DNA of 64,000 bases from the IMG/VR virus record IMGVR_UViG_3300045988_171958, positions 32,001-96,000 of that record, one strand, 5' to 3'. The number at the start of each line of letters is the position of its first letter. Positions within the stretch are counted from its first letter, which is position 1. Below, in pieces: positions 1-64,000 of this stretch. The position numbers were made by a program, and so were the translations under genes. This stretch comes from a virus. The notes under the pieces were generated by a model. It saw only the letters and a list, made by a program, of their open reading frames with translations. It was not told the DNA's origin and did no database searches.

Positions 1-1
1 T

Positions 2-130
2 CCTATCTATTTTCTTTCACATGATCCGGCATTGACTAATCGTTCTATCATATATTCTTTTAAGGATGATCTTGATGATGCAGGTATTTTTGTTACAGAA
101 TTCTTTACGGATTTACGAGATTGCCTATAA
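2..130 (+). CDS. 3' end of an upstream gene (partial, open to the window edge)
   Basis: Frame-2 reading frame is open from the window edge to TAA at 128-130 (..FVTEFFTDLRDCL*). Too short to identify. Confidence 0.25.
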   Translation, partial: PIYFLSHDPALTNRSIIYSFKDDLDDAGIFVTEFFTDLRDCL

Positions 131-131
131 A

Positions 132-222
132 TTCTCCAGGGAAGCGCCTGGGTCACACAGGGAGCGGAAGAATATGTTTCAGTATATTCTATCAGCTAAG
201 ACAATTTTAACGTCCTTGGCAC
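132..222 (+). repeat. GC-rich structured element, copy A (family of four)
   Basis: Core AGCGCCTGGGTCACACAGGGAGCGGAA at 143-169 and an inner hairpin GAATAT/ATATTC at 170-189. The 3' arm TCCTTGG..AC (213-222) is complementary to the core. About 53 of 60 positions match the reverse complement of 46087-46178 in my hand alignment. Confidence 0.7.
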
Positions 223-231
223 AATAATTTA

Positions 232-255
232 AGTTCTTGAACAGAACTATGAAAA
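232..255 (-). repeat. post-stop motif ..TAGTTCTGTTCAAGAACTT (copy on minus strand)
   Basis: The reverse complement reads GTTTTCATAGTTCTGTTCAAGAACTT. The same GTTCTGTTCAAGAA hairpin motif occurs at 3730-3754 and 34965-34993. Confidence 0.5.
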
Positions 256-256
256 C

Positions 257-292
257 AAAAAAGAGAACCTTCAATTGAAAGTTCTCTTTTCT
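257..292 (-). terminator. intrinsic terminator of the 311-1591 gene
   Basis: Stem AAGAGAAC (261-268) / GTTCTCTT (281-288), flanked by A- and T-runs, 20 nt beyond the stop codon. Confidence 0.7.
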
Positions 293-310
293 TTTATATT
301 ATTTATCCTC

Positions 311-1591
311 TTATTTATTTTCAAGCATTGCAAGTTCTTTACTTAATGAAGAAAGAATAGCAATTTTTGTAGGATCATTCTTATAAGATTCTGCAAGTTG
401 CTGTATCTTCATACGGCGAGATTCAATCTTTGCATCTTTATTTGCTTGCAGTTGTTCATGTATCTGTGCATAAGAATCAGGGTCTTCTTTCTTCAAATCT
501 TCATCAATACGAGCTTGGTAGTTTTCACGAAGATTTATGTTAGTCAAAGACTTGATTTGATCTAATGCTTCATGCATGTATTCAAAATTCTGGCATTCAT
601 TACACTTTACTTGTGCACTACGATTCCAAGTCAGTGTAACATTCTCTTTACCTTCTACAATTGTAGCAATACTACCATCTGCACATTCAAGAACTTTAGC
701 TGTATCTACTTCACAAATGTTATTCATACCTTCTTGTACAGTAGCTACATTTGCTACAATATTCATGAAGTTAGTCTTTGTTCCACCAAACATAGTAGTA
801 GAAAGGTTGTCACAATAAACTTTAAAGTCTACTGTATTGTTGAATGATTCATCTACAATACCATCCTTCTTAAGTTGAATACCAGATTCAGCAAGAACAA
901 AAGTAAATGGCTTTTCACCAAAGTTAGGAGTCCAAGTAAATACAAGACTTTCATCTACCTTTTCAAAGTTAGGAAGAAGATAGTTGATAGTATTGAAAGT
1001 CTGATCTTCACACATCTTATTCTCTACTTTACCTTCTTTGATACAATAAGTAAGTCCATTTACACAGAACCAAGTTTCATCTTCATTCACAATAGCATAA
1101 GACAATGGATTGATCAGAGAATACTGTTGTGTACGTACTTCATCAACATGCATTGTACCATATACTTCTTTACAAATGTTTCTGAATTCTGGAATGTACT
1201 GGATGGATTTTAATGCTCCGGCCTTAATATACTGTACTACTTCTGATTCATTCATTTCAAGAAGCTTTTCTGCTGTCTTACAACCTTCCTTAGCAATATA
1301 ACCATAAGGATCATTAGAATTTTCAATGATCTCACATGCACTTGCAATCTTCCAACTTATCTTGTTTTCTGTTACATACTTCAGAACGGACTCTAAAATA
1401 GAAGCAATGCCATTGTCATACTTGTGGTTGCATGCTTCAGATATGAAACCATTGACAAGGCCGTAGCTTGCTGGATTTGTGTAAAGATAGCCACGATAAG
1501 ATTTCAAGAATTCCTTACCTGACTCGGTAATAGCCTCTGTCATATTGAGCTTTTCAGCAAATTGAAGGCCTTTAATCAAATTTAGATTCAT
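311..1591 (-). CDS. hypothetical protein with a C-terminal coiled-coil (possible virion or scaffold protein)
   Basis: 426-aa ORF; all overlapping plus-strand ORFs are short and low-complexity. The charged C-terminal ~80 aa (..EDLKKEDPDSYAQIHEQLQANKDAKIESRRMKIQQLAE..) looks like a coiled coil. No family recognised. Confidence 0.8.
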   Translation of the reverse strand: MNLNLIKGLQFAEKLNMTEAITESGKEFLKSYRGYLYTNPASYGLVNGFISEACNHKYDNGIASILESVLKYVTENKISWKIASACEIIENSNDPYGYIAKEGCKTAEKLLEMNESEVVQYIKAGALKSIQYIPEFRNICKEVYGTMHVDEVRTQQYSLINPLSYAIVNEDETWFCVNGLTYCIKEGKVENKMCEDQTFNTINYLLPNFEKVDESLVFTWTPNFGEKPFTFVLAESGIQLKKDGIVDESFNNTVDFKVYCDNLSTTMFGGTKTNFMNIVANVATVQEGMNNICEVDTAKVLECADGSIATIVEGKENVTLTWNRSAQVKCNECQNFEYMHEALDQIKSLTNINLRENYQARIDEDLKKEDPDSYAQIHEQLQANKDAKIESRRMKIQQLAESYKNDPTKIAILSSLSKELAMLENK

Positions 1592-1629
1592 TTTAGTTTT
1601 TGGTATAATTTATTTATGACTAGGTTCGG

Positions 1630-1658
1630 ATGAAACCGAAACACTTAATTTCTATTTT
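1630..1658 (+). promoter_or_regulatory. promoter (ATGAAACC-N12-TTCTATTTT variant)
   Basis: Matches the window-wide TTTGAAAT-N12-TTCTATATT architecture, 49 nt upstream of the ATG at 1707. Confidence 0.45.
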
Positions 1659-1706
1659 ATTAAAGTACAAGATTTAATTCTTAGTTGTTTAAAAATAAAA
1701 TAATTT

Positions 1707-2360
1707 ATGATAAATTTCAATTTCATAATTGATTGCTTAGCTTCATTAAATACTATGAGGAATGATGTTGGGTCTATGAAAAACATCAATATTCTTTCTG
1801 ATATGATTAAAGAAGCTATATTGGACAATCAAACAATATATATTACAGGAATAGGTAAGCCAGGATATATAGCTCAAAAGAATGCTGCCACATTGAAATC
1901 AATAATGGTTGATGGACAATTCATAGATGCGTGCTTAGCAGGACATGGAGATTTAGGACCTATTTCAACTGACAAACCATCTTTGTTGATTGCTATGTCA
2001 AAATCTGGATGTTCAAATGAACTTTATGTGTTGTTCAAATACATGAAACAATTGCGACCAAAATGTAAAATTGCAATGATTTGCATGTCAAATGAAATGC
2101 AATTGAATAAAGTAAGGTCATGTAAAGATATTGATTTTATTTGCCATATAAAGACAGATCCAGGAGAGTTGGATGGATTTGGAATTGTACCGGCTACATC
2201 AAATATAATATTTGAAGCAGTAATGTCCACAGCTATATCTGGGGCATTCAATTCAGAAGAGCTTGGTATGGTAAACATGTGTGAAAGATTGCAAAAGAGT
2301 CATCCATCAGGAACATTGCAATCAAAAGTTACTAATCTTTTGAATACTTTAAGAAATTAA
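1707..2360 (+). CDS. SIS-domain sugar-phosphate isomerase, KdsD/KpsF-like (arabinose-5-phosphate isomerase type)
   Basis: IYITGIGKPGYIAQKNAATLKS resembles the GxGKSGxIgxKiaATlaS SIS motif. ..AGHGDLGPIS..LLIAMSKSGCSNEL resembles the HGDLG / SxSGxtxE motifs of KdsD. No CBS domains are present. Confidence 0.7.
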   Translation: MINFNFIIDCLASLNTMRNDVGSMKNINILSDMIKEAILDNQTIYITGIGKPGYIAQKNAATLKSIMVDGQFIDACLAGHGDLGPISTDKPSLLIAMSKSGCSNELYVLFKYMKQLRPKCKIAMICMSNEMQLNKVRSCKDIDFICHIKTDPGELDGFGIVPATSNIIFEAVMSTAISGAFNSEELGMVNMCERLQKSHPSGTLQSKVTNLLNTLRN

Positions 2361-2368
2361 TCTATATT
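2339..2368 (+). promoter_or_regulatory. promoter-like element (TTTGAATA-N13-ATCTATATT)
   Basis: Lies in the last codons of the SIS gene, and a second TCTATATT box follows at about 2377. Positioned upstream of the ATG at 2402. Confidence 0.4.
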
Positions 2369-2401
2369 AATATTGTCTATATTAGTATTGATTTAAAATT
2401 G

Positions 2402-3727
2402 ATGAAAATGAAAAAGAATTGTTTATTTGTTGTTCAGTCACATTATCCAGAAAGCCATTATATGGAGCTTAACTTAGAGTTAGTTTTTCCATTCTATTTG
2501 GTTACAGATGGAGAAAAAACTATAATTGAGAGAAAGATTGATGAGTTGCTTAATAAATATGATGGGGATATTTATGTTTATGAGGCATTTCATGAATATG
2601 CCGAGTTGCTAAATTCATTTCTTTGCCACAATAGAGAATCTTATGATAGAGTGCATGTAATTTCCGAAATTGATCGAATGGGTGATTTGACAAAAACTTT
2701 TTCTATTGAATGTTGGGATAAAGGTATCAGAGAAGAATTTGACCAAAAGAAATATCTTAGGGATTTGTCAACTAAAAATACATGCAGATATTTCAATCAG
2801 ATTAAAATTGAAGATGATAAAGTAATTAAGATTGCAAAGACAGAAGATGCTATCAAATTACAAAAAATTGAAAATGATTTCTACGACAAATATAGCAATA
2901 TACCATGTTTGTGCGGAAAACAAGGATATGATGAAAATAAACATGAATTGATTTTGAATAAAATCGACGGAGTAACAGCTCAAGAATGGTATTATAAAAA
3001 TGGTGATTTTAAGAAATTGATTTCTAATGTAATCAAAGCTTTACATACCATTAATGATGTTGATATAGATGTAGATGATGAAGATGAAGATATCAGAAGA
3101 GCATTCTACAATGAATTGATTGGAAAGGTATATACTAGGGTAAATCCATGTAAGAAATTGATTGATTATTTCATTGAAGAAACAGAAGTAAGGTGTATTG
3201 ATTACATGCCAATTACAACACATTTTAATGTATTGATGGATGCATTAAAGAAATGGTATGAAAATAATGAAATCAATTTCAATGCATGTCTTTGTCATGG
3301 TGACCCAAATACAGATAATACAATGATTGATAAAGATGGTAATGTAATCTTTATTGATCCTCGTGGATATTTTGGGAATCTTAAGACAATTGGATTAGGA
3401 ATGGCAGAATATGATATTGCAAAATTCTGCTATGGACTTAATGGATATTCAAGATTCAACAGTGCTCCTTATGTCACAATTGAAGAAATTGATTATTCTG
3501 ATGGTATGAATCTTAAATTAGAATATCCATCTGGTGATTTTTCTTCAATTACACAAATTGATTTGGATGATATGCCAATTGATACAAATATAAAGATTAT
3601 CGTTGGTATTATTTGGATGAAATTGACTTCATATATTATAAATGATCCAATGAAGAGTGTAATTGCTTATCTTTATGGAAATGCAATTTGTACAAAATAT
3701 TTAAAGGAATTAAAATATCTAAAGTAA
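2402..3727 (+). CDS. two-domain protein with a C-terminal APH/choline-kinase-like phosphotransferase
   Basis: CLCHGDPNTDNTMIDKDGNVIFIDPRG matches the HxDxxxxN catalytic loop plus IDxx(G) of the aminoglycoside/choline kinase fold. The N-terminal ~200 aa is unassigned. The first ATG is at 2402; the ORF track starts at the TTG at 2399. Confidence 0.7.
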   Translation: MKMKKNCLFVVQSHYPESHYMELNLELVFPFYLVTDGEKTIIERKIDELLNKYDGDIYVYEAFHEYAELLNSFLCHNRESYDRVHVISEIDRMGDLTKTFSIECWDKGIREEFDQKKYLRDLSTKNTCRYFNQIKIEDDKVIKIAKTEDAIKLQKIENDFYDKYSNIPCLCGKQGYDENKHELILNKIDGVTAQEWYYKNGDFKKLISNVIKALHTINDVDIDVDDEDEDIRRAFYNELIGKVYTRVNPCKKLIDYFIEETEVRCIDYMPITTHFNVLMDALKKWYENNEINFNACLCHGDPNTDNTMIDKDGNVIFIDPRGYFGNLKTIGLGMAEYDIAKFCYGLNGYSRFNSAPYVTIEEIDYSDGMNLKLEYPSGDFSSITQIDLDDMPIDTNIKIIVGIIWMKLTSYIINDPMKSVIAYLYGNAICTKYLKELKYLK

Positions 3728-3729
3728 TG

Positions 3730-3754
3730 AACATCACTTGGTTCTGTTCAAGAA
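3730..3754 (+). repeat. post-stop motif AACATCACTT-GGTTCTGTTCAAGAA
   Basis: Starts 3 nt after the stop codon at 3725-3727. It is near-identical to 34965-34991, which also directly follows a stop codon. Confidence 0.5.
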
Positions 3755-3770
3755 ATAAAGTTAAAATAAA

Positions 3771-3800
3771 AATTGGGATATCAAATACTGTATCCCAATT
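3771..3800. terminator. bidirectional terminator between convergent genes
   Basis: Stem AATTGGGATA (3771-3780) / TATCCCAATT (3791-3800), flanked by AAAA and TTTT. The right arm overlaps the last codons of the minus-strand gene. Confidence 0.7.
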
Positions 3801-4062
3801 TTGCTCCAACTGCTGTTAAAATTAATCGACTTGTCATTAAACTACCTAATGGACCCTTCAAATCAATTCCAAGAACATTAGCAACAGCTTTCATTATTGT
3901 AGGGCCAACAGTAAAAGCTGCAGCACCAGCAAATAAACCAGTAAAAAGTCCTTCTTCTATTGGTTTACCTTGTTCTTTAGATTCTTGAAGTGACTTAATG
4001 ATGTCATCATAAACTTGAGATTCATTTATAGGTTTCTCAAGATACTCATTTATTTGTTTCAT
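3781..4062 (-). CDS. small hypothetical protein with a Gly/Ala-rich hydrophobic segment
   Basis: 93-aa ORF co-oriented with the downstream structural block. Its K/E-rich composition is typical of this genome, unlike the overlapping plus-strand ORF 3773-3988. Confidence 0.55.
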   Translation of the reverse strand: MKQINEYLEKPINESQVYDDIIKSLQESKEQGKPIEEGLFTGLFAGAAAFTVGPTIMKAVANVLGIDLKGPLGSLMTSRLILTAVGAKLGYSI

Positions 4063-4166
4063 TGGATCACCTTAATTAATCTGAAATTATATCATTTGTT
4101 GTTTTCTTTTTCTTAGAATCTTCTGTTACCATTCCTTCACAATAAGTATGAATATGGTTAGTTTGA

Positions 4167-4709
4167 TTACATGGTACCTCCGTTATTACTGTTTCCATTG
4201 TCTTTATTGTCATTATTTTTGTTTTCTTCAGAATTACCTGATTTAGCTTCAGCCTTCATAGATTTGATAATATCCGCAATTTTTGGACCTTTTGTCTTGG
4301 ACCAACCAGATGATTGATATCCATAAGGTTTCAAATTATCTAACAAGAAACTGAAATCAGATGAAAATTCTGTTATCAAAACTTTACAAGTTGAATCAAG
4401 TTGCTTAGTTAATGTGGCAACCTTTGCTTGTGTATTAGCAAGACATCCAGCCACAGTAGTTGGTATCAAGAAACCTCCATCAAAGAAACTGTCTTTTGCT
4501 TCTTCTTGACCAGACATTACTTTAATCCATCCTTTAACTGTTGTTTCAAAAGCTGGCCATTGCTTGAATGTACCGGCATCACCCTTTACTGATTTATCTT
4601 TATTATCTTGCTGATCTTGGTCGTTATTCTGATCATTATTCTGACCATTATTTTGATTGTTATTTTGCTGATCTTCTGCTTCCAAAATCAAATCACTTAA
4701 GCTTTTCAT
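4167..4709 (-). CDS. hypothetical protein with N/Q/D-rich low-complexity termini
   Basis: 180-aa ORF. The N-terminus is QQNNNQNNGQNNDQNNDQDQQDNKDK and the C-terminus is NKNNDNKDNGNSNNGG, flanking a ~110-aa ordered-looking core. Confidence 0.7.
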   Translation of the reverse strand: MKSLSDLILEAEDQQNNNQNNGQNNDQNNDQDQQDNKDKSVKGDAGTFKQWPAFETTVKGWIKVMSGQEEAKDSFFDGGFLIPTTVAGCLANTQAKVATLTKQLDSTCKVLITEFSSDFSFLLDNLKPYGYQSSGWSKTKGPKIADIIKSMKAEAKSGNSEENKNNDNKDNGNSNNGGTM

Positions 4710-4735
4710 CTTTTAATTTTCTATAAGTTTGGAAA

Positions 4736-4763
4736 GTTGGCAATGTACCGGTACATTGCCAAC
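4736..4763 (-). terminator. perfect 28-nt palindrome / hairpin terminator
   Basis: GTTGGCAATGTACC|GGTACATTGCCAAC lies between the stop of 4773-6416 and the start of 4167-4709. Confidence 0.65.
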
Positions 4764-4772
4764 TCTATAGAT

Positions 4773-6416
4773 TTAGAATTTCTTACCTCCTCGTATTGCT
4801 GAATTCCTCATCTGCTCTGCAATCATCTTTTCAGCAAGTTGTAATGCTTCATCATCTTCGGCATTCTCATAAATTCTTGCGCAAGTAATAAATGATCTAC
4901 AACTAACTTCAATAGGTTTTCCTTCTTCAACTAATTTTTCAAGATAATTCATAGCTTTAGCTTTTGATGACATTGAAAGATGATTAGATTCAATATTTGG
5001 CATAATACCACGAATTATTTCAAGCAAATCCTTAGTAGAGAAATCAAGTGATTGTGTAAATGCTCTATTTCGTAATGCTGTATCAATTTGTCCAACACTA
5101 TAGTTTGTAATGACAATCATACCGCATTTATTGTAATGTGATTTAGGGACTGGAACACCTTCATCATCTTTAAGTTCACCGGAAACTTTATATGATACAA
5201 GACGACCTTCATCATCTGCTGTTGAATCAAGGGCCGCCTTAAGAATATTGATACAATCTTCTGGTGCTTTTGGACCTACCAATGAATCAGCATCATCAAC
5301 TAAAACAATATCACCCTTACCTTTATTGTTATAAAGTGTTAAATAAAGCTGTCTAGGTGTACATTTACCTTTTACAGTATTATCGGCAGTCATAGTATAT
5401 CCTGCTGCCTTCAATTGTTGCTTTACACGGAAAGTCTTACCGATACCAGGAGCACCACAAAGAATTACAGCAGGTTGAATTCCTTTAATAACCATCTTTA
5501 TATATAACTGCATTTCCTTAAATGCTGTCTTAGGATCTGACTTAGCAGTTTCAATCTTCTTTTCTGCTTCTGCAGCACCGGCAATAGTAGATGATACTGA
5601 AACATTTTTCTTTACAGAGCATTCAAGATCATCTAAAGATGTTGCACCACCTTTAATAGCATTCAATATCTGACGATATTCTTTATAAAGAGCTTTACCA
5701 AGATCTGGGTCAGTATTTGTTTTCATTTGGGCATATACTTCTTTCTTACGATCTTCAAGTTCTGTTTCATTGATCCACTGATAAGATTCTCCAATCTTCT
5801 TATATTTATGACCAAGATTTAAATGGTACTTTTCAATAACCTTATCTTCAGAAATTCCTTCATAAATATGATATTTCTGGGCACCAAAATACATGTCACA
5901 AGAAATACATTCATTCTTGGTATCATATACTTTACGTCCAAGCTTTACTGCTTCTTCTGATGAAATATCAAACTTACCACTATTTATTACATTTGCAATT
6001 ACTGGAATATAATAAACAATACTAGCACCCATCATTTTGATTTCCAGTTGTGCTTTAATTGGTTTATTGTCATCACCACCAAAAAATAATGAAGCAGTAT
6101 TTGTTTGATTGAAGAAAGCAACTGAATAAGGTACCATAGATTGGCCGCTCTTCAAGAAGTTGATACTGAATGATGATTTTGGAATGCTTCCACCCTTATC
6201 TGATACAATATACATTACAGAGCTGCAATCATTACCATCTACTTTCAAATCAGATACACCTAAAGACCATACATGTCCTATGGTAATTTCTTTCTTCAAT
6301 ATGTTGAGAATTGTCTTCTTTGCTTTATTATAATCTTTCTCTTTAAATGCCTCATTCATCCATTGAGAAGATTCTTCTAATAATGTTTTCTTATTTACAA
6401 AATCTAAAAATGACAT
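4773..6416 (-). CDS. AAA+ ATPase with an unassigned ~300-aa N-terminal domain
   Basis: Walker A is ILCGAPGIGKTF and Walker B is IVLVDDADS. A sensor-like ITNY..ALRNRAF segment follows. Confidence 0.8.
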   Translation of the reverse strand: MSFLDFVNKKTLLEESSQWMNEAFKEKDYNKAKKTILNILKKEITIGHVWSLGVSDLKVDGNDCSSVMYIVSDKGGSIPKSSFSINFLKSGQSMVPYSVAFFNQTNTASLFFGGDDNKPIKAQLEIKMMGASIVYYIPVIANVINSGKFDISSEEAVKLGRKVYDTKNECISCDMYFGAQKYHIYEGISEDKVIEKYHLNLGHKYKKIGESYQWINETELEDRKKEVYAQMKTNTDPDLGKALYKEYRQILNAIKGGATSLDDLECSVKKNVSVSSTIAGAAEAEKKIETAKSDPKTAFKEMQLYIKMVIKGIQPAVILCGAPGIGKTFRVKQQLKAAGYTMTADNTVKGKCTPRQLYLTLYNNKGKGDIVLVDDADSLVGPKAPEDCINILKAALDSTADDEGRLVSYKVSGELKDDEGVPVPKSHYNKCGMIVITNYSVGQIDTALRNRAFTQSLDFSTKDLLEIIRGIMPNIESNHLSMSSKAKAMNYLEKLVEEGKPIEVSCRSFITCARIYENAEDDEALQLAEKMIAEQMRNSAIRGGKKF

Positions 6417-6419
6417 ATC

Positions 6420-6620
6420 TTATTTTACGTAATTTGATTTTTTATCTTTAACAATTTCATAATTGTTTCCTTTTTCTGCATCTGACACAGCCTTTTTAGC
6501 TTGACCTTCAGTGTCACAAACCGTGATGATGGTACCATCATCTTTGTCTTTTACAACGAATACTTCAGCTTCTTCTTCAAAAACTAAAGCATCATTTAAT
6601 GACTCTAATAAACTTTTCAT
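6420..6620 (-). CDS. small acidic hypothetical protein
   Basis: 66-aa ORF tightly packed between neighbours, 3 nt after the downstream gene start. Confidence 0.55.
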   Translation of the reverse strand: MKSLLESLNDALVFEEEAEVFVVKDKDDGTIITVCDTEGQAKKAVSDAEKGNNYEIVKDKKSNYVK

Positions 6621-6662
6621 TTTATTTATTCTAAAGATATCTTTATAGATAAAAATATTGAT

Positions 6663-7562
6663 TTATTTAATAGCACCACTATCAAATTTTCCATTTTTCA
6701 TTCTATTTAAAGCAGAACCTTCTTTATCTGGATAACTGCTTGGTTTAGAACCCTTTTCTTGCCCAGCTTTATCAGTTTGTGGCATTTCACCTCTAGAAGG
6801 AGCATTATCTTCTGGGTAATTATTTATCTTTACATTCCAAATATTGTCACAAATAACTTGCAAAGCTTTCTTTCTTATATCTTCACCTTTATCTGTATCA
6901 ATATTCATTTTCTGTAAGAATATCTTAGCTGGTTCTTCTTGTAATTTATCATCCACATAATCATGAATCTTTTCTCTATCCCATTCTTTATCATATAAGT
7001 TAGGACCATTTGTCTTTCCTGATGGTATTTCAGGATCTTCATCTCTAGCTGCTATAGCTGCAGCAATATTACCTTGTACAGCTTTCAACATCTGGATAGG
7101 ACTTATATCGGCATCATAATCAAAGCATACCATTTCACCTTCTGGATTAATCATAGCACACTCTGACCAACGATGATGTCCATCTATTACATAATTACCT
7201 CTAAATGTTACTAATGGCATGCCAGCAGTAATGATTTCATCTTTAAACAAATCTTTCATGTTGTCAGGATTAGTAAGACTATGTTTTACAGATTTGTCAA
7301 CATCTATTTCATTTTGTGTTGGTCTCAATTTCAATGGTTTGATAAGCTTTACTTTAAATACAAACTTTGTATCTCCTAAATCTCCACCAAAACCATCCTC
7401 AAGCAAAGTCTTTGCTTTGGGGTCATCAAGCATTTTGTTAAGTATCTTTACATAATCAGGATATTTCTTTCCCTTAAGCCACTTTTCTAATTCTTCTTTA
7501 CGTTCTTTATTAGAATGTGTTGTTCTTGCATTTTCAAATATGTAATCTTCTAATCCTACCAT
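6663..7562 (-). CDS. ParB/sulfiredoxin-like nuclease-domain protein
   Basis: LRPTQNEIDVDK followed ~45 aa later by VIDGHHRW resembles the ParB N-terminal domain motifs (RPTQ ... DGxHR). Confidence 0.6.
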   Translation of the reverse strand: MVGLEDYIFENARTTHSNKERKEELEKWLKGKKYPDYVKILNKMLDDPKAKTLLEDGFGGDLGDTKFVFKVKLIKPLKLRPTQNEIDVDKSVKHSLTNPDNMKDLFKDEIITAGMPLVTFRGNYVIDGHHRWSECAMINPEGEMVCFDYDADISPIQMLKAVQGNIAAAIAARDEDPEIPSGKTNGPNLYDKEWDREKIHDYVDDKLQEEPAKIFLQKMNIDTDKGEDIRKKALQVICDNIWNVKINNYPEDNAPSRGEMPQTDKAGQEKGSKPSSYPDKEGSALNRMKNGKFDSGAIK

Positions 7563-7563
7563 T

Positions 7564-8481
7564 TTATTTACCTATCAAATCTGATTTTGTCTTTTCTGCC
7601 CAATATTCAGAATTGTCATATATTTTCTTTATGAATTTTTTATTTCCTAAATATTCAAACAGTTCATAATTAAAATATAGATAATGATCTTTATCATTTA
7701 ATTTTTCTGATTGGAATCTTATGGCACATATATTTTCACTAAGCTTATCTACTGTTGCAAGTATGTATATCTTTTCTGTATTTCCATCTTCATAAGAATA
7801 CCTATATGAATAATGTCCCAATTTATTCATATCATGTTTCTTACATCCATAAAATATGATATCAAGCAGATTAGAAGGTACTTTCTTATTGATTAATGGG
7901 AAACTTACTTTATATATCAATGGATCTAGATAAATAGACTTCAATTCTTCCACTTTAGAATTTACTATTGTCTTATCTTCTGATCCTAAAATATCTTCAG
8001 ATAACCCTTTTAAAGTATCTATTACTGGTATACCTAATGGCTTATAAAATTCAATCAGATTTTTCCAATTTACAACATAAGTAATATCTAATCTTTTTAT
8101 TTGCTTAGTATATCTTTCAAAATAATCATTTTCAAATATCTTTTCAGAAACTTCTAATTCTATCAAAAGATCATTATTCTTAAGATATTCTATCTGTTCT
8201 TTCCAGTAATTATCTATATTATCTAAATCTCCTACAAACAACAGATATCCATCAAGTTCTCTAAGTTCATCAGTTAACCAATAACAGCAATCTTTAGCTG
8301 CTCTACTCAATAATGAATATTCTACTTCATTTATTGATTTATAACATAAATGTATAGCTGTAATGTCTATATTGGAAGTATTTTGATCTGAAGAAATATT
8401 GTTATTTTCATCATTTATTCTTTTCCATACATCCCTATTTACTAAAACTGGGGATGATTTTTTCAGTTCTTCTACTGTCAT
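7564..8481 (-). CDS. hypothetical protein
   Basis: 305-aa ORF that ends 1 nt before the next gene start. No family recognised. Confidence 0.7.
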   Translation of the reverse strand: MTVEELKKSSPVLVNRDVWKRINDENNNISSDQNTSNIDITAIHLCYKSINEVEYSLLSRAAKDCCYWLTDELRELDGYLLFVGDLDNIDNYWKEQIEYLKNNDLLIELEVSEKIFENDYFERYTKQIKRLDITYVVNWKNLIEFYKPLGIPVIDTLKGLSEDILGSEDKTIVNSKVEELKSIYLDPLIYKVSFPLINKKVPSNLLDIIFYGCKKHDMNKLGHYSYRYSYEDGNTEKIYILATVDKLSENICAIRFQSEKLNDKDHYLYFNYELFEYLGNKKFIKKIYDNSEYWAEKTKSDLIGK

Positions 8482-8502
8482 AGCATTTCATATTCATATA
8501 TT

Positions 8503-10155
8503 TTATAAGAAGAAGAACTGTATTGGTTCTACTTGCTGTTGAGTCATATCATCATAAGTCATAGTACATTTATGGATGATTGGCATTTCTAAATTTGTTT
8601 TAAGTCTTATATTTCCAACTTCATCTAATCCAATCATATCTGACTTATCATATATTGTTCTTATATCAACATAACTTAAATCTTTAGATGATGTAAAATG
8701 AAGTTCCTTCTTATTCCAATAACCCTTGTATCTAGCTATCTCATCTGCTTCTGATATGAAATCTAAATCAAAACTAAGTAATCCTGTGGTATTTTCTATA
8801 ACATACGATATCAATTCAGATTTACTTATAAATAATGTATCAGTAGGTAATGACATGAAGTAATTAGATATTACATTAGTTATGCTATTTTTTATAGAAT
8901 CTTTTATTGTAGATGTCGATAGCTTTATATAACACATGATAGAATATCTTCTTATTATTGGATCTACAAAAGTAAGGGAAGTACCAACAAAAGCCTTATT
9001 TGATTGTTCTAAAGCCTGAATAATCATAGATTTTTGATTATCAGTCAATAACATAGATTCTTTACTTAATTTCAAATAATCACTTGGGGTGGATAAATGA
9101 TCTTTAAATTTAGAAAATGCAATACAAGTTATCTTTGTAGAATTTCTAGATGACATCAAATTGAATTGTCCAACAAATGAAAATCTCTTTAAGAACATTT
9201 TGAAATTGTCTTCACTTGCTAATACTAAAGATCGAGAATTCATACCAACTAATTCTTTTACATTTGCGATAGTATCGGCATCTGTACCTCCACATATATA
9301 GCTTGTTATTGTGATATTTAGCAAATCATTAGCTTCTACTAAATCTCCAATAGAATTTCTTATGGAAGATTTGAATTTTAAAGTAACATCATCTGATGGT
9401 GAAATATTTCCAAGACTTCCATCATGTGATATGTATTTTACAGTTATTTGGTCTCCTTCATTCAAATTGTGACCATGATATCCATTACCAAACATAACAG
9501 AGAAACCTCCATCATATCCATTCTTTACTACACAGCTATGTTCATCTTCTATCATATCATACAAACAACTTGATATTGACCATCTTTCTCCATTCACATA
9601 TACTTTCATGTGATTGATATCATACAAGCTATTTACTTCTGCCTCTATTGTTTCCAATGGTTCTCCTTTAGCTGTAGCTGTTGCTCTTTTCCAAGTACCT
9701 TGTAAAATAGATATGGAATGTGTTACTAATGGCTTGCTCATATCTATTACTATAGAATCAACTGGTAAATCAACTGAATATGTTACACCGGTTGACTCAT
9801 TCATCAACTGACATTCATCTTCTATAACTATCTTATCTGTTGAATTAGATATCTTATTAGAAATAAGCACAGTACCTGAAGCTGAAGCGCCATAATATGC
9901 ATCATATCCGCTTATCTTTGCTAAACTATATATTGATTTCTTTCTAGTAGCAGTAAATATATTCTGTTCTGTCATAGCATCTTCTATGTAGAACATCATA
10001 TTTTGCATGACACCCTTTATTCCTTCTAATACGGATCCAAATATTGATGATTGAGAATATGCTTGTCCTAAACCACCAAATGATTTGTTGAGAAAATCCT
10101 GCATGGTTTCAGAAAAATTCTCATAAGATGTCTTTAATATTTCAAATAGTCTCAT
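8503..10155 (-). CDS. baseplate wedge protein, gp6 / Baseplate_J-like
   Basis: 550-aa ORF that starts immediately after the stop of the gp25-like gene. The size, the synteny (W then J) and the N-terminal region resemble the Baseplate_J family. This is recognition by eye only. Confidence 0.5.
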   Translation of the reverse strand: MRLFEILKTSYENFSETMQDFLNKSFGGLGQAYSQSSIFGSVLEGIKGVMQNMMFYIEDAMTEQNIFTATRKKSIYSLAKISGYDAYYGASASGTVLISNKISNSTDKIVIEDECQLMNESTGVTYSVDLPVDSIVIDMSKPLVTHSISILQGTWKRATATAKGEPLETIEAEVNSLYDINHMKVYVNGERWSISSCLYDMIEDEHSCVVKNGYDGGFSVMFGNGYHGHNLNEGDQITVKYISHDGSLGNISPSDDVTLKFKSSIRNSIGDLVEANDLLNITITSYICGGTDADTIANVKELVGMNSRSLVLASEDNFKMFLKRFSFVGQFNLMSSRNSTKITCIAFSKFKDHLSTPSDYLKLSKESMLLTDNQKSMIIQALEQSNKAFVGTSLTFVDPIIRRYSIMCYIKLSTSTIKDSIKNSITNVISNYFMSLPTDTLFISKSELISYVIENTTGLLSFDLDFISEADEIARYKGYWNKKELHFTSSKDLSYVDIRTIYDKSDMIGLDEVGNIRLKTNLEMPIIHKCTMTYDDMTQQQVEPIQFFFL

Positions 10156-10509
10156 TTATCTGTATTGATATTTCTTTTCTTTAACTAGATTACCAGTATT
10201 TGGTGCTTTTAAACCTATCTTAACCTCATATATGTCTCGCAAAGATCCTTTTATGACGTTTACTTCTATGCTTACATTCAACTTATTGCACCAATAGGTA
10301 TTTTCTATTATCTTTCGTTGTATGTATGATTGTACTTCCATAGGAGATGGAGTCATTTGCCATAAGAACTGTTCCATGTTTACCCCGAATCCTGGGTTTC
10401 CTAAAACTTGAGTACAATTAGTTCCAAGCAACAAATCTAATTCTTGTATGGCAGCATCATAAGGGGATTCTATTACTTTGCTATTATCTAATGCAAGATC
10501 TATTTCCAT
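10156..10509 (-). CDS. baseplate wedge protein, gp25 / GPW-like
   Basis: 117 aa. ..IQELDLLLGTNCTQVLGNPGFGVNMEQFLWQ.. resembles the T4 gp25 core (..TRKGSRPFDPEFGCDLSDQLFE..), and the size is typical of GPW/gp25. Confidence 0.65.
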   Translation of the reverse strand: MEIDLALDNSKVIESPYDAAIQELDLLLGTNCTQVLGNPGFGVNMEQFLWQMTPSPMEVQSYIQRKIIENTYWCNKLNVSIEVNVIKGSLRDIYEVKIGLKAPNTGNLVKEKKYQYR

Positions 10510-10511
10510 TC

Positions 10512-12323
10512 TTATTCTATAGTATAATTTCCAGTAGATATGTATTCATTTTCAGAAGTCAGAATATCATATTTTCCAGTTGCTTCATTTATAAGCTTAG
10601 AATTTATATTGAATATTACAAATGAAGATGTTCTTGAACTTTCATGCCACTTGTTTTCTCCTATTGACAATATGAATTCATCTACTTTGTTTACATAAGA
10701 AGATAATGATATTCCAATGTTTTGTGCCATGTTTGAACGCAATACTATATTCTGCAACTCTTGAACTTTAAAGAATATTGGTTTGTAAATTATTCTTGGT
10801 TGAACAGAATTCTTTTGTATTTGCTGTTTGTCATCATTACTCTTTACTATACGGCAATTCATATTGCTTATGAAGTTGAAATTCTCTTTATTCATATCAT
10901 CAATATCTGTTTCTTTTTTCTTTATAGACAATCTAGTATACTGTTGTTCATTTATTGTATATTTCAATTTGTCTTTGGTAAATAATACAGTAGGAGAAGA
11001 ACAGTTCTTACCAATAGCTCTGTCTTCCATTATGAGTCTTACATAAACATTATCTGGTACTTGTGACCATTTAGAAAATAGGTCTTTCATAGGAAACAAA
11101 AAGTCATCAACCCTATCAGAATATGATATTTCTTCATGTATTATGTTTTTTGACAGATAGTCAGAAGAAACAATACATGTATATTTTACCATTTCTAAGC
11201 TATCACCTAAAATTTCTTTCAAATCTTCATAATCTTTAGCCTTTTCTGATAATAGCTTATATTTAGAAAAATCAGTACTATATATTCTTTGCCAAGCAGA
11301 TTCTATAGAAGAAAATGATTCTGGATAGCAAAATCTACCAACTACTGATATTGTACCATCTATAAATTCAAATGATGCTTTTATTGACATTTTAAAGTCG
11401 TCGACAAAATAACAAGAAGCCGGTTTAGCATATTTGTTTATAGTGAATATTCCATTATCTGATATTGATTTCCATGGATATAAAGTCATGTTTAATGAAA
11501 TCATTTCAGGAATAGAATATGGATTTTCAACGTATTCTTTCATTTCTGTTCCATCATCTTCCTTATGATATTTCCAATAATGCAACAGTAAGTTCATATC
11601 TGCTAATTGTATGCATCCATTTTTTGGATTTTCTAATTCCCTATATACCTGGTAATCCGTATCTTTATGAATGGTTCTATTTAAAGCATTAGTTTCTTCA
11701 GCATATTTTATCTTATCTTGTGAATATTCATTTCTGAATATCAATGATGGTTCTTCTATATATGTAGAACCATATAAAACATCTCTAAAGTCAGGAATTT
11801 CTATTTCAAAATACTCATTGTATATATCCTGATTTAATCGTCTTTCTTTACCAGTATGTTTATCCTCACATTTTATCATATCACAGTACCAATGGATATG
11901 TAAAGAGTTTACCCAGCTATCAACATACAATATCATGTTACGATTCAAATCAGTTGTTGGATGCCATATTCTAAGCTTTATTGTTTTAACATTCTTTATA
12001 TATAGATCTTCATCAAGCAATCTGTTGTATGAATATCCACCCAATGTAGAATCATGTTCTGGAATTGAGTATTCATGTTTAATAGATTCAGAAAATGCAT
12101 CTGAATTTGTTGACATCAACGGAATTCCTGTTGTATTAGTAGATGGCCATATTTTAGGGGTACCCCTATCTATTGGAGCTAAGTATATATCTGTATCTAT
12201 GGTCATATCATTTATGACATCAGTATTTCTGAATGCAACATATTGTTTAGTAGAAATTATATCAGAATCAATCATTTCTACTAAATATTTATCTCCATTT
12301 ATTATGATTGTGTTGCTTTTCAT
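10512..12323 (-). CDS. putative baseplate/tail structural protein
   Basis: 603-aa ORF directly upstream of the gp25-like gene (3-nt gap). Function is inferred from position only. Confidence 0.45.
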   Translation of the reverse strand: MKSNTIIINGDKYLVEMIDSDIISTKQYVAFRNTDVINDMTIDTDIYLAPIDRGTPKIWPSTNTTGIPLMSTNSDAFSESIKHEYSIPEHDSTLGGYSYNRLLDEDLYIKNVKTIKLRIWHPTTDLNRNMILYVDSWVNSLHIHWYCDMIKCEDKHTGKERRLNQDIYNEYFEIEIPDFRDVLYGSTYIEEPSLIFRNEYSQDKIKYAEETNALNRTIHKDTDYQVYRELENPKNGCIQLADMNLLLHYWKYHKEDDGTEMKEYVENPYSIPEMISLNMTLYPWKSISDNGIFTINKYAKPASCYFVDDFKMSIKASFEFIDGTISVVGRFCYPESFSSIESAWQRIYSTDFSKYKLLSEKAKDYEDLKEILGDSLEMVKYTCIVSSDYLSKNIIHEEISYSDRVDDFLFPMKDLFSKWSQVPDNVYVRLIMEDRAIGKNCSSPTVLFTKDKLKYTINEQQYTRLSIKKKETDIDDMNKENFNFISNMNCRIVKSNDDKQQIQKNSVQPRIIYKPIFFKVQELQNIVLRSNMAQNIGISLSSYVNKVDEFILSIGENKWHESSRTSSFVIFNINSKLINEATGKYDILTSENEYISTGNYTIE

Positions 12324-12379
12324 GTAAGTTAGATATATGCTTAAGTAAAAATATCATCAATTGAATATCTTTTAAGAGT

Positions 12380-12470
12380 TCACCAGGAACAACAAAAAAT
12401 GCTTTAGACATATAATTTATAGTCTAAAGCATTTTCCAATCCCTGACCGCCCCAGGCGCTATTCTAGGGA
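12380..12470 (-). repeat. GC-rich structured element, copy B (minus orientation)
   Basis: The reverse complement reads AGCGCCTGGGGCGGTCAGGGATTGGAAAATGCTTTAGAC..GTCTAAAGCATTTTTTGTTGTTCCTGGTGA, with a 12-bp inner hairpin. It starts 9 nt after the stop of the 12479-14245 gene. Confidence 0.7.
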
Positions 12471-12478
12471 ATCCATGA

Positions 12479-14245
12479 TTATGAATCTATTGATACTACT
12501 AATGGGTCACCAATAGTAGATGGAGCAACAGTTATTTCATCTTCTGGTCTTGGCAATACACCTGAAGAAATGAGTTTTCTAACTAAATGATCTGTCTTTT
12601 CTCCTAAAGCATCTGTATCAATATTCTTTATTCTAAAGAAGTACTTGAAGTGTGAATAGTCAGATAGTTGTACTCCATAAAGATAAGAAGTATCAAACCA
12701 TTTTCCTGCACCCGCATATATACCACAATGATTCAATATAGTAGATTCATTCTTTACACCTATATCACCAGGTTTAAGATCATCAACAGATATTCTTTCC
12801 CAATCATTATCACTGAATAAAGTGAAGAAGTCAACACACATGTTAGGTGTCTTTACATTCAATGCCTTCTTCATTACATATTTGATATATCCAGAACAAT
12901 CCAATCCATATTCTGGTTTGTCTTTACCATGTATCTTATAGAAAAGACCTGGTTGCATAAGTAAGCAGTTGTACATTACTTCTTGTCTCTTACTAGATAT
13001 AAGTGACCAGTCATGTTCCCAAAGTTCAAGAATAGTATTTTTGTCGTATGATGTAAAGCATCTGCCTTTGTCTTGGCCAAATTCAAAATCATCAGTATGG
13101 TAGATAGCATTCTTCTTCATGTATGCTTCTATCTTATCTATCACAATGTCAAACATATTATGCTTGATTTGTTGTGATATTCCTTGAACACCCGGACTTG
13201 AATTATATTCTATTACAAAGTCACCATCAGTACAAGCCATCAAGTCAATACCAACCCATCTGCATCCAGAAAGCTTAGCAACCTTCAATGCAATTTCTTT
13301 TTGCTTGTCTGTCATCTGGTATTCTTCTGTCTTAGCTCCTAATGAGACATTGCTTCTGAAGTCGCCACTTATCTTATCACGTTTCATACAAGCAAGTATC
13401 TCATAATTAGCACCATCAACGGAAAATGCATGTACACGAATGTCACCAGTATTCTCTTTATATTCTTGTATGATGAATTCTGCTTCTTTATCCACAGCAA
13501 ACATAGCTTGCAGTATTCCTTCTATTTCATCATGATTGCAGATGAATACACCAATACCAAGACTACCATTCAGTATCTTTACTACGTATTGTCTGTTTTC
13601 TTTCAGTTCATTTATGTTCTCATTATCTTTATAGATAGAATCAAGCATCTTCCAGAAACTTTCTCTAGTATCGTGGCATTCTGTATTCAAGTCCTCCATC
13701 AATTCTCTTGTTATCAGTACATATCCTGGCTGTGGAATATTTTCTTTAGCCAATAAGTTAGATGCAAGATACTTGTCAGATGCCATGATGATTTCATCTA
13801 TAGTATTCAGCATGAAGAAACCTTCATATTCAAATGCCCTCATCAACCCAATATAGTTTTTCTTATTGTCATCATTAGCTTGACCTTGGAATATGATAGT
13901 ATCATGAATGTTAGAATGTTTCAATGAGAAATGCATGTCTGTTATATCATCATCTATAGATATGATATGATTAGAATAAGTAAATCGTACTGTTGCTTTG
14001 TTCAACCATACAAGATTCAGCTTTCTCTTATGACAGCAAATAGTCAAATAATCTTGATAAGACCAATCTTCTTCTTTTTCTTCTGCCGCTTCATCGTAAC
14101 TCTTTACTTTCTTTTCTCCAACATAGAAGCATATTACATTCTTTATTTCTAACTTGGTATCATTTTTCAGAAGCGTCATTGCTTCATTTATGTTTGCATG
14201 CCCTATGTTCTTATATTCTTTTTCCATTTTATTTACAAAGTTCAT
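12479..14245 (-). CDS. RimK-like ATP-grasp ligase fused to a C-terminal NlpC/P60 peptidase domain
   Basis: ATP-grasp motifs: VVKILNGSLGIGVF, GDIRVHAF, RSNVSLGAKTEEY and WVGIDLM..EYNSSPGVQG. NlpC/P60 motifs: GLDCSGYIKYV (catalytic Cys) and LNHCGIYAGAGKWFDTS (His). Confidence 0.75.
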   Translation of the reverse strand: MNFVNKMEKEYKNIGHANINEAMTLLKNDTKLEIKNVICFYVGEKKVKSYDEAAEEKEEDWSYQDYLTICCHKRKLNLVWLNKATVRFTYSNHIISIDDDITDMHFSLKHSNIHDTIIFQGQANDDNKKNYIGLMRAFEYEGFFMLNTIDEIIMASDKYLASNLLAKENIPQPGYVLITRELMEDLNTECHDTRESFWKMLDSIYKDNENINELKENRQYVVKILNGSLGIGVFICNHDEIEGILQAMFAVDKEAEFIIQEYKENTGDIRVHAFSVDGANYEILACMKRDKISGDFRSNVSLGAKTEEYQMTDKQKEIALKVAKLSGCRWVGIDLMACTDGDFVIEYNSSPGVQGISQQIKHNMFDIVIDKIEAYMKKNAIYHTDDFEFGQDKGRCFTSYDKNTILELWEHDWSLISSKRQEVMYNCLLMQPGLFYKIHGKDKPEYGLDCSGYIKYVMKKALNVKTPNMCVDFFTLFSDNDWERISVDDLKPGDIGVKNESTILNHCGIYAGAGKWFDTSYLYGVQLSDYSHFKYFFRIKNIDTDALGEKTDHLVRKLISSGVLPRPEDEITVAPSTIGDPLVVSIDS

Positions 14246-15293
14246 TTATAGCTTCTACTAACTTTTCAAAGAACTTACAATTAGTTTCTTCTATGTTAGG
14301 GTCATTGATAGGAGAGCTCGGTCCAGGTGCACCATTCAATTCTACTACTATAGTGTTTCCATTCTGTAATGGTAGCATGTCAACACCACACCATTCAAGA
14401 CCAGATGCTTTAGCAGCTGCTAAAGCCAGCTTTTCTTGTTCAGAAGTCATCTTGTAGTCATCTTCCATGTCACAACCAAGACTGAGATTAGTTCTGAAGT
14501 CTTTACCTTTCTTTCTCATGATAGAAGACAATATCTTTTGCTTACCATTCAATGTAAGTACATGAGCTCTGATATCACCATCTTTTATATCTTGAAAGTC
14601 TTGTATGAGTATTGGACAGTTTTCCTTCAATTTGAACAAACATTGCAATATAGATACAATGTTTTTGCCACGACAGCAAAACACACCTTTGCCACCATGT
14701 CCATTCAGAATCTTACAAACATATTTTAATCCATCATCAAGCTTACCATAGAGTTGCTTTAGCTTTTCATCTAGCTTCTTATGATCTTCTTTATCTATAT
14801 CACCAGAAGTTGCAAGTACATATTTTGGTTGTGGAAGTTCTGCTTTTGTCAAGAAACATGCAGTTGCATATTTATCAGATGACATAGCTACTGCTTCTGG
14901 ATTGTTCAATATCAGTATATCTAATTCTTGTATAGCATCAAGTAAAGCTGATATCACTTCCTTAGTATATCCACTACGCATCAATACTACTGTGTTCTTA
15001 GAATCTGCTTTAGTAAGTACTACATCTGGCAAGTCTTTCTCTCCACTATATATGTGTACTTTATCATCTTTGAAAGAAAAGTTGAGCTTGGTAGGATCTG
15101 CATATTCTACTTTTATCTTATCTCTCTTAAGCATCTTTACAGAATTCAAGTAAAGTTCACCTATCAATATTATTCTTTCTACTTTCTTAAGCTTAGTATG
15201 ATTTTCTACTTTACTGTTACTGTTTTTTTCTACTATATATTCTATAGATTTCAGTTCAGTAATGTAGTTTGTTCCATTGTACTTCATTTTCAA
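14229..15293 (-). CDS. RimK-like ATP-grasp ligase (paralogue of the previous gene, without a peptidase domain)
   Basis: VCKILNGHGGKGVF, GDIRAHVL, FRTNLSLGCDMEDY and WCGVDMLP..VVELNGAPG align with the neighbour. There is a 17-nt overlap with the downstream gene. Confidence 0.75.
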   Translation of the reverse strand: MKMKYNGTNYITELKSIEYIVEKNSNSKVENHTKLKKVERIILIGELYLNSVKMLKRDKIKVEYADPTKLNFSFKDDKVHIYSGEKDLPDVVLTKADSKNTVVLMRSGYTKEVISALLDAIQELDILILNNPEAVAMSSDKYATACFLTKAELPQPKYVLATSGDIDKEDHKKLDEKLKQLYGKLDDGLKYVCKILNGHGGKGVFCCRGKNIVSILQCLFKLKENCPILIQDFQDIKDGDIRAHVLTLNGKQKILSSIMRKKGKDFRTNLSLGCDMEDDYKMTSEQEKLALAAAKASGLEWCGVDMLPLQNGNTIVVELNGAPGPSSPINDPNIEETNCKFFEKLVEAINELCK

Positions 15294-15324
15294 ATTGAAT
15301 AAATCTTATATATGTAAAAATACT

Positions 15325-15355
15325 TTTGAAAAGTTTATGCACACTTTACTATATT
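15325..15355 (+). promoter_or_regulatory. promoter (TTTGAAAA-N12-TTTACTATATT variant)
   Basis: Lies in the divergent region between 15293 and 15382. It is the same variant as the element at 16505-16535. Confidence 0.45.
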
Positions 15356-15381
15356 GTAAATATGTTAACTATGTTATAAAT

Positions 15382-15675
15382 ATGAGTAGAATAATAGAAA
15401 TAGAAAGAGATAGCAGACCAGTAAATATAAAAGTAGGATATCTTCCAACAGAAGAAACTACTGTATATATCAAATGGGCCATATATAAAAAGAAGCATAA
15501 GTTTCTTTGGAAGACTTGGTATACATTTGATTATGACTTGACTGTACCATATATATCAGAAAAGCCATTGTCCGCAGCAGAACGTGAATCTAACATCAAA
15601 TTAGAATTAGCTAGTATAGAAGTAAGGCATAGTATCTATCAGAGAATTTTAAGTAAAAAGATGCAATTAAATTGA
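15382..15675 (+). CDS. hypothetical protein
   Basis: The internal ATG (MSRIIEIERD..) was chosen because the track start at 15277 overlaps the divergent gene and the promoter. Confidence 0.55.
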   Translation: MSRIIEIERDSRPVNIKVGYLPTEETTVYIKWAIYKKKHKFLWKTWYTFDYDLTVPYISEKPLSAAERESNIKLELASIEVRHSIYQRILSKKMQLN

Positions 15676-15699
15676 AATTTTCTATAAAGATTCTATATT
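15672..15699 (+). promoter_or_regulatory. promoter (TTGAAAT-N12-TTCTATATT)
   Basis: Consensus match, followed by TATTATGTA as in the other copies. Confidence 0.55.
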
Positions 15700-15737
15700 T
15701 ATTATGTATTATTTAAAACATTTAAAATTTGATTATT

Positions 15738-16247
15738 ATGGTTATTGCAATTATTTTAATATTGTTATCAGTTTGCTTGTTCTTGGGTTATTGCATTTAC
15801 TCAACATTTAGTGAAAGCAATTTTGATATTATAAATGATATCAGATATGATAAGAAAGGTTTCTTTGGAAGTATTGCTGTTATCATTGTATGTTTGGTAG
15901 GAATTTACTTCTGCTTTGTAACACCTACTTCATTTATCAGAAATGAGTATGTACATAAGAATGGTACAATGACAGTAGTTGAATATTCACTTACAGGTGA
16001 TTCTACAACCAATACTAATGTTAAGTTGCCAAAGACTACTTATGGAACTGTAAAAGAAGTAAAATTCCATTCAAGACTTAATGGTAAGATTTGGAATTAT
16101 TATACTGATGTTACTGTTCACCTTAATGATGGTAGAGTACTTTATAAGGAGCTTAGTGGTAAGAGAAAGTCTATTAAGGAAGGCAATGGAATGTCATTGA
16201 CAGAAACATTCTATCCTTATTACGAAATGGAATTTACATTTAATTAA
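15738..16247 (+). CDS. membrane protein with two N-terminal TM segments
   Basis: First ATG in the ORF. MVIAIILILLSVCLFLGYCIY and GSIAVIIVCLVGIYFCFV are hydrophobic helices. Confidence 0.65.
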   Translation: MVIAIILILLSVCLFLGYCIYSTFSESNFDIINDIRYDKKGFFGSIAVIIVCLVGIYFCFVTPTSFIRNEYVHKNGTMTVVEYSLTGDSTTNTNVKLPKTTYGTVKEVKFHSRLNGKIWNYYTDVTVHLNDGRVLYKELSGKRKSIKEGNGMSLTETFYPYYEMEFTFN

Positions 16248-16254
16248 TATATAC

Positions 16255-16503
16255 ATGGAAGCAGTTGGATTTATCTTAGTAGGAATATTGATAGGTGCAT
16301 GTTTAGTCACTTTAATGTCATTATGGGTATATCATCAATCATGTCCAAATTATACAGAAAGAGAAACTGGAGTTATTTGGCACTTGAAAACAGTAGCAGC
16401 AGATGCATTTTCTGGTAAAGCTGTCTATATAATGCAATCTACTAAGACAGCAGAAGTATTAGCAATGAATATGCAAGATTTTAACAACAGGTTCAGACAA
16501 TAA
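16255..16503 (+). CDS. small single-pass membrane protein
   Basis: 82-aa ORF with N-terminal VGFILVGILIGACLVTLMSLWV. Confidence 0.55.
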   Translation: MEAVGFILVGILIGACLVTLMSLWVYHQSCPNYTERETGVIWHLKTVAADAFSGKAVYIMQSTKTAEVLAMNMQDFNNRFRQ

Positions 16504-16518
16504 GTTTGAACCTGTTTT
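16488..16518 (+). terminator. intrinsic terminator
   Basis: Stem CAGGTTCA (16488-16495) / TGAACCTG (16507-16514), followed by TTTT. It spans the stop codon. Confidence 0.65.
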
Positions 16519-16535
16519 AGTCTAATTACTATATT
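16505..16535 (+). promoter_or_regulatory. promoter (TTTGAACC-N12-ATTACTATATT) of the U32 operon
   Basis: The -35-like box lies in the 3' arm of the preceding terminator hairpin, the same nested arrangement seen at several other promoters in the window. Confidence 0.45.
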
Positions 16536-16576
16536 AATATTAATATTAAAGTTTAATTAAAAAGAAAGAAGTAAAT

Positions 16577-17722
16577 ATGAGTTGGAAACCTAATTTTGAT
16601 TACAGCAACAAGAACATGAACTTTTATAAAGTTGGTTGTAATTTCGATCCTAAATTGATTGATGTTGCTGTAGAGTTGAATAAGAAATATAAGGGTAAGT
16701 CACAGATTGTAGAATTTTTTGGATCTGATGCAAGTAATGAAGTAGTAACTGCAAGACCAGGTTGGAGATTGCCAGATATTGATAAAGAATTCTTTGCAAA
16801 TTATGTAAAGAAGTTGAAGGATAACAATATCGCATTCAACTATACAATGAATTCAATTCAGCCTTATGGTTCAAAAATGGAAATGCTGAATCATAAGAAA
16901 GATATTCAGGATCTTGTAAAATGGCTAGAAAATATTGGTGTAGCACGTATTACTGTGGCAAACCCAATGATGTTACTTTTTATTAGAGAAGTATCAAATA
17001 TTGAAATTGAGATGTCATGTATTTCTCATATTGATACTGTGACTCAGTTGAAGTATTATCATGAAACATTTGGAGTAAATAAGTTCTGTAATTCAATTCT
17101 TAAGAATCGTAATAAGCATTTCTTAATTAATGCACAGAAGTATTGTGATGAAAATGGTTGCATATTAGAATGTATGGCAAATGAATTTTGTGGAGTAGCT
17201 GGTGTTGATGGAAATGGTACTCATTATGCCACACATTGTGTATTTAGAGATTCTTGCTATCTCTGTCATGCAACAAACAAGACAAAAGAGGATAGTATGT
17301 CTTACAATAATTATCCAATGGGATATTGTATGTCAGCACGTTCATCAACTCCAGAAGCTTGGCTTCGTATGAGATTCATTAGACCAGAGGATCAAAAAAT
17401 TTATCGTGAAAATACTGGTGTAAATTATTTTAAACTTTCTGGTAGAACTGGTACCACAGATTATCTTGAATACATTATGAATGCATATATGTCAGAAAAC
17501 TATGATGGTAATCTTCTTGGTTTGTGGAAACCTCTTTCATCAATTTATGATGGAAAAACAGAATTGAAATCTAAAACAGATATTGATATTCCAAATAAGA
17601 AGCTTGATGGATTCATCAATAAGTGGATGGATGGAAATGGATGGGAATGTGCTGACCAGATGTGTGGTACAACCTGTGATTATTGTGCAAAATTTGCTAA
17701 AGAACATAACTTATATGACTAA
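16577..17722 (+). CDS. peptidase-U32-family protein (RlhA/TrhP/UbiU-type putative hydroxylase)
   Basis: TIM-barrel-like N-terminal half (..VARITVANPMMLLFIREV..IEMSCISHIDT..), a Cys-rich block (ECMANEFCGV..THCVFRDSCYLCH) and ..VNYFKLSGRTGTTDYLEYIMNAY (compare the KIEGR block of E. coli YhbU). Family recognised by eye. Confidence 0.6.
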   Translation: MSWKPNFDYSNKNMNFYKVGCNFDPKLIDVAVELNKKYKGKSQIVEFFGSDASNEVVTARPGWRLPDIDKEFFANYVKKLKDNNIAFNYTMNSIQPYGSKMEMLNHKKDIQDLVKWLENIGVARITVANPMMLLFIREVSNIEIEMSCISHIDTVTQLKYYHETFGVNKFCNSILKNRNKHFLINAQKYCDENGCILECMANEFCGVAGVDGNGTHYATHCVFRDSCYLCHATNKTKEDSMSYNNYPMGYCMSARSSTPEAWLRMRFIRPEDQKIYRENTGVNYFKLSGRTGTTDYLEYIMNAYMSENYDGNLLGLWKPLSSIYDGKTELKSKTDIDIPNKKLDGFINKWMDGNGWECADQMCGTTCDYCAKFAKEHNLYD

Positions 17723-18038
17723 TATAACTAACTCTGATTTGAAACTTCTCAAATCATGCAGAGCAGAAATTACAAGAGGTGACCGGTCATTGGTCAACCT
17801 CTTGATTTCTAGAATGAATAATGCTATATTGATAGGAAGAATCAAGAAGAAAGCAGATGAACCTATTGTACAACCAGACAGATGGAATCATGTAATGAAA
17901 AATGTGCATAAGCAATTAGAAGGTTCAAGACTTAGTACTGAATATAAAGAAGAATTTGACTATCTTATTGATAGTATATTCAATATTATTCATGAAGTAT
18001 CATGTAAATTGCAAGAAAAGGATCATGACAATAGATAA
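17715..18038 (+). CDS. AroQ-class (type II) chorismate mutase
   Basis: LKSCRAEITRGDRSLVNLLISRMNNAILIGRIKKKADEPIVQPDRW aligns with the PheA CM domain ([30 protein letters not shown]..DIDRE), conserving the Arg11, Arg28, Lys39 and Arg51 equivalents; the Glu52 equivalent is Trp. The ATG overlaps the U32 stop region. Confidence 0.6.
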   Translation: MTNITNSDLKLLKSCRAEITRGDRSLVNLLISRMNNAILIGRIKKKADEPIVQPDRWNHVMKNVHKQLEGSRLSTEYKEEFDYLIDSIFNIIHEVSCKLQEKDHDNR

Positions 18039-19137
18039 GAAATTTGTAGACGACCACATGCAAGATAAGAATATCTTGTACATACCTATTATCTCTTCTA
18101 TAAATAGAGAGACAAACAAGTATAATTTGGATAGTGATGGAAATGTAGTACGTTTTATTACATTTTTTGAACATCATAAGAATTTCAATACTTTGACAAT
18201 ATTGCTTCCAAAGAATAATGAATCACATGATATCATTGACAGGTGGGTAAAAGACAATGATAATATTGAAATCATTTGGTCAGATAATTTTGGTAAGCAT
18301 GCTGGTGAACAAAGAAGTGATTCTGATGTTGTGAGTAAGATGGAGATGGAATTGTTTGAACTTATAAATAATCCAGATAATGATAATGATTTCAATATTG
18401 TAATGTTTGAAAGTCAATTTTTAGGAAATTTATTGGTTGACCCATATTGGTTTAAAGGATTTGAAAAGGTTTTCTGGTGTCCAGTTTGTAAGATTGATAA
18501 TGAGCATACAAGAAATTTCTTAGAGGGATATGATAATTTGAATAAGAAATTGTTTCAACTTTCGGATTGGTCAATTGTAGAAAGTCCAACACAACTCAAG
18601 AAATTCTCTTTACCAGAATGTTCAATATACCCTTATTATATGATGATGGATCGCAATCTGAAATATTTTGATTATATGACAGATTTTGGATTGAAAGATA
18701 CTATTAAAACAGTTAAGAATCTTGATACAGGTACTTATTCTATTTATTATATTCCTTATAGATTGACTGATGAAGGATATAAAGTAGATGATGTTATTTC
18801 ATATATTAATTATGACTATGCTGATGTGGTTGTTGTGTATTATACAGATCCAAACAATAGTGGAGCAATGGAAGATTTGAAGAAAAAATTCAATTCAAAT
18901 GTTGTTTTCATCAAATTATCAACAGATAGAAATACACATTTTACCATGTTGTCATCAGAAGATGTTGTTGTACCATACTTTGAAGATTTAGATTTCATCA
19001 ATCATGCAACTTTATGGGAAATGATGTCATCAAAATCAAGATGTCAATTTGGAATAACTAAGGAACAATATGATATGAATTCATATAATATGAAATCTTG
19101 TGATAGATGTTTCTATATTGATTTAAAGAATTTATAA
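18025..19137 (+). CDS. hypothetical protein (possible glycosyltransferase-like alpha/beta protein)
   Basis: 370-aa ORF from the internal ATG, overlapping the chorismate mutase stop by 14 nt (translational coupling). No motif recognised; the suggested function comes from context only. Confidence 0.35.
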   Translation: MTIDKKFVDDHMQDKNILYIPIISSINRETNKYNLDSDGNVVRFITFFEHHKNFNTLTILLPKNNESHDIIDRWVKDNDNIEIIWSDNFGKHAGEQRSDSDVVSKMEMELFELINNPDNDNDFNIVMFESQFLGNLLVDPYWFKGFEKVFWCPVCKIDNEHTRNFLEGYDNLNKKLFQLSDWSIVESPTQLKKFSLPECSIYPYYMMMDRNLKYFDYMTDFGLKDTIKTVKNLDTGTYSIYYIPYRLTDEGYKVDDVISYINYDYADVVVVYYTDPNNSGAMEDLKKKFNSNVVFIKLSTDRNTHFTMLSSEDVVVPYFEDLDFINHATLWEMMSSKSRCQFGITKEQYDMNSYNMKSCDRCFYIDLKNL

Positions 19138-19147
19138 ATGAAATAAA

Positions 19148-20371
19148 ATGAATCATGATAGTATTTTATTAAAAATCTTTTTTAATAAAGAGAATAAGAT
19201 AATTGGAGGAAAAGTAGCAAGGATAAAAAGAATATTCCCAAACATATTGTCTTATTTAAATAAAAGATATCCTGATTCATTTTCTTTAAAAGAAACTCTA
19301 ATTAGGATGAAATATCATATTGATGTTCATCCAAAATGCCCGGTTTGTGGAAATTTTACAAAGTTTTATGGGTTTAAAAATTTGATGTTTGCAAATCATT
19401 GTTCTAACAAATGTACTCAATTAGATAGTGAAACTAAAATAAAATTTAAACAAACTTGCTTTAAAAAATATGGGGTTGATGCTCCAATGAAATCTTCTAA
19501 AATAAAAGAAAAATCTAAACAAGTTTGTTTAGAAAAATATGGTGTGGAAAATATATCACAATTTTTTGAAACTAAAGAAAAATATAAACAAACTTGTTTA
19601 GAAAAATATAATGTTGATAATCCATTTAAATTAGAAAAAACGAAAATAAATTCACATTCAAAAGAAGCTAAAGAAAAGCAAAGAAAAACTTGTTTAGAAA
19701 AGTATGGAGTAGAAAATTCATTCCAATCAAAAGAAGTTAGACAAAAATATAAAGAAAATTATAAAAGAAAATATGGAGTAGAAAATCCATTTCAAAACGA
19801 AATAATAAAAGAAAAGATAAAACAAACTTGTTTAGAAAAATATGGTGTTGATAGAGCAATTAAAAGTGATTTGGTAAAAGAAAAATGTAAACAAACTTGC
19901 TTGGAAAAATATGGAAGTAGTTCACCAATGAAAAACCCATATATTGTAAATAAATCTATAAATAAGAGAATTCAAAACAATACTTGGTCTACTTCAAAAC
20001 CAGAAGAAGAATTGTATCTTTATATAAAAGAAAGATTTCCATCTGTAAAAAGACAGTATAAAGATAAAGAAAGATACCCATATTTTTGTGATTTCTACAT
20101 TCCTGAATTAGATTTGTTTTTAGAATTGAATGGGACTTGGACACATGGAAACCATCCTTATGATATGAATTCTAAAGAAGACAATTCTATATTAAATATA
20201 TGGAAAGAAAAATCTAAAGAACATCCTATGTATTTAAGTGCAATAAAAACATGGGTTGTAAGTGATGTAAATAAGAGAAATAAAGCAAAAGAAAATCATT
20301 TAAATTTTAAAGAAGTTTGGAATTTAGATGAAGGAAAAGAATTTATAAATAAATTAACTAGAAGAGAATAA
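19148..20371 (+). CDS. homing-endonuclease-like protein: Zn-ribbon, eight CLEKYGV repeats and a C-terminal PD-(D/E)XK (Vsr/DUF559-like) domain
   Basis: CPVCGN..HCSNKC at the N-terminus, then 8 copies of K-x-T-C-L-E-K-Y-G-V-x-N. The C-terminus ..YPYFCDFYIPELDLFLELNGTWTHG resembles the D..(E/D)xK nuclease core. Confidence 0.5.
   Translation: MNHDSILLKIFFNKENKIIGGKVARIKRIFPNILSYLNKRYPDSFSLKETLIRMKYHIDVHPKCPVCGNFTKFYGFKNLMFANHCSNKCTQLDSETKIKFKQTCFKKYGVDAPMKSSKIKEKSKQVCLEKYGVENISQFFETKEKYKQTCLEKYNVDNPFKLEKTKINSHSKEAKEKQRKTCLEKYGVENSFQSKEVRQKYKENYKRKYGVENPFQNEIIKEKIKQTCLEKYGVDRAIKSDLVKEKCKQTCLEKYGSSSPMKNPYIVNKSINKRIQNNTWSTSKPEEELYLYIKERFPSVKRQYKDKERYPYFCDFYIPELDLFLELNGTWTHGNHPYDMNSKEDNSILNIWKEKSKEHPMYLSAIKTWVVSDVNKRNKAKENHLNFKEVWNLDEGKEFINKLTRRE
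19441..19930 (+). repeat. in-frame tandem repeats (~90-99 nt units) encoding the CLEKYGV motif
   Basis: AAACAAACTTGTTTAGAAAAATATGGTGT-like strings recur about eight times at ~30-aa spacing. Confidence 0.7.
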
Positions 20372-20373
20372 AG

Positions 20374-21846
20374 ATGAATGTGATATTAGTAAGTGGTGGA
20401 TTACAGACTAGATTTAATGAACTTTCTTGTTTTCCTAAGATATTGTTGCCATCAAAAGATGGAACACCAATTTTGATTAAGCAATTAGATTATTTTGATG
20501 AAGCAAATACAGTAAGTATCGTTGTAAATCAAAAATTTGCAAAGATCATGAAAGCTTATATTGAAATCAATCATCTTAATGTTGATGTGATTGTATCTGA
20601 TAATACTAATGGTTCAGGCAATACTTTAGCTTCTGTATATGATTGGCTTCCAAAAAAGAATGTTTTGTTTTTCTGGTCAGATATTTTGTTTGATAATGAT
20701 GAATTCAAATTGGATAGAAAAATTGAAGATAAAGACAATTGTGTGATTTTTACTGTAAATGATGCAAAATATCGATATAAGATAGAAGATGGTAAGATTG
20801 TAAACAGATCATTTGCTTATGATGGAAATATCCCAGGTATCTTTTGGATCAAAGATATTTCAGAGGTTATTCCAACTAAACCATGTGATGAAAATAAAGA
20901 TTTGATTGATATCATTCAAGAAAAAGTGAATGATGGTATGATTACTTTTGTTGAGTCAAATATCAATACAAAGATTACTGAATATAAGTCATTATCAGAA
21001 TATAAGAAGATTATGTCAACTTCTTATCAGAAAGATTTAGTTTTACCTACTGATATGGAAGTTTCGTATACTGATAAAGAATCCATGCAATATGTAGCAA
21101 AAACAAATGAGCATTTGAATTATCAATATGACTGGATTTCTTTTTTATCTTATAATCCTGGAATTAGTGATTATGTTGTAGATATGCCAGTAAGTAAGAC
21201 AGAAGACGGATACGTTTGTGATATGCACAATCTTGAAGGATATACACATGCATCAAAGGTAAATCTTACTAATCTTTTAAACAATTTTGTAAGATATAAA
21301 GTAGATGTACCATTGTCAACATCTGTAAAATTTTTGTTAGAAGAATATAATGGTAAACCACTGAAGGGGATTTGTGATACATGCAGACTTTTTGAAAATA
21401 ACAGAACATTTGCAGAAGTTCAAACACTTATAGATAATGCATGTAATCTTCTTATAGATGGTTTAGCGAATGATGAATGGGTATTAACTCATGGAAACAT
21501 CAATTCTCATAATGTTCTTGTAAATATGACTGGTGATATCAAATTGTATAATCCAGTATCAAGAAGAAATGGATCTTTTTTCTGCCATCCAATTGTCGAC
21601 CAATCAGAAGCTTATATGGTAGAGATTGGATTAGATGAAGCTTTGAGAAAGGAAATGACATATAAAGTAGATGAACTTCCAAAGATAGAAGATTGTGATG
21701 TGTTTATTGAAACTGCTATCTATCTTCATTTACTTGGTATGCTTCCAATGTTTGCAAAAGATATTATGAAATTGAATATTGTATTGGAGTATGCTATTTC
21801 AGGATTGTCTAACATAATTAATGAATGTATTGATGGAAACAAGTAA
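20374..21846 (+). CDS. bifunctional sugar-phosphate nucleotidyltransferase / APH-like kinase
   Basis: N-terminal MNVILVSGGLQTRF..PKILLP matches the (L)AGGxGTRL..PK signature. C-terminal LTHGNINSHNVLVNMTGDIKLYNP matches the HxDxxxxN-type kinase loop. Confidence 0.65.
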   Translation: MNVILVSGGLQTRFNELSCFPKILLPSKDGTPILIKQLDYFDEANTVSIVVNQKFAKIMKAYIEINHLNVDVIVSDNTNGSGNTLASVYDWLPKKNVLFFWSDILFDNDEFKLDRKIEDKDNCVIFTVNDAKYRYKIEDGKIVNRSFAYDGNIPGIFWIKDISEVIPTKPCDENKDLIDIIQEKVNDGMITFVESNINTKITEYKSLSEYKKIMSTSYQKDLVLPTDMEVSYTDKESMQYVAKTNEHLNYQYDWISFLSYNPGISDYVVDMPVSKTEDGYVCDMHNLEGYTHASKVNLTNLLNNFVRYKVDVPLSTSVKFLLEEYNGKPLKGICDTCRLFENNRTFAEVQTLIDNACNLLIDGLANDEWVLTHGNINSHNVLVNMTGDIKLYNPVSRRNGSFFCHPIVDQSEAYMVEIGLDEALRKEMTYKVDELPKIEDCDVFIETAIYLHLLGMLPMFAKDIMKLNIVLEYAISGLSNIINECIDGNK

Positions 21847-21931
21847 GTTTAAGACATCAAGAAGAGTATTGAGAGAAGGTTTGACTTGGGCTGATTATTT
21901 TAAGTCCAAGCATACCTTAGAATATATCAAT

Positions 21932-22414
21932 ATGAAGAAAATCATAATTTCTGACTGTGATGGTATCTTGACTGATGGAAATATGACTTATGATGACAAC
22001 AGAAAACGATTTAAAACCTATGGTTGCCATGATAAGGAATTATTCAATATTGCTAAAGACCTTGGATGGGAATTCTTATTTGTAACAGATGATAGGACTG
22101 GATGTGATATTACAGACAGAAGAATAAGTAATTCTTTCATGTTACATGTTACAGAAGCTGATCCAAATGAAAGAGAAAAATTAGTTAAGAAATATAGGGA
22201 TAATGGATACATTGTTGCTTTTATTGGAGATAGTCCAAGTGATGTATCAGCTGCTGTAGCGGCAAATATATGTGCTACTACAGATAATTGCTTTGAATAT
22301 ATAAAACCATTTTTTCATTATGTTTCTAAATATCAAGGTGGACACGGAGGATTTGCTGATATATTATATCAACTAATGCTAATGGATAAAGATGATCTTG
22401 AAATCTATAAGTAA
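21932..22414 (+). CDS. HAD-IIIA phosphatase, KdsC-like
   Basis: MKKIIISDCDGILTDG matches the KdsC DxDGVLTDG motif I, and FIGDSPSDVSA matches motif IV (GDxxxD). The internal ATG was chosen because it sits 6 aa before motif I, as in KdsC. Confidence 0.7.
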   Translation: MKKIIISDCDGILTDGNMTYDDNRKRFKTYGCHDKELFNIAKDLGWEFLFVTDDRTGCDITDRRISNSFMLHVTEADPNEREKLVKKYRDNGYIVAFIGDSPSDVSAAVAANICATTDNCFEYIKPFFHYVSKYQGGHGGFADILYQLMLMDKDDLEIYK

Positions 22415-22425
22415 ATCATAAAATC

Positions 22426-22468
22426 AATACTGTATTTTTAATTTAGAAATAAATTTAAATACAGTATT
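22426..22468 (+). terminator. 12-bp hairpin directly before the next ATG
   Basis: AATACTGTATTT (22426-22437) / AAATACAGTATT (22457-22468), followed by TT and the ATG at 22471. Confidence 0.5.
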
Positions 22469-22470
22469 TT

Positions 22471-23700
22471 ATGATTAAACATATAGAAGAACCTAGTGGA
22501 AAGGGAAGAATAGCATGCATATCTTTACCAGTAAGACATATACTAGTGAATAGAGACAATATCACCATGTATAATGTATATCATTATTGGAAGTATTTGA
22601 CAGAATTTTTGAAATATGATAAAGTATATATATTGACAACATCGTTGTCTAATTCTGGTGAAAAATATAATAACATATTGAAAGATTGCCCATTGATATA
22701 TGGAATTGAAAAGAAAGACTTGTTATTAGATTATCATATAAATGACATGTGGATTGTTCCAGCTCAGACAAATATATTTGGTGGAATGGCTATTATGACC
22801 TTTCCATTTTGTATGAATAGAATATATGAATGGTGGAAATCAAAATCTGCATCAGATAAGATGATATTCATTAATGATGATCCAGAAGTATGTAAGCTTT
22901 GGTTTTTCCGATATCATACTAATCGTTATGCTATTAAGAAAGATGCAAGGATAGTGTGGAAACAAGGAATAAATCAAGATAATTGGAATACAGAAATTGA
23001 TTTGTTAGAATCAAGATATGATGATATATGCAATATGGAAAATGATTTTGATTTGGCATTTTGTGGATTAGATTATGATAAATATGTTAAAGAGTATGGG
23101 ATAAAGGTCTTGCCAAAATCTTGGTTTAATTTCAATGTTTACTATTACATTACATTAAATGATGATTTAGATTTGAGAATGAGAAATTATGACTTTAATG
23201 ATAAGAAATATTCTGCTTGCTATTATGGATATATTAAAGATTTAGATAGAATAGCTAGAACAGAAGAATTTTACAGTAAAGTTGATAAGCCATTTTTAGT
23301 AATTAAAGGAGGTAGTAAGAATTTCTTTAAACATGTAGATTTTGACCATGATATAGATCTTGTAAAAAATATGCCTTATTCAGATTTGCTAAAATTTGTT
23401 CCATCAAATGCTAAGTCTTCATTAATAACACATAACAAATGTATATTGGGTAATCAAGTATCACCAAGATGGTTTGATTTGATGCTTATGGATATTGTAT
23501 GTTTTGTTGACGAAGCTTTTGATCCAAACCATGAATTGTGTGATGATTGGCTTTATGAACATACATATTGTAAGAATGGACAAGATTATGCAGACAAGCT
23601 TAAGAAAATAGAAAACAACGAACCATTATATAGAGAGATTGTTCAAAGACAACGTAAGTTTGTATTTGAAAAGTATGAAAAATATCTCCCGAAATTCTAA
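22471..23700 (+). CDS. T4 beta-glucosyltransferase-like DNA glycosyltransferase (putative)
   Basis: ..SSLITHNKCILGNQVSPRWFDLMLMDIVCFVDEAFDPNHEL.. resembles, from memory, T4 BGT ..ALIIGDKNYNDNFITLRVWETMASDAVMLIDEEFDTKHRI... The preceding YSACYYGYIKD..R segment resembles VIYGGSFRSGQR. Confidence 0.5.
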   Translation: MIKHIEEPSGKGRIACISLPVRHILVNRDNITMYNVYHYWKYLTEFLKYDKVYILTTSLSNSGEKYNNILKDCPLIYGIEKKDLLLDYHINDMWIVPAQTNIFGGMAIMTFPFCMNRIYEWWKSKSASDKMIFINDDPEVCKLWFFRYHTNRYAIKKDARIVWKQGINQDNWNTEIDLLESRYDDICNMENDFDLAFCGLDYDKYVKEYGIKVLPKSWFNFNVYYYITLNDDLDLRMRNYDFNDKKYSACYYGYIKDLDRIARTEEFYSKVDKPFLVIKGGSKNFFKHVDFDHDIDLVKNMPYSDLLKFVPSNAKSSLITHNKCILGNQVSPRWFDLMLMDIVCFVDEAFDPNHELCDDWLYEHTYCKNGQDYADKLKKIENNEPLYREIVQRQRKFVFEKYEKYLPKF

Positions 23701-23823
23701 TTTATATATAAAGTATATTAAATTGATTAATATGAAATGGGTAGAAAATAAAACACAGATTCCTATTTATGGATATCAAATATCTACAGATGGTAAGAAG
23801 TATATTTATGTTTGTAAATAAAA

Positions 23824-24426
23824 ATGGAAAAAATTCGGATCATAGTTCTTGAAGGTTGTGATAGAACCGGTAAAGGAACATTATTGGAAAATTTAAAGAA
23901 TAGATTTGATGATTTTTTAGTATATAATCCAGTATCAGCAGAGAAGGAAAAGGTAGATTATAAAAATCCACAGAAATTTGAAGAGTGGATTAAGAAAACA
24001 ATTCGTAAAGTACTTGATGACTTATATACTATGTCAAAGTTGAATGGTACTGATAGACCTATTGTAATGGATCGTCTTTTACTTACAGATAACGTATTTG
24101 CAGATTTATTTGATCGTAAACATGTAGTGGAAAAGTATTTTGGTAGAGAAATTGAAGCAAACTTCAAATTGACTAATTACATTATGCTTTGGAGAAATCC
24201 AGAAGAGTATAAAGATCGAGTAAATTTGTTGAAAGAAAATCAAGATTTTACAGAAAAAGAAATTGATGATATTCTAAGTTTATTCAATGAATATAAGAAA
24301 TCAAATGATATAGTAAAGTTGATTGACAATACAGATACACCAGAAGATATATTAGATGATTTTGTATCAACATTTATTGAAGAAACCCCTAAATGGAAAT
24401 TAGAACATGATAGTACAACACACTAA
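23824..24426 (+). CDS. thymidylate-kinase-like (d)NMP kinase
   Basis: P-loop IIVLEGCDRTGKGTLLENL (compare IxxEGxDGxGKsT) and a downstream MDRLLLTD (DR motif). 200 aa. Confidence 0.6.
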   Translation: MEKIRIIVLEGCDRTGKGTLLENLKNRFDDFLVYNPVSAEKEKVDYKNPQKFEEWIKKTIRKVLDDLYTMSKLNGTDRPIVMDRLLLTDNVFADLFDRKHVVEKYFGREIEANFKLTNYIMLWRNPEEYKDRVNLLKENQDFTEKEIDDILSLFNEYKKSNDIVKLIDNTDTPEDILDDFVSTFIEETPKWKLEHDSTTH

Positions 24427-25009
24427 AACATTGAATTATACAAAACCTACAGATTTGTTCAATTATATTATAGATACATATAAGGATGAACAGTATATGA
24501 AAGATTATGTTCTTAGTGCATCTAGAACAGAAATTTTAGAAGATTATACAAGTAGGAAGAAGGTAATGGTAACTGATGTTTTACCGTTAGGTGAAAAGGA
24601 CTATGATAAAGATGCATTAGATTTTGCTACACAACTTGGATGGGAATTTACATTATATTCAGATAATAGTATATGCCCATTATATGATGAACAGGATTGG
24701 TTAGCAAGTTGGAATTGCTACCATTATGATGATGTAGAAAAAATATGTACTTATATTCGTTCAAAGAGAAATAATGGATATACAACAGCATTCATTGGAT
24801 ATAAGATGGAAGATGTATTTGCAATGTTTGAAGCAAATTATAGTGGTACTTGTGTTGATGCATTACAATATACAAAGCAATATTGTGATTTTGTATCTGA
24901 TAGGACATTCAATTCATTTGCCTTTGCTGAATTGTTAGTACATATAGTAAAACAAGATGTGAAGAAATTCTTAAGAGAAAATTTCCAAAAATATTTTATT
25001 AAAAAGTGA
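24407..25009 (+). CDS. degenerate KdsC-like HAD paralogue (probable pseudoenzyme)
   Basis: QLGWEFTLYSDN and RNNGYTTAFIGYKMEDVFA align with DLGWEFLFVTDD and RDNGYIVAFIGDSPSDVSA of 21932-22414. Motif I is VTDVLPLGE (no DxD) and the motif IV aspartates are lost. Confidence 0.55.
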   Translation: MIVQHTKTLNYTKPTDLFNYIIDTYKDEQYMKDYVLSASRTEILEDYTSRKKVMVTDVLPLGEKDYDKDALDFATQLGWEFTLYSDNSICPLYDEQDWLASWNCYHYDDVEKICTYIRSKRNNGYTTAFIGYKMEDVFAMFEANYSGTCVDALQYTKQYCDFVSDRTFNSFAFAELLVHIVKQDVKKFLRENFQKYFIKK

Positions 25010-25015
25010 AAAATA

Positions 25016-25044
25016 TTTGAAATATTCTTGAATAATTCTATATT
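25016..25044 (+). promoter_or_regulatory. promoter (TTTGAAAT-N12-TTCTATATT)
   Basis: Exact consensus, followed by ATATATGTT. Confidence 0.6.
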
Positions 25045-25081
25045 ATATATGTTAATTTTAATTATTTAATTTAATTTAATT

Positions 25082-25450
25082 ATGATGACTACATTTGTTA
25101 AGAAATATAATTTTGCTAAGTTCATTAACTTCATTAGATCAATTGATGGAGATTTCAATAATGCTTCTATTGAATATATTACTGATGCAATATATGATGA
25201 TACATACGATAATAATGAAGATGAACTTGTCAATTCTGACAAGTCTGGTATCATAGATGTATTAGATATCATTAAGACAGCAATGACAAAGAAAAGAGCT
25301 AAGAACATTACTGTTACTATTGCTGATGATGAATATATTGATGATGTAATTAATGTTTGGATGAAACTTGACAATAATCCTACTTATGTTTTGTCATTAT
25401 GTAAAGGAATTTATGAAGAAAAGATAAATGAATGGTTAGAGCTTAATTAA
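25082..25450 (+). CDS. acidic hypothetical protein
   Basis: 122-aa ORF downstream of a consensus promoter. The antisense ORF 25066-25374 is Ser/Ile low-complexity. Confidence 0.6.
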   Translation: MMTTFVKKYNFAKFINFIRSIDGDFNNASIEYITDAIYDDTYDNNEDELVNSDKSGIIDVLDIIKTAMTKKRAKNITVTIADDEYIDDVINVWMKLDNNPTYVLSLCKGIYEEKINEWLELN

Positions 25451-25505
25451 GTTCTGCCATTTCTAATTGATGTTTAATAATTTAAAAAGTAAAATTAAAA
25501 GAAAA

Positions 25506-26639
25506 ATGAAGAAGTTTATTTTAACAATGTTGCTGGCTTTGACAGCAGTATTTAGTGTTAATGCTCAGACACAGTCTAATTATGCTGGTAGTTCTAAGTT
25601 TATGGACAATGTTTCTGTCGGTGTAGTTGGTGGTGTTGAGACTAATCTCAATCAGTGGAATTGGCCACATGGTGCTGTAACTGGTATTGTTATCAATAAG
25701 GAAATTACTCCAGTATTTGGTGTAACACTTGAAGGTACAACTGGTATCAATAACATTACTAATTGGAATAATGGATATCGAACTAGTTGCAGCAATGCAT
25801 TTGATACTTGGTCAGTAATGATTGCAGGACGTGTAAATCTTACTAATGCTATTTGGAAGTATAATGGTAAGCCACGTAAGTTCGAAGTAGAGACTAATAC
25901 AGGTATTGGATACGGTAATATGCACCATGCTTATCATATTGATGGTCTATGGAATGATCCAGAGCATCTTGCAAACCATTACATGTGCAAGCTTGGTCTT
26001 AATCTGAATTATAACGTAACAGATGCATGGACTATTACTTTGCGACCAGCAGTTATTTATGCTATTAGTGAATATAATGGAGCAAATTTTGATACACGTA
26101 CTTCTGTAGCACAGCTTACTGCAGGTATTGTATATCACTTCAAGACAAGCAATGGTACTCGATCATTCAATAAGGCTAAGCTTTATGACCAGGCAGAGGT
26201 TGATATGTTGAATGGAAAGATCAATACACTTCAGAAGAATCTTAATGATGCAAATGCAACTATTGAGGTAATGCGTGATTCTCTTACAAAGACAAATACT
26301 TTGATTGAGACAAATGAGGTAACTAAGATGGTATATCCAAAGATTCAGTTTAAGAAGGGTACAGCTAAGATTGAGTCAACATCTATGGCTAATATTTATG
26401 ATATTGCTGATGCATTAAAAGATGTTGATGGTACTATCAAGGTAACTGGATATGCTTCTACTGAAGGTTCTACTAAATATAATAAAGAACTTTCACTCAA
26501 GCGAGCAGTAGCAGTTAAGAATGCACTTATCAAGGCAGGTGTTGATGCATCAAAGATTAAGACTATCGGTGCTGGTCCTGTAAATAAGTTCTCTCCTGAT
26601 AACCTTGAGTTGAATAGAATTGTTACAACAGAGAAGTAA
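25506..26639 (+). CDS. OmpA-family outer-membrane protein with a signal peptide
   Basis: Signal peptide MKKFILTMLLALTAVFSVNAQ, an aromatic-rich beta-barrel-like N-terminal half and a coiled-coil linker. The C-terminal OmpA_C-like region is FKKGTAKIE..VTGYASTEGSTKYNKELSLKRAVAVKNALIKAGV. Confidence 0.8.
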   Translation: MKKFILTMLLALTAVFSVNAQTQSNYAGSSKFMDNVSVGVVGGVETNLNQWNWPHGAVTGIVINKEITPVFGVTLEGTTGINNITNWNNGYRTSCSNAFDTWSVMIAGRVNLTNAIWKYNGKPRKFEVETNTGIGYGNMHHAYHIDGLWNDPEHLANHYMCKLGLNLNYNVTDAWTITLRPAVIYAISEYNGANFDTRTSVAQLTAGIVYHFKTSNGTRSFNKAKLYDQAEVDMLNGKINTLQKNLNDANATIEVMRDSLTKTNTLIETNEVTKMVYPKIQFKKGTAKIESTSMANIYDIADALKDVDGTIKVTGYASTEGSTKYNKELSLKRAVAVKNALIKAGVDASKIKTIGAGPVNKFSPDNLELNRIVTTEK

Positions 26640-26670
26640 CATTAAATAAATCCTCTGAGAATTGTAAACA

Positions 26671-26703
26671 AAAAAGCTCAGACCCAGGGTCTGAGCTTTG
26701 TTC
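26671..26703. terminator. bidirectional intrinsic terminator
   Basis: AGCTCAGACC (26675-26684) / GGTCTGAGCT (26688-26697), flanked by AAAAA and TTTG, between convergent genes. Confidence 0.75.
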
Positions 26704-26721
26704 GTATATAGATTAAATAAA

Positions 26722-27192
26722 TTAATACAATTGAATATGTTTTTCATTATCTGAGTCTTTTCTCATGATACTTGAAAAATTAGAATATCTACCGACAGTT
26801 TTTATTATCACATTACATTTTTTGAATCTAGGATCTGCCCAAGAAACGAACCCAACAACAGTCAACGGTAATTTTCTATCTGTTCTTGCATCCATGATAA
26901 CAAAAGTCATAGGTTCTTTTTCTCCATAATGAGATACCTTCAACTTACCATCTTTCAACATCTTCAATATATCATCTTTAGCGCCCATTACAGCTTCAAT
27001 AATTTCAGGATCTTCAATTTTTCTTTCAGATTTTTTATCCTCAACATGAGTTCCTGTCATTATGCTTATAGGAGAATACTTGTATGTTCCTTTGCTTTTA
27101 TCAAATACAGGCCAAATTTTCTTGTTAGCTTCAAATACGAAACCCAAGTCAATTTCCAAAGATTCTGATATATATTGTGAAAAATTTATCAT
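26722..27192 (-). CDS. hypothetical protein
   Basis: The internal ATG (MINFSQYISES..) was chosen. The 31-aa N-terminal extension in the track (MFMFLFILIII..) runs through the divergent promoter. Confidence 0.6.
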   Translation of the reverse strand: MINFSQYISESLEIDLGFVFEANKKIWPVFDKSKGTYKYSPISIMTGTHVEDKKSERKIEDPEIIEAVMGAKDDILKMLKDGKLKVSHYGEKEPMTFVIMDARTDRKLPLTVVGFVSWADPRFKKCNVIIKTVGRYSNFSSIMRKDSDNEKHIQLY

Positions 27193-27196
27193 AGTG

Positions 27197-27225
27197 TTTG
27201 AAATTTTCGAAAGAAATTCTATATT
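27197..27225 (+). promoter_or_regulatory. promoter (TTTGAAAT-N12-TTCTATATT)
   Basis: Exact consensus, followed by TATTATGTA. Confidence 0.6.
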
Positions 27226-27253
27226 TATTATGTAAAAATAATAATGATTAATA

Positions 27254-27586
27254 ATGATAATTAAAATGAAAAGAAACATGAACACTTCAGTAAATAAAAT
27301 CGAGAATACAGTACGTCACTTCGCTAATAAGATGGGTATCAAGTTGACAGAAGTAGAAGTTGGATTTGTACCTTCTTATGAATATGAAGTTTATGATAAT
27401 GAAACAGATGAAACTGACAATACTTATTCAGTTTTGGTAACTGTTGCAGATCCTCAGACCATTTCAAACAAGAAAGCAAAAAAGTTTATTGCCCAGTTGG
27501 AAGGAATGTTCTATGCAAATAAGAAGTGCAGAAAAAACAATGAATCATTATTTGTTTACTTCGATAACTATGATGTTGAAGACTAA
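27254..27586 (+). CDS. hypothetical protein
   Basis: 110-aa ORF after the promoter. No family recognised. Confidence 0.6.
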   Translation: MIIKMKRNMNTSVNKIENTVRHFANKMGIKLTEVEVGFVPSYEYEVYDNETDETDNTYSVLVTVADPQTISNKKAKKFIAQLEGMFYANKKCRKNNESLFVYFDNYDVED

Positions 27587-27613
27587 TGTTTTATTCTTAA
27601 ATAGAAAATAGAA

Positions 27614-27883
27614 ATGGCATCAGCAAAGATAAGAAATATAGAAAAGTGTAAAGAAGAAGTATTAGGTATTTGTTCTAAATACCAATTGAATGTACTTGAT
27701 ATATCATCAAAAGAAGTTCAATTAGATGATTTGCATAAAGAATATGTAATTGATATTTCTACTGATTGTAAAGATGATGATATCTATGACAAAGTCTATA
27801 CAAGATGTGGATTCATTAATGAAGAGCGTTTGCCTGATGCTGATCTTACAATAAATTTAAATGAAGTCAATATATTAAAATGA
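27614..27883 (+). CDS. hypothetical protein
   Basis: 89-aa ORF. Its stop overlaps the next start (ATGA). Confidence 0.6.
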   Translation: MASAKIRNIEKCKEEVLGICSKYQLNVLDISSKEVQLDDLHKEYVIDISTDCKDDDIYDKVYTRCGFINEERLPDADLTINLNEVNILK

Positions 27884-28203
27884 ACAAGTTAAAGAAGAAT
27901 TGGAAAGAAATTTTGATTGCAATCTTGATATTGTTTGGAATGAACAAATGTACAGTAAGTTGCAATAGAGGATCAAAATTGAACAAAGCTAATCAAGAAA
28001 TTGCATATAAGGATAGTTTGAACAAAGTAATGGCAGATTCTATTAAGTCATTGAATGTTACTATTGCTAATTTATTGGATAAGAATGGTATGTTGTCAGA
28101 ATTTAATCGCCAGCAAACTAAGTCTGATTCTCTCAATAGAGCTACACAGAAGGAACAGCTCAATCAAGTAAAGAACATGGTTAATCGTCTAAAAAGAAAG
28201 TAA
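27880..28203 (+). CDS. membrane-anchored coiled-coil protein
   Basis: An N-terminal TM segment (ILIAILILFGM) is followed by a heptad-like, charged region. Confidence 0.6.
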   Translation: MNKLKKNWKEILIAILILFGMNKCTVSCNRGSKLNKANQEIAYKDSLNKVMADSIKSLNVTIANLLDKNGMLSEFNRQQTKSDSLNRATQKEQLNQVKNMVNRLKRK

Positions 28204-28205
28204 TT

Positions 28206-28967
28206 ATGGCACGAAGATGTAACAAGTCACCAAAATACATGTCTGAATATGAACATGATTTGACATGGATGGCAATGAGATATGCCATCGGAAGACATAC
28301 AATTGCTGCACATTCTATTTGTTGTGATATGGGAAAGAATGTTTATGGGAGATTATCACAGAGGGATTGTGAATTCTTATCTTCTGATATTCGGAGAGAG
28401 ATTGCAATGAAATTAGGATGCTATCCATTCAATTTTGTAATGAGTTATGATATTCCAACAAATTCTGATGACTATAGACCATTGTCACGATTGATTGAAT
28501 GGATGATGGATAACAATATTGAAACCCCAGAAGACCTTACTATTTGGGATGAAATTAGATATAAAGGAAAGGATTTTTCTGGTAATTCATCATACGAAGC
28601 TACACAGATTGATGGACCTAAGCATTATGAGACTTCTGACTTTTTAGATATGCTTGAATGGGAGAACTTGTCAGATCTTCTTGATGTTAAGAATCATAAG
28701 TTTTGTATTGTACTGCAAAATGGTAAGATGGAATTTAACATTGTTGAATACTTTGAAACTTATGTAAGAGAATCATATAAGTCTTTGACATTCAAGAAAG
28801 TTAAGGTACCAGTTGCGGAGTACTCCAAGAATCCTTATGTACTTCCTACTATTGATCCCCATACTATCATCGAGGCAGATCTTACAAAGGAACAGATTTA
28901 TGCAAAACAGAAGGAGTTAGAGAAGAAAGGCAATGTTGTAGAAATGCCAAGTTTGAAATACAGTTAA
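28206..28967 (+). CDS. hypothetical protein
   Basis: 253-aa ORF, 2 nt after the previous stop. Confidence 0.7.
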   Translation: MARRCNKSPKYMSEYEHDLTWMAMRYAIGRHTIAAHSICCDMGKNVYGRLSQRDCEFLSSDIRREIAMKLGCYPFNFVMSYDIPTNSDDYRPLSRLIEWMMDNNIETPEDLTIWDEIRYKGKDFSGNSSYEATQIDGPKHYETSDFLDMLEWENLSDLLDVKNHKFCIVLQNGKMEFNIVEYFETYVRESYKSLTFKKVKVPVAEYSKNPYVLPTIDPHTIIEADLTKEQIYAKQKELEKKGNVVEMPSLKYS

Positions 28968-28978
28968 AATATTAAAAT

Positions 28979-29347
28979 ATGTTAAATAAACTAAAGAATT
29001 TTTGGACAAAAATTTGTCTTGCATATTACATTATCAAAGCAGACAATAATCTTGTATTGACAGATTCTTGTTTCCATACATCAGTAAAGAATTTGGATAT
29101 CTTATCAGATGGACACCATTATATCTGTTTAGAAAATGCAGATGGTGGATTTGATATTTCATATATGATTCCATGGAATATGGGTAAGAAGTGCTTTACT
29201 ATTACTGTTTCAAGATTGAAAGGCGACAATGCAGGTGCTATAGCAGATGCAACACTTGATTTGTTGAACAATCATACAATGTCTGGTATGATTACAGGAG
29301 ATAGTAAGAATCAACCAAAACCAACAAACTATATTTCTTATAAGTAA
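28979..29347 (+). CDS. hypothetical protein
   Basis: 122-aa ORF in the co-oriented array. Confidence 0.6.
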   Translation: MLNKLKNFWTKICLAYYIIKADNNLVLTDSCFHTSVKNLDILSDGHHYICLENADGGFDISYMIPWNMGKKCFTITVSRLKGDNAGAIADATLDLLNNHTMSGMITGDSKNQPKPTNYISYK

Positions 29348-29352
29348 TATAT

Positions 29353-29781
29353 ATGGCTACTATAGATGATATTAAAGAGGCAGTAAAGAATCATAACGAA
29401 GGTTTCTATCTTGATGATTATGAATTTGAATGGTCTGCAGTATCCGGAAGAAATACTTTGGTTATAACACCATTAAAGGGAGCACAGATCATATCGATGT
29501 ATGTTGATGCTAATGACAAACTTCATGCAATTGTTAAAGAAGAGCCTTATAAGCAATATAATCCTATCAATATTACTGTAAGAGTACAGAAATGCCCAAT
29601 TCCTGGTAAGGAATATAGTACAGAATTGAATCCAGATTTTAGTAAGGATAAGATTATTTTTACAATATTCAACAAGTGTGGATATCCGGAGTACTATGTA
29701 TATATGGACCTTAGGAATGAATATTGGATGAATGAATATAATTTAAAGAAAGCTAGTAATTTACTTGGTTCAATTTTTTGA
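29353..29781 (+). CDS. hypothetical protein
   Basis: 142-aa ORF in the co-oriented array. Confidence 0.65.
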   Translation: MATIDDIKEAVKNHNEGFYLDDYEFEWSAVSGRNTLVITPLKGAQIISMYVDANDKLHAIVKEEPYKQYNPINITVRVQKCPIPGKEYSTELNPDFSKDKIIFTIFNKCGYPEYYVYMDLRNEYWMNEYNLKKASNLLGSIF

Positions 29782-29805
29782 AATTATTAAAGATTGTTCT
29801 ATATT
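29777..29805 (+). promoter_or_regulatory. promoter (TTTGAAAT-N12-TTCTATATT)
   Basis: Exact consensus overlapping the stop of the previous gene, followed by ATAATTGTA. This tail is identical to the one at 31033-31050. Confidence 0.6.
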
Positions 29806-29833
29806 ATAATTGTAATGATTAAAATATAAAACA

Positions 29834-30205
29834 ATGGAGACAATAAAGATTAAGAAAGCCAATGGTTCAGAAAAGACAGTTATATTGCCTGTACGTGGTA
29901 TGGTAGGTACTTTACATGTTGGATCTGATCGATATGTTGTATGTTGTAATGCTGTCATAAGTAACAAGAAAGTACGTCTTGTGAATATTTATGATATTAC
30001 TGAAGATAATAAAACCCAGTATATATATGAAAAGGATGGAGCAGAATACTTGACAGATGAAGCATTCAATAAGTTCGTACGTGGTGGAGAATTATATTCA
30101 TTAAGAAAGAATGGAACTTGGAGAGAGGTTGGAATTCCAACACGAGAATCATGTTGTATTGTGACGTTTGGACATGCCAATCCACATCTTGATCCTGACT
30201 TTTAA
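29834..30205 (+). CDS. hypothetical protein
   Basis: 123-aa ORF downstream of the promoter. Confidence 0.65.
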   Translation: METIKIKKANGSEKTVILPVRGMVGTLHVGSDRYVVCCNAVISNKKVRLVNIYDITEDNKTQYIYEKDGAEYLTDEAFNKFVRGGELYSLRKNGTWREVGIPTRESCCIVTFGHANPHLDPDF

Positions 30206-30250
30206 TAAATAAAATAAATTAAATTAACAAATAAATAAAATTAAATAATC

Positions 30251-30661
30251 ATGGGAATTTTTGATATTTTTGGAGACGTTGTAAAGTTGACTGAGTCTGA
30301 TAATGTTACTAAGTTGAATGATGTTGATATGAGTAAAGTTACACAGGAAGAGTTTAATGATGCAATGGATTTTCTTGATGGTTTGAAGGATAATGACTTT
30401 GTAACATTGCTGATTGGTGATGAATATATTGACAACTTCAAGGAAGAACTTCAGACTAAATGGGATATGACTCATGAGTCTCCAGAGCCAGAACCTAAGA
30501 ATGTACCTACAGGTAATACTGTAGATTCACAGATTGATAAGTTGGTTGATGAGTATATGGGGTCACTTGATATTCCAGATAATTCACTCATGAAGAAATT
30601 GGTACCTATGGCAAAGGCATCTTATAAGAAGTTTGCAGAATTCATTTACAATCACGAGTAA
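30251..30661 (+). CDS. acidic hypothetical protein
   Basis: 136-aa ORF. The antisense ORFs at 30224-30475 and 30241-30441 are low-complexity. Confidence 0.65.
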   Translation: MGIFDIFGDVVKLTESDNVTKLNDVDMSKVTQEEFNDAMDFLDGLKDNDFVTLLIGDEYIDNFKEELQTKWDMTHESPEPEPKNVPTGNTVDSQIDKLVDEYMGSLDIPDNSLMKKLVPMAKASYKKFAEFIYNHE

Positions 30662-30664
30662 TTT

Positions 30665-30994
30665 ATGCTTGTAGTATCTGATTTAGAAAAAGCATTGACA
30701 AGATCTCTTGAAGAGGTCTTGCCATCTGCTTTAGAAGAAGGTTTCAAACATGTATTGCCATGTACTTCTAAAGCTGGAAATAAAGCTGCTAAAGAATTTG
30801 GTGAATCTATTACTAAAATGATTGCAGAACCTCTTGGGGTTAGAATGGCAAATGCAATAGATTATTATATCAAAAATGCTGATATATATGGGCAAATTAT
30901 AACAGTCGGTTCTCCTACAACACAAACTGCTAAAATTGAAAGTCCTAGTCCATTGACTAATGGAAAAGTACCAAATACTTTAGGTATTAAGTAG
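30665..30994 (+). CDS. hypothetical protein
   Basis: 109-aa ORF with a TAG stop. Confidence 0.6.
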   Translation: MLVVSDLEKALTRSLEEVLPSALEEGFKHVLPCTSKAGNKAAKEFGESITKMIAEPLGVRMANAIDYYIKNADIYGQIITVGSPTTQTAKIESPSPLTNGKVPNTLGIK

Positions 30995-31010
30995 AATATT
31001 TTATTGTATT

Positions 31011-31041
31011 TTTGAAATTTAAAATATAAAGGTTCTATATT
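31011..31041 (+). promoter_or_regulatory. promoter (TTTGAAAT-N14-TTCTATATT) of the SSB gene
   Basis: Consensus boxes with a 14-nt spacer; an 85-nt leader follows. Confidence 0.55.
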
Positions 31042-31064
31042 ATAATTGTAAGATAAATATAATC

Positions 31065-31086
31065 AAATGTGTTGCAACACACATTT
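31065..31086 (+). promoter_or_regulatory. leader hairpin upstream of the gp32-like gene (possible translational operator)
   Basis: AAATGTGT / ACACATTT 8-bp stem with a 6-nt loop, followed by a ~40-nt A-rich unstructured tract up to the ATG. Confidence 0.4.
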
Positions 31087-31125
31087 TAACAAGTAAAATT
31101 AACAAAAACATTTAAAAGTAAAATT

Positions 31126-32232
31126 ATGGCAAACGAAAATTTGAATTCAGTTGAAAATGACATTCTTGGTTTTGACCCTAGTCAGTTGACAGTTTATCAG
31201 GAGCAACCACAGCAAACTTCAGGTGGAAATCCTAACATTTATCACCCAAAGCCAGCTCTTTCTAAGGCAGAAGATGGAGTTTACCGTTCTCAGATCAAGG
31301 TTATCTATAATCCATGGGATCTTCGAAACAGTATTCTTGAACAGCAATCTTATGCTTTGCAGGATAGCAATGGTTTCTTCTCTGTTGTAAGTTCATTGAC
31401 AAACAATGACAAGAATTGCCCAGTATTTAAGGCATGGAAGCAGTGTCATTTCTCTAAGGATGAAAAGATGCAGAAGCAGGCTTTGACCAAGGACAAGGGT
31501 GGACGTGGTTTGTTTGACAAGCGTTATGCACGTTATGCACTTATCCAGGTGATTGAAGACAATAACCAGCCGGATCTTGTAGGAAAGTACATGTTCTGGA
31601 AGCTTCCTAAGGCTATTTGGGAGACAATCAACGCTAAGATGGCTCCAAGCCCTGAGTCTAAGAAAGCTAGTATTCCTGTTATGGATTTCTTGTTTGGTCG
31701 TGCTATTGACCTTGAGGTAACACCAGGTCCAGATGATCCTAAAGCACCTGAGCGTAAGACTCGTGAGATTAGTTACAATACTTCAGAACTTACTGATGAT
31801 GTAGTTAGTTGTACTAATCCTGATGGAAGTCCATTGCTTGATGATGATCAGCAAGCTGTACTTGACCAGTACGTTGAGGAAATGACAAAGAAGGTTTGGA
31901 AACAGAAGGATCCAGATGTTCGTGCTACAGCTCTTGCAGAAATCAATGCCGAAGAGAACACAAAGAAACTTCGTGAGTTGTATCATGGTGTAATTGAGAA
32001 GATCAAGAGCTTCTGTCCTAATTTGATTGATGAGCTTGGTTACCATGAGTGGTCACCTGAAGTAACAGCTCGTGTCAATGCATGGATTAATGTAGTTCTT
32101 GCTGGTAATGATCCAACAAATCCATTGCCATCAGCAACATCAGCAGCATCAACAACTACTGCCCCTGCTGCTACTCCTTCAGATACAACAGAATCAACAC
32201 CAACAGCTGGTTCTGATGATCTTCCATTCTAG
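31126..32232 (+). CDS. gp32-like single-stranded DNA-binding protein
   Basis: LVGKYMFWKLPKAIWETINAKMAP resembles T4 gp32 [24 protein letters not shown]. The Ser/Thr/Ala-rich acidic C-terminal tail ending SDDLPF resembles the gp32 C-terminal tail. Confidence 0.75.
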   Translation: MANENLNSVENDILGFDPSQLTVYQEQPQQTSGGNPNIYHPKPALSKAEDGVYRSQIKVIYNPWDLRNSILEQQSYALQDSNGFFSVVSSLTNNDKNCPVFKAWKQCHFSKDEKMQKQALTKDKGGRGLFDKRYARYALIQVIEDNNQPDLVGKYMFWKLPKAIWETINAKMAPSPESKKASIPVMDFLFGRAIDLEVTPGPDDPKAPERKTREISYNTSELTDDVVSCTNPDGSPLLDDDQQAVLDQYVEEMTKKVWKQKDPDVRATALAEINAEENTKKLRELYHGVIEKIKSFCPNLIDELGYHEWSPEVTARVNAWINVVLAGNDPTNPLPSATSAASTTTAPAATPSDTTESTPTAGSDDLPF

Positions 32233-32276
32233 CTTCAGCTGAACTGAAGCATGAAGTTCTAACTTCAAAATAAAAC

Positions 32277-32310
32277 AAAAGAGCAGAATTCTTAAGAATT
32301 CTGCTCTTTT
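32277..32310. terminator. bidirectional terminator (30-nt palindrome)
   Basis: AAAAGAGCAGAATTCTT|AAGAATTCTGCTCTTTT lies between convergent genes. A smaller hairpin GCTTCAG/CTGAAGC at 32232-32250 precedes it. Confidence 0.75.
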
Positions 32311-32330
32311 ACTATATATTAATTTTATTC

Positions 32331-33119
32331 TTATTTTGTAATAAATTTAGAATTAGGATTAATAGTTCTAAGTATATCAGATAATATTTTCATGAAATTT
32401 CCATATAATGCATTATATATTGGGCTTTCAAATTTCAAATTTATTGGAAATTTATCTATGTCATATTTTATTATTTCTCTTCCACTACATGAAATATAAA
32501 AAAATACATCATTATCAGGATCATAAAAATTAATTGCATCTAATGATTCTGCTGTTAACCAAAAAGTATGATATTTCTTATCATCTTTTTTTGAAATTTC
32601 TCCTTTTTTAATTTTTTCAGATAAACTATCATGATCTAATGAAAAGTTTAAAGGTATTAATACTTCTGTATTCTTTAATAAATTATTAGTAACTCCTTTA
32701 ATTAAATTGTCATAAAATAAACCTTTTTCTCTTAATTTCATTACTCTGACCCAATAATCTGGTTCGGTTTCTTCTAATTTATCAGATAATTTTGCAAATT
32801 CTTTTAAATTAATGACAACATTTCCGTATAAGTTAGTATCTTTATCATATAATGATCTTATACTTACTCCTGAAGCACACTTTATTCCATCCACAGTTGC
32901 AGAAATAGATTTACGGTATACATCACCAGTAAATGGTGCTATCTTTTCTAGTTTATGTTTAAGTCCCTTATATTTATCCGGAACATAACTACCATCTGAT
33001 AATTTTTCATCTTCTACTGCTTTAAAGAAAGCACCCATGAATTTACCTGCTCTATCAAATTGTTTTTTAATTACTGCTTTATCTGCTGCAGATTTATATG
33101 TGGCACTAGAAAGCTCCAT
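32331..33119 (-). CDS. hypothetical protein (lone minus-strand gene in a plus-strand region)
   Basis: 262-aa ORF. No family recognised. Confidence 0.7.
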   Translation of the reverse strand: MELSSATYKSAADKAVIKKQFDRAGKFMGAFFKAVEDEKLSDGSYVPDKYKGLKHKLEKIAPFTGDVYRKSISATVDGIKCASGVSIRSLYDKDTNLYGNVVINLKEFAKLSDKLEETEPDYWVRVMKLREKGLFYDNLIKGVTNNLLKNTEVLIPLNFSLDHDSLSEKIKKGEISKKDDKKYHTFWLTAESLDAINFYDPDNDVFFYISCSGREIIKYDIDKFPINLKFESPIYNALYGNFMKILSDILRTINPNSKFITK

Positions 33120-33198
33120 AATAGGGTATTAAACTTTCAACAAGAAATTGTGATAATGATTTCATTTTTTTTTTTGTTTTTATATATAATAAAAATAA

Positions 33199-33227
33199 TT
33201 TGAAATTTTTTATGTTTATTCTATATT
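33199..33227 (+). promoter_or_regulatory. promoter (TTTGAAAT-N12-TTCTATATT)
   Basis: Exact consensus, followed by TAAGATGTT. Confidence 0.6.
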
Positions 33228-33254
33228 TAAGATGTTAAATAATAAATATAGATT

Positions 33255-33440
33255 ATGGATATAAATTCAATTATATTTTTAGTAATTTTCTTTGTTATCG
33301 AAAGTATTCTTCTTACATTGAATTTTACTTACAAACCAAAATATAAAGATGATTTAACATATAATATATTTAAACTTTTAGTAATGATATTTCCTAATTT
33401 CATGATAATAGTTTATGTAATTATTTTTCATGCTTTATAA
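33255..33440 (+). CDS. small two-TM membrane protein (holin candidate)
   Basis: 61 aa, almost entirely hydrophobic. It is the first gene of the lysis cluster. Confidence 0.5.
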   Translation: MDINSIIFLVIFFVIESILLTLNFTYKPKYKDDLTYNIFKLLVMIFPNFMIIVYVIIFHAL

Positions 33441-33465
33441 ATAAGATGTTTAATTTTCAAAATTT

Positions 33466-33633
33466 ATGATTATGACAATTTTGATTGGAATTATATTAAT
33501 TTTTGTAGGTATCGGATTCTATTCAGCTGCTGATAGAAATGGTATAACTAATGAATGGTTGTGCATGCTTGGTTTCTTAACAATGATGACTGGAGCACTC
33601 ATGATTGGAATGACAATGGATGGTACAATGTAG
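33466..33633 (+). CDS. small two-TM membrane protein (holin/antiholin candidate), not in the ORF track
   Basis: Hand translation gives MIMTILIGIILIFVGIGFYSAADRNGITNEWLCMLGFLTMMTGALMIGMTMDGTM* (55 aa, TAG stop), directly upstream of the endolysin. Confidence 0.5.
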   Translation: MIMTILIGIILIFVGIGFYSAADRNGITNEWLCMLGFLTMMTGALMIGMTMDGTM

Positions 33634-33657
33634 TTTTAACTTTAAAGTAAGATAAGA

Positions 33658-34446
33658 ATGAAAAAGATAAAATATTTGATAGTAGGTTCAGCTTTTCTTG
33701 GTGGACTATCTGGAACATTACCACCCATGTTCATTAATGCTAGTCCTAATATTAATTCATTAGTAAAAGAAAAAGAAGATAGTACTCATCTTTGGAAGAA
33801 CATTAAGCTATATAGTGTAGTAAGAGATACATTGACTATAGAAGAAAGAGTACAACGTATTGAGGAAATGATGACCATTGACATCAATACAATGGCAAAG
33901 TCTTCTGATGTACATGAACATCATACTAATACTTATGAACATATTTATACATATAAGAATGCAAGTATAAGTAAGAAAGGAAAAGAGTTCATCAAGAAAT
34001 ATGAATCTTGTGTCCTTACTGCTTACAAGCTTAAAGGTGAAAAGAGATATACTATAGGTTATGGTCATGTAATCTATGAAAATGATATCCCACATAAGAT
34101 AAGTCAAGAATATGCTGATAAGCTATTTGATAAGGATATGGATAAGTTCAATGTTCATGTAAGAGAATTGCTTTCTGAACTTGACCATAGATTTATCTAT
34201 ACTCAATCATTTATTGATGGGTTGACATCATTGACATATAATTGTGGACCAGATGGTGTAAGAAAGACAAGGTTCTGGAAACGAATGAAGGCATGTCGAT
34301 ATGATAAGGAAACAAAAGCTATCAATAAGAAAGACTTGATTTATGCCATAGAAGCAGTAAAGACAGCCAATATTTCTAGAATATATTATTCTGGTCACAA
34401 GAACAGAAGAAAAGCAGAACACAATAAAATGACAGAAGAAGTATAA
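33658..34446 (+). CDS. GH24 (T4 e-type) lysozyme with an N-terminal signal-anchor (SAR-like endolysin)
   Basis: FIKKYESCVLTAYKLKGEKRYTIGYGH matches the catalytic Glu ... TIGxGH motif. EYADKLFDKDMDKF resembles T4L DEAEKLFNQDVDAA. The N-terminus MKKIKYLIVGSAFLGGLSGTL is hydrophobic and Gly-rich. Confidence 0.8.
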   Translation: MKKIKYLIVGSAFLGGLSGTLPPMFINASPNINSLVKEKEDSTHLWKNIKLYSVVRDTLTIEERVQRIEEMMTIDINTMAKSSDVHEHHTNTYEHIYTYKNASISKKGKEFIKKYESCVLTAYKLKGEKRYTIGYGHVIYENDIPHKISQEYADKLFDKDMDKFNVHVRELLSELDHRFIYTQSFIDGLTSLTYNCGPDGVRKTRFWKRMKACRYDKETKAINKKDLIYAIEAVKTANISRIYYSGHKNRRKAEHNKMTEEV

Positions 34447-34458
34447 AATATTATAATT

Positions 34459-34962
34459 ATGAAAGTAAATACTAAGAGTGCTATTATATCAGCCATAACA
34501 TTTGTATTGTTTCTTACTGGAAGTATGCTTATTGTCAACAAATGTACTGGGGCATCAAATGATATTGCTATAGTAGGTGATACATTGACATCAGAAGGTA
34601 AAGTAATGGAATTCGATTATCAAAATCATAAGTTCATCAATATTGTAAAATTTGATGAAAATGGCAATGCAGAAAGTTTTGTTGTTCATGATCCTAATTG
34701 TCGGTGTAGTGTAAAGAAATTGAATAATATCACTACAGTCATTACAAATAATGACAATCATAATAAGTTGAGTTCTGATTCTATTGTAAAAGCTAATTTC
34801 AGAGTTGTACTTTCTAAACTCAATTCATTACATAATGACAATGCCGCATTAATGAAAGAAGTAAAGACTTTGCGAACAGAAGTAGCAATGCTTAAGAAAA
34901 TGAAGACAAATTGTACTTATAAACCTATTCATAGAAAAGTACAATCAAAGAAGAGAAGATAA
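34459..34962 (+). CDS. membrane-anchored coiled-coil protein (spanin-like)
   Basis: N-terminal TM segment AIISAITFVLFLTGSMLIV followed by a Cys, then a C-terminal heptad region LHNDNAALMKEVKTLRTEVAMLKKM. It sits immediately after the endolysin. Confidence 0.45.
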   Translation: MKVNTKSAIISAITFVLFLTGSMLIVNKCTGASNDIAIVGDTLTSEGKVMEFDYQNHKFINIVKFDENGNAESFVVHDPNCRCSVKKLNNITTVITNNDNHNKLSSDSIVKANFRVVLSKLNSLHNDNAALMKEVKTLRTEVAMLKKMKTNCTYKPIHRKVQSKKRR

Positions 34963-34964
34963 TA

Positions 34965-34993
34965 AACATCACTTATAGTTCTGTTCAAGAACT
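34965..34993 (+). repeat. post-stop motif AACATCACTTATAGTTCTGTTCAAGAACT
   Basis: Begins 3 nt after the stop at 34960-34962. See the copies at 3730-3754 and 232-255. Confidence 0.5.
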
Positions 34994-35012
34994 TAAGTTA
35001 ATGTTATCTACA

Positions 35013-35105
35013 GAAGCGCCTGGGTCACACAGGAAGCGGAAAATTGTTTAAGAGTATATTTATATACCTGAAATATATTTAACGTCCCTGTGTGACTTTT
35101 TATTT
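35013..35105 (+). repeat. GC-rich structured element, copy C
   Basis: AGCGCCTGGGTCACACAGGAAGCGGAA core. GTCACACAGG (35024-35033) pairs perfectly with CCTGTGTGAC (35087-35096), and TTTTTATTT follows, so the overall shape resembles a terminator. Confidence 0.75.
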
Positions 35106-35150
35106 AAATAAAAGTTTGAAATAACTTAGTTCATTTTATTCACTAAGTGA

Positions 35151-35178
35151 ATGAAATTAATTAAAATTGTTCTATTTT
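35151..35178 (+). promoter_or_regulatory. promoter (ATGAAATT-N12-TTCTATTTT variant)
   Basis: Consensus-like boxes 27 nt upstream of the ATG at 35205. Confidence 0.45.
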
Positions 35179-35204
35179 ATATTTGAATAAAAAATATTGA
35201 AATT

Positions 35205-35402
35205 ATGATGGAATTGATTTTTGGAATAATTGCTATATTAGTAGGTCTTTTCATAACAGTACTTGTCCTGTTTATAATAGTAGGATTAATAAAACTGTTT
35301 ATTGGAAGTATAGCTTTCATGGGAGGATTTGTTTTGAAGGCCATAGGTAGTTTCATCTTTTGGTGTATTGCTATCTTTGTTGCATTATGTTTGATTTTTT
35401 AA
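35205..35402 (+). CDS. small membrane protein
   Basis: 65 aa with two hydrophobic helices. Confidence 0.55.
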   Translation: MMELIFGIIAILVGLFITVLVLFIIVGLIKLFIGSIAFMGGFVLKAIGSFIFWCIAIFVALCLIF

Positions 35403-35418
35403 ATTTGATATATAGATT

Positions 35419-35640
35419 ATGATGGATGTTAATGTAGAAAACTTGAGAAATAAGAAATTGTTTAAAGTACATGCTGATATTACAGTACATGGACAGTTTA
35501 CTAGTAGAGTACTTCCATTGTCTATAAGTATTATCGCTAATGATGAGCAAGAGGCGAAAAACATTGCTAGACAAGTTAAAATTACTAATGTGAATATTAC
35601 TAATGTTAGAACAGAAGTAGATTTTAGTAAACATAATTAA
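35419..35640 (+). CDS. small hypothetical protein
   Basis: 73-aa soluble-looking ORF. The antisense ORF 35371-35634 is low-complexity. Confidence 0.5.
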   Translation: MMDVNVENLRNKKLFKVHADITVHGQFTSRVLPLSISIIANDEQEAKNIARQVKITNVNITNVRTEVDFSKHN

Positions 35641-35641
35641 G

Positions 35642-35935
35642 ATGAAGACAACAATAGTAAAGAATAGAAAAATTCCAACCCTATATGAACTAGGTTTATA
35701 TGGATATTATGGTGCTATTTCATTAATTTCTGCTGTATTGTCTTATCCATTATCTGATTATTTTATGGGTAATAGTAACAGAAAAATAGATTTTTGTTTG
35801 TCAATCTTTATGACATCAATTTCAGCATGTTTAGTATTTGTAGCATTCATTATATGTGGTGGAATTCCTTTAACAGAGTGGTTAGATGAAAAAGAAAGAA
35901 ATGAAGGTAACAATTTCGATAAATACATTTTTTAG
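35642..35935 (+). CDS. small membrane protein
   Basis: 97 aa with two predicted TM helices. Confidence 0.55.
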   Translation: MKTTIVKNRKIPTLYELGLYGYYGAISLISAVLSYPLSDYFMGNSNRKIDFCLSIFMTSISACLVFVAFIICGGIPLTEWLDEKERNEGNNFDKYIF

Positions 35936-36131
35936 AGATAAGATACAAAAAGATGGATTCAAGACTTATATTATTGCAACATTGATAATTGTAGCATTGA
36001 TGTGGTTTAATGATGTAGGAGAAAATACTATTCCAGGATTCATCTTAGTATATCTGTTTTTTGTGTTTGTTAGTTTAGTTTGTTTAATGATTAGTAGCGA
36101 TGATGAATACAGGAGAACTCATCCAGAGTAA
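35886..36131 (+). CDS. small membrane protein
   Basis: 81 aa with two TM helices. It overlaps the previous gene by 50 nt, so the start is uncertain. Confidence 0.5.
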   Translation: MKKKEMKVTISINTFFRDKIQKDGFKTYIIATLIIVALMWFNDVGENTIPGFILVYLFFVFVSLVCLMISSDDEYRRTHPE

Positions 36132-36318
36132 GAAATTCAACCATAAAGCTTTTTGCATTTTATATTCGATTTTCTTTGGAATAGCTTGGTTTATCTTAAA
36201 ATATGGTGTTGAATATACAGGTAAAGAAGTTATGATTCACCATTTGGTACTCATGACTTTATTTACTATAATCATAATTATAATATTGACATTCATGTTT
36301 ACAGAATTAGATATTTGA
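36100..36318 (+). CDS. small membrane protein
   Basis: 72 aa with two TM helices. It overlaps the previous gene by 32 nt. Confidence 0.5.
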   Translation: MMNTGELIQSKKFNHKAFCILYSIFFGIAWFILKYGVEYTGKEVMIHHLVLMTLFTIIIIIILTFMFTELDI

Positions 36319-36323
36319 AAATT

Positions 36324-36557
36324 ATGAAATTAGTACAAGATTGTAAGATTGGAACAATAATGGTTCCGTGTATTGTATATGCTGTTATATGCTATATTTC
36401 TTGGAATTTTTTTGCAACAAACTTGGTTGAAGAAAAAATGGGTATGTGCATATTTGCAACATCATTTTATGTGATAATATCAATGGTGTTTACAGTATTT
36501 GCCTATGTAGTTGTAGTAGTAATTCAAGAAGAGTTTAAAAATTTAAATAAAGATTAA
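36324..36557 (+). CDS. small membrane protein
   Basis: First ATG (MKLVQDC..), two TM helices, and a stop that overlaps the next ATG. Confidence 0.55.
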   Translation: MKLVQDCKIGTIMVPCIVYAVICYISWNFFATNLVEEKMGMCIFATSFYVIISMVFTVFAYVVVVVIQEEFKNLNKD

Positions 36558-37636
36558 TGATGGAGAATGTTTTGAAACTGACAAAAGAAAATGCAAATAA
36601 AGTATTGATTGTATATCATAAAGAAGATAATGATGGTGTGTTTTCTGCGGCATTGATGTATCATTGGATTGTTGATTGCATATCTAAACATTTACGAACT
36701 AAGAAGGAAAATGTTACTTTACTTGGTGCAGATTACAATATGCTAGATACATTAGCTAAAGATAGAAAGAATGATATGTGTCCTTATAATTGGATAAACA
36801 AATTTGGACATGTTTATATGCTTGATGTTTCATTCAATAATTGGAAAGTAATGAAGTTCTTGCATGATGCATATAGTTGTCGTTTAAGCTTTAGTTGGTT
36901 TGACCATCATGGTCCAGCATTAGCATTAGCAAAGCAACATGGATATGATGATACACCTGGATATAGGGCAACAACTACATCAACAATTGGATTAGTTTAT
37001 GAACATTTGTTTGATGTGCTTAGAATCAACCAGAATAAGGGTAATATGCCACAGTTGCTTCAGTATCTTGCTGGTTGGGACAGTTTCCATCCTAAGCAGT
37101 ATTGTCTTGGATTAGATGATTGTTATGGGGTCAATCTTGTAATCAATAGAGACTTTGAACTTGATTTTGATAAAGTATATGATTGTGTAAAGCATATTAT
37201 GTACGATGATGGTTCTGAATCTGATTATGGAAGAAACTTCATTAGTGAAACCGTACTTGATGCAGAAAACATTGTTGATTATGAAAACTATAAGAATAAG
37301 CAGTTAGTAAACAACTATGGTGATTTTGATTGGAAGTTCATCATCAATGGAAAGGAACGTAAGGCAGTTGCATTGTTCTGTCAAGGTCCATCATCAAGCA
37401 GAATGTTCGAATCAGTAGCAGATAAAGTAGATCATGCTATTGTCTTCAAACATTTGCCTAATGGAAAATGGTCTGGTTCTGTATATAATGTAAGACAAGA
37501 TGATGATAGAGAATACAATCTTGGAAGATGGATTAAGAGTTTAGTAAAGACTGCAGGTGGACATCCAGGTGCTGCTGGATTTACTATCAGTAATTCTAAA
37601 TTCAATAAGTGGAATAAGAATAAGACAGTAAGTTAA
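36557..37636 (+). CDS. DHH/DHHA1-family phosphoesterase (NrnA / RecJ-core-like)
   Basis: YHKEDNDGVFSAAL matches DHH motif I-II (DxD), WFDHHGP matches the DHH motif, and GGHPGAAGF matches the DHHA1 GGGH-type motif. Confidence 0.75.
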   Translation: MMENVLKLTKENANKVLIVYHKEDNDGVFSAALMYHWIVDCISKHLRTKKENVTLLGADYNMLDTLAKDRKNDMCPYNWINKFGHVYMLDVSFNNWKVMKFLHDAYSCRLSFSWFDHHGPALALAKQHGYDDTPGYRATTTSTIGLVYEHLFDVLRINQNKGNMPQLLQYLAGWDSFHPKQYCLGLDDCYGVNLVINRDFELDFDKVYDCVKHIMYDDGSESDYGRNFISETVLDAENIVDYENYKNKQLVNNYGDFDWKFIINGKERKAVALFCQGPSSSRMFESVADKVDHAIVFKHLPNGKWSGSVYNVRQDDDREYNLGRWIKSLVKTAGGHPGAAGFTISNSKFNKWNKNKTVS

Positions 37637-37657
37637 TAGATATAGGAGGATAAATCT

Positions 37658-37804
37658 ATGTTTGATATTACAATAAGTATTTGGACATTGGTATTGCTTT
37701 CTGGTTTTACTGGTCTTGGATTTGGATTATATATAAAGACAAGACAGAAATTAGATGAAGCAAACCGAATATTAGTAGCAAATAAGCTACCACAAGTGAT
37801 TTGA
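37658..37804 (+). CDS. 48-aa single-pass membrane micro-protein (not in the ORF track)
   Basis: Hand translation gives MFDITISIWTLVLLSGFTGLGFGLYIKTRQKLDEANRILVANKLPQVI*. It is preceded by AGGAGGA 7 nt upstream, the only strong SD-like sequence I noticed. Confidence 0.45.
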   Translation: MFDITISIWTLVLLSGFTGLGFGLYIKTRQKLDEANRILVANKLPQVI

Positions 37805-37826
37805 TATAGAAGTTATTTTAATATAC

Positions 37827-37851
37827 AGTGGAGAGCTAGCTCTCCACTTTT
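37827..37851 (+). terminator. intrinsic terminator
   Basis: AGTGGAGAGC / GCTCTCCACT palindrome followed by TTT. Confidence 0.7.
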
Positions 37852-37879
37852 ACAAATAGATCTTTGAAATAAATTAACT

Positions 37880-39334
37880 ATGAAAGTAAAGAAAAGAGAT
37901 GGTAAAGTCCAAGGCTTTGATCTTAACAAGCCAATTCATGCACTTGAAAAGGTGTATAAGAATGGAGTGAAGAAAGAAGTTCCTGATGGACTTATTAGTA
38001 AGTTTACAGAATCAATAAGAGCTTGGTTAGAAACCATGAAAGAAGATGTAGTTGATATTGAGACTGTACAAGATTTCTTGAGAGATTTCCTCATGTCAGT
38101 AGGAGAGAATGAAGCCGCAGAGCAATTCATCATTTACCGAGAAGAGAGATCTAGGTATCGAGAATCTAATACAAAGCTTGCTAAGAATATTGCTACAAAA
38201 CTTTATGCCAAGAATGTAGTTAACCAGAATGCTAATCTTGATGAAAACAGTTTTAGTGGTCGTATTGGTGAAGCTGGAGCGGTTGTTTGTAAAGATTTTG
38301 CTTTGAAAAACAGTATGTCGAAGATGGCAAGAAAGAATCATGAAGGAAACATGATTTATCAGCATGATCTTGACAAATTTGTATCGGGTATGCACAATTG
38401 TTTGACAGATCCAGTTGATATTCTTCTTGAACATGGCATTACATTGAAGCAGTGTGACATTCGTCCTGCTAATTCATTGAATACTGCATTCCAATTGATA
38501 GCTGTCAATTTCCAAGTACAATCACTTGAACAGTTTGGGGGTATTTCTGCATCACATCTTGATTGGACAATGGTACCATATTTCCGTAAGAGTTTCTTTA
38601 AGCATTACAACAATTGGTGTGATGGAATTCCATTGATGAAGTGGGCTAAACCTAACATTGATTCTAAATCTATCAAACATGTTAGTGTTGATGATAGAAT
38701 TTATACTGGTGTTGGATTGTTGAAACCATTGAAGAAAATGATATGGAAGAAAGCTTGGAATTCTACATTGAAGGAATTGAGACAAGCTACTGAAGCAATG
38801 AGTCATAATCTCAATAGCTTACAATCACGTAGTGGTGCTCAGTTGCCATTTTCTAGCATCAATTATGGTACATGTACTTTAAAGGAAGGTCGTGAAATCA
38901 TCAGAGCATTAATTAGTATGACATTGGAAGGTACTGGTAAGTATCATCGTACTGCTATATTCCCATGTTGCATATTCCAATACAGTAAGGAAATTCATGG
39001 TTCTAAAAAGAATCCTGGTCCTAACTATGATTTGTTCAGATTAGCATTGAAATCTACAACACAACGTGATTATCCTAATTATTGTAATGTTGATTGGAGT
39101 ACTAACTGGAAAGGTAATATATTTGATAGGGAGCAAAAGAATCGTGCATTGAAAGATTTGCTCAATTTCTCTAATTCAACATACTGTGCATTTGCCAAAT
39201 GGCTATCAGAACACCATGATTATGAAGATTATTTGTCATTGGAAGGTTATTATGATTGTATTGAAGATCATTGGGAAATTAAAGTAAAACCAGCAGAGAA
39301 ATTCACTAGATATGAAGTGATGAGCACGATGGGT
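37880..39334 (+). CDS. nrdD: anaerobic (class III) ribonucleotide reductase NrdD, exon 1
   Basis: N-terminal ATP-cone-like MKVKKRDGKVQGFDLNKPIHALEKV. The frame stays open for 485 codons to GGT at 39332-39334 (..EVMSTMG). The following 21 codons in the ORF track read into the intron. Confidence 0.85.
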
Positions 39335-39626
39335 AAGCGTAATACTACAGCCCATCTAAAACCTCTCGAACCATGCTTAATGGGTGTGGCAGCATAAGAA
39401 AATAAATAAGCTGCTGCTAACGGTTAGGTCCATTTATAATAGATGGATGAGATCCGTGCTAAATTGATAAATTTATTTATCATAAAGGTGTATCGACTAT
39501 CCCTGATGAGTGTAAGGGAGTAGAATCTGAGATAAGCACAGATTCGGAGCGTGAGGCCTCTGTTCATTTATGATAAATGAACTTAGGAACATATAGTCAG
39601 TCCTGTTAGTAATAACAGATAAGATG
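39335..39626 (+). other. group I self-splicing intron (292 nt, no internal ORF)
   Basis: P1 pairs exon GATGGGT (39328-39334) with intron GCCCATC (39350-39356), with a U.G wobble at the splice site. P10 pairs 3' exon TGTAG (39627-39631) with CTACA (39345-39349), immediately 5' of the guide. The intron ends in G (39626), contains several GC-rich hairpins, and splicing restores the frame. Confidence 0.8.
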
Positions 39627-40670
39627 TGTAGAACATATAATGGTTATGATATCAATTGTGATTCAAATTATTTCTTTGACATATTTAGAAAGATAGCAGA
39701 AACTGGTAAAGTACAAGACAATTGGATGTTGTCTGCAAACCAGAAAGATGGTCGTGGAAACATTTGTCCTGTTACTATCATCATGCCTACTTTAGCTATG
39801 ATGGCAAAAGAATCTGGTAGTAAAGATGTAGTAGAGACATTCATGAAGCTGCTTGATAAGAAGATTCATGAAGCAAGAGAAATGCTTCTTGAAAGATTTA
39901 CTTTGATTTGCAGTCAGAATTCTAAGTCTGCTCCATTTATGTGGACAAACAATACAATGGTAGGATATATCCCTGAAGAAGGCCCTGTATCTGCTATGAA
40001 GCATGGTACATTAGCTATCGGACAAATTGGATTAGCAGAAACATTGCAGATATTGATTGGATGTGACCAGACAGAAGCTCAAGGTCTTGAACTTGGAAAG
40101 AGAATTGAAAAGCTATTCAATGATAGATGTACAGAATTCAAGAAAAATGATAAGTTGAATTTTGGAGTATACCTGACTCCAGGAGAATCCCTTTGTAAGA
40201 CAGCAATGACAAAATTCAGAGCACAATATGGTAATGATGTTAAAGGTGTTACTGATAATGACAATAAATTCTTTACAAATTCAACTCATGTACCTGTATA
40301 CAGAGATATTGATTGTTTCAAGAAAATTGATATTGAAAGTGAATTAGATAAGTTCAGTAATGCAGGATGCATCACTTATGTTGAAATGCCAAGTTCAGCA
40401 ACTAACAATATAGATGCTTGTGAAGAATTAGTGGTTTATGCAATGGATAAGGATCTTCCGTATTTCAGTTTGCATTTCCCATTGGATTATTGTAGAGATT
40501 GCCATAGTAAAGGTGACTTCAATGGAACATGCCCACATTGTGGAAGTCATAACATAGAGGAACTAAGGATGGTCACAGGCTACCTTAGTACTGATGTTTC
40601 TAATATGAATGAAGGTAAACAAGATGAAGTTTCTAAACGATTAAAACATGTTGAACAAAATTTAATTTAA
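39627..40670 (+). CDS. nrdD: anaerobic ribonucleotide reductase NrdD, exon 2
   Basis: Begins CRTYNGYD.., so the junction reads STMG-CRTY. The C-terminal Zn-ribbon is CRDCHSKGDFNGTCPHCGS, and the glycyl-radical motif is RMVTGYL (compare RVxGY). Confidence 0.85.
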   Translation, partial: CRTYNGYDINCDSNYFFDIFRKIAETGKVQDNWMLSANQKDGRGNICPVTIIMPTLAMMAKESGSKDVVETFMKLLDKKIHEAREMLLERFTLICSQNSKSAPFMWTNNTMVGYIPEEGPVSAMKHGTLAIGQIGLAETLQILIGCDQTEAQGLELGKRIEKLFNDRCTEFKKNDKLNFGVYLTPGESLCKTAMTKFRAQYGNDVKGVTDNDNKFFTNSTHVPVYRDIDCFKKIDIESELDKFSNAGCITYVEMPSSATNNIDACEELVVYAMDKDLPYFSLHFPLDYCRDCHSKGDFNGTCPHCGSHNIEELRMVTGYLSTDVSNMNEGKQDEVSKRLKHVEQNLI

Positions 40671-40675
40671 ACTAA

Positions 40676-40703
40676 ATCAGGATGAACTTAAGTTCATCCT
40701 GAT
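40676..40703 (+). terminator. hairpin after nrdD, followed directly by TTCTATATT
   Basis: ATCAGGATGAACT / AGTTCATCCTGAT 13-bp stem. The -10-like box TTCTATATT at 40703-40711 lies 7 nt before the nrdG ATG region. Confidence 0.65.
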
Positions 40704-40717
40704 TCTATATTATAAAT

Positions 40718-41275
40718 ATGGAAACAAAAGATTTACACGTGATAGCAGTTACTGGTCCAGATATCAACAATGGTCCTGGTTTTAGAGTAACTATATGGGT
40801 ATCTGGATGTACACATGCATGTCCTGGTTGCCAGAATAAGCATACTTGGAAATATGGTCAAGGTCATAAGTTAGATGATATGGTACCATATACGAACATC
40901 ACTTATAAAGACAAGATATTGAATTTGATAGGTGATGAACATATTGATGGTGTAACAATTTCCGGAGGTGACCCATTAGACCAATCTGTACAAGCATTAG
41001 AAGAACTTGCTAAGTTTCTTTCTAATATAAAGAAGAGATATCCAGAAAAGAGTATCTGGCTCTATACAGGATATTTCATTGAAGATTTGAAGAATTATCC
41101 TCATAAAGAAGTAATTAAGAATTGTGATGTTATAATTGATGGTCCTTATGTAAAGGAAAAACGAAACATAACAATACCATTCAGAGGAAGTACTAATCAG
41201 AGAATTATCGATGTACAGAAATCATTTAAAGAGAATAAGATATGTACTATAGATGATTCAGAATTTGTAAAGTAA
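40718..41275 (+). CDS. nrdG: anaerobic RNR activating enzyme NrdG (radical SAM)
   Basis: GPGFRVTIWVSGCTHACPGCQN carries the CxxxCxxC cluster motif, ISGGDPL is present, and the gene lies directly downstream of nrdD. Confidence 0.85.
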   Translation: METKDLHVIAVTGPDINNGPGFRVTIWVSGCTHACPGCQNKHTWKYGQGHKLDDMVPYTNITYKDKILNLIGDEHIDGVTISGGDPLDQSVQALEELAKFLSNIKKRYPEKSIWLYTGYFIEDLKNYPHKEVIKNCDVIIDGPYVKEKRNITIPFRGSTNQRIIDVQKSFKENKICTIDDSEFVK

Positions 41276-41279
41276 AATT

Positions 41280-41483
41280 ATGAATAACAGAGGAAAAGAA
41301 GCTGTAGAAGCACAGAAGCAATTGATAATAGAGCTTTGTAAAGAGAGATATCCTGATAGTTTAGATGTTTCCGAAATTGGAATGCGAACTGGATGGAAAA
41401 TCAATAAGCTATTGATAGATGACTTGGTAAATGATGGCATTATCGAATGGGATGATTTGACAACAATTAAACTGAATGGATAA
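41280..41483 (+). CDS. small hypothetical protein (possible winged-helix)
   Basis: 67-aa ORF starting 4 nt after nrdG. ..LDVSEIGMRTGWKINKLLIDDLVNDGII.. looks wHTH-like. Low certainty. Confidence 0.5.
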   Translation: MNNRGKEAVEAQKQLIIELCKERYPDSLDVSEIGMRTGWKINKLLIDDLVNDGIIEWDDLTTIKLNG

Positions 41484-41490
41484 TTTTAAA

Positions 41491-41532
41491 AGTGCATGAA
41501 ATTTTGAATTTATTTTTGAAATTTCATGCACT
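41491..41532 (+). terminator. 12-bp hairpin that encloses a -35 box
   Basis: AGTGCATGAAAT (41491-41502) / ATTTCATGCACT (41521-41532). Confidence 0.6.
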
Positions 41533-41543
41533 TGTTCTATATG
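41515..41543 (+). promoter_or_regulatory. promoter (TTTGAAAT-N12-TTCTATATG)
   Basis: The -35 box and spacer lie in the 3' arm of the hairpin at 41491-41532. Confidence 0.5.
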
Positions 41544-41570
41544 TTAACTAAAGTTAACAGGAAATAAAAG

Positions 41571-41599
41571 TTTGAATTTTAATTCAACTTTTCTATATT
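41571..41599 (+). promoter_or_regulatory. promoter (TTTGAATT-N12-TTCTATATT), tandem to the previous one
   Basis: Consensus match 31 nt upstream of the ATG at 41630. Confidence 0.55.
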
Positions 41600-41629
41600 A
41601 GATACGTTAAACAAATATAAATAAAAACA

Positions 41630-41875
41630 ATGATTAATAAGTATAGAAAAAAGCCTGTTATTATTGAAGCAATTCAATGGGATGGTAAGAATTTGCCAGA
41701 GATTGATAGCTTTGTTGGTGGAAGTATTGGTATCAAAGGTACTAGTCTAGTAATTCATACTCTAGAAGGTGATATGGAAGCATCTATAAATGATTATATT
41801 ATCAAGGGTGTAAATGGTGAGTTTTATCCTTGCAAACCGGATATTTTTGATAAGACTTATGAAAGAGCACAATAA
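41630..41875 (+). CDS. small conserved-looking phage protein
   Basis: 81 aa. [17 protein letters not shown].. has the KKPV..A.Q N-terminus common in small phage proteins of unknown function. Confidence 0.6.
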
Positions 41876-42095
41876 AGAGAATTTAACCAACTTGACAGAT
41901 TTTCTTGGTACCACTTTGAAATATGGTGACAAAGTTGTATTTTGTGATCCAGGTGAATCTAGAAAATGCCTTGAACATGGTACTGTTGTTGGTTTTACTA
42001 ATAAGAGAATTTATGTTGTTCATGGTGATAGAAACAGTGAAATCCTGAAGGATTCAAGAGATGTTGTATTGAATTATTACTTTATAAATAAATAA
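41859..42095 (+). CDS. small hypothetical protein (paralogue of 43269-43490)
   Basis: Internal [30 protein letters not shown] aligns with IKVSDIVAFTNPVSSRKSLALGKVTAI. Confidence 0.55.
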
Positions 42096-42099
42096 AATT

Positions 42100-42780
42100 A
42101 TGATTAATCCAGTTCCTGTATATAAGTATGTTAAAGCAAATCCATTGATTAAGCTTAATGTTAATGATAGAGTTTATGTTGTAAATGGCTTTACATTTTT
42201 GTCAAATCAATATGGAGTAACTAGAAAGGATTGCCTTAGAGATATTAATTTTGAAGACCTTACTAAGATTGGTCTTTTCGATAAGACAATTACTAATTTC
42301 AATATATCTAATTATTCTAAAGGTGATTTGATTGTACTATCAGATAATAAGGATAAGGCAAGAGAAGTATCAGCTAGCAATCCAACAAAGAATCGTGTTG
42401 TTGAAATCGCCAAAGAACCAACTGTGGTTATTCCACGAAAGGGATATGGTAAATCTCCTTTGAAGTTTATTCAAGAAATGGAAGTAAGAGATGTAAATAC
42501 TGGAAAGATGCAAATCATCAATACAGATGATATTGTTTGCGACACTAGAAAGTATTGGTTCATCAATTCAAAAGGTCAGGTATCTTGCACATATTATTGG
42601 ATGAATCCTGTTGCTGATTTGTACAGAAGCAAGACAAACAATATATATTATTCACATGACCATGCAGTTAGTGCATTACAGACTATTGAATATAACATCA
42701 ATAATGATGCTGCTGTACTTTCTGGTGGTGATACTATGTTAGGTAAATCAATGATGATTGACAATCTTGTAGAAAAGTAG
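42100..42780 (+). CDS. hypothetical protein
   Basis: 226-aa ORF with a TAG stop. Confidence 0.7.
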   Translation: MINPVPVYKYVKANPLIKLNVNDRVYVVNGFTFLSNQYGVTRKDCLRDINFEDLTKIGLFDKTITNFNISNYSKGDLIVLSDNKDKAREVSASNPTKNRVVEIAKEPTVVIPRKGYGKSPLKFIQEMEVRDVNTGKMQIINTDDIVCDTRKYWFINSKGQVSCTYYWMNPVADLYRSKTNNIYYSHDHAVSALQTIEYNINNDAAVLSGGDTMLGKSMMIDNLVEK

Positions 42781-42785
42781 ATACC

Positions 42786-43007
42786 ATGCAAGAAATTCTA
42801 TGTATGTTGATTGGTACTATAATAGCTATATTTGTAAGCTTTGCGGTACCAGAAAAATACCAAGAAAAATTTATTTTAGGATTCTCTCTTCTTTATGTAA
42901 TAATTTATGTAATATTAAGGTACGATTTATTTAATATATGGGACACGATATACTATTTGCATTTACAATTGGAAGCATTGTTGCATTATTGTTCATTATA
43001 CCATTGA
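42786..43007 (+). CDS. small membrane protein
   Basis: 73 aa with two hydrophobic helices. The 3' part overlaps the next ORF by 70 nt, so the true end or start is uncertain. Confidence 0.4.
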   Translation: MQEILCMLIGTIIAIFVSFAVPEKYQEKFILGFSLLYVIIYVILRYDLFNIWDTIYYLHLQLEALLHYCSLYH

Positions 43008-43252
43008 TATTGATTGAAAGAAATGTTATCAAGACATCAAAAGCCATGAAAAGTTTCTTTGAAGATGAGTTGAAACTTTCTTTTCATGTTCCTTATAAGA
43101 ATTCAAAAGATGGCAGCATAATCATATTTTCAAGGTCTAATGGTTTTACAAAGGGTGGTACTATTGAGGCATTCAAATATGTACCATGGAAGTCAAGTGA
43201 ATTAGTTCAGTATAATAAGAAAGAAATGAAAGAATTGGTAAAAGACCTTTGA
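42938..43252 (+). CDS. membrane-anchored hypothetical protein
   Basis: 104 aa with an N-terminal TM segment (ILFAFTIGSIVALLFIIPLILI). Confidence 0.5.
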   Translation: MGHDILFAFTIGSIVALLFIIPLILIERNVIKTSKAMKSFFEDELKLSFHVPYKNSKDGSIIIFSRSNGFTKGGTIEAFKYVPWKSSELVQYNKKEMKELVKDL

Positions 43253-43268
43253 ACAAAATAAATAGATC

Positions 43269-43490
43269 ATGAAGGATTTTTTTGGAACAGAAATTAAAGT
43301 AAGTGATATTGTAGCTTTTACAAATCCAGTATCTTCTAGGAAGTCACTTGCTTTAGGTAAAGTAACTGCAATAGGTAAGTCATTTGTAGAGATAGAAACT
43401 GAAAACCCATATTTTGATGGTGACATCTATCCAAATAAATATGATTATGTTAAGAAGCGTCCAGAAAATGTAATTGTGAAGTCTAACTAG
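43269..43490 (+). CDS. small hypothetical protein (paralogue of 41859-42095)
   Basis: 73 aa. See the alignment under 41859-42095. Confidence 0.6.
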   Translation: MKDFFGTEIKVSDIVAFTNPVSSRKSLALGKVTAIGKSFVEIETENPYFDGDIYPNKYDYVKKRPENVIVKSN

Positions 43491-43529
43491 TACTTAATTA
43501 AAGATATTATTTTTAAACCAATTGAATAT

Positions 43530-43847
43530 ATGACTTACGAAGATTTTTTGAAAACCTTTATTGAAGAAAATAAAGATAAAGTATCAAGAGATAGATTGTT
43601 TGGTGGATATGATATTGATCGTTATGATTATGATAAAATGGTCAATAAATGTTATTGGTTTATTACCGATAAAATGAATCTAGAATTTCCTAGACCAGAT
43701 ATTGATTCAGAAGAATATCATGATTATTATAGAAATATGATGATTATGAAAGCTTTTTGTGATGCATTTCAAAAATATGCTGATAATCATCTTATGTATT
43801 TACCAAAACCACCAAGTACAGAAGTATATTGTGGACAACGAGATTAA
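43530..43847 (+). CDS. hypothetical protein
   Basis: 105-aa ORF. Confidence 0.6.
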   Translation: MTYEDFLKTFIEENKDKVSRDRLFGGYDIDRYDYDKMVNKCYWFITDKMNLEFPRPDIDSEEYHDYYRNMMIMKAFCDAFQKYADNHLMYLPKPPSTEVYCGQRD

Positions 43848-43864
43848 TAAATATTACTATATAA

Positions 43865-44155
43865 ATGGAAGTGAAAATTGATTTGATGACTAAAGAAGAA
43901 ATGTTGCAAGAGTCTTACATCAACAAAGGCAACAGATATACGACTGAAGAATGGCAACAAAATGGAGATTATGTGACAACAGATCGAAATGGCTATTTGA
44001 ATTATGCAAATGGTGAAGAAGTAATTGATGAAAACGATTTGCCGGAAGATGGATGGTTTGATTGTACAGAGTATGATGAAGACAGTGATGTTGATAGCTA
44101 TTCTGATTCTGGTTTTTATGATAACCCATTATATGATAGTGATGACGACTGGTGA
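43865..44155 (+). CDS. highly acidic hypothetical protein
   Basis: 96 aa. The C-terminal half is D/E/Y-rich (..EYDEDSDVDSYSDSGFYDNPLYDSDDDW). Confidence 0.6.
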   Translation: MEVKIDLMTKEEMLQESYINKGNRYTTEEWQQNGDYVTTDRNGYLNYANGEEVIDENDLPEDGWFDCTEYDEDSDVDSYSDSGFYDNPLYDSDDDW

Positions 44156-44483
44156 TTTAAGTAAATTAGATAAAGCAGAAAAGAAAGAATTCATATCTGC
44201 TGTAAATGATGCTATACTGAAACAAAAATATCGTATAGTAGTAAGAAGAATATTCAAGCAGTATACTTACAATGATACTACATATCTTATTAAAGAATAT
44301 GCGGTACAGAAAAGAAAGAAGTTCTTGTTTTTCTATTGGTGGGATTTTTGTGATAGAAATGAACATGGATGGGTAAAATGGACAGATAAGCTTGAAAATT
44401 GTGAAAAATACATATATGACAAATATCTTGGTACTGGTGTAAAACCTACATTTGAAGTACTAGGATTGATACCAAGTGAATGA
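44142..44483 (+). CDS. hypothetical protein
   Basis: The internal ATG (MTTGDLSKLDK..) overlaps the previous stop by 14 nt. The upstream part of the track ORF duplicates the coding space of 43865-44155. Confidence 0.55.
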   Translation: MTTGDLSKLDKAEKKEFISAVNDAILKQKYRIVVRRIFKQYTYNDTTYLIKEYAVQKRKKFLFFYWWDFCDRNEHGWVKWTDKLENCEKYIYDKYLGTGVKPTFEVLGLIPSE

Positions 44484-44503
44484 CAATTGTCATTCACTTT
44501 TTT
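44475..44503 (+). terminator. intrinsic terminator
   Basis: AGTGAATGACA / TGTCATTCACT stem followed by TTTTTT. It contains the stop codon. Confidence 0.75.
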
Positions 44504-44511
44504 GCATTTGT

Positions 44512-44540
44512 TTTGAAATTTTTAAATTCATTTCTATATT
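44512..44540 (+). promoter_or_regulatory. promoter (TTTGAAAT-N12-TTCTATATT)
   Basis: Exact consensus. Confidence 0.6.
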
Positions 44541-44579
44541 AAATCTGTTCAAAATAAGAAGTTTAATTTTTAAAATTTT

Positions 44580-44855
44580 ATGATTATGATTACAAAGACT
44601 TTGAATGACTATGCTACAGAACTTGCGATGATAAATGCTAATTTCTGTTCAACATATTTACCAAGCGAAATTTATGGTTTCACTCTTGAAGCTTTACGTA
44701 TTTTGATTTGCAATCGTATTATGAACAACAATATTGTTAAGATGGAACAGAAAGATATTGATACATTGATTGGTTTTGTGTTAGATTTTTCTGATGCTAA
44801 GATGATTACATATCGTGAAGCTCTTGTAAAATATTCAGAAATTTTACATTGCTAA
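44580..44855 (+). CDS. hypothetical protein
   Basis: 91-aa ORF after the promoter. Confidence 0.6.
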   Translation: MIMITKTLNDYATELAMINANFCSTYLPSEIYGFTLEALRILICNRIMNNNIVKMEQKDIDTLIGFVLDFSDAKMITYREALVKYSEILHC

Positions 44856-44858
44856 TTT

Positions 44859-44887
44859 TTTGAAATTTCTTGGTATTATTCTATTTT
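44859..44887 (+). promoter_or_regulatory. promoter (TTTGAAAT-N12-TTCTATTTT)
   Basis: Consensus with one -10 substitution. Confidence 0.5.
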
Positions 44888-44928
44888 ATTCATGTCAAAT
44901 AAATAATAAACATTAAAATATTAAAATT

Positions 44929-45228
44929 ATGATTATCGATTTTGTTAAGTTACATATTGCAGAAGCTCTCAGTGAAGTTGCTAATAACTATGGCAATGAG
45001 GAATACCTCAATGAAGTAGTTAAAATCAACTTTGATCAGTTGGTAGAAGATATTTTTAAGGGTTTAAATGGATATTTTACTAGAGATGCATGGCCATCCG
45101 TAAAAGATATCATCTATACCATGCTTCTTGATAAGAAGACTTTAGATGGTATTGCGAATGCAATCAAAGGTATGATGGCTTTACACAATTTTGATATTGA
45201 AAAGGCTGGTGGAATCATTAGATATTAA
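44929..45228 (+). CDS. hypothetical protein
   Basis: 99-aa ORF. Confidence 0.6.
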   Translation: MIIDFVKLHIAEALSEVANNYGNEEYLNEVVKINFDQLVEDIFKGLNGYFTRDAWPSVKDIIYTMLLDKKTLDGIANAIKGMMALHNFDIEKAGGIIRY

Positions 45229-45244
45229 TATAAAAAGTAAAATT

Positions 45245-45604
45245 ATGATAAATACAAATCCTCAAGTTATATATGCTAAGATTAATGCTAATATTGAAAA
45301 GATTATTGGCAAGATAGCAAGACAGATGCTTGATTTATATCCTAACATCAATGATTGTTTGAATGCAGTATCAAGATTATCAGAATCTGATATCAAATGG
45401 AAAATCTGGCGAATAGCAACGAAACAGAATATATTTGATGAAGCTGAGTCATCAAACTGTATTGTTGAATCATGTGTATTAGATTTGTATGATGATAGTG
45501 CATCATCTGATACATTACATAGCTTTGATTTTCGAGCAGCTATTCACAACATGTGTATTCTCATTTATTATACTAACAAGAAAATTACATCATACGATGC
45601 ATAA
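45245..45604 (+). CDS. hypothetical protein
   Basis: First non-overlapping ATG (MINTNPQVIYAK..). Confidence 0.55.
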   Translation: MINTNPQVIYAKINANIEKIIGKIARQMLDLYPNINDCLNAVSRLSESDIKWKIWRIATKQNIFDEAESSNCIVESCVLDLYDDSASSDTLHSFDFRAAIHNMCILIYYTNKKITSYDA

Positions 45605-45827
45605 GTATATCAATTCATTGACAATTCATTTTTGTCTTGGAATATTGTCAGCATTTATTGTCATATTGGTAGCAGACAATATCTCTTTAGCAACGATATG
45701 CTTGCTTGTATTTGCTCTCCCTATATGGTTTACTTTCTATAATAGAGTAAAAGATATGGCTTCAGAAGAAATTTCAGAGAAGTTAGGTTTTAGAGGTAAC
45801 AAATTCTTAGATTGTACAAATGAGTAA
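45597..45827 (+). CDS. small two-TM membrane protein
   Basis: The internal ATG (MHKYINSL..) overlaps the previous stop. Hydrophobic helices are ILSAFIVILVA and ICLLVFALPIWFTF. Confidence 0.5.
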   Translation: MHKYINSLTIHFCLGILSAFIVILVADNISLATICLLVFALPIWFTFYNRVKDMASEEISEKLGFRGNKFLDCTNE

Positions 45828-46113
45828 CTTATATAATATTGAATCAAGATATCAGTATCATACAAGAACTGGTATTGAATGGACAAAATGGTTTTGTATG
45901 TTGTCAGAAGGTCCTAATGAGGATAAAGCTTTTCTTGAGCAGAAAATTTCAGACTATAAAGATAATGATAAGAGGATAAAAGCAAAGTTGAAGCATGAAT
46001 ATCGTATAGTTGATTATGTAGAACCAGAAGAGGTTCATGCATTTCAGAAAATGTATACTAGAAGAAAGAATAAAAACTCTAAAAAGTCACCAGGAACAAC
46101 TAAAAAGTCTTAG
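45820..46113 (+). CDS. hypothetical basic protein
   Basis: 97 aa. Its last 9 codons (KKSPGTTKKS*) are encoded by the antisense strand of GC-rich element copy D. Confidence 0.55.
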   Translation: MSNLYNIESRYQYHTRTGIEWTKWFCMLSEGPNEDKAFLEQKISDYKDNDKRIKAKLKHEYRIVDYVEPEEVHAFQKMYTRRKNKNSKKSPGTTKKS

Positions 46114-46178
46114 GCTGATAGAATATACTGAAGCATATTTTTCCGCTCCCTGACCGCCCCAGGCGCTTAACAGGAGAA
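46087..46178 (-). repeat. GC-rich structured element, copy D (minus orientation)
   Basis: The reverse complement reads TTCTCCTGTTAAGCGCCTGGGGCGGTCAGGGAGCGGAAAAATATGCTTCAGTATATTCTATCAGCCTAAGAC..GTTCCTGGTGAC followed by TTTTT. It is the closest relative of copy A. Confidence 0.7.
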
Positions 46179-46220
46179 CATTATATTATATATTAGTAAA
46201 ACTTTTAAATATGAATTTTT

Positions 46221-46502
46221 ATGAAGCAATTGAAGAAACAGAGTGGAGCTTCGCGTATCGTTGAAGTTCTTTTAGGACAAGCATTATTGAATTGTAAGAT
46301 TGGTAGCGTCAAATCTCTTATTGAGAAAGTAACTGATGTTACTGGTGGTAAGTTTGATGTAAAGAAGGTTGATGGTCCAGACAAATTAGATGTTGAACTA
46401 GCACCATGGATGATTTCATTGGAGATTGGCGATACTAAGGTAATAGTTAAGTTTAGCTTAACGGTAAATTATTTTATCAATAAGATTGAAGTGTCAGAGT
46501 GA
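46221..46502 (+). CDS. hypothetical protein
   Basis: 93-aa ORF. Confidence 0.6.
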   Translation: MKQLKKQSGASRIVEVLLGQALLNCKIGSVKSLIEKVTDVTGGKFDVKKVDGPDKLDVELAPWMISLEIGDTKVIVKFSLTVNYFINKIEVSE

Positions 46503-46527
46503 CATTTTGGCAGGAATATATGACAAT

Positions 46528-46568
46528 GTGTCAGAATTTTGTAATCATGAAATTCTGGCACACTTTTT
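46528..46568 (+). terminator. intrinsic terminator enclosing a -35-like box
   Basis: GTGTCAGAATTT / AAATTCTGGCAC (one G.U pair) followed by ACTTTTTT. Confidence 0.65.
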
Positions 46569-46576
46569 TCTATATA
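46548..46576 (+). promoter_or_regulatory. promoter of dnaK (TGAAAT-N14-TTCTATATA)
   Basis: The -35-like box lies in the hairpin loop and 3' arm. The -10 box comes right after the T-run, 42 nt before the dnaK ATG. Confidence 0.5.
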
Positions 46577-46617
46577 TTAATTAGATAAATAAAAACATAT
46601 ATAAGATTAAATTTAAA

Positions 46618-48573
46618 ATGAGTAAAGTTTTAGGCTTGGATCTCGGTACTGGTATGTCATGTGTAGCAGTAATTGAGGCAGGTAAACCAGTTGTGGTAGT
46701 AAATGAAGAAGGAACAAGAACAACACCATCAGTAGTACAGATTACAAAAGATGAAGTGAAGATTGGTAATGCAGCAAAGCGTGCAATGGTAACAAATCCA
46801 AAGAACACTATCAGTTTTGTAAAGCGTTTGATGGGTGCTGATTTTAATGATGAGAATGTAAAGAAGATGCAGAAGCTTGCAACTTATGATATTGTAAATA
46901 AGTCTGGTAAGCCTTATGTTAAGATCGATGACAAAGAATATTCTCCTGAACAGATTTCATCTATGATTGTTGGCAAGATGAAAAAAGTTGCACAAGACTA
47001 TGTTGGTGAAGAAATTAAAGATGCAGTAATTACGGTACCAGCTTGGTTTGGTGATGCTGCCCGTACAGCAACTAAGACAGCAGGTGAGCTTGCTGGATTG
47101 AATGTACTTCGTGTAATTAATGAGCCAACATCAGCGGCATTGGCTGCTAACTTGATGGAAGACAAGAAAGACAAGACTGTTGTAGTAGTGGATTCTGGTA
47201 CTGGTACAGTCGATGTTTCTGTTCTTGAGTTGTCTGATGGTATGGCTGAAGTACTTGCATCAAATGGTGATGTATATCTTGGAGGTAAAGATTATGATGA
47301 TGCTATTGTAAAGTGGGTAGTTGATGAATTCAAGAAGTCAGATGATGTTGATTTGGCAAAGGACAATATGGCTTATGCTCGTGTAGTAGAATCTGCAGAA
47401 AAAGCAAAGATTGAATTGTCAAGTTCAACACAGACAGAGATTAATCTCCCATATATTTCTATGAAAGATGGTGCACCATTGAATCTTGCTATGACACTTT
47501 CTCGTGCTAAGTTTGAATCTCTTGTAAAGAATTTGAATGATCGTACTGTTGAAAAGGCAAAGATTGCTGTAGAGAAGGCTGGTAAGAAATATGATGATAT
47601 TGATTGTATCTTGCTTGTAGGTGGTACAACTCGTATTCCATCATTACAAGAGGCATTGAAGAAGGAATTCAATAAGCCATTGAATCAATCTGTAAATCCA
47701 GATGAAGCAGTTGCATTGGGTGCTGCTAAGCAAGCTGATATTCTTGCTGGTAATTCTACTGGTGATTTGTTGCTTCTTGATGTTACTCCATTGTCATTGG
47801 GTATCGAAACTAAGGGAGATATGATGGCACCTATTGTTGAAGCAAATACAACAATTCCATGTCAAAAGAAGCAAGTATTCACCACATCTATTGATAACCA
47901 ACCTATGGTTGAAGTGAATGTATTGCAAGGTGAACGTAAGATTGCTTCTGGCAATAAGTCTATTGGTAGATTCAGATTGGATGGAATTCCTATGGCAAAG
48001 GCCGGTGTACCACAGATTGAAGTTTGCTTTGATATTGATGCAAATGGTATTGTTACAGTTACTGCTAAAGATCTTGGTACTAATAAAGAACAGCATATTA
48101 CAATCAGTAACAACACACTTACTGATGAGGAAATCAAAGCAATCAAGGAAGATGCTGAGAAGTTCAAGGAAGCTGATGAAAAGAAGACACAAGAAACCAA
48201 TGACATCAATGATGCAGAACGTTATATGTTCAATACAAAAGAGATGATTGCCAATGAAGACTTTGTCAAGGCTACATCAGATGAAGATAGAGCTAAAGCA
48301 CAAGAAAAACTTGATGCATTAGAATCAATTGTTGTATTGAAGGACAAAGACCATGATAAGATCATGGAAGCTAAGAAAGAGTTAGAAGAAGTTTGGAACC
48401 CTATAGTTGAGAAATTCTATGCCGATAAGCAAAAGAGTCAAGATTGTACTAATAAGACAGAGACACAGGAAGGAAATGCAAAGGAAGAGAATGCGTCAAA
48501 TCCTGACAATGATAAGAAGGAAGAAAAATCAGATGATGTAAAAGTAGAAGATGCAGTAGTTGAAGATGCATAA
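46618..48573 (+). CDS. dnaK: Hsp70 chaperone DnaK
   Basis: Full-length 651 aa. Motifs include LGLDLGTGMSCVAV, ..AVITVPAWFGDAAR..AGLNVLRVINEPTSAALA.., LLVGGTTRIPS.. and DEAVALGAA, plus a substrate-binding domain and an acidic C-terminal tail. Confidence 0.95.
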   Translation: MSKVLGLDLGTGMSCVAVIEAGKPVVVVNEEGTRTTPSVVQITKDEVKIGNAAKRAMVTNPKNTISFVKRLMGADFNDENVKKMQKLATYDIVNKSGKPYVKIDDKEYSPEQISSMIVGKMKKVAQDYVGEEIKDAVITVPAWFGDAARTATKTAGELAGLNVLRVINEPTSAALAANLMEDKKDKTVVVVDSGTGTVDVSVLELSDGMAEVLASNGDVYLGGKDYDDAIVKWVVDEFKKSDDVDLAKDNMAYARVVESAEKAKIELSSSTQTEINLPYISMKDGAPLNLAMTLSRAKFESLVKNLNDRTVEKAKIAVEKAGKKYDDIDCILLVGGTTRIPSLQEALKKEFNKPLNQSVNPDEAVALGAAKQADILAGNSTGDLLLLDVTPLSLGIETKGDMMAPIVEANTTIPCQKKQVFTTSIDNQPMVEVNVLQGERKIASGNKSIGRFRLDGIPMAKAGVPQIEVCFDIDANGIVTVTAKDLGTNKEQHITISNNTLTDEEIKAIKEDAEKFKEADEKKTQETNDINDAERYMFNTKEMIANEDFVKATSDEDRAKAQEKLDALESIVVLKDKDHDKIMEAKKELEEVWNPIVEKFYADKQKSQDCTNKTETQEGNAKEENASNPDNDKKEEKSDDVKVEDAVVEDA

Positions 48574-48598
48574 ATAATTTACATCAATAACAGTTTGA

Positions 48599-48637
48599 AT
48601 GGTCGATTGAATGAATGAAATTTGATCGACCATTTTC
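48599..48637 (+). terminator. hairpin after dnaK enclosing the -35 box of the dnaJ promoter
   Basis: ATGGTCGAT (48599-48607) / ATCGACCAT (48625-48633) followed by TTTT. Confidence 0.6.
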
Positions 48638-48643
48638 TATATT
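48616..48643 (+). promoter_or_regulatory. promoter of dnaJ (TGAAAT-N13-TTCTATATT)
   Basis: Consensus boxes, followed by TAACATGTC. Confidence 0.55.
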
Positions 48644-48673
48644 TAACATGTCAAAGAATAGATAACAAATAAC

Positions 48674-49705
48674 ATGAAAGATTACTATGATATTTTAGGT
48701 GTATCTAGAGATGCATCAGAAGATGATATTAAAAGAGCATATAAGAAAATAATGCTCAAATATCATCCAGATAGAATGGGTAACAAATCTGATAAGGAAA
48801 AGAAAGAAGCTGAAGAGATTGTAAAATCAGCTAATGAAGCTTATGAGACTTTATCAGATCCACAAAAGAAGCAAGAATATGACAATCCAGGTTTTGGTGG
48901 AGGATTTGATCCATTTGCTGATTTCTTTGGTCATGATAGGTCAAATGGGACATCTTGGCATACTGAAGATTATCGAGATTTGAGAGGTAAGAATTGTGAA
49001 GGAAAATTGAATATTGATATTTCTGATTTCTATTTTAAAGGTATCAAGTCAGTAGCATATTTGAAGGATTTCAGATGTAATGTTTGTGATGGTGAAGGTG
49101 GTACTGGTGTTAAAGTTTGTTCACACTGTAATGGTACTGGTATGGTAACTGAATCTAGACGGCAAGGAAACATGTTCTTCCAATCTAGCCATCCATGCCC
49201 TTATTGTAATGGTAAAGGCAAGACAGTAGAACATAAGTGTGCGGCTTGTTCTGGTACTGGTTTTATTGGTAAGTTGGTAAATGAAGAAATTGACTTGTCA
49301 AGAATTCCATTGGAATATCTTTTGAAAGATGGTATTAGAATTGATGTTGGTCCACTTGGTTCTGAATCTAAATCTGTAAATGGAACAAATGGAGAACTCT
49401 ATATTACTGTACAACATACTTATGACCATAATAAATATCATATTGATGATTATGGTAATGTAGAAGGTAAAGAAGATATTGATTGGAAGGATGTAATGCT
49501 TGGTGGTAAGATTGAAATCAATTTACCTGGTAATAAGAAGATGAGAATAAATCTTCCAGAATGTTCTGAAGTAGGTAAGAAACTTAGAATAAAAGGAAAA
49601 GGTATTGATGGGCATGATTATACAATGGTTGTCAACCCAGTATTCCCTAAAACACTTGATAAAGAAACAAAGAAAGCAATTGAACATTTAAAAGAGAAAG
49701 GATAG
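48674..49705 (+). CDS. dnaJ: type I J-domain co-chaperone DnaJ
   Basis: J domain DYYDILGVSRDASEDDIKRAYKKIMLKYHPDR, a short G/F stretch and four CxxCxGxG zinc-finger repeats (CNVCDGEG, CSHCNGTG, CPYCNGKG, CAACSGTG). Confidence 0.9.
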   Translation: MKDYYDILGVSRDASEDDIKRAYKKIMLKYHPDRMGNKSDKEKKEAEEIVKSANEAYETLSDPQKKQEYDNPGFGGGFDPFADFFGHDRSNGTSWHTEDYRDLRGKNCEGKLNIDISDFYFKGIKSVAYLKDFRCNVCDGEGGTGVKVCSHCNGTGMVTESRRQGNMFFQSSHPCPYCNGKGKTVEHKCAACSGTGFIGKLVNEEIDLSRIPLEYLLKDGIRIDVGPLGSESKSVNGTNGELYITVQHTYDHNKYHIDDYGNVEGKEDIDWKDVMLGGKIEINLPGNKKMRINLPECSEVGKKLRIKGKGIDGHDYTMVVNPVFPKTLDKETKKAIEHLKEKG

Positions 49706-49709
49706 AATA

Positions 49710-50669
49710 ATGGAAGATAGTAAGGTTTTATATTATATAAACAAAGGTATAGAAAGATTACAAGAGAATTGTAGATTTCCACCAGAATCTATTATAGATA
49801 ATGATAGATTTTTATCTGCTTATGCTTTTACAAATAATGATTATAGAATATTCCAACGCTGGATAACAGTAATCATGGAAGTAAAAGCAATAGATACAAG
49901 TAAGTCATTCTTCATACCATGTATTCTCCGTAAAGTACCAGAACGAATATTTAATGAAAGAGTAAATGATATTTGCTATGGCGCATCTACTCAATATACA
50001 TTGAATGATTCATATATAGAAGATTTAGAGATTGTATTGAATGAAAAGTATTATAAGATACTAGCAGAAAACAATTTCATGAAGGCAGTATATTGTGAAA
50101 ATGGAGAACTGAAAATGAGACAAAGTTATTCATTTGATACAAATATGTCTGTAGCTGCTATGAAGCTGTATCCAAGAAAATGCAATTTAGCTTTCTATCC
50201 ATATTCATTCAGTATGTTTGCATATACATCAGATCGAAATTCATGGAATACTGAGTTGATGAATATTATCGGAGACAGGAGTTTTGAAAGTATAACAAAA
50301 TTATCTAAACAATATTTTACTATCAATGATGTAAGTCTTGGAACATTCATTTCTAAATTGTCTCTTAATGAAGGATATTCTAATGGAAGATCTGGAATTG
50401 GATATGAGAATACTATTATGAAATGTGTATGTAATTCTCTTTCATTAGTATTTTATGATAAGACAACATTATCAGATGAGGAAATAGAGAAAGCTGCTAT
50501 TACTATAAATGAAAATGATCCTAACTTCAATAAAGCATATACTATTGATTGTCAAGGTAAGAAATTTAAAGAAGTGGATGAATTCTTTGATAATCAAGAA
50601 AAAATAGAAAAGAAAAATAAAGAAAATAAACCAAATATTATCATAACAAATGATGAATTTTTGATTTAA
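49710..50669 (+). CDS. hypothetical protein, 4 nt downstream of dnaJ
   Basis: 319-aa ORF with no GrpE-like or other motif recognised. Confidence 0.7.
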   Translation: MEDSKVLYYINKGIERLQENCRFPPESIIDNDRFLSAYAFTNNDYRIFQRWITVIMEVKAIDTSKSFFIPCILRKVPERIFNERVNDICYGASTQYTLNDSYIEDLEIVLNEKYYKILAENNFMKAVYCENGELKMRQSYSFDTNMSVAAMKLYPRKCNLAFYPYSFSMFAYTSDRNSWNTELMNIIGDRSFESITKLSKQYFTINDVSLGTFISKLSLNEGYSNGRSGIGYENTIMKCVCNSLSLVFYDKTTLSDEEIEKAAITINENDPNFNKAYTIDCQGKKFKEVDEFFDNQEKIEKKNKENKPNIIITNDEFLI

Positions 50670-50682
50670 ATTTTTCTATATT
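50658..50682 (+). promoter_or_regulatory. promoter-like element upstream of the tRNA-like gene
   Basis: TTCTATATT at 50674-50682 is followed by ATTAATGTT. The -35 region is degenerate (TGAATT / TTTGATTT). Confidence 0.45.
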
Positions 50683-50706
50683 ATTAATGTTAAAACAATT
50701 AAACTT

Positions 50707-50775
50707 GGGCCATTACGGATTTGACAATCGATACTAAACTTCGGTTGGACGTGAGTTCGAATCTCACATGGTCCA
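50707..50775 (+). tRNA. non-canonical tRNA-like gene (short D region, 9-nt anticodon loop; identity unresolved)
   Basis: Acceptor stem GGGCCAT / ATGGTCC has 7 bp with one G.U pair. The T arm is canonical: GTGAG-TTCGAAT-CTCAC. The central stem ATCGA/TCGGT closes the loop TACTAAACT. Only 69 nt before the discriminator, and no encoded CCA. Confidence 0.55.
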
Positions 50776-50794
50776 CTAAACTTGAAAGAAGACT

Positions 50795-51688
50795 ATGGAA
50801 ATTTTAGACAAGAAATTTAGTAAGTACAAAGTATTTTTTGCAGAGAAAGGTATTACATCTACTTCTGCTAATCATGTTTCTAATAAAGGTAAAGAGTTGT
50901 TGAAGTCAGAACAGGCAATTCTTGACAATATCAATTTTGTCAATACTACTGCTTCATTGCTTTCTGGTGGTGAATCTAGAACTATTACCAAAGGTATGAG
51001 TGCAGATTCTTTTGAATCTATGCATAAGACTATTGCAAAGATTGCAAATCTGAATGCTATGAGTGCATGGATTCATGAAGCAATCAAAGCAAAGACAGAG
51101 ATTCTTGAGTATGTTCAGTCACTTAGTATTGACAACTGGGCTAAAGAACAGAATATTGAACTTCCAAATGCCGCATGTAAGGAATTTCCAATTACTGAAT
51201 CTGATGTAATTGGTACATGGGATGTTGCTAAAAGAAATAAGTATTATGTATATGAATCTTATTGTTCTCTTGTTGGTAAGTTCATTCATCCTAAAGGAGC
51301 ATTTTATGAAGCTAAAGCACAGATGAATAATGCTGTACAGAATCCAAACAAGGTAGAAGGTTCTGGTCGTGATGCAATCATTTATTCTTATGAACCGTCT
51401 ATGCCAATATCTGATGTAAATGTAGAATATAATTGGTTGTCTACTGAACTCCGACATAAAGAAGCAGAATTCAATAAGATGAAGCAAGAAATTGTAGATG
51501 CTATTACAGAAGATAAGCTTGCTAAGGCACAGAAGTTCAATGATGCATATGCAAAATATATTGATACAATGGAAAGTATCAGAAATAAGTTTGACATGTG
51601 GAAAACTAAGGCTGTAAAGGAAGTTAGTGCATTGAAGATTTATCTTCCACAAGGACCTAAGCAGACTTATGATGAAATCAACAAATAA
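50795..51688 (+). CDS. hypothetical protein
   Basis: 297-aa ORF. The long antisense ORF 51119-51718 is Ile/Phe/Cys-rich and low-complexity. Confidence 0.75.
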   Translation: MEILDKKFSKYKVFFAEKGITSTSANHVSNKGKELLKSEQAILDNINFVNTTASLLSGGESRTITKGMSADSFESMHKTIAKIANLNAMSAWIHEAIKAKTEILEYVQSLSIDNWAKEQNIELPNAACKEFPITESDVIGTWDVAKRNKYYVYESYCSLVGKFIHPKGAFYEAKAQMNNAVQNPNKVEGSGRDAIIYSYEPSMPISDVNVEYNWLSTELRHKEAEFNKMKQEIVDAITEDKLAKAQKFNDAYAKYIDTMESIRNKFDMWKTKAVKEVSALKIYLPQGPKQTYDEINK

Positions 51689-51744
51689 AATTAAAATATT
51701 GACATAGTAGATTTGCAAGTCCGGTTTAAGATAAGCAAGTCAAA

Positions 51745-51984
51745 TGACATCAGTTATGTGATTACTTCTGAATATATATCTATCTTAGTAACATAGGTGA
51801 AAGCCAAAATCTATATTGGTTTTGACTCTGATAATGAAACTGAGTATCAAGGGATCAAATAAATTTTTTGACCATACAATGTGTAAGCGTACACGCTATG
51901 TTGTTATGGTGTTCTAGTTCATGATCTTGCGCCTTGATACGTTCTTGCTATAGTTCTGGATATTATTGTCATGAACTGATGTCA
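51745..51984 (+). ncRNA. candidate structured RNA (~240 nt) in a 384-nt non-coding gap
   Basis: Nested helices: TGACATCAGTT (51745-51755) / AACTGATGTCA (51974-51984); GTATCAAGG (51844-51852) / CCTTGATAC (51932-51940), extended by GATCA / TGATC; ACCATACAATGT (51871-51882) / ATGTTGTTATGGT (51898-51910). The region is locally GC-richer than its surroundings and has no ORF. Confidence 0.45.
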
Positions 51985-51989
51985 ACGGA

Positions 51990-52044
51990 AAGGTTAAGAA
52001 ATAGTAGAAAATATTTAAATATGTTTTTGAAATTTCTTAACCTT
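51990..52044 (+). terminator. 13-bp hairpin enclosing a -35 box
   Basis: AAGGTTAAGAAAT (51990-52002) / ATTTCTTAACCTT (52032-52044) followed by TTT. Confidence 0.6.
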
Positions 52045-52054
52045 TTTCTATATT
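52026..52054 (+). promoter_or_regulatory. promoter (TTTGAAAT-N12-TTCTATATT)
   Basis: Exact consensus. The spacer is the 3' arm of the preceding hairpin, and TATTATGTA follows. Confidence 0.6.
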
Positions 52055-52072
52055 TATTATGTATTAAAATTA

Positions 52073-52381
52073 ATGATTAAGATTATGATAAAGAACAATT
52101 ATTCAAAAGCATATACATATACGATTATTGTGAACATCATATTTGCAAATGGTGTTAAAGAAAAGCTTTGTCGATACACTTGCGACATCAATTTGAATCC
52201 AATTAATAAGATTATGGACAAGTTGAATGCTACATTGATTGATAAAGATGGTACTCCAACGTTAGAATTTGCTAATTGGATTATTGAGAATCATCCAGAA
52301 TTCAAGATAAGTGATATTCTTGATAAGGATACTAGAATATATTTTGAATTTGTTGATTCACTTCCTGCAATTAACATTTAG
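52073..52381 (+). CDS. small hypothetical protein (tandem paralogue family, member 1)
   Basis: 102 aa with ..IDKDGTPTLEFANWIIEN.. and C-terminal ..RIYFEFVDSLPAINI. Confidence 0.6.
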   Translation: MIKIMIKNNYSKAYTYTIIVNIIFANGVKEKLCRYTCDINLNPINKIMDKLNATLIDKDGTPTLEFANWIIENHPEFKISDILDKDTRIYFEFVDSLPAINI

Positions 52382-52408
52382 AATGTAGAATATTTAATAA
52401 AATATATT

Positions 52409-52750
52409 ATGATTAAAGATTTTGATAAGAATAAAGTAGAAGTGATGGATTATGGTTCAAATGGTCATTATCCTATTCCATTAGAAAAAGATATTGTTAT
52501 TGTACAGGTATCAGTTCCGTGTTATGAGGTAGGTGATGAAGTTTGTACATATTTGTTTCAGATACTTGTATTGAAGGATGATACTTCTTGGAAATCTGAT
52601 TATGCTAATTCAGATGGTACACCAACCGAATATACAAGAGAAGTTATCAATCAGATTTCTGGAACAGAATATGATAAAGAAGTATATGACAAGACAGAAG
52701 TGGCATTTACATATTTGGAAGATATTCCTAATGTTAAATATTGTAAATAA
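52409..52750 (+). CDS. small hypothetical protein (tandem paralogue family, member 2)
   Basis: 113 aa with ..ANSDGTPTEYTREVINQ.. and C-terminal ..EVAFTYLEDIPNVKY. Confidence 0.6.
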   Translation: MIKDFDKNKVEVMDYGSNGHYPIPLEKDIVIVQVSVPCYEVGDEVCTYLFQILVLKDDTSWKSDYANSDGTPTEYTREVINQISGTEYDKEVYDKTEVAFTYLEDIPNVKYCK

Positions 52751-52758
52751 GATAGATC

Positions 52759-53013
52759 ATGAGAAAGTTTGTAGTAAGTACAATAATTAATTGTAATCTA
52801 TATCCAGTAATGAATGTGGTAATGGCTGATGATATTCATAAGATTATGGATGATGATAGCCATCCAACAGAAAAGATGATAGAAATTCTTACAAACAAGA
52901 GCCCTTATCTTGCATCTTATATTAAAAGATATAAACCACAAAGAAAAGATATTTATTGCAATTATATTTGCATCGATGATGATTTGATACCATCACCTTG
53001 TAAAATTGACTAA
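52759..53013 (+). CDS. small hypothetical protein (tandem paralogue family, member 3, more diverged)
   Basis: 84 aa with ..DDDSHPTEKMIEILTNK.. and C-terminal ..DIYCNYICIDDDLIPSP. Confidence 0.55.
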   Translation: MRKFVVSTIINCNLYPVMNVVMADDIHKIMDDDSHPTEKMIEILTNKSPYLASYIKRYKPQRKDIYCNYICIDDDLIPSPCKID

Positions 53014-53710
53014 AATGGAAACTAAGAAATATAAAATTTGGAGATTTGCATATACTAGTTGTGTTGATGAATTGATATTGCCAGCTGATATGAAACTTCA
53101 TCAGTTGCATAAGCCATTTGATGTATGTAACATATTTTATTATGCTAAAGAAATTGATAGAGAGGTAGTCAATTATTCATACGTTGGTACTATGCCATAT
53201 TCAAAAGAAGCTTGGAAGATTCTTCATGACAACAAACAAACTTTGAATATCAAATGTTATAATATATTTGATAATGATATTGTTGTTCATGTAGATCAAA
53301 TTTATCCATTGACTGATGATTTTCCAGTGACTGATGAATATCCCCATATAGGTGTTTCATATTTCGAAGAAAGAAATTATGCGGATGGAGATATTTATGA
53401 TTACATCAAATTTCATGATAAGAATAAGGAAAAGCCTAATTATGAAAAATTAGCAGAAGATTTTTTCTATCCGGTAACAAAATACGTCAAGATTCAAGGT
53501 ATCGATGAGAAATTTCCACTTATGTTGGATGTTTATGAAGTAATATTGACAACTAAATTGGATGATGTTCCCTTTGAAGGATTGATACATACAAGTAAGA
53601 ATGTTGATAATGTATTGCCATCCGAATATAATTCAAGAGTAAAAGGAAAAAAGATAACTCAAGCACAATATAATTTTGCTTGTGCTAATCAAATAGGTTT
53701 AATAGGTTAA
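53006..53710 (+). CDS. hypothetical protein
   Basis: 234-aa ORF that overlaps the previous stop by 8 nt. Confidence 0.7.
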   Translation: MTKMETKKYKIWRFAYTSCVDELILPADMKLHQLHKPFDVCNIFYYAKEIDREVVNYSYVGTMPYSKEAWKILHDNKQTLNIKCYNIFDNDIVVHVDQIYPLTDDFPVTDEYPHIGVSYFEERNYADGDIYDYIKFHDKNKEKPNYEKLAEDFFYPVTKYVKIQGIDEKFPLMLDVYEVILTTKLDDVPFEGLIHTSKNVDNVLPSEYNSRVKGKKITQAQYNFACANQIGLIG

Positions 53711-53733
53711 TAATGCTTATAAGTGGATAAAAC

Positions 53734-53952
53734 ATGGGAGAAAATAAAAATATTGGAATTTGGTTTGCGGTAAATAAAGACAATAAATTATTTCTTTTTA
53801 CATCAGAACCAAAACGAGTAGGTGATGGATGGTTTGGTGATTTCTTTTTGAATAGCTTGATTCATAATAACATTGAAACAATGTTAAAAGGAAGCAAGTA
53901 TTCATTTAATGATGAACCCCAATATCTAGAATTTAAATTAACAGTACAATAA
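53734..53952 (+). CDS. small hypothetical protein
   Basis: 72-aa ORF. Confidence 0.55.
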   Translation: MGENKNIGIWFAVNKDNKLFLFTSEPKRVGDGWFGDFFLNSLIHNNIETMLKGSKYSFNDEPQYLEFKLTVQ

Positions 53953-53953
53953 A

Positions 53954-54268
53954 ATGGGTAAATTAATAGATGTAAGTGTAAAATATTTTGGGCGTACTTT
54001 AGGATCATCATTAGAATCCGTTAAGAGGGCTAGTGAGTTTTATAAGAATGATCCTGGTACAATTGATGATCCTAATTCATTAGATGAATTGTGGAAAATG
54101 GTAGAAGAATGCGAAGACACCAAAGAAGCGGCGGATAAGTTATTGGAAGATATGAATGATTGGTATGACAAGCATCTCATTGATTTCAGATCTATGCTTG
54201 GTTTCTCATTGCAACCATTATGGGGTTCAGTAGGTCTAACATTATCAACATTAATGGAAAAGAAATAA
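53954..54268 (+). CDS. hypothetical protein
   Basis: 104-aa ORF, tightly packed against its neighbours. Confidence 0.6.
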   Translation: MGKLIDVSVKYFGRTLGSSLESVKRASEFYKNDPGTIDDPNSLDELWKMVEECEDTKEAADKLLEDMNDWYDKHLIDFRSMLGFSLQPLWGSVGLTLSTLMEKK

Positions 54269-54269
54269 C

Positions 54270-55097
54270 ATGAAAGTACAAAAGACAAAACGATTGGTTG
54301 TAGGTGATATTCATGGTAATTATGATAAGTTCAATACTATTTATAATTTGGAAAAACCAGAAGACCCAAATACTACATTGTATGAAGTAATTACTTTAGG
54401 TGACTATTTTGATACCTATGAAGATATCACACCAGAGCAGCAATTAGAAGGTTTTAAGAATTTGTTAGCATTGCAGAAGAAACATAATAAAGAAGAAGGT
54501 TTGTTCTATATGCTTATTGGTAATCATGACTTTCATTATCTTATTGATGGTAGTGACAAATATAGTGGTTATAACCAAGTAACACAGTTGCTTGCTGGAC
54601 AGTTATTGAAGGATTGTGTCAAATCTAGAAAACTTAGATTTTCTTTTGTTGATATGACAAATAGAATCATCTATAGCCATGCTGGTGTAACAAACAAATG
54701 GATTCATGAACGTCATAAGGTAAGTATTCCTATTAATATGATTAATATTGATAGTTTTGACAACTTCAAGTTTACTTACGGTTCACATTTTGATCCTTAT
54801 GGAAATGATCCATTGAATGGCCCACTTTGGGTAAGACCAGAAGCATTGTTATCTGATATGTATGAAGATTACGACCATGAAGCACAATATATGCGTACTT
54901 GGACTCAGATTGTAGGACATACTAAATGTAAGGAACCTATTATTGCTCATGAAGATGGTTCAAAATGGAAACCATCAGAAGATTGGTTCACAGCTAAATT
55001 CTATGATATTGATTGTCTTGAAAATGGATATTATATTGTAGAATGGTTAGATGAAGAAGGTTATATTACAGATAGAGAAGTTAAGAAATTGAAATAA
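54270..55097 (+). CDS. calcineurin-like metallophosphoesterase (lambda PPase / ApaH-like)
   Basis: Motif I is VVGDIHGNYDKF, motif II is LGDYFDT, motif III is GNHDF, and SHAG and VGHT follow downstream. Confidence 0.8.
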   Translation: MKVQKTKRLVVGDIHGNYDKFNTIYNLEKPEDPNTTLYEVITLGDYFDTYEDITPEQQLEGFKNLLALQKKHNKEEGLFYMLIGNHDFHYLIDGSDKYSGYNQVTQLLAGQLLKDCVKSRKLRFSFVDMTNRIIYSHAGVTNKWIHERHKVSIPINMINIDSFDNFKFTYGSHFDPYGNDPLNGPLWVRPEALLSDMYEDYDHEAQYMRTWTQIVGHTKCKEPIIAHEDGSKWKPSEDWFTAKFYDIDCLENGYYIVEWLDEEGYITDREVKKLK

Positions 55098-55099
55098 AA

Positions 55100-55128
55100 A
55101 TGAGCAGAACTTAAGTTCTGCTCATTTC
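55100..55128. terminator. bidirectional terminator between convergent genes
   Basis: ATGAGCAGAAC / GTTCTGCTCAT stem flanked by AAAAA and TTT. Confidence 0.75.
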
Positions 55129-55149
55129 AGGGTATATAGAATAAAATAA

Positions 55150-58100
55150 TTATTGATTATAATAAGATTTACCATAACAATATAAGTTAACTGTATGACT
55201 AGTAGAAGCATCAGTACCAATATGTATATTCTTTGGAATCTTATCAATAGGACATACAAATGTATATTCATAAGATGAAGTACCAAGTGTAGAAGCATCA
55301 GTACCTTGTACTGCAGTTAATGTATGTTTGGTTGCATTTAATGTATAATTATAAGTTTTGGTCCAATCCTTTGTTGATGTACCAGAAGTAGCAGTAACTT
55401 TATAATCAGAAATAGAAGCTGTAGTATCATAGGTTTGTGGATCAAATGCAGTTATTGTCTTATCATCACTACATGTTAAAGTACCAGTAAAATCAACTGT
55501 TGCTCCATAATTTTTAAGGGTAAATGTACAACTAGCAGTTGATCCTCCATAAGAGATAGTACATGTAACATCAGTAGTATTACCGTCAGTTGCATTTTTA
55601 CCAGCAGATACTGTAACTTTATTTGTACTTGTTGTACTATTACCATAATCCCAATTATATGTTACACCTGGATCATCAATTACAATAAAATCACCAAAAT
55701 TAACACCATCAGTTGAAGTGGCCATTTCACAAACAATATGTACACTTAAATCAAATGTTGAAGCATTTGTATCAAAGTATGTATGTTCAATAGTTTGTGT
55801 TGTATTTGTTTCATTAACATTTGTACCACAATAAACATAAAGATTATATATAGCAGTCATAGATGTTACTTCAAATGTCCACTCATAATCTTTTAATTCA
55901 TATTTTTTATTTATTTCATGGTTTTCTATTGTAGTAGATATATCTACACTATCTAATTTAAACGTTCTAATACCAATTACATCAGGAGTGGTTGTAACTT
56001 CTATTGTTTTAGTAGTTTTATCATACTTTTTACCATCACATAACCAATTGTATTTTATTATTGCATTTGAAGGTAAATTTTCAATAAAAGAAGGCCCTAT
56101 AAATACTTTAGTATTATTCTGTACTGGTTTACCATTTTTCTTGCTTAATTTAATTATTGCTGAAAAAGGACTAACAACCTTTATTCCGGTACGATCTTCA
56201 GTAGCACCTATTGTACATTTTATAGGTTTACTTATACTAGTAACACTTTTACATTTATCATAATTTGTACTATCAGTTTTAAAATTATCTTCATGGACAT
56301 TAATAGTTGTATTCTCATACTTTTTAATTCTAGTAAACTTTGTGATATATGCTGATTGTATTTTTGCTCCTTCAGAAGATATAGATTTATCAATAACTAG
56401 GTTTGCACAATTAAATGTTTTGGTTATTTCAAATTCTGCTGATTGTGTACCTTTACCATTCGGTGTTCCTTGTTGCACTACAGGTGCACTAGCAGTATTT
56501 TTATTGTAAGTGTATTCTAATTTTATAGTTCCTAATGGTCTTTCTTTAATACCTGTACTTACTCCTCCTGTTACTGTATAGAATTCTAATTTCTTAGAAT
56601 AATTAGTAGTATCATTAGACTTATCATCTATTTCTTTTAATAATTTAACCAATTTATTACCAGTCCAATTATTCACACCAGGTGTTATAATTGAACCAGA
56701 TTCACCTTCATTCTTATCATAAATTAAATGACAAATTTTGCTCTTTATAGTTTTAGAATCTAGATATACTTTTGTTTCATCAATTCCTTCAGAAGGTTCA
56801 AAAGACCAACTATAATAATTATCAACATCAAGTTTTCCAGCTGGTATTTTAAAATATGTATAAGTTAAAGATGTTGAAGGTTTTGTCAAGTCCGGAGTTG
56901 AAACTTTAGGATCAAATCTAGTAGATGCAGCATTGGTATAAGGGGTATCTTCAATGGGAATATTCCATTTTGTATCAACATTAATCTTAAAGAATGTGTC
57001 CTTTCCTGGTTCATACTTAGGTTCATCCGAAGCTGATATTGGTTCATTACCTCCAGAAGCACTTACCATTATCTTATCATCTATAGTATTTAATGTTATA
57101 TTATCCCATGTTAAAACACCATTATCTAAAGTAACTTTTCCTATAAGAATACCTGTTTTAATAGATGTATTACCCGATTTACAATCATTTATATCTATAA
57201 GTTCATCATATAAATTTAATGTACCATTTCCATTATCTATAATACTATTAAGTTTCTCTGATGTAAATTTTATAGTACCTGGCAAAGTTTTAGGATATAA
57301 AGGAGTTTTGTTACTTAATTTAGCAGGTATCATCGTAATAAATACATTATAATCATTTACTAAAGAAAGATCATCCACGGTATTTAAATATGTTTGCCCA
57401 TAATGTTTAAGAGTAAATGTACAAGTTGAATGATATGTTTCTTTATAAGTTGCTGTACATGTAACTATTTTATCTTTAGAATTATTATACCCTTTACCTG
57501 GTTCTAAATCAACTTTTGTATTATTTCCATTTGCTTCTGTTATAATATTGCCATTATCTTTCCATGAATATGTTACTTTAGGGTCATCAATTTCTATCCA
57601 ATTATTATAATCACTACCATTTTCTGTTGTTCTATACCAACATCTAACATATACATTTAAATTAAATGTTGATGCATTTTCAGCCCAATATAAGTGCTCA
57701 ATTGTTTCTGCTTGTGTTTGTGTTTTGGTAGAATATATAACAACACTATATTGATAACCAGTACCCGTAGTAACTACAAATTTCCATTCATATCCTAACT
57801 GGTATCTTGTAATGAATGTTTGTCCTGAAATTTCTGGATATGTAGAATTATTTTCATATTCATCTGTAACAGTACATTCATCTAATGCAAATGTTCTAGT
57901 ACCTGTTGTTGAAGGTGTAGTTGTAACTTCTATTGTGTTAGTGGTTTCACCATAAGATTCACCATCTAATTTCCAAATATATTTAATTGTTCGTTTTTTA
58001 GGTTTAACCATTTTATTACTTGCTGGACCAACAACAGTCTTACTACTATTAGAAGATATTCCATTCATCTTTAATCTATCAATTATGGCAGAAGGAATAG

Positions 58101-61100
58101 CAACTACAGTAATATTATTTTCTGTATTTTCTGTACAACCTATTGTACATTTGATAGGTTTATCTATTGTGGTAGTACTACTACATTTATCATAATTTTC
58201 ACCGTATTTTGTAAATGTTCCTTCTTTTATATTTAAAGAAGCTTTATTCCATTTTACTCCAGCAGTAGTAAACTTTGTGATATATGCTATATCTTCATTA
58301 TTTCCGGTTGCTGATATTGATGTATCTACTAAACAACTACAATTTATTTGATTTGATACTTTAAATGTTGCTGAATTAGTCTGTTCACCTGCAGTTTTAC
58401 CATTTTGAGTGACCTTAGTAGTAGCACTAGTACCAGTCTTTGTATAATCTAATTTTAAAGTACCTAATGGTCTACTATCTTGAGCTCCAGTTACACCTCC
58501 AATAACTTTATAAAATCCTACTTTATCTTTATTTTCTTTTATTTCTTTTGTTAAAATGTAAGAATCCTTTGTCCATATCCACTCATTAAATTCATCAGTA
58601 ATATTTTCTCCTCTTGGTTTAGGATTATTAGGATAATTTATTTTTACAGTTCTCTTAGTGTTATTACTTAATGTTACTCCAGTTACTCCTTTATCAGGAG
58701 TAAATGACCATTTATAATAATCATTAACATCTAATTTTTCTCCTGGTACCTCAACATCAAATGTAGATTGTCCATTAAATGTAGGATCAGAAGTATCTGT
58801 ATATGGACTATCAACATCAGGAACATTCCATGAAGTTGAAACAGATATAGTAAATTTACCATCTGAACCTGCAGTATAATTTGGACTATTTGTTGGTGTA
58901 ACATCATGTGTACCTTCTTCTGCTCCAACAGTTACATTATCCAATTTGATAGTTGTCCATGTTAATGATGCAGAATCTTGTGTATATGTACCTATATCTA
59001 ATGTAGTAGATTTAAAATCTTTATTACCAGAGACACTTAATGAACCTGATCCACTTTTTTTTCTACTACTAAATGTTAATATTGCTGGAAGGCTATCAGG
59101 ATATTCTGTTGAAGTACTACTACGTTTTGTCGGAGTTGATCCTACATACACATGTCCATCAGATAAAAATGGAGTGGCTAAATAACCTCCATAATCTTGT
59201 CCAAATCTATATAAGTTAAATTCTACAGTACCAGAATATCCTTCTGCTGAACTTACTGTAACAGAAATAATTTTACCTAAGCCTAGGTTATCCATACTAG
59301 TTCCTGGAGTTACAGATGAAACATTAACTGTTGCTGTGTTATTTTTATTACTATCTGTTCCTACCCAAGTATATTTAACACCAGTAATACTTGTACTATC
59401 ATTTTTCCAATCATCAGTACCTACCTTTGATTGTAATTGATAACCAGCAACTTTTAATTCCCATTTAGTTGAATCCCAATATATTTTTTTACTTGTATAA
59501 GCTTCTAAAGTAATCTTAATTCTAAATTGCTTCTGTTGGGATGTTATTGTAATTGTACTACTATTTAATTCATTATATTTATTATCACCATTAAACCATG
59601 CAACATAAATAACATAAGTTCCTGGTTTTGTTATATGTACAGTACTTTCTCCAGTAGTATCTAATGATTGCCAATTTTTAGTATCAGTACCTTCAACAAC
59701 TGCCATTTTAGCAGTATATGTAGTATCAACTAATGGGCCTACAGAACCAGATGATGATTTAGTTGTTGTTTGGGTATCGCCAATCCATCCATCTGGACTT
59801 TCTGGATGTATACTAAAACCATACATATAATTCCATGTCTTCTTACCAGTATGTTTGTAATTTACTGTTAAAGCAGATATTGATTTTACTCCTAAATATG
59901 TACTTACAGGAACATTATATTTAAATTCTTGACTTGAACCTTCAAATGTTGCAGTAGGTACAGTAGTTGGAAAATTACCTTCTGATAACTTATCGGAATA
60001 ATTATATATGTATGTACTTATATTCTCACTTGACCCAGTATCACCTGATGGGTTAGGATCTGGTGATGTTATATTAGATACAGTAAATGCGCCATAATCA
60101 ATAGATTCATTATAACTTTTATCGGCAGGACCCACTGGTTTAGATGTGGTACAATTTACTCCAGATGTTACAAAAGTATAAGCTATTTCATCATGCCAAC
60201 CTTCTTGCCCATTTTGTGGTACTGTTATTGAATTTCCTTCGTATGTTATACTACTATTATTAATATCTACTACTCTTATCTTAATAGTATGGTTTATTGG
60301 ATCTGCTGTTTTATAATATCCTGATGTATATTTGTATATTCCTTCATTTACATCAGTCCATTCATCAGAAGATTTCAAATCAAGAGAACAATCTCTATCC
60401 CATGTTGCATCATTGCTTTGTATATATTTAGTAGTAGAATCTGACCAACTTCCTGTATCTACTTTATATTGATATTTATAATTAGCAGGGTTGGGTTGTA
60501 CAGATCCGCTAAGTACAATACCATTGGCAGGGTTTGCAGGTTTAGAACTAATTATATTGCTACTTACAGATATTGAATAATCTTGCTTCTTACTAGTTGC
60601 AGATTCTGTTTCTACAGTACCTGATGATTTAGATATAATAATAGTTGCACCATACCAAGGAATAGTAGTATAATTTACACCAGGAGTAAGGTTTTTTTGT
60701 CCTGTAACATACAATTGTTTAGCTGATTTGAGACTATAATTGGCACTTGTACTCTTACCATCAACAGGGTATTTGGTGCTCCCATCACAACTATTTATAC
60801 CTTCACCAGTTCCTTTTATAGTAATAGTACCAGATATGTTAGTACCATTTTGAGATATAGTTATAGTAGATGGGCTTGGTGTCAGTACACCATCTTGATA
60901 AGTAGATCCTGAAAATGATATAGTGCCAGATGTTGCTGATGAATTTTTAGTAGTAGATGTAAATGTAAGTGTACCATCACTAGCAGAGGCATACCAATTA
61001 CCTATTATTGGCGGATTAGAAGCCAATGTTGCAGTAAAACTATCATCAGTATTGTCATTATTCCATGTTTTGCTTGCCTTAGAAAATGTCAAATCTTGAG

Positions 61101-63027
61101 TACCAGTATCTTTCCAGGATAATGTGGCATTTCCAAATGCATGATTAGCAGCACCTATAGCAGGAAGTTTGATATCTACACTTTTAAATTCTTTTAATGT
61201 CCAATATTCTTGATTTGTCGGAGTATTTGCGGTATTGGATATTGTCCAAGTACGTTCAGAAACACCTGAAGTAAAACCTTGTCTGAATGTAATATCTGGA
61301 TGTAACTTTATTGTAACATCACCTCCTTTATAAGATACTGCATCATTAGATCCTTTAGTTATAGTTACTTTACCACCACTATAAGTATTTACCCAAGGCC
61401 TGCTTATTGTTGGCATTATAACAGAAACAGATTTTGATGATGCGTTGTAATTCCATCCAGTTGTCTTTTCTGTACCATCTGAAGTTGATATTCCCCCTAT
61501 ACTAACAGTAGGCCAACCATGGCCATATCCATCATTATAAGTTGTAGTTGTCTTACTTCCTTGTGTGACTTTCCATTTCATATTGAATGATGGATTATTC
61601 CAATGCATTCCATGCTGTGTTAAAGTCAATGCTTGATATGGTTGACCTTTGATATCTTTAGGTGTAATGTTTTGTGCACAGCAATTGGTGACAGTCATAT
61701 TCTGTCTAAGTGTACAAGAACGAGCTGATCTATTAGTAGGAGGTGTCCAAGATACACCGGTAACAGAACCAGTAGTAGAACCACCGTTAGAAATAGAAGT
61801 ATTATTTAATGATAATGAAAGAGTACCACCAACACTTGGTTTGTCATCCCCTTGGTCATCAAATGTTACCTTTGTTGTATTTCCGGAGGTTGTAGAAAGA
61901 TGTGCCCAAGATGGATTGCTATCTATAGACCAAGCATAAGATATTCCTAACTTAGAACCTGGTTGCCATATTCTGAATGTATAAGCGTTAGTACCTGTAG
62001 GCATAGTAGAGCTTTTATTTATCATCAAACTGTATGTTACATCAACATATCTCTTATAAGAAGAGAAACCATCATCATTAGCAGTAGAAGTTGTGAATCT
62101 GTCATATTTACCATCATACCATGCTTTTGCTTCTACATTTACACTACCACCATCATAAGAAACAGAATTGTAATTATCATCATATTCGAAAACTAATCTC
62201 TTAGGATAAGTAGGCAGAGTATTGTATGTAAATGAAAGATAGTTAGTATTGTTCCAAGTAGCTGAATTCTTATATGGGTTATAAGTATAAGAATGATTTA
62301 TTCTGTATTCTGATTTATTGTTTGTTAATGTACAGAAAGTAGGAGAACTAGACTTTGCATCATCATGATTTGATATAGAAATATAGAGTTCTCCATAAGG
62401 ATCTGCTATATTATAGAAAGTTTGGAAAGCATCATATTTTTCTGTTACAACACGGCCACCAGTTGCTTTAGTCTTACCATCACTTTTATAGTTGTCATTT
62501 GTACCGTAATTATAGCTAGTTAAATCATATTTTATGCTTGGTTCATATTGTATTTTGTGTCTACGGTAACCTGCAGTAAAAGTTGTACCTTTTACAGATA
62601 AGTTAGTTCTAGATATGACGTTGTTGTTGGAATTACTGTAAGGACTTACACCATGCTTAGTATCATCTAATCCTGTTGGTTCAACAAATCTGGAATCTGT
62701 TTTGCTTCCAAATGGATAGAAATTGAAATCTCCATATACAGATCCAATCGTATTCTTATTAGCTGTTGCCCAATTGAAATAAGCAACATAATCATTACCA
62801 GTCTTTACTTCCCTATTAGGGCTAGTCATGTGATTAGTAGTATAGAAATAACAAGTAGTATTATTTCCTGTAAATTCTGCACCATTAGGATGAGGAATAG
62901 GTTGGGATACATTACCAGAATTTGCTAATTCTACAATAACCCAATCAGAATCATCAAAAGAATGTCCTCTTGTATTGTAATTGTAATTTCCACTATTTGA
63001 AGTAAAATAATTTCCGTAATCTGCCAT
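55150..63027 (-). CDS. giant (2625-aa) Ser/Thr/Asn-rich repetitive virion surface protein (tail-fibre / adhesin-like)
   Basis: Single uninterrupted ORF with beta-rich composition (T, S, N, G, Y, W) and no recognisable enzymatic motif. It contains two long tandem modules and lies in the structural strand block. Confidence 0.8.
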   Translation of the reverse strand: MADYGNYFTSNSGNYNYNTRGHSFDDSDWVIVELANSGNVSQPIPHPNGAEFTGNNTTCYFYTTNHMTSPNREVKTGNDYVAYFNWATANKNTIGSVYGDFNFYPFGSKTDSRFVEPTGLDDTKHGVSPYSNSNNNVISRTNLSVKGTTFTAGYRRHKIQYEPSIKYDLTSYNYGTNDNYKSDGKTKATGGRVVTEKYDAFQTFYNIADPYGELYISISNHDDAKSSSPTFCTLTNNKSEYRINHSYTYNPYKNSATWNNTNYLSFTYNTLPTYPKRLVFEYDDNYNSVSYDGGSVNVEAKAWYDGKYDRFTTSTANDDGFSSYKRYVDVTYSLMINKSSTMPTGTNAYTFRIWQPGSKLGISYAWSIDSNPSWAHLSTTSGNTTKVTFDDQGDDKPSVGGTLSLSLNNTSISNGGSTTGSVTGVSWTPPTNRSARSCTLRQNMTVTNCCAQNITPKDIKGQPYQALTLTQHGMHWNNPSFNMKWKVTQGSKTTTTYNDGYGHGWPTVSIGGISTSDGTEKTTGWNYNASSKSVSVIMPTISRPWVNTYSGGKVTITKGSNDAVSYKGGDVTIKLHPDITFRQGFTSGVSERTWTISNTANTPTNQEYWTLKEFKSVDIKLPAIGAANHAFGNATLSWKDTGTQDLTFSKASKTWNNDNTDDSFTATLASNPPIIGNWYASASDGTLTFTSTTKNSSATSGTISFSGSTYQDGVLTPSPSTITISQNGTNISGTITIKGTGEGINSCDGSTKYPVDGKSTSANYSLKSAKQLYVTGQKNLTPGVNYTTIPWYGATIIISKSSGTVETESATSKKQDYSISVSSNIISSKPANPANGIVLSGSVQPNPANYKYQYKVDTGSWSDSTTKYIQSNDATWDRDCSLDLKSSDEWTDVNEGIYKYTSGYYKTADPINHTIKIRVVDINNSSITYEGNSITVPQNGQEGWHDEIAYTFVTSGVNCTTSKPVGPADKSYNESIDYGAFTVSNITSPDPNPSGDTGSSENISTYIYNYSDKLSEGNFPTTVPTATFEGSSQEFKYNVPVSTYLGVKSISALTVNYKHTGKKTWNYMYGFSIHPESPDGWIGDTQTTTKSSSGSVGPLVDTTYTAKMAVVEGTDTKNWQSLDTTGESTVHITKPGTYVIYVAWFNGDNKYNELNSSTITITSQQKQFRIKITLEAYTSKKIYWDSTKWELKVAGYQLQSKVGTDDWKNDSTSITGVKYTWVGTDSNKNNTATVNVSSVTPGTSMDNLGLGKIISVTVSSAEGYSGTVEFNLYRFGQDYGGYLATPFLSDGHVYVGSTPTKRSSTSTEYPDSLPAILTFSSRKKSGSGSLSVSGNKDFKSTTLDIGTYTQDSASLTWTTIKLDNVTVGAEEGTHDVTPTNSPNYTAGSDGKFTISVSTSWNVPDVDSPYTDTSDPTFNGQSTFDVEVPGEKLDVNDYYKWSFTPDKGVTGVTLSNNTKRTVKINYPNNPKPRGENITDEFNEWIWTKDSYILTKEIKENKDKVGFYKVIGGVTGAQDSRPLGTLKLDYTKTGTSATTKVTQNGKTAGEQTNSATFKVSNQINCSCLVDTSISATGNNEDIAYITKFTTAGVKWNKASLNIKEGTFTKYGENYDKCSSTTTIDKPIKCTIGCTENTENNITVVAIPSAIIDRLKMNGISSNSSKTVVGPASNKMVKPKKRTIKYIWKLDGESYGETTNTIEVTTTPSTTGTRTFALDECTVTDEYENNSTYPEISGQTFITRYQLGYEWKFVVTTGTGYQYSVVIYSTKTQTQAETIEHLYWAENASTFNLNVYVRCWYRTTENGSDYNNWIEIDDPKVTYSWKDNGNIITEANGNNTKVDLEPGKGYNNSKDKIVTCTATYKETYHSTCTFTLKHYGQTYLNTVDDLSLVNDYNVFITMIPAKLSNKTPLYPKTLPGTIKFTSEKLNSIIDNGNGTLNLYDELIDINDCKSGNTSIKTGILIGKVTLDNGVLTWDNITLNTIDDKIMVSASGGNEPISASDEPKYEPGKDTFFKINVDTKWNIPIEDTPYTNAASTRFDPKVSTPDLTKPSTSLTYTYFKIPAGKLDVDNYYSWSFEPSEGIDETKVYLDSKTIKSKICHLIYDKNEGESGSIITPGVNNWTGNKLVKLLKEIDDKSNDTTNYSKKLEFYTVTGGVSTGIKERPLGTIKLEYTYNKNTASAPVVQQGTPNGKGTQSAEFEITKTFNCANLVIDKSISSEGAKIQSAYITKFTRIKKYENTTINVHEDNFKTDSTNYDKCKSVTSISKPIKCTIGATEDRTGIKVVSPFSAIIKLSKKNGKPVQNNTKVFIGPSFIENLPSNAIIKYNWLCDGKKYDKTTKTIEVTTTPDVIGIRTFKLDSVDISTTIENHEINKKYELKDYEWTFEVTSMTAIYNLYVYCGTNVNETNTTQTIEHTYFDTNASTFDLSVHIVCEMATSTDGVNFGDFIVIDDPGVTYNWDYGNSTTSTNKVTVSAGKNATDGNTTDVTCTISYGGSTASCTFTLKNYGATVDFTGTLTCSDDKTITAFDPQTYDTTASISDYKVTATSGTSTKDWTKTYNYTLNATKHTLTAVQGTDASTLGTSSYEYTFVCPIDKIPKNIHIGTDASTSHTVNLYCYGKSYYNQ
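55500..59230 (-). repeat. tandem duplication of a ~600-630-aa module inside the giant gene (diverged, protein-level)
   Basis: Matching landmarks about 1.8-1.9 kb apart: KLDVNDYYKWSFTPDKG (~58700-58740) and KLDVDNYYSWSFEPSEG (~56800-56840); CTFTLKHYGQTY (~57386-57424) and CTFTLKNYGATV (~55490-55530); IDKPIKCTIGCTEN and ISKPIKCTIGATED. A partial third copy of the module end is VEFNLYRFGQDYGG at ~59186-59227. Confidence 0.75.
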
Positions 63028-63062
63028 TTGATTTAAAGTCTTTCTATTTAGAAGTTATTGTC

Positions 63063-64000
63063 TTACTTACCATTTGTTGATCCTTTATACTTTAAAGAAT
63101 CTTTTTTGTAAAACAATTCTATATGTACATCGGTTTTCCAATTATTTGTTTTGTTCTTTCGACCTATCTGGAATTTTTCTGCCGACTCTGAATTTGCTTG
63201 ATATTTAGCCCAGTATTCACCGGATCTTCTCTTGGTGACCATATCTATACCGCTATCTTCATTATGTGTAGCTGTAGTATTTGTGGGTACATCAGAAAAA
63301 TTGATACATTCATATTTTTGAAATGTGTTTTCACTATTGTTTGCATATTCATCATTTGGCAAATCTGTCCAGATAGGTATTCTCACAAATTTGAATGCTT
63401 TAGTACCGCATACCTCAGCCCCATCTTTTAAACTTGTTGATATTGAATATCTGTTATAACTAGATTCACCTTCTGGTCTACCACCAACATTTCCAGGTTT
63501 AGTAGAATAATTAAGTAAGGTAGCGGTCAAGTACTCGTTGATATTATTAGGTACTACTGAGGTGATTCCTCTAGCAACAAGATTAGCTCCTATAGTACCT
63601 CCTATTTTTGGATCTGATTCTACACCATTCCACCATACTGTCTTACCTCCATCTGGACTTACTCCAAACTCTATATAAAGCAATATTTCTCTTCTTTTTA
63701 CATCCCAATTTGAATACCAATGCTCCAATACACTAGTAATTGGCGGATTTTCATAATCTGTATAATCCAAATTTACAAACTTCAGGTGGGTATAATAGAA
63801 AATGTTAGGTTTTTGCCAAACTTTCAATAAAGTGAATTCTTTAGGTAGGCTAGCATTTGGTAAAGAACGTTGACTTTCTTCATTTGTAAATGGAACTGTT
63901 CTTGGATGACCTAGCTTAGTAGATCCAAAAGTAGATGAAGGTTCAAAATATTCCCATCCTAAAGCTTCATTAACAAAACCTATGAATCTCACTTCAGTAT
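63063..64000 (-). CDS. hypothetical structural protein, 5'-truncated by the window edge
   Basis: The reading frame is open from 63063 to the window end; the M in the track is a GTG. It is co-oriented with the giant gene and 35 nt upstream of it. Confidence 0.65.
   Translation of the reverse strand, partial: TEVRFIGFVNEALGWEYFEPSSTFGSTKLGHPRTVPFTNEESQRSLPNASLPKEFTLLKVWQKPNIFYYTHLKFVNLDYTDYENPPITSVLEHWYSNWDVKRREILLYIEFGVSPDGGKTVWWNGVESDPKIGGTIGANLVARGITSVVPNNINEYLTATLLNYSTKPGNVGGRPEGESSYNRYSISTSLKDGAEVCGTKAFKFVRIPIWTDLPNDEYANNSENTFQKYECINFSDVPTNTTATHNEDSGIDMVTKRRSGEYWAKYQANSESAEKFQIGRKNKTNNWKTDVHIELFYKKDSLKYKGSTNGK

Follow-up and report, generated by a model that had tools for sequence, protein, structure and literature searches.

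The beta-glucosyltransferase (BGT) of phage T4 (CAZy GT63) is a textbook example of a DNA-modifying enzyme and serves routinely as a reagent for mapping 5hmC. To our knowledge, BGT has until now been linked to T-even-like phages, with UDP-glucose as donor and 5hmC as acceptor. In the T4 enzyme, Asp100 is the catalytic base, Arg191, Arg195, Arg269 and Glu272 are the diphosphate and ribose ligands, and Tyr261, Ile238 and Met240 form the uracil-side contacts that imply UDP-glucose as the donor. PDB entry 1nzd is the D100A mutant of T4 BGT with UDP-glucose.

The arabinosyl-5-hydroxycytosine clusters of RB69, HY126 and DLP3 are reportedly the subject of He et al. 2026 and Mahler et al. 2025. The only enzyme known to us that has been described as making 5-hydroxycytosine needs O2. 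The RB69 and DLP3 clusters arabinosylate 5-hydroxycytosine DNA, with RB69 gp46:47 and DLP3 gp79 as the proposed base-proximal type of arabinosyltransferase; the 5hodCMP synthase of arabinosylating phages is a ThyA homologue in which Asn occupies the position of residue 169 of E. coli ThyA, and RB69 gp50 is labelled a ‘sugar or heterocycle reductase’ (PMC13326640). Phage Thanatos is mono-arabinosylated and carries an AraT1-type glycosyltransferase only (PMC13326640). TAGT is the classical second-sugar enzyme (PMC13216743). The U32 hydroxylases, which are prephenate-dependent and O2-independent, include TrhP (ho5U34 in tRNA), RlhA (ho5C2501 in rRNA) and UbiU/UbiV (PMC6599085, PMC5727448, PMC10990095).

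Identification of a divergent BGT-family protein

The window, meaning the whole 64-kb stretch of DNA that was analyzed, comes from a low-GC jumbo phage whose genome, of roughly 195-290 kb, codes for a ribonucleotide reductase of the anaerobic type (class III). A preliminary description had placed a 409-aa open reading frame in the window and had aligned two of its segments by eye with the donor-binding domain of T4 BGT. The coordinates, strand and length of the frame are all reproduced, and the alignment recurs in phmmer, hhalign and MAFFT. The T4 sequence used at that time proves accurate, since a T4 BGT sequence that includes the two segments matches PDB 1bgt_A at 100% identity over 351 residues. 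In the 409-aa protein, KYSACYYGYIKDLDRIAR corresponds to residues 246-263 and SSLITHNK...DPNHEL to residues 316-356; KKYSACYYGYIKDLDR is paired with KTLDVIYGGSFRSGQR by both hhalign and MAFFT when the protein is compared with T4 BGT, and phmmer pairs residues 311-396 with BGT 247-329. The C-terminal likeness is therefore present, but it is not confined to the donor domain as had been described, because hhalign extends the homology across both domains (probability 99.7%, E 8.9e-26, 354 columns, residues 13-409 versus 1-351).

The similarity lies far outside what chance would give. T4 BGT is the sole PDB sequence match, with an E-value of 1.4e-3 for the single sequence (phmmer) and 4e-10 for an 18-sequence family profile. 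PHROG 7922, ‘beta-glucosyltransferase’, matches the protein at E 1.4e-7, and every one of the 43 matches that tblastn gives among 50,697 phage records is a T4-like b-gt gene; a megablast of positions 16000-27000 against the same number of phage records gives no match. Intermediate sequences match both the family of the window protein and the BGT family, bridging the two across both domains. These bridging sequences were obtained with an exhaustive HMMER search, and a word-indexed homologue search returned only 7 proteins. Detection by the Pfam T4-type family, which had been proposed as a check, failed: PF09198 does not match the protein at E <= 10, and the 28 of 47 sequences that it recognizes in the broad alignment do not include it. 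The generic Pfam family Glyco_trans_1_2 gives a weak, sub-threshold match. The 90%-identity cluster of a 92%-identical relative (P0001) has about 1,556 member sequences, on contigs of up to 288 kb.

The structure of the protein was predicted by AlphaFold from a 47-sequence alignment that contained true BGT homologues, without templates, giving a pLDDT of 92.9 and a pTM of 0.91. This model supersedes one built from a 6-sequence close-family alignment, which had a pLDDT of 42. The best six Foldseek matches in the PDB are all T4 BGT (E 3.8e-13 to 3e-11, TM to target 0.72-0.75) and the runner-up is T4 AGT (E 4e-6), so that BGT outscores every other GT-B enzyme by seven orders of magnitude. An absence of similarity, or a best match to an unrelated fold, would have refuted the original proposal of a very divergent BGT-family member, and neither hhalign nor Foldseek returned such an outcome. 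With about 15% identity to T4 BGT, and with BGT as its best and specific match by profile and structure, the protein is confirmed to belong over its full length to the T4 BGT (GT-B) superfamily, as a very divergent member. It belongs to a deep and until now unannotated branch of the family, which has no Pfam match and no name in any source.

The features shared with T4 BGT (PF09198; PDB 1bgt, 1qkj and 1nzd, among others) include the two-domain GT-B fold, the N-x-F-G-G loop, the catalytic Asp and the diphosphate/ribose ligands. D137 aligns with T4 D100, a position at which 17 of 18 clade members, 19 of 20 intermediates and all 9 BGT-like sequences have Asp. T4 R191, R195, R269, E272 and D287 align with K256, R260, R333, D336 and D351, of which R260 is invariant (47/47 sequences of the broad alignment). 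Both proteins are phage-encoded, and relatives of the window protein lie adjacent to pyrimidine-C5-modifying genes. The window protein differs in being 58 residues longer, with its divergence and insertions mostly in the N-terminal acceptor domain, and in its mildly acidic pI of 6.2 (versus 9.05 for T4 BGT), which is unusual for a DNA-binding enzyme. On the uracil side, T4 Tyr261, Ile238 and Met240 are replaced by I325, P302 and S304; the Tyr261 position is Tyr in 9/9 BGT-like sequences, His in 16/20 intermediates and Ile or Val in the clade of the window protein. Because these three positions differ, the donor nucleotide is uncertain. UDP-glucose is probably not the donor, and plain 5hmC is probably not the acceptor.

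Genomic context

The gene is embedded in an operon with short gaps and overlaps (Table 1), in which the chorismate mutase gene shares 8 nt with the end of the U32 gene and 14 nt with the gene downstream. The promoter/terminator scan performs at chance level (90 found versus 88.5 expected), and no + strand terminator lies within the gene run; Rfam and tRNA scans of the window return no matches. An OmpA-domain gene and ATP-grasp/NlpC-P60 genes are located close to the operon.

Table 1. Features of the BGT-like gene and of associated genes in the window
Feature	Position	Strand	Basis or remark
KdsD-like arabinose-5-phosphate isomerase (SIS domain)	1707..2360	+	RB69 gp55 homologue, E 1.6e-12
APH-fold kinase, 442 aa	2399..3727	+	homologue of RB69 gp52 (AfhE C-terminal) arabinose-phosphate kinase domain
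U32-‘peptidase’-like protein, 381 aa	16577..17722	+	RB69 gp50 homologue
Chorismate mutase type II (CM_2), 107 aa	17715..18038	+	starts at the ATG at 17715
AraT1 homologue, 370 aa	18025..19137	+	homologous to HY126 GT299 = RB69 gp46:47 (‘arabinosyltransferase 1’)
AfhE-like bifunctional enzyme, 490 aa: N-terminal sugar-1-P nucleotidylyltransferase, C-terminal divergent kinase	20374..21846	+	
HAD phosphatase, KdsC / KDN-9-P phosphatase type, 197 aa	21821..22414	+	putative functional analogue of AfhF / RB69 gp51
BGT-superfamily (GT-B) glycosyltransferase, 409 aa	22471..23700	+	profile, structure, alignment; ATG at 22471, stop codon ends at 23700
N-terminal acceptor domain of the BGT-like protein	about residues 1-240		insertions versus T4 BGT at about 56-90 and 150-195
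D137 codon, equivalent of T4 BGT catalytic Asp100 (DDP motif)	22879..22881	+	alignment
Donor-binding C-terminal segment of the BGT-like protein	23206..23676 (residues about 246-402)	+	holds K256, R260, R333, D336, D351
Thymidylate-kinase-like nucleotide kinase, 200 aa	23824..24426	+	position analogous to RB69 gp45

Homology to the DNA-modification cluster of RB69/HY126, which has been studied experimentally, extends to five genes of the window, namely those for the U32-like protein, the AraT1-like glycosyltransferase, the nucleotidyltransferase-kinase, the separate kinase and the arabinose-5-phosphate isomerase. The U32-like protein is 43% identical to RB69 gp50 in a pairwise alignment (E 8e-111), the separate kinase matches RB69 gp52 at E 2.7e-32 to 5e-30, and the bifunctional enzyme matches RB69 gp53 at E 1.3e-14 to 2e-12 and the bifunctional enzyme of a divergent lineage (L032) over its full length at E 2.6e-48. 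The AraT1 homologue has no Pfam match; its family aligns with HY126 GT299 in hhalign (probability 97.1%, E 6.7e-11, 283 columns), and the family HMM reaches E 1.7e-14 for GT299 and 4e-11 for RB69 gp46. This 370/393-aa frame was also considered as the missing ThyA-type hydroxylase (ThyA profile E 0.59) and as a second BGT (no BGT profile match; hhalign 1% against the broad BGT alignment), and both assignments were rejected. The HAD phosphatase has no detectable sequence homology to RB69 gp51. The inference in the preliminary description that the whole operon targets DNA is supported by the five-gene homology, which is stronger evidence than the BGT-like protein that had been singled out as the best indicator.

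These comparisons support reading the operon as a variant form of the ‘Afh’ hypermodification pathway, which yields arabinosyl-5-hydroxycytosine in RB69, HY126 and DLP3. The homologues in common are the arabinose-5-phosphate isomerase, the AfhE nucleotidyltransferase-kinase, the U32-like gp50 and arabinosyltransferase 1; the thymidylate-kinase-like enzyme is analogous, the HAD phosphatase may be so, and there are multiple glycosyltransferases per cluster in both. The known clusters belong to T4-like phages of aerobes or facultative anaerobes, whereas the window belongs to a low-GC jumbo phage with a class III reductase. Its extra glycosyltransferase is of the BGT family, in contrast to the GT4-like gp3 and gp76/77, its HAD enzyme is of the KdsC type, and it adds a chorismate mutase. 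The window and related loci also lack the flavin/O2-dependent, ThyA-type 5hodCMP synthase: the best ThyA profile score in the 64 kb is E 0.17, and no ThyA homologue is found within 10 kb of the glycosyltransferase gene at ten close-clade loci (L005-L009, L015-L019) or in L031-L033. RB69 gp48, the control in this comparison, has Asn169.

The operon is conserved at ten loci whose glycosyltransferase is at least 68% identical. More divergent clade members directly follow either ThyA homologues (L002, L011/12, L020, L025), which retain Asp169 and also carry Asp177, a dCMP-hydroxymethylase-like signature, or a C5 DNA-methylase homologue (L021/22); a TAGT or a second BGT-like glycosyltransferase lies alongside. 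In L032 the BGT-family gene adjoins genes for an AraT1-like glycosyltransferase, a U32 protein and a DAHPS-CM fusion. Chorismate mutase partners in relatives are this fusion or a chorismate mutase together with shikimate dehydrogenase. A Kdo/nonulosonate pathway, suggested by the KdsD-like, KdsC-like and nucleotidyltransferase genes and by DAHP_synth_1 in a relative, was rejected on the homology of the nucleotidyltransferase and kinases to parts of RB69 AfhE and on the lack of KdsA in the window. The fusion of the DAHP-synthase domain with chorismate mutase in relatives points to the shikimate pathway instead.

The U32-like protein shares ten Cys with RB69 gp50 and with the protein at L009, including a C-terminal CX4CX3CX2C cluster. 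Its Pfam U32 match is above threshold and covers residues 109-170 only; hhalign links the phage proteins weakly to E. coli TrhP/UbiU/UbiV (probability 5.6%), and phmmer finds nothing in the PDB. The gene (RB69 gp50) is conserved in 222 cultured T4-like phages. RB69 gp49 (79 aa) was considered as a hidden chorismate mutase and set aside for want of a Pfam match.

Two MAG contigs (99% identical) carry a Romboutsia label. These labels were considered an unreliable guide to the host, given that Shine-Dalgarno motifs are missing from the genes. The Bacteroidota-like host that had been suggested earlier is plausible, because an SD-like core occurs in only 2/44 genes, equal to the background level, and it remains unproven.

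Proposed function and alternatives

The BGT-like protein is probably a DNA glycosyltransferase of the BGT superfamily working within an Afh-type hypermodification operon, a claim made in the absence of biochemical or DNA-composition data. The pathway is proposed to begin with ribulose-5-phosphate, which the isomerase, the kinase or kinases (2399 and the 20374 C-terminus), the HAD phosphatase and the nucleotidyltransferase (20374 N-terminus) would convert to an NDP-pentose, inferred to be most likely NDP-arabinofuranose. The U32-like protein, with prephenate supplied by the adjacent chorismate mutase, would produce a C5-hydroxylated pyrimidine nucleotide without O2; this is inferred to be most likely 5-hydroxy-dCMP. 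The thymidylate-kinase-like enzyme would then phosphorylate the hydroxylated nucleotide for incorporation into DNA, which the AraT1 homologue and the BGT-like enzyme would glycosylate. As an inverting GT-B enzyme acting after replication, the BGT-like protein would use D137 to deprotonate an acceptor hydroxyl in the DNA major groove, and this hydroxyl would attack C1 of the NDP-sugar with inversion.

The position of that hydroxyl is less certain. With a second, unrelated glycosyltransferase in the operon, the BGT-like enzyme need not be base-proximal. Clusters with an AraT1-type enzyme alone exist (L031, L033 and Thanatos), so AraT1 seems to be enough for base-proximal transfer, with the BGT-like enzyme as an optional add-on. 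Because of these clusters, the lack of an RB69 gp3-type extension glycosyltransferase in the window and the strong divergence of the acceptor domain, the tentative preference, which falls just short of an even chance, is for a hydroxyl on the first sugar, added by the AraT1 homologue; this is somewhat more likely than the 5-hydroxyl of the base. The BGT-like protein would accordingly extend the sugar chain or act as a second transferase, in the manner of RB69 gp3 and DLP3 gp76/77. A functional analogy to these and to TAGT (T2/T6, PF20691) is possible, in that each adds a further sugar to a glycosylated base and is encoded by an optional add-on gene, but TAGT (GT-A) and the GT4-like gp3 and gp76/77 belong to unrelated folds or families without sequence homology to the window protein.

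The best-surviving alternative, possible though doubtful, is that both enzymes, on the pattern of T4 AGT and BGT, glycosylate the cytosine 5-hydroxyl in parallel, giving different anomers or covering separate sequence contexts. The conserved BGT catalytic apparatus and N-x-F-G-G loop are in its favor, and in L002 the clade member is the only GT-B enzyme and is paired with TAGT, a second-sugar enzyme, which suggests that clade members can be base-proximal. By published precedent, paired glycosyltransferases that give stereoisomers are also advantageous against anomer-specific defences (PMC13216743). This arrangement is weakened by the clusters in which an AraT1-type enzyme occurs alone (L031, L033 and, according to PMC13326640, Thanatos), by the extra glycosyltransferases of RB69 and DLP3, which lengthen the sugar chain and do not repeat its first step (PMC13326640), and by the acceptor domain being the most diverged part of the protein.

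Conventional T4-type activity, the transfer of glucose from UDP-glucose to 5hmC in DNA, is unlikely. It would require a dCMP hydroxymethylase elsewhere in the genome, with the sugar-activation and U32 genes serving the other glycosyltransferase. T4 BGT is the family's sole characterized activity, divergent clade members do adjoin TAGT and ThyA homologues with Asp169 and Asp177, and the ThyA search covered, of this genome, just the 64 kb of the window. Set against this are the missing ThyA homologue in the window and at the ten close-clade loci, the embedding of the gene in an operon homologous to a 5-hydroxycytosine arabinosylation cluster, the replacement of Tyr261 and neighboring positions, and the lack of BGT/AGT homologues in RB69/DLP3-type arabinosylating phages (PMC13326640).

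A protein, cell-envelope glycan or small-molecule target, with BGT likeness reflecting only a shared fold, is highly improbable: the acidic pI, the weak Glyco_trans_1_2 match and the nearby OmpA-domain and ATP-grasp/NlpC-P60 genes would fit it, but the similarity is specific to BGT (Foldseek gap, sole PDB sequence match, hhalign score), phages are the only reported source of GT63 and GT72 (PMC13216743), and in every informative relative the gene is accompanied by genes that modify cytosine C5 or nucleotides.

Counted against the assignment of the protein to DNA glycosylation in an Afh-type operon were non-recognition by PF09198, replacement of Tyr261 and the acidic pI, together with the lack of a ThyA homologue in the window and the weak U32 profile link.

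Implications for a possible O2-independent DNA hypermodification

The U32-like protein is a candidate O2-independent hydroxylase for which no activity has been shown. A link to TrhP, RlhA, UbiU and UbiV is suggested by its Pfam U32 match, its many conserved Cys and its direct coupling to a prephenate-producing enzyme. Known substrates of these hydroxylases include C5 of cytidine and uridine, and the substrate of the window protein, which is very divergent from TrhP/UbiU/UbiV, would be a deoxynucleotide or DNA. The protein may depend on prephenate, on genomic evidence only (the overlap with the CM_2 gene, and the DAHPS-CM fusions or chorismate mutase plus shikimate dehydrogenase of relatives).

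A broader hypothesis, which we hold to be possible without being likely, is that a U32 Fe-S enzyme fed prephenate by a phage chorismate mutase, aided in relatives by DAHP synthase or shikimate dehydrogenase, replaces the flavin/O2-dependent, ThyA-like 5hodCMP synthase. These jumbo phages would then make glycosylated 5-hydroxycytosine DNA independently of O2, with a BGT-family glycosyltransferase that uses a non-glucose donor and/or a non-5hmC acceptor. TrhO/TrhP and UbiIHF/UbiUV are aerobic/anaerobic enzyme pairs, and the U32 route, if true, would be parallel to them. The co-occurrence of a ThyA homologue and the U32-like gp50 in phages of facultative enterobacteria (RB69, HY126) would also be accounted for by this route.

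For the BGT family, the window reveals a deep branch that was apparently recruited into a different hypermodification chemistry. Were the U32-route hypothesis true, the protein would be the first BGT-family member shown to use a donor other than glucose and/or an acceptor other than 5hmC (5hoC or arabinosyl-5hoC), and a donor or acceptor different from that of T4 BGT could make it a new labeling tool for 5hoC or glycosylated DNA. The operon provides concrete, testable answers to how strictly anaerobic phage-host systems could make 5-hydroxycytosine and to what role the conserved U32-like gene plays in T4-like phages.

Homology to T4 beta-glucosyltransferase

The open reading frame of the BGT-like glycosyltransferase (GT) begins with ATG and is present exactly where the preliminary description placed it, and its 409-aa translation contains both peptide stretches quoted there. 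The T4 beta-glucosyltransferase (BGT) segments aligned there by eye are accurate: T4 BGT with both of them matches PDB 1bgt_A at 100% identity along its full 351 residues. The alignment itself is reproduced by phmmer (residues 311-396 against BGT 247-329, E 1.4e-3), for which T4 BGT is the sole match among 177,635 distinct PDB sequences. The protein also matches PHROG 7922 'beta-glucosyltransferase' (E 1.4e-7), and each of the 43 tblastn matches among 50,697 phage records is a T4-like b-gt gene. A Pfam scan finds no match to PF09198, the only signal being sub-threshold and generic (Glyco_trans_1_2).

There are few close relatives, none of them annotated: five clusters at 68-92% identity, of which the largest comprises 1,556 member sequences, on contigs as long as 288 kb. 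When the family profile is searched exhaustively with HMMER against 1.84 billion representatives, it recovers 66 proteins that form a continuum from the window clade to BGT homologues. It runs from about 14 full-length relatives (410-455 aa) through intermediates of 350-410 aa, which match both the window-protein family (E 1e-15 to 1e-7) and T4 BGT across its two domains, to genuine BGT homologues (E 1e-37 to 1e-54 to T4 BGT). Profile-profile comparison of 18 window-clade sequences (alignment A2) with T4 BGT and nine BGT-likes (A3) gives a probability of 99.7% and E 8.9e-26 over 354 columns, covering residues 13-409 and BGT 1-351. Searched against PDB, the A2 profile again matches only BGT (E 4e-10).

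Predicted structure and active site

AlphaFold modeling of the protein reaches a pLDDT of 42 with six close sequences only and 92.9 (pTM 0.91) with the 47-sequence alignment A4. The top six Foldseek matches of the AlphaFold model in PDB are T4 BGT structures (E 3.8e-13 to 3e-11, TM to target 0.72-0.75), followed by T4 AGT and generic GT-B enzymes at E of at least 4e-6; a search of a viral library agrees. A lack of profile or structural similarity to BGT, or an unrelated best fold, would have refuted the proposed BGT-family membership. Neither is the case: profile comparisons and Foldseek both place BGT first, and the proposal is supported and extended by profile, structure and operon evidence. 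The protein represents a new and deep BGT-superfamily branch that lies beyond the Pfam family boundary but within the superfamily, with its catalytic machinery intact.

T4 BGT residues, whose roles we take to be those seen in BGT crystal structures, were mapped onto the protein by alignment. Catalytic Asp100 (mutated to Ala in PDB 1nzd, T4 BGT D100A with UDP-glucose) corresponds to D137, kept in 17 of 18 clade members. The loop N70-F-F-G-G74 becomes N101-I-F-G-G105, counted as conserved, and Arg195 (R260) is invariant in all 47 A4 sequences. Arg191 (K256), Arg269 (R333), Glu272 (D336) and Asp287 (D351) also have conserved equivalents. Tyr261 is not conserved, being Tyr in 9/9 BGT-likes, His in the intermediates and Ile325 here; nor is Glu22 (N35), and the Ile238/Met240 positions differ. 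Relative to T4 BGT, the protein has 58 extra residues as insertions within the N-terminal (acceptor) domain and a pI of 6.2 rather than 9.05. These features are read here as retention of BGT's inverting chemistry and diphosphate grip, alongside a change in nucleotide and acceptor recognition.

Gene context

Features of the window, in the modification operon and elsewhere
Feature	Position	Strand	Remarks
KdsD-like arabinose-5-P isomerase	1707..2360		fifteen kb upstream of operon
APH-fold kinase	2399..3727		fifteen kb upstream of operon
Two RimK-type ATP-grasp genes	12479-15293	-	adjoin operon; one fused to NlpC/P60 domain
U32-'peptidase'-like protein	16577..17722	+	homologue of RB69 gp50, present in 222 cultured T4-like phages
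Chorismate mutase type II	17715..18038	+	Pfam E 8e-14, above threshold
AraT1-like 370-aa protein	18025..19137	+	no Pfam, PHROG or NCBIfam match
Homing endonuclease-like gene	19148..20371	+	DUF7487; PHROG 3339, 12131
Nucleotidyltransferase-kinase (AfhE-like, 490 aa)	20374..21846	+	RB69 gp53 match
KdsC-type HAD phosphatase	21821..22414	+	
BGT-like GT	22471..23700	+	profile and structure match to T4 BGT
Thymidylate-kinase-like (TMK-like) kinase	23824..24426	+	
200-aa ORF	24407-25009		downstream of TMK-like kinase; weak profile similarity to operon HAD phosphatase (E 6e-6 to 6e-12)
Split class III RNR gene nrdD	37880-40670		505-aa ORF (ATP-cone, NRDD 2-250) and 348-aa ORF (NRDD 271-562), 226 nt between
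Full-length DnaK (Hsp70, E 5e-204) and DnaJ	46618-49705		
Giant 2,625-aa ORF	55150-63027	-	

The BGT-like gene lies in a tight run of plus-strand genes with overlaps or short gaps, within which a terminator scan found no plus-strand terminator. The U32-like and chorismate mutase (CM) genes overlap. The homing endonuclease-like gene is inserted between the genes for the AraT1-like and AfhE-like proteins; it is missing from this site in nine related contigs (L005-L008, L015-L019), including L015, whose GT is 99% identical, and a DUF7487 gene occurs elsewhere in some of them. It is therefore a mobile, polymorphic insertion. The 200-aa ORF may, from its profile similarity, encode a second HAD-like enzyme. 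A RimK gene occupies the matching position beside DNA-modification genes in three distant relatives (L002, L011, L033), a conserved synteny without known meaning.

A Bacteroidota-like host, as first suggested, remains plausible but unproven. Shine-Dalgarno-like cores precede 2/44 window genes, equal to random background; a lack of such motifs is the usual pattern in Bacteroidota and unusual in Bacillota. Two 99%-identical contigs (L026, L027) fall into MAGs labelled 'uncultured Romboutsia sp.', probably through a binning artefact caused by low GC.

Comparison with arabinosyl-5-hydroxycytosine clusters

DNA of phages RB69 and DLP3 carries mono- and poly-arabinosylated 5-hydroxycytosine, with 5hodCMP made by a flavin/O2-dependent ThyA homologue. 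Besides GTs and the ThyA homologue, the cluster (Afh) encodes a TMK-like kinase, the HAD phosphatase AfhF, the nucleotidyltransferase-kinase AfhE, an A5P isomerase and RB69 gp50, a U32/collagenase-like protein that carries the label 'sugar or heterocycle reductase' (2026; PMC13326640). In the window, RB69 gp50 matches the U32-like protein (E 8e-111), gp52 the APH-fold kinase (E 5e-30), gp53 the 490-aa protein (E 2e-12), which aligns over its full length with a bifunctional AfhE-like enzyme, and gp55 the isomerase (E 2e-12). The AraT1-like family (48 uncharacterised homologues without a Pfam domain) matches HY126 GT299, that is RB69 gp46:47, the proposed base-proximal 'arabinosyltransferase 1' (hhalign 97.1%, E 6.7e-11, 283 columns; HMM E 1.7e-14). 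The window thus contains an Afh-like cluster that departs from the described ones in three respects: a ThyA homologue is lacking (profile search of the 64-kb window, not the whole genome; best E 0.17), CM is present, and the extra GT is of the BGT family instead of GT4-like gp3, which has no homologue in the window. The BGT-like GT sits within a variant operon of the arabinosyl-5-hydroxycytosine type.

All ten loci with a GT at least 68% identical keep the U32, CM, AraT1-like, AfhE-like, HAD, GT and TMK-like genes, and none has a ThyA homologue within 10 kb. In L009, CM is fused to DAHP synthase. Divergent GT relatives (28-36% identity) follow a ThyA homologue and TMK-like kinase in L002, L011/12, L020 and L025, and a C5 DNA-methylase homologue in L021/22; TAGT accompanies the GT in L002, and a second BGT-like GT does so in L011. 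In the neighboring ThyA homologues Asp169 is retained and residue 177 is also Asp, a hydroxymethylase-like pattern; the RB69 gp48 control has Asn169, the published signature of 5hodCMP synthases. C5-cytosine DNA-methylase homologues lie between the ThyA homologue and GTs in L002 (3420-4700) and, in L021 (8367-9602), immediately upstream of the GT. Instead of simple methylases, they may be enzymes that modify cytosine C5 at the DNA level.

Searching from the AraT1-like protein yields three more divergent lineages, each with U32 and none with a ThyA homologue. L032 encodes U32, DAHPS-CM, a BGT-family GT, AraT1-like, isomerase, AfhE-like, TMK-like and HAD proteins; L033 encodes U32, CM, TMK-like and AraT1-like proteins plus shikimate dehydrogenase; L031 encodes AraT1-like, isomerase, AfhE-like, TMK-like, HAD and U32 proteins. 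The BGT-family/AraT1-family pairing has thus either arisen or been kept in two lineages or more, and U32 with a prephenate supply fills the position that a ThyA homologue has elsewhere.

Role of the BGT-like enzyme

The assignment of the enzyme as a DNA glycosyltransferase has good support; the hydroxyl that it modifies is still unsettled. The tentatively preferred reading, held at somewhat under even chances, is a second or extension step on an already glycosylated base. The AraT1-type GT is present alone, and apparently sufficient, in several clusters and in mono-arabinosylated Thanatos, and the extra GTs of RB69 and DLP3 lengthen the sugar chain on DNA (PMC13326640). The acceptor domain is also the most diverged part of the enzyme. 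Base-proximal action in parallel with the AraT1-like GT is a real but lesser possibility: it is the sole known activity of the BGT family, T4 AGT and BGT provide a precedent (PMC13216743), and a clade member is paired with TAGT in L002. The classical UDP-glucose/5hmC role is improbable, and a non-DNA role can be given very little weight.

Oxygen-independent hydroxylation hypothesis

RlhA, TrhP and UbiU/V, all U32 proteins, have been linked to hydroxylation that does not need O2, and for RlhA and TrhP the target is C5 of cytidine and uridine. TrhP is reported to depend on prephenate, and in the case of UbiU/V prephenate was shown to donate the oxygen (PMC5727448, PMC6599085, PMC10990095). The phage encodes class III (anaerobic) RNR (the split nrdD has no Rfam intron family match) and a U32 gene coupled to CM, and is therefore a strong candidate, by inference only, for making a 5-hydroxypyrimidine nucleotide anaerobically. 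The U32-CM gene overlap, together with the DAHP synthase-CM fusions or shikimate dehydrogenase of relatives, suggests that DNA modification here relies on a hydroxylation that depends on prephenate and not on O2.

In Acinetobacter phage DLP3, the cluster as listed includes a ThyA homologue and no U32-like gene (PMC13326640). The U32-like gene occurs in 222 enterobacterial T4-like phages, RB69 and HY126 having the ThyA homologue too, and metagenomic jumbo phages of the window type have U32 only (window and loci inspected, not whole genomes). This distribution fits the anaerobic reading. The phage U32-like protein shows only weak similarity to the U32 enzymes of E. coli (the Pfam match is confined to residues 109-170; hhalign 5.6%), and no link of U32 or CM to phage DNA modification was found in the accessible literature. 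As a hypothesis, an oxygen-independent route to 5-hydroxycytosine is a more novel lead than the BGT-like enzyme itself.

Follow-up and report, generated by a model that had tools for sequence, protein, structure and literature searches.

Structured, GC-rich cassettes at gene ends form a multi-copy family in a clade of large gut phages

At 35003..35101 (+) of the window analysed here (the whole 64-kb stretch of phage DNA, 30.8% G+C) a GC-rich element lies behind the end of a gene, and three further elements of the same kind are scattered over both strands. The question raised by this locus is what such an element is, and what it does between the genes of an AT-rich phage. We show that it belongs to a real and previously undescribed family of structured intergenic cassettes carried by a clade of large gut phages, and we weigh the functions that would account for its fold, its position and its mode of evolution.

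The four copies are defined by a shared core. The pattern AGCGCCTGGG-N5-CAGGRA is matched without mismatch at 143-163 (+), 12440-12460 (-), 35015-35035 (+) and 46147-46167 (-), hereafter copies A, B, C and D, with C the element under study; there are exactly four matches in the window, and still four when up to three mismatches are allowed. The GC-rich core common to all four spans 27 nt, for which shuffled sequences give a chance expectation of 0.01 (0 of 100 shuffles contained four matches), and the four cores are the sole 24-nt stretches in the window with at least 67% G+C. The preliminary description of this DNA, made from the letters alone, was thus correct in placing four GC-rich copies at these positions.

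Copy C (core match; fold z = -4.4; covariance model 99.4 bits) follows an open reading frame with its stop codon at 34960-34962. It consists of a weak 5′ hairpin, P0 (CAG at 35011-35013, CTG at 35020-35022), the core (35015-35041), a GC clamp, P1, in which 35022-35033 pairs with 35087-35098, an interior hairpin at about 35041-35081 with the apex GTATA/TATAC, and a T-run (35097-35101). Promoter-like motifs of the phage's repeated TTTGAAAT...TTCTAT(A/T)TT family occupy 35115..35180 (+) and begin 14 nt past this T-run, which places copy C at a terminator-promoter boundary. Copy A (131..222, +; core match, fold, 96.3 bits) lies behind a stop codon at 128-130 and comprises TTC (132-134), P0 arms CCAGG and CCTGG (136-140 and 147-151) around the loop GAAGCG, the core (143-169) with the 5′ clamp arm (152-163), an AU-rich interior (170-212) and a shortened 3′ arm, TCCTTGG (213-219). 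On the minus strand, copy B (12380..12474; core match, 75.2 bits) follows a stop codon at 12481-12479 with TTC (12471-12469), P0 (CCCTAG at 12469-12464, CTGGGG at 12455-12450), the core (12460-12434), a 12-bp inner stem plus T6 (12437-12394) and the 3′ arm TTCCTGGTGA (12390-12380); behind it lie ATTG...TATATCTA, which is promoter-like, and the start of the following gene (12323). Copy D (46081..46180, -; core match, 95.4 bits; orthologue in L013) has TTC at 46178-46176, an upstream segment, CTCCTGT, complementary to CAGGGAG of the core, the core itself (46167-46141), the 3′ arm TTCCTGGTGAC (46096-46086) and a T-run (46085-46081). It is antisense to the flanking plus-strand genes and overlaps the final 27 nt of the open reading frame 45820-46113.

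These boundaries and folds refine the earlier account in several respects. Its 5′ boundary lies about 12 nt beyond the one first given, at the conserved TTC that leads into the small hairpin. Minimum-free-energy folds contain both the long-range helix proposed for copy C (GGGUCACACAGG / CCUGUGUGACUU), at 12 bp instead of the 10 bp given originally, and the 12-bp inner stem of copy B. The proposed 3′ arm of copy A is shortened to about 6-7 bp; the 3′ arms of copies B and D, described as pairing back to the core, pair about equally well with the upstream segment; and the GAATAT/ATATTC inner hairpin drawn for copies A and D competes with a second local fold. Copies A, B and C have folding z-scores between -3.1 and -4.4, copy D taken alone one of only -0.7. 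Also as first described, copies A, B and C follow a same-strand stop codon, beginning 1-41 nt past it, and T-runs lie behind copies C and D.

A second, separate repeated intergenic hairpin, AGTTCT-N5-AGAACT (Module X), abuts copy A in the opposite orientation (232..248, -) and recurs between the stop codon and copy C (34977..34993, +), where it is found in the window and in L011 and is absent from the orthologues L003 and L032. An ordinary bidirectional terminator lies about 35 nt downstream of copy A, so that the element is not needed for termination at that site.

To establish the extent of the family, we scanned for exact patterns and then searched with a covariance model trained on 34 copies. 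Family 1, as we call it, has 89 distinct members, which occupy about 14 loci and number at least 8-12 per genome; every one of them lies within one clade of AT-rich gut phage contigs of 170-290 kb. The contigs that carry it include seven from IMG/VR (167-283 kb, one sample) and contigs of up to 292 kb from human-gut metagenomes; copies are also present on contigs binned into two 'Romboutsia' MAGs. These phages can be abundant, one contig reaching 513x coverage in the sample behind ERZ1026903. That binning is doubtful, given that a Shine-Dalgarno-like motif precedes only 1 of 48 genes, a proportion which we take to fit a Bacteroidota host better than the 'Romboutsia' label. Among ten window proteins scanned against PHROGs are an endolysin, a tail-like protein and NrdD, and a 57% match to Lak phages concerns an Hsp70-like protein and is not evidence of kinship. 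Outside the clade, core-pattern matches in 185,579 species genomes are chance matches in GC-rich DNA, GenBank phages gave no match to the element (megablast, blastn), and a 42-kb stretch of Prevotella phage Lak-A1 contains no comparable GC islands.

The core had not been matched to any known RNA family, and this stands. At gathering thresholds no Rfam 15 family (those covered include hammerhead, twister, HDV-like, pistol, hatchet, SRP and Y RNA) matches anywhere in the window; at permissive thresholds the copy C region (E up to 10) and five loci of other subtypes (E up to 5) return only chance-level microRNA and snoRNA matches, and a scan for tRNA and tmRNA genes found none. Nor are the copies remnants of a duplicated gene end, as might have been supposed: their left flanks cluster into about 14 unrelated groups, and the upstream genes are unrelated to one another.

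Across the family the parts follow one another in a fixed order. Behind the upstream stop codon come a spacer of 0-9 nt, the conserved TTC and an upstream segment, usually (A/T)CCAGG or CTAGG; these are followed by a 6-nt loop (AAAGCG, ATGGCG or AATGTG), CCTGGG, the 5′ clamp arm (usually TCACACAGGGA) and GCGGAA. A variable inner hairpin, P3, has a semi-conserved AU-rich apex (GTATA..TAT) and leads through TTAACG into the 3′ clamp arm (TCCCTGTGTGA), beyond which lies a T-run, another module or the next gene. Conservation, weighted by locus, is highest in the 5′ half: 0.99 for GCGCCTGGG, 0.96 for GCGGAA and 0.90 for the 5′ arm, as against 0.77 for the 3′ arm and 0.72 for the upstream segment. 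The strand that partners GCGGAA varies among loci (TTAACG, TTTCCGC, TTTCCAC and others). The invariant block itself amounts to a hairpin of 4-5 bp (CCUG/CAGG) and the bases beside it; pairing within this hairpin is in competition with the clamp.

At minimum free energy most copies fold into a short 5′ hairpin, P0, and a long rod made up of P1, two further pairs and P3, that is, an 11-bp GC clamp enclosing an AU-rich interior hairpin, often with a T-run behind it. Clamps of 11-18 bp occur, and fold energies reach -26 to -60 kcal/mol. A minority of copies, with the loop variants ACGTT, GCGGT or ATGGC and including copies B and D of the window, depart from this plan: here the 3′ arm pairs about as well or better with the upstream segment, giving a three-way junction from which the invariant CCUG/CAGG hairpin branches. 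Both sides have changed at 9 of 12 pairs in P3 and at 5 of 13 in P1, and in paired cells and covariation score none of 500 shuffles and no slid control reaches the family structure, a within-family test that is not strong alone because the copies are related. RNAalifold on a first MAFFT alignment recovered only the invariant 4-bp hairpin, the subtypes being out of register.

The fold favours one strand. The sense fold is the more stable by a mean of 3.3 kcal/mol (72 of 89 copies; 14 of 15 locus groups), and the same bias is seen in seven of eight copies of a sister family described below. Counted by alignment cells, G.U pairs outnumber A.C mismatches 266 to 87; counted by pairs the figures are 18 and 16, and the bias is gone.

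Of particular weight is the site of copy C, downstream of a 167-aa gene of the lysis cassette, which we followed through relatives with 55-68% protein identity. The rod is kept there with a span of 59-80 nt, and it is closed by six unrelated, and in each case perfectly complementary, clamp sequences of 11-18 bp. The 5′ and 3′ arms read UCACACAGGGA / UCCCUGUGUGA in family 1, GGUCGCCGCCUGGUCG / UGACCAGGCGGCGAUU in L336, GGCGGCC / GGCCGCC plus four more pairs in L270 and ACGCUGGCGUCC / GGACGCCAGCGU in L275, while L274 and L335 have 16 and 18 perfect pairs, respectively. The interior keeps its size and the motifs GCG(G)AAAU, UAUAAAUUAU and AUUUU-AA across lineages, and P0 is recognisable both in the sister family (GCCAGGAGTCGCTGGGC versus CCAGGAAAGCGCCTGGG) and in L336; the T-run is absent from several of these orthologues (L275, L335). 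We regard the replacement of a whole helix at an orthologous locus as decisive evidence for the predicted fold. Together with the compensatory changes in P3 and the sense bias, it argues, as the preliminary description had done from four copies, for a conserved fold of one strand over a plain duplex DNA site. From these comparisons we conclude that a strand-specific hairpin is under selection, with RNA as its simplest carrier and a hairpin of single-stranded DNA as the alternative.

The position of the element is equally constrained. It runs in the sense of the upstream gene at 12 of 14 loci, the model starting 0-21 nt past the stop codon; under random orientation at least 12 of 14 would be expected with p = 0.0065. 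The remaining two loci, copy D and one other, are antisense in spacers between co-directional genes, where the core is intact, as it is in their orthologues. A T-run (at least four T, within 10 nt) follows 52 of 87 copies and is present at 9 of 14 loci, with none at five. At several loci a promoter-like motif, TTTGAAAT...TTCTATATT, begins 15-35 nt further on; elsewhere a convergent gene ends there. This motif lies outside the conserved unit: it is found after loci 1, 6, 8 and probably 13, and is absent where a convergent or next gene follows. A simple scan for promoters and terminators did not flag the elements, as the clamp encloses more than 8 nt. In more distant relatives (L332-L334, 55-65% identity over 65-81% of the query) the position of copy C is taken by a plain 15-bp hairpin with a U-run and a promoter. 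Taken together, these observations put the element in the place of a terminator.

Family, fold, strand bias, position behind the stop codon, whole-helix compensation and mosaicism (see below) are what comparison of the sequences brings to light, and with moderate confidence we take them to describe an RNA 3′-end or terminator cassette that would be homogenised among its copies by gene conversion or recombination. As in an intrinsic terminator, there is a stable G+C-rich stem-loop, placed in sense at the end of a transcription unit. Of the identities offered beforehand, a structured 3′-UTR or processing element fits best, given the 12 loci past a same-strand stop codon and the plain terminator of the distant relatives. 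The cassette would be transcribed and would fold in RNA into P0 and then the rod, with the GC clamp P1 closing the AU-rich P3; lying directly past the stop codon it would end the transcript, or define and protect its 3′ end, and would insulate the next transcription unit. The clamp is specific to a lineage, and recombination or gene conversion would keep the copies within a genome alike and hence mosaic. In addition, the invariant 5′ half (GCGCCUGGG...CAGGRAGCGGAA, including P0) may be recognised by a protein or engage in an alternative pairing through which read-through is tuned. We infer that the fold would form in RNA rather than in single-stranded DNA, that the element would terminate or stabilise transcripts, and that some such added reading of its 5′ half would take place. 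A pure role in ending the transcript of the upstream gene leaves the antisense loci, copy D among them, unexplained, and a simple terminator needs neither the extra conservation of the 5′ half nor a P0 that is conserved between families. Nor do the five loci that lack a T-run, the varying partner strand of GCGGAA, or copy A with its shortened 3′ arm and an ordinary terminator behind it, sit easily with a plain terminator.

The history of the copies bears on this reading and on its chief rival. A sister phage, IMG/VR 3300001525_000092, carries its own multi-copy family (family 2), with six copies over 148 kb, to which two related contigs add another three. Family 2 matches family 1 in layout and in placement after stop codons and has a clamp of its own, which shows clamps to be specific to a lineage and uniform within a genome. 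Within family 1, one P3 'allele' is found at several loci, and several alleles are found at one locus with orthologous flanks on both sides. Locus 12 combines a single left flank with four different right ones, and copy D is identical to its orthologue in L013 except for five changes, all within a 12-nt upstream segment. Together, the sharing of alleles, the mosaic flanks and the pattern of copy D point to gene conversion or recombination among copies, a process that could be the source of part of the sequence uniformity.

Uniformity of this kind also raises the possibility that the element is selected as DNA: a REP/REPIN- or MITE-like repeat, forming a single-stranded-DNA hairpin that is spread by a lineage-specific nuclease or transposase, or that serves as a recombination hotspot, with effects on transcripts secondary. 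The copies are indeed extragenic, multi-copy, GC-rich inverted repeats with a spacer of about 50 nt. Their clamp arms are specific to a lineage and alike among the paralogues of a genome in both families, inner parts have been swapped among loci, and two loci are oriented opposite to their operon; moreover, G.T pairs are tolerated in DNA hairpins, which makes the strand bias compatible with such an origin. The traces of mobility are, however, missing where they were sought. By inspection, no target-site duplication is visible in 89 aligned copies, and among the orthologous loci examined there is no precise empty site; copies are intact, decayed by transitions, or internally deleted in the core. 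Copy B illustrates the mode of loss, since in some relatives the GC core at its locus is eroded by transitions, with ends that still pair via G.U, and in another the core is deleted and the inner hairpin and T-run are kept. The ends pair in only a minority of copies, short of the terminal inverted repeats of a MITE, and no transposase is present among the ten window proteins scanned against PHROGs. The classical miniature transposon, one of the identities first proposed, thus finds no support. An orientation that is non-random and a start locked to the stop codon are likewise at odds with a DNA-level repeat, and the orthology of copy C across lineages at 55-68% identity marks it as old and stable rather than hopping. 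On balance we consider an element maintained as DNA to be unlikely, although it is the reading that survives best beside a transcript-end cassette.

The strong conservation of one strand suggests a different alternative, in which the element acts in trans as a structured small RNA or protein decoy. Termination or processing would free it from 3′ UTRs, or at the antisense loci it would have a transcript of its own, and its invariant 5′ sequence would act on a host or phage factor. Such a role would account for a 27-nt 5′ core whose partner strand varies freely, and for the intact core at two loci which do not mark a gene end, where a TATAAT-like box lies 1 nt before TTC (L013, L225, L018:374). 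Two copies of family 2 (L289, L318) are without P0 and begin immediately behind a promoter-like motif, and the sense bias of the fold extends to the antisense loci (groups 4 and 11). At these two loci, copy D included, a stand-alone small RNA is possible. For the family as a whole the proposal is rather improbable. Only the architecture is kept between lineages, the core sequence varying, which makes a conserved host target unlikely; the favoured fold buries the core in the P1 clamp; no similar or complementary 27-mer occurs in host genomes (185,579 species genomes); and more distant relatives have a plain terminator in place of the element.

A more speculative extension, to which we assign a similarly small chance, is that each lineage has a factor of its own (an RNA-binding antiterminator, a processing nuclease or a DNA hairpin enzyme) that reads the GC clamp and the 5′ hairpin, the 8-15 cassettes of a genome forming a co-evolving, switchable regulon of gene ends. 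If so, read-through would be set at many unit borders at once, for instance as a timing switch during infection.

Switching could also be built into the RNA itself. In many copies of family 1 four segments, a (the upstream CCAGG), b (CCUGG), c (CAGGG) and d (CCCUG), allow two pairings, a:b with c:d, which gives the terminator, and b:c with or without a:d; in an attenuator of this kind a ribosome that stops 5-12 nt upstream, or a protein on the invariant b:c hairpin, would decide between termination and read-through. The arrangement a:d and b:c is the predicted fold of copies whose loop is ACGTT, GCGGT or ATGGC, and a:b and c:d that of the others; c:d is the weaker duplex at loci 3 and 12 and comparable to a:d at loci 10, 11 and 13. 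The b:c hairpin with its flanks matches the extent of the invariant block, both families keep the element beside the stop codon, and upstream segments that mimic one clamp strand are also present in L275 and L270. Set against this, the b:c helix has 4-5 bp as compared with 11 bp for c:d (-17 to -24 kcal/mol) and, being invariant, offers no covariation. Within sets of orthologues the upstream segment changes at about 5-10 times the rate of the coding flank, with no cognate co-evolution with the 3′ arm (p = 0.92), and in about a third of copies it has the opposite polarity. The case that these pairings make for an attenuator or protein-controlled switch is weak, and we think a switchable terminator distinctly improbable.

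A solitary CRISPR-repeat decoy, as once suggested, or a new self-cleaving ribozyme is the least credible reading and highly improbable: the (A/G)TTCAC lead and 5-bp hairpin presumably recall type I-F repeats in form only, and some copies do have a three-helix junction with conserved junction strands, but junction sequences are unlike between lineages, the Rfam comparisons reported above are negative, and neither a CRISPR array nor a host copy of the 27-nt core (the pattern being the core, not the first 15 nt) was found in 185,579 species genomes.

Other explanations were tried and rejected. Against stop-codon recoding tied to the element, the standard code gives 77% coverage by long open reading frames, with TAA as the usual stop. 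A cluster of CCWGG restriction or methylation sites was dismissed, CCWGG not being avoided elsewhere (47 observed, 24 expected), and a promoter within the hairpin apex would have unsuitable spacing, as judged by eye.

Little is known of how transcription is punctuated in large AT-rich gut phages, and the family provides easily recognised signals at gene ends, with clean compensation of whole helices. It also displays homogenisation and exchange of intergenic modules within a genome, which bears on the origin of mosaic phage genomes. Should the 5′ half prove to be read by a dedicated factor, the cassettes would constitute a phage-wide control point for read-through; if they are only terminators, they are a useful feature for annotation and warn against taking every GC island of an AT-rich phage for a small-RNA gene.

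Several known systems resemble the cassettes in part. Correia (CREE/NEMIS), ERIC and RUP elements are dispersed hairpin repeats of about 100-150 bp that are co-transcribed, some being processed by RNase III or acting as terminators; the terminal inverted repeats, target-site duplications and insertion polymorphism that characterise them are not seen in the present family. The RNase III hairpins of phage T7 are similar intergenic rods with internal loops, in sense orientation, that define and stabilise the 3′ ends of mRNAs. Many T-runs and two antisense loci set our family apart from them, as does the lack of any sequence similarity. Like RAT sites of the BglG-LicT type and leader attenuators, the element has a small invariant hairpin that shares bases with the 5′ arm of a larger helix resembling a terminator, and the predicted pairings exclude one another; in contrast to those sites, it lies at gene ends and not in leaders, its candidate antiterminator helix has 4-5 bp, and there is no known regulator.

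REP sequences of bacterial chromosomes, with the BIMEs and REPINs that they form, have reported roles in mRNA 3′-end stability and in termination, and the likeness to them is closer. They too are extragenic, multi-copy, GC-rich inverted repeats, forming hairpins at the 3′ ends of genes, specific to a lineage in sequence and alike within a genome, and the REPIN, two inverted REPs with a spacer, has the overall shape of the clamp-plus-interior rod described here. The present family differs in residing in phage genomes, in its extra conserved 5′ hairpin, in a start locked to the stop codon, and in an interior (GCG(G)AAAU...UAUAAAUUAU...AUUUU) that is better conserved between lineages than the arms. 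A REPIN is, moreover, defined by its cognate RAYT, a Y1 transposase; with no transposase among the ten window proteins, the likeness here is one of form and of sequence behaviour.

The PeSLs (promoter-early stem-loops) of T4-type phages are repeated intergenic cassettes of about 100 bp that start from the upstream stop codon and carry a GC-rich stem-loop, a terminator or attenuator in an AT-rich setting, often beside a promoter; their copies recombine and so give rise to mosaic genomes (PMC2839356, PMC4122927). The shared inner-stem alleles and the flanks of locus 12 show our family to be a site of recombination in the same manner, with the difference that here inner parts are exchanged between copies. 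The conserved unit of a PeSL is a sigma-70-type promoter with a short stem-loop, in variable positions; that of our family is a structured rod of about 100 nt with the promoter outside it, and often absent, and since this promoter is what defines a PeSL the element is not one. REP/REPIN and PeSL are nonetheless its closest analogues, and the element is a member of neither.

In four loci from related phage contigs (L034, L035, L036 and L037, at about 8600-8710), the orthologue of copy B of the GC element, the GC-rich hairpin cassette found at 12380-12474 on the minus strand of the window, is decayed or deleted. Three of the four have a GC core eroded by G-to-A and C-to-T changes, and their ends still pair, via G.U; in the fourth the core is deleted and a plain hairpin plus a T-run is left. 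At one locus the palindrome GTTCAAC-ATCT-GTTGAAC lies directly 3' of the element's T-run; it is present just 3' of the element in L017, L023, L028, L137, L229 and L242.

There is a second repeated intergenic module, here module X. Its unit of ~39 nt, TAATGAACATC(A/T)CTTTC-AGTTCT-GTTCA-AGAACT-AAAGTTA, is found in the window on the minus strand at 232-248 and about 3735-3760 and on the plus strand at 34977-34993, and in relatives at L254 (9807-9925), L007 (2545), L011 (257), L024, L259 and L263. Sites lie 3' of stop codons and ~10 nt downstream of promoter-like boxes. Units also form tandem arrays of two to three, the GC element and module X adjoin directly in either order, and close relatives differ by module X indels. 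Read in frame, the unit would encode a putative peptide, MNI(T/S)FSSVQELKL.

Copy C of the GC element (35003-35101, plus strand) sits within an apparent lysis cassette (33658-35400) comprising, in order, an endolysin of 262 aa, a protein of 167 aa whose N-terminus resembles that of a lipoprotein, copy C together with a promoter, and a small membrane-protein gene; gene order around copy C is kept in relatives. Promoter-like motifs of the family TTTGAAAT-N13/14-TTCTATATTTATTATG stand upstream of plus-strand genes at 15671-15719, 25016-25055, 27197-27245, 33199-33247, 41571-41610, 44512-44560, 44859-44907 and 52026-52074. The family fits a sigma-70-type -35/-10 pair (TTGAAA-16/17-TATATT) and is also compatible with a Bacteroidota -33/-7 pair.

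The start regions of 48 ORFs across the whole window bear on the host. GGAG, GAGG or AGGA precedes the start codon in only one of the 48 genes, a count that argues against the assignment of related contigs to the two 'Romboutsia' MAGs that hold them and makes that assignment doubtful. GCGC is scarce across the window, with 10 sites against ~35 expected (our own estimate from base composition), and four of the 10 lie in GC element cores; CCWGG shows no avoidance (47 observed, 24 expected, whole window).

Repeats also occur inside ORFs. The ORF at 19148-20371 contains six copies with a 69-nt period (19436-19983), each 64-75% identical to the reference copy, which probably correspond to a repeated protein domain. 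A minus-strand ORF of 2625 aa (55150-63027), for which a PHROG search returned no match, contains both copies of an internal duplication (55951-56306 and 57880-58238) that are ~72% identical and 1.93 kb apart.

The sole link found from the window to named phages is a 651-aa protein (46618-48573) that shares 57% identity with Prevotella Lak megaphage proteins and is Hsp70-like, to judge by the Lak-A1 sequence that it matches.

Follow-up and report, generated by a model that had tools for sequence, protein, structure and literature searches.

A probable ORF-less group IA intron, related to T4 sunY, directly before the catalytic cysteine codon of a phage nrdD gene

Introduction

In phages, self-splicing introns are known to choose those catalytic motifs of nucleotide-metabolism genes that are most conserved, and because conserved target sequences cannot drift, such insertion sites stay available. 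The best comparison for the locus described here is the nrdD (sunY) intron of phage T4, which the T4 record annotates as group IA: it is 1033 nt long, comes with I-TevII, has a GIY-YIG ORF downstream of its core and carries a long extension after P9. When T4 nrdD is spliced from that record, the MGCR motif of its product occupies residues 288-291 (with Cys290) and Gly580 lies in TCGYLG, and the intron is situated after nucleotide 538, at codon 180 (AYEY↓EVNTLF, the arrow marking the insertion point here and below), about 110 codons upstream of Cys290. According to Aurelius et al., Cys290 of the MGCR motif is at the finger-loop tip of T4 NrdD.

Interrupted nrdD genes have been noted in other phages as well. 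In Felix O1-like phages, nrdD was described as split, with a homing endonuclease interrupting it (PMC4837284), nrdD introns of gut jumbo phages have RNA-seq support for their splicing (PMC12880540), and split nrdD genes are mentioned in general terms alongside split ribonucleotide reductase genes that are functional without splicing (PMC3653736). Our literature search found no paper that names an insertion site between the Gly and Cys codons of MGCR (MG↓CR). Here we describe an insert at exactly this position in the nrdD gene of a viral contig, and we put at roughly 93% the probability that it belongs to the group I introns of subgroup IA, has no ORF and shares ancestry with the T4 sunY/nrdD intron. 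Its kind is known (a phage group I intron in a catalytic motif of a ribonucleotide reductase gene), and it adds a further copy to a family of introns that is very common in phages.

Results

An insert separates the Gly and Cys codons of the MGCR motif

The window analysed here, a stretch of 64,000 nt of viral DNA, encodes the NrdD of a class III ribonucleotide reductase in two exons (Table 1), as identified by NRDD matches on both exons, the ATP-cone, the catalytic Cys, the glycyl-radical motif (RMVTGYL, present in exon 2 together with the zinc-ribbon cysteines) and the adjoining NrdG, whose gene lies directly downstream of exon 2. Matches in the PDB are 8p23 and 1h78. Mechanical ORF calls list the halves of nrdD as ORFs of 505 aa and 348 aa. 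The lengths of both exons are divisible by 3, and their joining yields an 832-aa NrdD reading ...EVMSTMG↓CRTYNG... (predicted spliced junction ...AGCACGATGGGT↓TGTAGAACATA), so that the in-frame fusion foreseen in the first-pass annotation is upheld; neither a frameshift nor a stop occurs across the 832 codons, and nrdG is intact too. Cys487 of the window's protein aligns with Cys290 of T4, and the insert therefore separates residues two and three of MGCR and directly precedes the catalytic Cys codon, in agreement with the motif named in the first-pass annotation.

Seven loci were found when viral contigs were searched for the spliced protein. Five of them (L003-L006 and L008, at 96-98% protein identity) have an uninterrupted 832-codon nrdD that reads ATGGGT↓TG... 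at the exact junction, and another, L009, has at the same position an insert of 295 nt that is 91% identical to the window's intron. The insert is thus present in some close relatives and absent in others, and its occurrence on independent contigs excludes an assembly artefact. At the junction, the predicted splice product is the protein of the intron-less alleles. It is from these alleles, which read through there, and not from a stop codon, that the junction is fixed at 39334/39627: the earlier statement that the frame breaks at 39334 and resumes at 39627 is right for the junction, but not for the literal end of the frame, which stays open for 20 codons of the insert before a stop at 39397. 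In an annotation, both nrdD ORFs should become one 832-aa intron-containing gene.

Table 1. Positions of genes and predicted intron elements in the window (numbering from the first base of the window; RNA letters are used for intron elements).
Feature	Position	Strand	Remarks
gp32-like single-strand DNA binding protein	31126-32232
Lysozyme	33658-34446
DHH phosphoesterase	36557-37636
nrdD exon 1	37880-39334	+	485 codons; ends ...STMG; Pfam ATP-cone 4.7e-13, NRDD 6.9e-48 (N-terminal half)
P1 exon strand GAUGGGU	39328-39334	+	last U is part of the U.G wobble, at the 5' splice site; 99% paired in the 16-homologue count
Group I intron	39335-39626	+	292 nt, no ORF; Rfam RF00028, relatives with and without insert, covariation, fold z-score -4.1
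P10 guide CUACA	39345-39349	+	pairs with UGUAG, the first five exon 2 bases (39627-39631)
P1 internal guide GCCCAUC	39350-39356	+	7 bp with GAUGGGU
P3 5' strand, main part CCUCUC	39362-39367	+	pairs with GUGAGG 39551-39556, one U-U mismatch
First inserted hairpin hpA, CCAU-GCUUA-AUGG	39371-39383	+	3/4 pairs compensatory; 100% paired
Second inserted hairpin hpB, GGCAGC...GCUGCU	39388-39415	+	4/4 tested pairs compensatory; in unconstrained fold
GC adjoining J3/4	39416-39417	+	may extend P3 with GC 39549-39550; complementary but invariant in 16/16
P4 (ACGG/CCGU) enclosing P5 (GUCCAUUU/AGAUGGAU), J4/5 and J5/4	39420-39457	+	100% paired
P6 (GC/GU) and P6a (GAUAAAU/AUUUAUC)	39458-39489	+	covariation CG/UA/GC; P6a hairpin at 39466-39481
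P7 5' strand GACUA, guanosine-binding helix	39495-39499	+	pairs with UAGUC 39594-39598; pseudoknot with P3
P7.1 hairpin UCCCU-GAUGAGUGUA-AGGGA	39500-39519	+	invariant in alignment A2 by retrieval
P7.2 hairpin GAAUCUG-AGAUAAGCA-CAGAUUC	39523-39545	+	5/7 pairs compensatory; double compensatory change against L009
P3 3' strand GC+GUGAGG	39549-39556	+	pair counts on 16 homologues
P8: base CCU/AGG, internal loop, 9-bp distal stem	39557-39587	+	3/4 tested pairs compensatory
J8/7 (AACAUA) and P7 3' strand (UAGUC)	39588-39598	+	kept as GAA(S)AUAUAGUC family-wide
P9 CUGUUA-GUAA-UAACAG, GNRA-type loop	39603-39618	+	5/6 pairs compensatory; one compensatory change against L009
Terminal G (omega-G)	39626	+	G invariant in 16/16 aligned homologues
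nrdD exon 2	39627-40670	+	347 codons; opens at catalytic Cys codon (CRTYNG...); Pfam NRDD 2.3e-70 (C-terminal half)
nrdG, radical-SAM activase	40718-41275	+	Pfam Fer4_12 4.1e-41, Radical_SAM 6.7e-6
Hsp70 homologue	46618-48573

Predicted splice-site pairings follow the exon sequence

The P1 and P10 helices and the terminal G that had been read from the letters alone all held when homologues were compared. The U.G wobble of P1 is invariant in 16/16 homologues, and at exon position -7 base and guide covary (GC 7, AU 4, CG 2, UA 1, GU 1), with the outermost P1 pair following the base at the wobble position of the codon before it (GC, AU, CG, UA). P10 tracks the exon in the same way: in one homologue, L052, exon 2 opens with UGUCG and is matched by the guide CGACA in place of CUACA.

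Compensatory changes point to a group I fold under selection

Alignment A2, on which the pair counts rest, has 408 columns and comprises 16 homologues that lack an ORF and are 66-91% identical, each with 9 nt of both flanking exons. Standard pairs make up 99.2% of the 1038 positions, 28 of the 65 pairs change on both sides, and on none of the five measures does any of 500 shuffles come up to the real alignment. Pairing falls to 35-41% when the 3' partners are slid by 1-3 columns, a control in which the secondary structure is favoured, having been drawn by hand from the same sequences. The core helices P3, P4, P5, P6, P8 and P9 are backed by compensatory changes and stand in canonical order, and P7 is complementary but invariant; neither P7 nor P7.1 can vary in this alignment, the homologues having been retrieved with that motif. 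A foldable group I core, P3 to P9 with the P7-P3 pseudoknot, is found in the insert, and judged by these sequences the RNA fold is conserved under selection.

Two further observations concern the window's own copy. Its intron differs from that of L009 at 9% of positions, among which are compensatory changes in P7.2 (two pairs) and P9. The unconstrained minimum-energy fold recovers ten helices (P3, both inserted hairpins, P4, P5, P6a, P7.1, P7.2, P8 and P9), and in comparison with shuffles the z-score of the predicted fold is -4.1. Departures from perfect pairing are a U-U mismatch in P3, also present in L009, and a C-U at the fourth tested pair of P8.

The search of Rfam that had been proposed for this insert gave, in a narrow scan of 561 nt, a match of 39368-39619 to Intron_gpI (RF00028), covering that model from end to end (30.6 bits, E = 5.8e-6), which is the only sensible match and lies below the gathering score of 50, the curators' cut-off for one broad model and not a biological criterion. 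Scans of the whole window at the gathering threshold and at E <= 0.01 do not list the intron. Together with covariation in the core, P1, P10 and omega-G, the match bears out the identification of a group I intron. Because the general Rfam model scores introns such as these below its threshold, the set found at MG↓CR is usable to improve covariance models.

Two conserved hairpins split P3 in the predicted fold

Two conserved hairpins, at 39371-39383 and 39388-39415, separate the main 5' strand of P3 from J3/4, such that the continuous P3 directly before J3/4 that belongs to the subgroup IA layout is not seen in the window's intron; our literature search did not find this split-P3, two-hairpin layout described. 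The first hairpin is flanked by an invariant GAA before it and an invariant GUGU after it. P3 itself is 97.9% paired among the 16 homologues, with 3/6 pairs changing on both sides (UA/CG, UA/CG, UG/GC). Compensatory replacements are also seen in P4 (GC to UA) and P5 (UA to AU and CG to UA), and in the cultured-phage relatives described below P7.1 changes from CCCU/AGGG to GCUG/CAGC (PD06) or ACCG/CGGU (JLBYU28). The distal stem of P8 (GUUCAUUUA/UAAAUGAAC) is replaced in L009, and the Rfam model aligns the J8/7-P7 region to its own AUAUAGUC core.

The three hairpins singled out in the first-pass annotation prove to be real helices of this structure, namely hpB, P6a and the distal part of P8. 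The insert was also said to lack an ORF, and no ORF of at least 60 aa is found within 39335-39626 on either strand. That it is GC-richer than its surroundings is true only mildly: its G+C content is 37.7%, while the exons have 34-35% and the window as a whole 30.8%.

The core is homologous to that of the T4 sunY intron, which has a different site

Between the 5' strand of P7 and the 3' strand of P3 lie P7.1 and P7.2, a pair of hairpins that is reportedly the defining mark of subgroup IA, as Michel and Westhof are said to have set out in 1990, and this places the window's intron in that subgroup. The block CGACTATCCCTGATGA(A/G)TGTAAGGGAGTAG, comprising P7 and P7.1, is identical to T4 sunY at 29/30 bases (96.7%), and the window stretch CGACTATCCCTGATGAGTGTAAGGGAGTAG differs by one base from its counterpart in the T4 nrdD intron, so that the T4 group I intron named in the first-pass annotation has a core homologous to that of the window's intron. 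Beyond the nrdD host, the homologous core and the shared P7.1 and P7.2, the two introns agree in having P3 straight after P1, with no P2, and a GC(C/U)CAU guide with its U.G wobble. In contrast to the T4 intron with its downstream ORF and post-P9 extension, the window's intron has 292 nt, no ORF, two extra hairpins splitting P3 and no extension after P9. We also compared the insertion sites, and these differ: T4 is interrupted at codon 180, about 110 codons upstream, and the window at MG↓CR, for which reason an identical site in T4 was rejected.

A bridge between the two is provided by the intron of Escherichia phage PD06, which lies at MG↓CR, is 84% identical to the T4 core and thus links the window's intron to that of T4. 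The T4 site may mimic the P1 target of MG↓CR (AUGAGU in T4 versus AUGGGU), with the same guide GCUCAUG.

MG↓CR is occupied in more than 100 phage contigs

Viral contigs scanned with a 26-nt core motif gave more than 119 stretches, and of the 123 that were classified, 106 have at least one junction at the MG↓CR of nrdD. Both junctions are at this position in 83 of the 123 (27 copies without an ORF, of 238-304 nt, and 56 of 520-1139 nt), and 23 more have one junction in view and the other off the contig. The host proteins are diverse at the junction, which reads, for example, STMG↓CRTANG, SPMG↓CRAFL, PCMG↓CRSFL or AAMG↓CRTRV. In most of the 56 long copies the P6 loop accommodates a long ORF, located after the 5' side of P6 and before P7; the ORFs of the four that were sampled encode GIY-YIG or HNH/I-HmuI-like endonucleases. 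Matches in bacterial and archaeal genome assemblies are at MG↓CR in 15/15 cases, all of them on gut metagenome-assembled contigs. The window itself holds one intron of the family, as judged by two degenerate motif searches.

Metagenomic relatives such as L009, L011, L056 and L076 share with the window the site and the module GAA-hairpin-GGUGU-hairpin-GCUAA, and are 66-91% identical over their full length; they differ in the lengths of the peripheral stems hpB, P5, P6a and P8. With these contigs and the cultured coliphages described next, the characterization of the position as a classic insertion site in a conserved catalytic motif is well founded.

Cultured phages carry introns of the T4 type at the same position

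Of 2747 GenBank phage records, 2653 show no break when queried with a protein that spans the junction, and it was only by this query that same-site introns of cultured phages were reached. In PD06 (phi92-like) the intron, 290 nt long and ORF-less, lies at VTSMG↓CRSFL; Felixounavirus JLBYU28 has a 316-nt intron at ISPMG↓CRAFL, and rV5-like phages also have introns at MG↓CR. The PD06 intron is covered to at least 80% in 55 records, some of which include a homing endonuclease gene. Like the intron of the window, these are inserted at ATGGGT↓TGTAGA, with the same logic of P1 and P10 guides and an IA core, and they exist in both ORF-less and endonuclease-bearing versions. Unlike it, they follow the T4 sunY type, in which P3 is uninterrupted and P9 is followed by an extension, and outside P7 to P9 their similarity to the window's intron is only distant. 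None of these MG↓CR insertions is annotated as an intron, the usual description being an nrdD split by a homing endonuclease, and the many GenBank phages that list the halves of nrdD as separate genes are due the same re-joining as the window's gene. As an observation on its own, the T4 intron, guide included, is nearly identical to introns at another site of the same gene.

Nucleotide searches were less productive. Blastn of the window's intron against GenBank phages did not find the MG↓CR introns of cultured phages, and with a metagenomic relative as query it again returned core matches only. The one match of the window's intron, 56 nt of the core, was to Clostridium phage CS266P3, whose intron is in a different gene, with an exon that reads ...DIDVDF. 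The Thomasclavelia phages TR-TP1 and TR-TP2 have, like the window, an nrdD intron that splits the STMGCRT motif of a related NrdD. Unlike the window's, this intron lies 4 nt upstream (AT↓GGGT), is 877 nt long with an HNH gene and has a different core; the offset and the core led us to reject TR-TP2 as a same-site homologue, and the TR-TP1/TP2 intron looks like an independent colonisation of the motif. Against RF00028, the TR-TP2 intron scores 27.9 bits, which is also below the gathering score.

Discussion

For the window's copy, we infer both the chemistry and the activity of splicing from its anatomy and by analogy with the related T4 intron. In this model, nrdD and nrdG would be co-transcribed with the intron, and the RNA would fold into its P3-P8 and P4-P6 domains around P7, with the guide GCCCAUC holding the end of exon 1 in P1 and the U.G wobble at the splice site. 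The attack after U39334 would come from a free guanosine bound in P7; the adjacent guide CUACA would align exon 2 in P10, G39626 would take the place of the free guanosine, and the exons would be ligated. The spliced mRNA would then encode the 832-aa NrdD with its catalytic Cys restored.

Splicing could be dispensed with if the halves of NrdD were separate polypeptides that assemble, as reported for NrdA of Aeromonas phage Aeh1, and the insert were a spacer or dead remnant. Split reductase genes that work without splicing are indeed reported (PMC3653736), the frame of exon 1 stops 20 codons into the insert, and the last three intron bases (39624-39626) are an AUG in frame with exon 2, which makes a 348-aa ORF starting M-CRTYNG. 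However, this AUG is not conserved, most homologues having ...ACG before exon 2, and no Shine-Dalgarno-like sequence precedes it. Moreover, the helices of the insert are maintained by compensatory changes, and a mere spacer would not be selected in this manner; of the readings weighed here, we hold separate polypeptides to be the least probable.

It is also very unlikely that the insert is a decayed group I intron that no longer splices and that nrdD is a pseudogene. Although an intron without an endonuclease ORF represents a late stage in the cycle of gain, decay and loss, and although the U-U in P3, the C-U in P8 and the sub-threshold Rfam score would fit such decay, the exons are intact over 832 codons, nrdG is intact, and all core helices are present along with J8/7, omega-G, the U.G pair, P1 and P10. 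The 9% divergence from L009 speaks for continuing selection on the fold, with the changes in P7.2 and P9 being compensatory and the distal P8 replaced, and 27 ORF-less copies with the same architecture occur in diverse phages.

As an ORF-less group IA intron, the insert cannot home by itself because it is without an endonuclease gene. It is best read as a copy that lost its endonuclease, derived from a mobile family with GIY-YIG or HNH genes in the P6 loop, and it could spread if a co-infecting relative supplies the enzyme. The introns at MG↓CR with and without endonuclease, plus the recoded intron-less alleles, form a natural series for the gain, decay and loss of homing introns, and the window's intron is a further example of the rule that such elements settle in catalytic motifs.

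The recoding concerns the target itself: close intron-less relatives have TGC CGC at this position, so that ATGGGT↓TGTAGAACA in the target stands against ATGGGT↓TGCCGCACA in these relatives. We considered TGTAGA at the start of exon 2 as a marker of intron-bearing alleles and rejected it, since 39 intron-less viral nrdD genes have ATGGGTTGTAGAAC.

From the sequence similarities, the T4 intron looks like an offshoot of the MG↓CR lineage that moved to a different site. A fuller account remains tentative, and we think it rather doubtful as a whole: a highly successful and as such uncharacterised IA lineage, whose specific site is the thiyl-radical Cys codon of nrdD at its first base, might occupy hundreds of phage lineages, with the split-P3 core as a variant, T4 sunY as an offshoot moved about 110 codons upstream, and relatives recoded to escape homing cuts. 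What might be new is modest, namely the splitting of P3 by a module of two hairpins, the recoded target, and the near-identity with T4 at a different site.

The genes neighbouring nrdD in the window are phage-like (Table 1). Related contigs measure 148-283 kb, and this length points to a large phage of an animal gut.

Introns at the nrdD catalytic motif of other phages

Cultured coliphages carry introns of the T4 sunY type at the same nrdD position (MG|CR, between the Gly and catalytic Cys codons) as the window's intron: they occur in Escherichia phage PD06 and Felixounavirus JLBYU28, where annotation shows merely two nrdD genes. The PD06 intron shares 84% identity with the core of T4's own intron, and the guide region GCTCATGTAAAATCTGCCTAAA is identical in both; however, the T4 intron follows ATGAGT, at codon 180, whereas that of PD06 follows ATGGGT, at the Cys codon. 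An identical guide at two different insertion sites suggests that T4's intron moved from one site to another, both of which fit this guide.

The same STMGCRT motif is interrupted in Thomasclavelia phage TR-TP2 by an 877-nt intron containing an HNH gene, and TR-TP1 has the same intron. This element is inserted 4 nt upstream of the window's insertion site (AT|GGGT), and its core differs from that of the window's intron, with an Rfam match of 27.9 bits that is confined to the P9 end. This intron seems to have colonised the motif independently.

In L007, a relative with 80% protein identity, there is no intron at MG|CR, and a 279-nt insert lies immediately 3' of the codon for the glycyl-radical glycine (RVTG|YLSTD). 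The last base of the upstream exon is U and the last base of the insert is G; the fold z-score of the insert is -3.5, and a comparison with Rfam returned nothing at E <= 1. About 190 nt of it are about 70% identical to stretches, in Staphylococcus phage 6ec and others, that adjoin homing endonuclease or terminase genes. The insert is probably a second, unrelated intron at nrdD's other radical residue.

The split-P3 architecture is not restricted to nrdD: an intron in Clostridium phage CS266P3 shares the 5' module (GAA-hairpin-GGUGU-hairpin-GCUAACGG) and contains an I-HmuI-like HNH gene, but its host gene is not nrdD, the downstream exon starting ...DIDVDFETDRR.

Features located in the window and in other sequences
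Sequence	Feature	Coordinates
L250, Escherichia phage PD06	MG|CR intron	2211-2500
L251, Felixounavirus JLBYU28	MG|CR intron	about 1186-1501
L001, Thomasclavelia phage TR-TP2	HNH-containing intron	3648-4524
L007, relative	insert at glycyl-radical site	5404-5682
L129, Clostridium phage CS266P3	split-P3 intron	about 1800-2640
L003, L005, L006, L008, intron-less relatives	TGC CGC ACA TAC site, homologous to window 39627-39638	4456-4467
Window	AUG at intron end	39624-39626
Window	tRNA-like element	50707-50778
Window	Hsp70/DnaK homologue	46618-48573

Sequences flanking the 3' splice site

In four close relatives that lack the intron, exon 2 opens with TGC CGC ACA TAC where intron-bearing alleles have TGT AGA ACA TAT/C, and this CGC is the sole CGC arginine codon of the entire 833-codon gene. 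Four synonymous differences between intron-less and intron-bearing alleles crowd into exon 2 within 11 nt of its start, and none occurs in the 55-65 nt upstream of the junction in any of the compared alleles. The differences may reflect recoding, either as escape from a homing endonuclease or as disruption of P10; alternatively, they may be a co-conversion trace left by homing.

On the intron side of this junction, the final three bases are AUG in the frame of exon 2, so that ORF finders call a 348-aa "gene" beginning M-CRTYNG. This AUG is not conserved among homologues, most of which end the intron with ACG.

Other elements in the window

A tRNA-like element with a good T arm and acceptor stem scored as tRNA in a narrow Rfam scan (28.5 bits, gathering score 29) and as tmRNA in the whole-window scan (45.9 bits, gathering score 47); ARAGORN, run on the whole window, called no tRNA or tmRNA. 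The window also encodes an Hsp70/DnaK homologue that is full-length and matches Pfam HSP70 at E = 4.9e-204; its surroundings otherwise look like a large phage genome.
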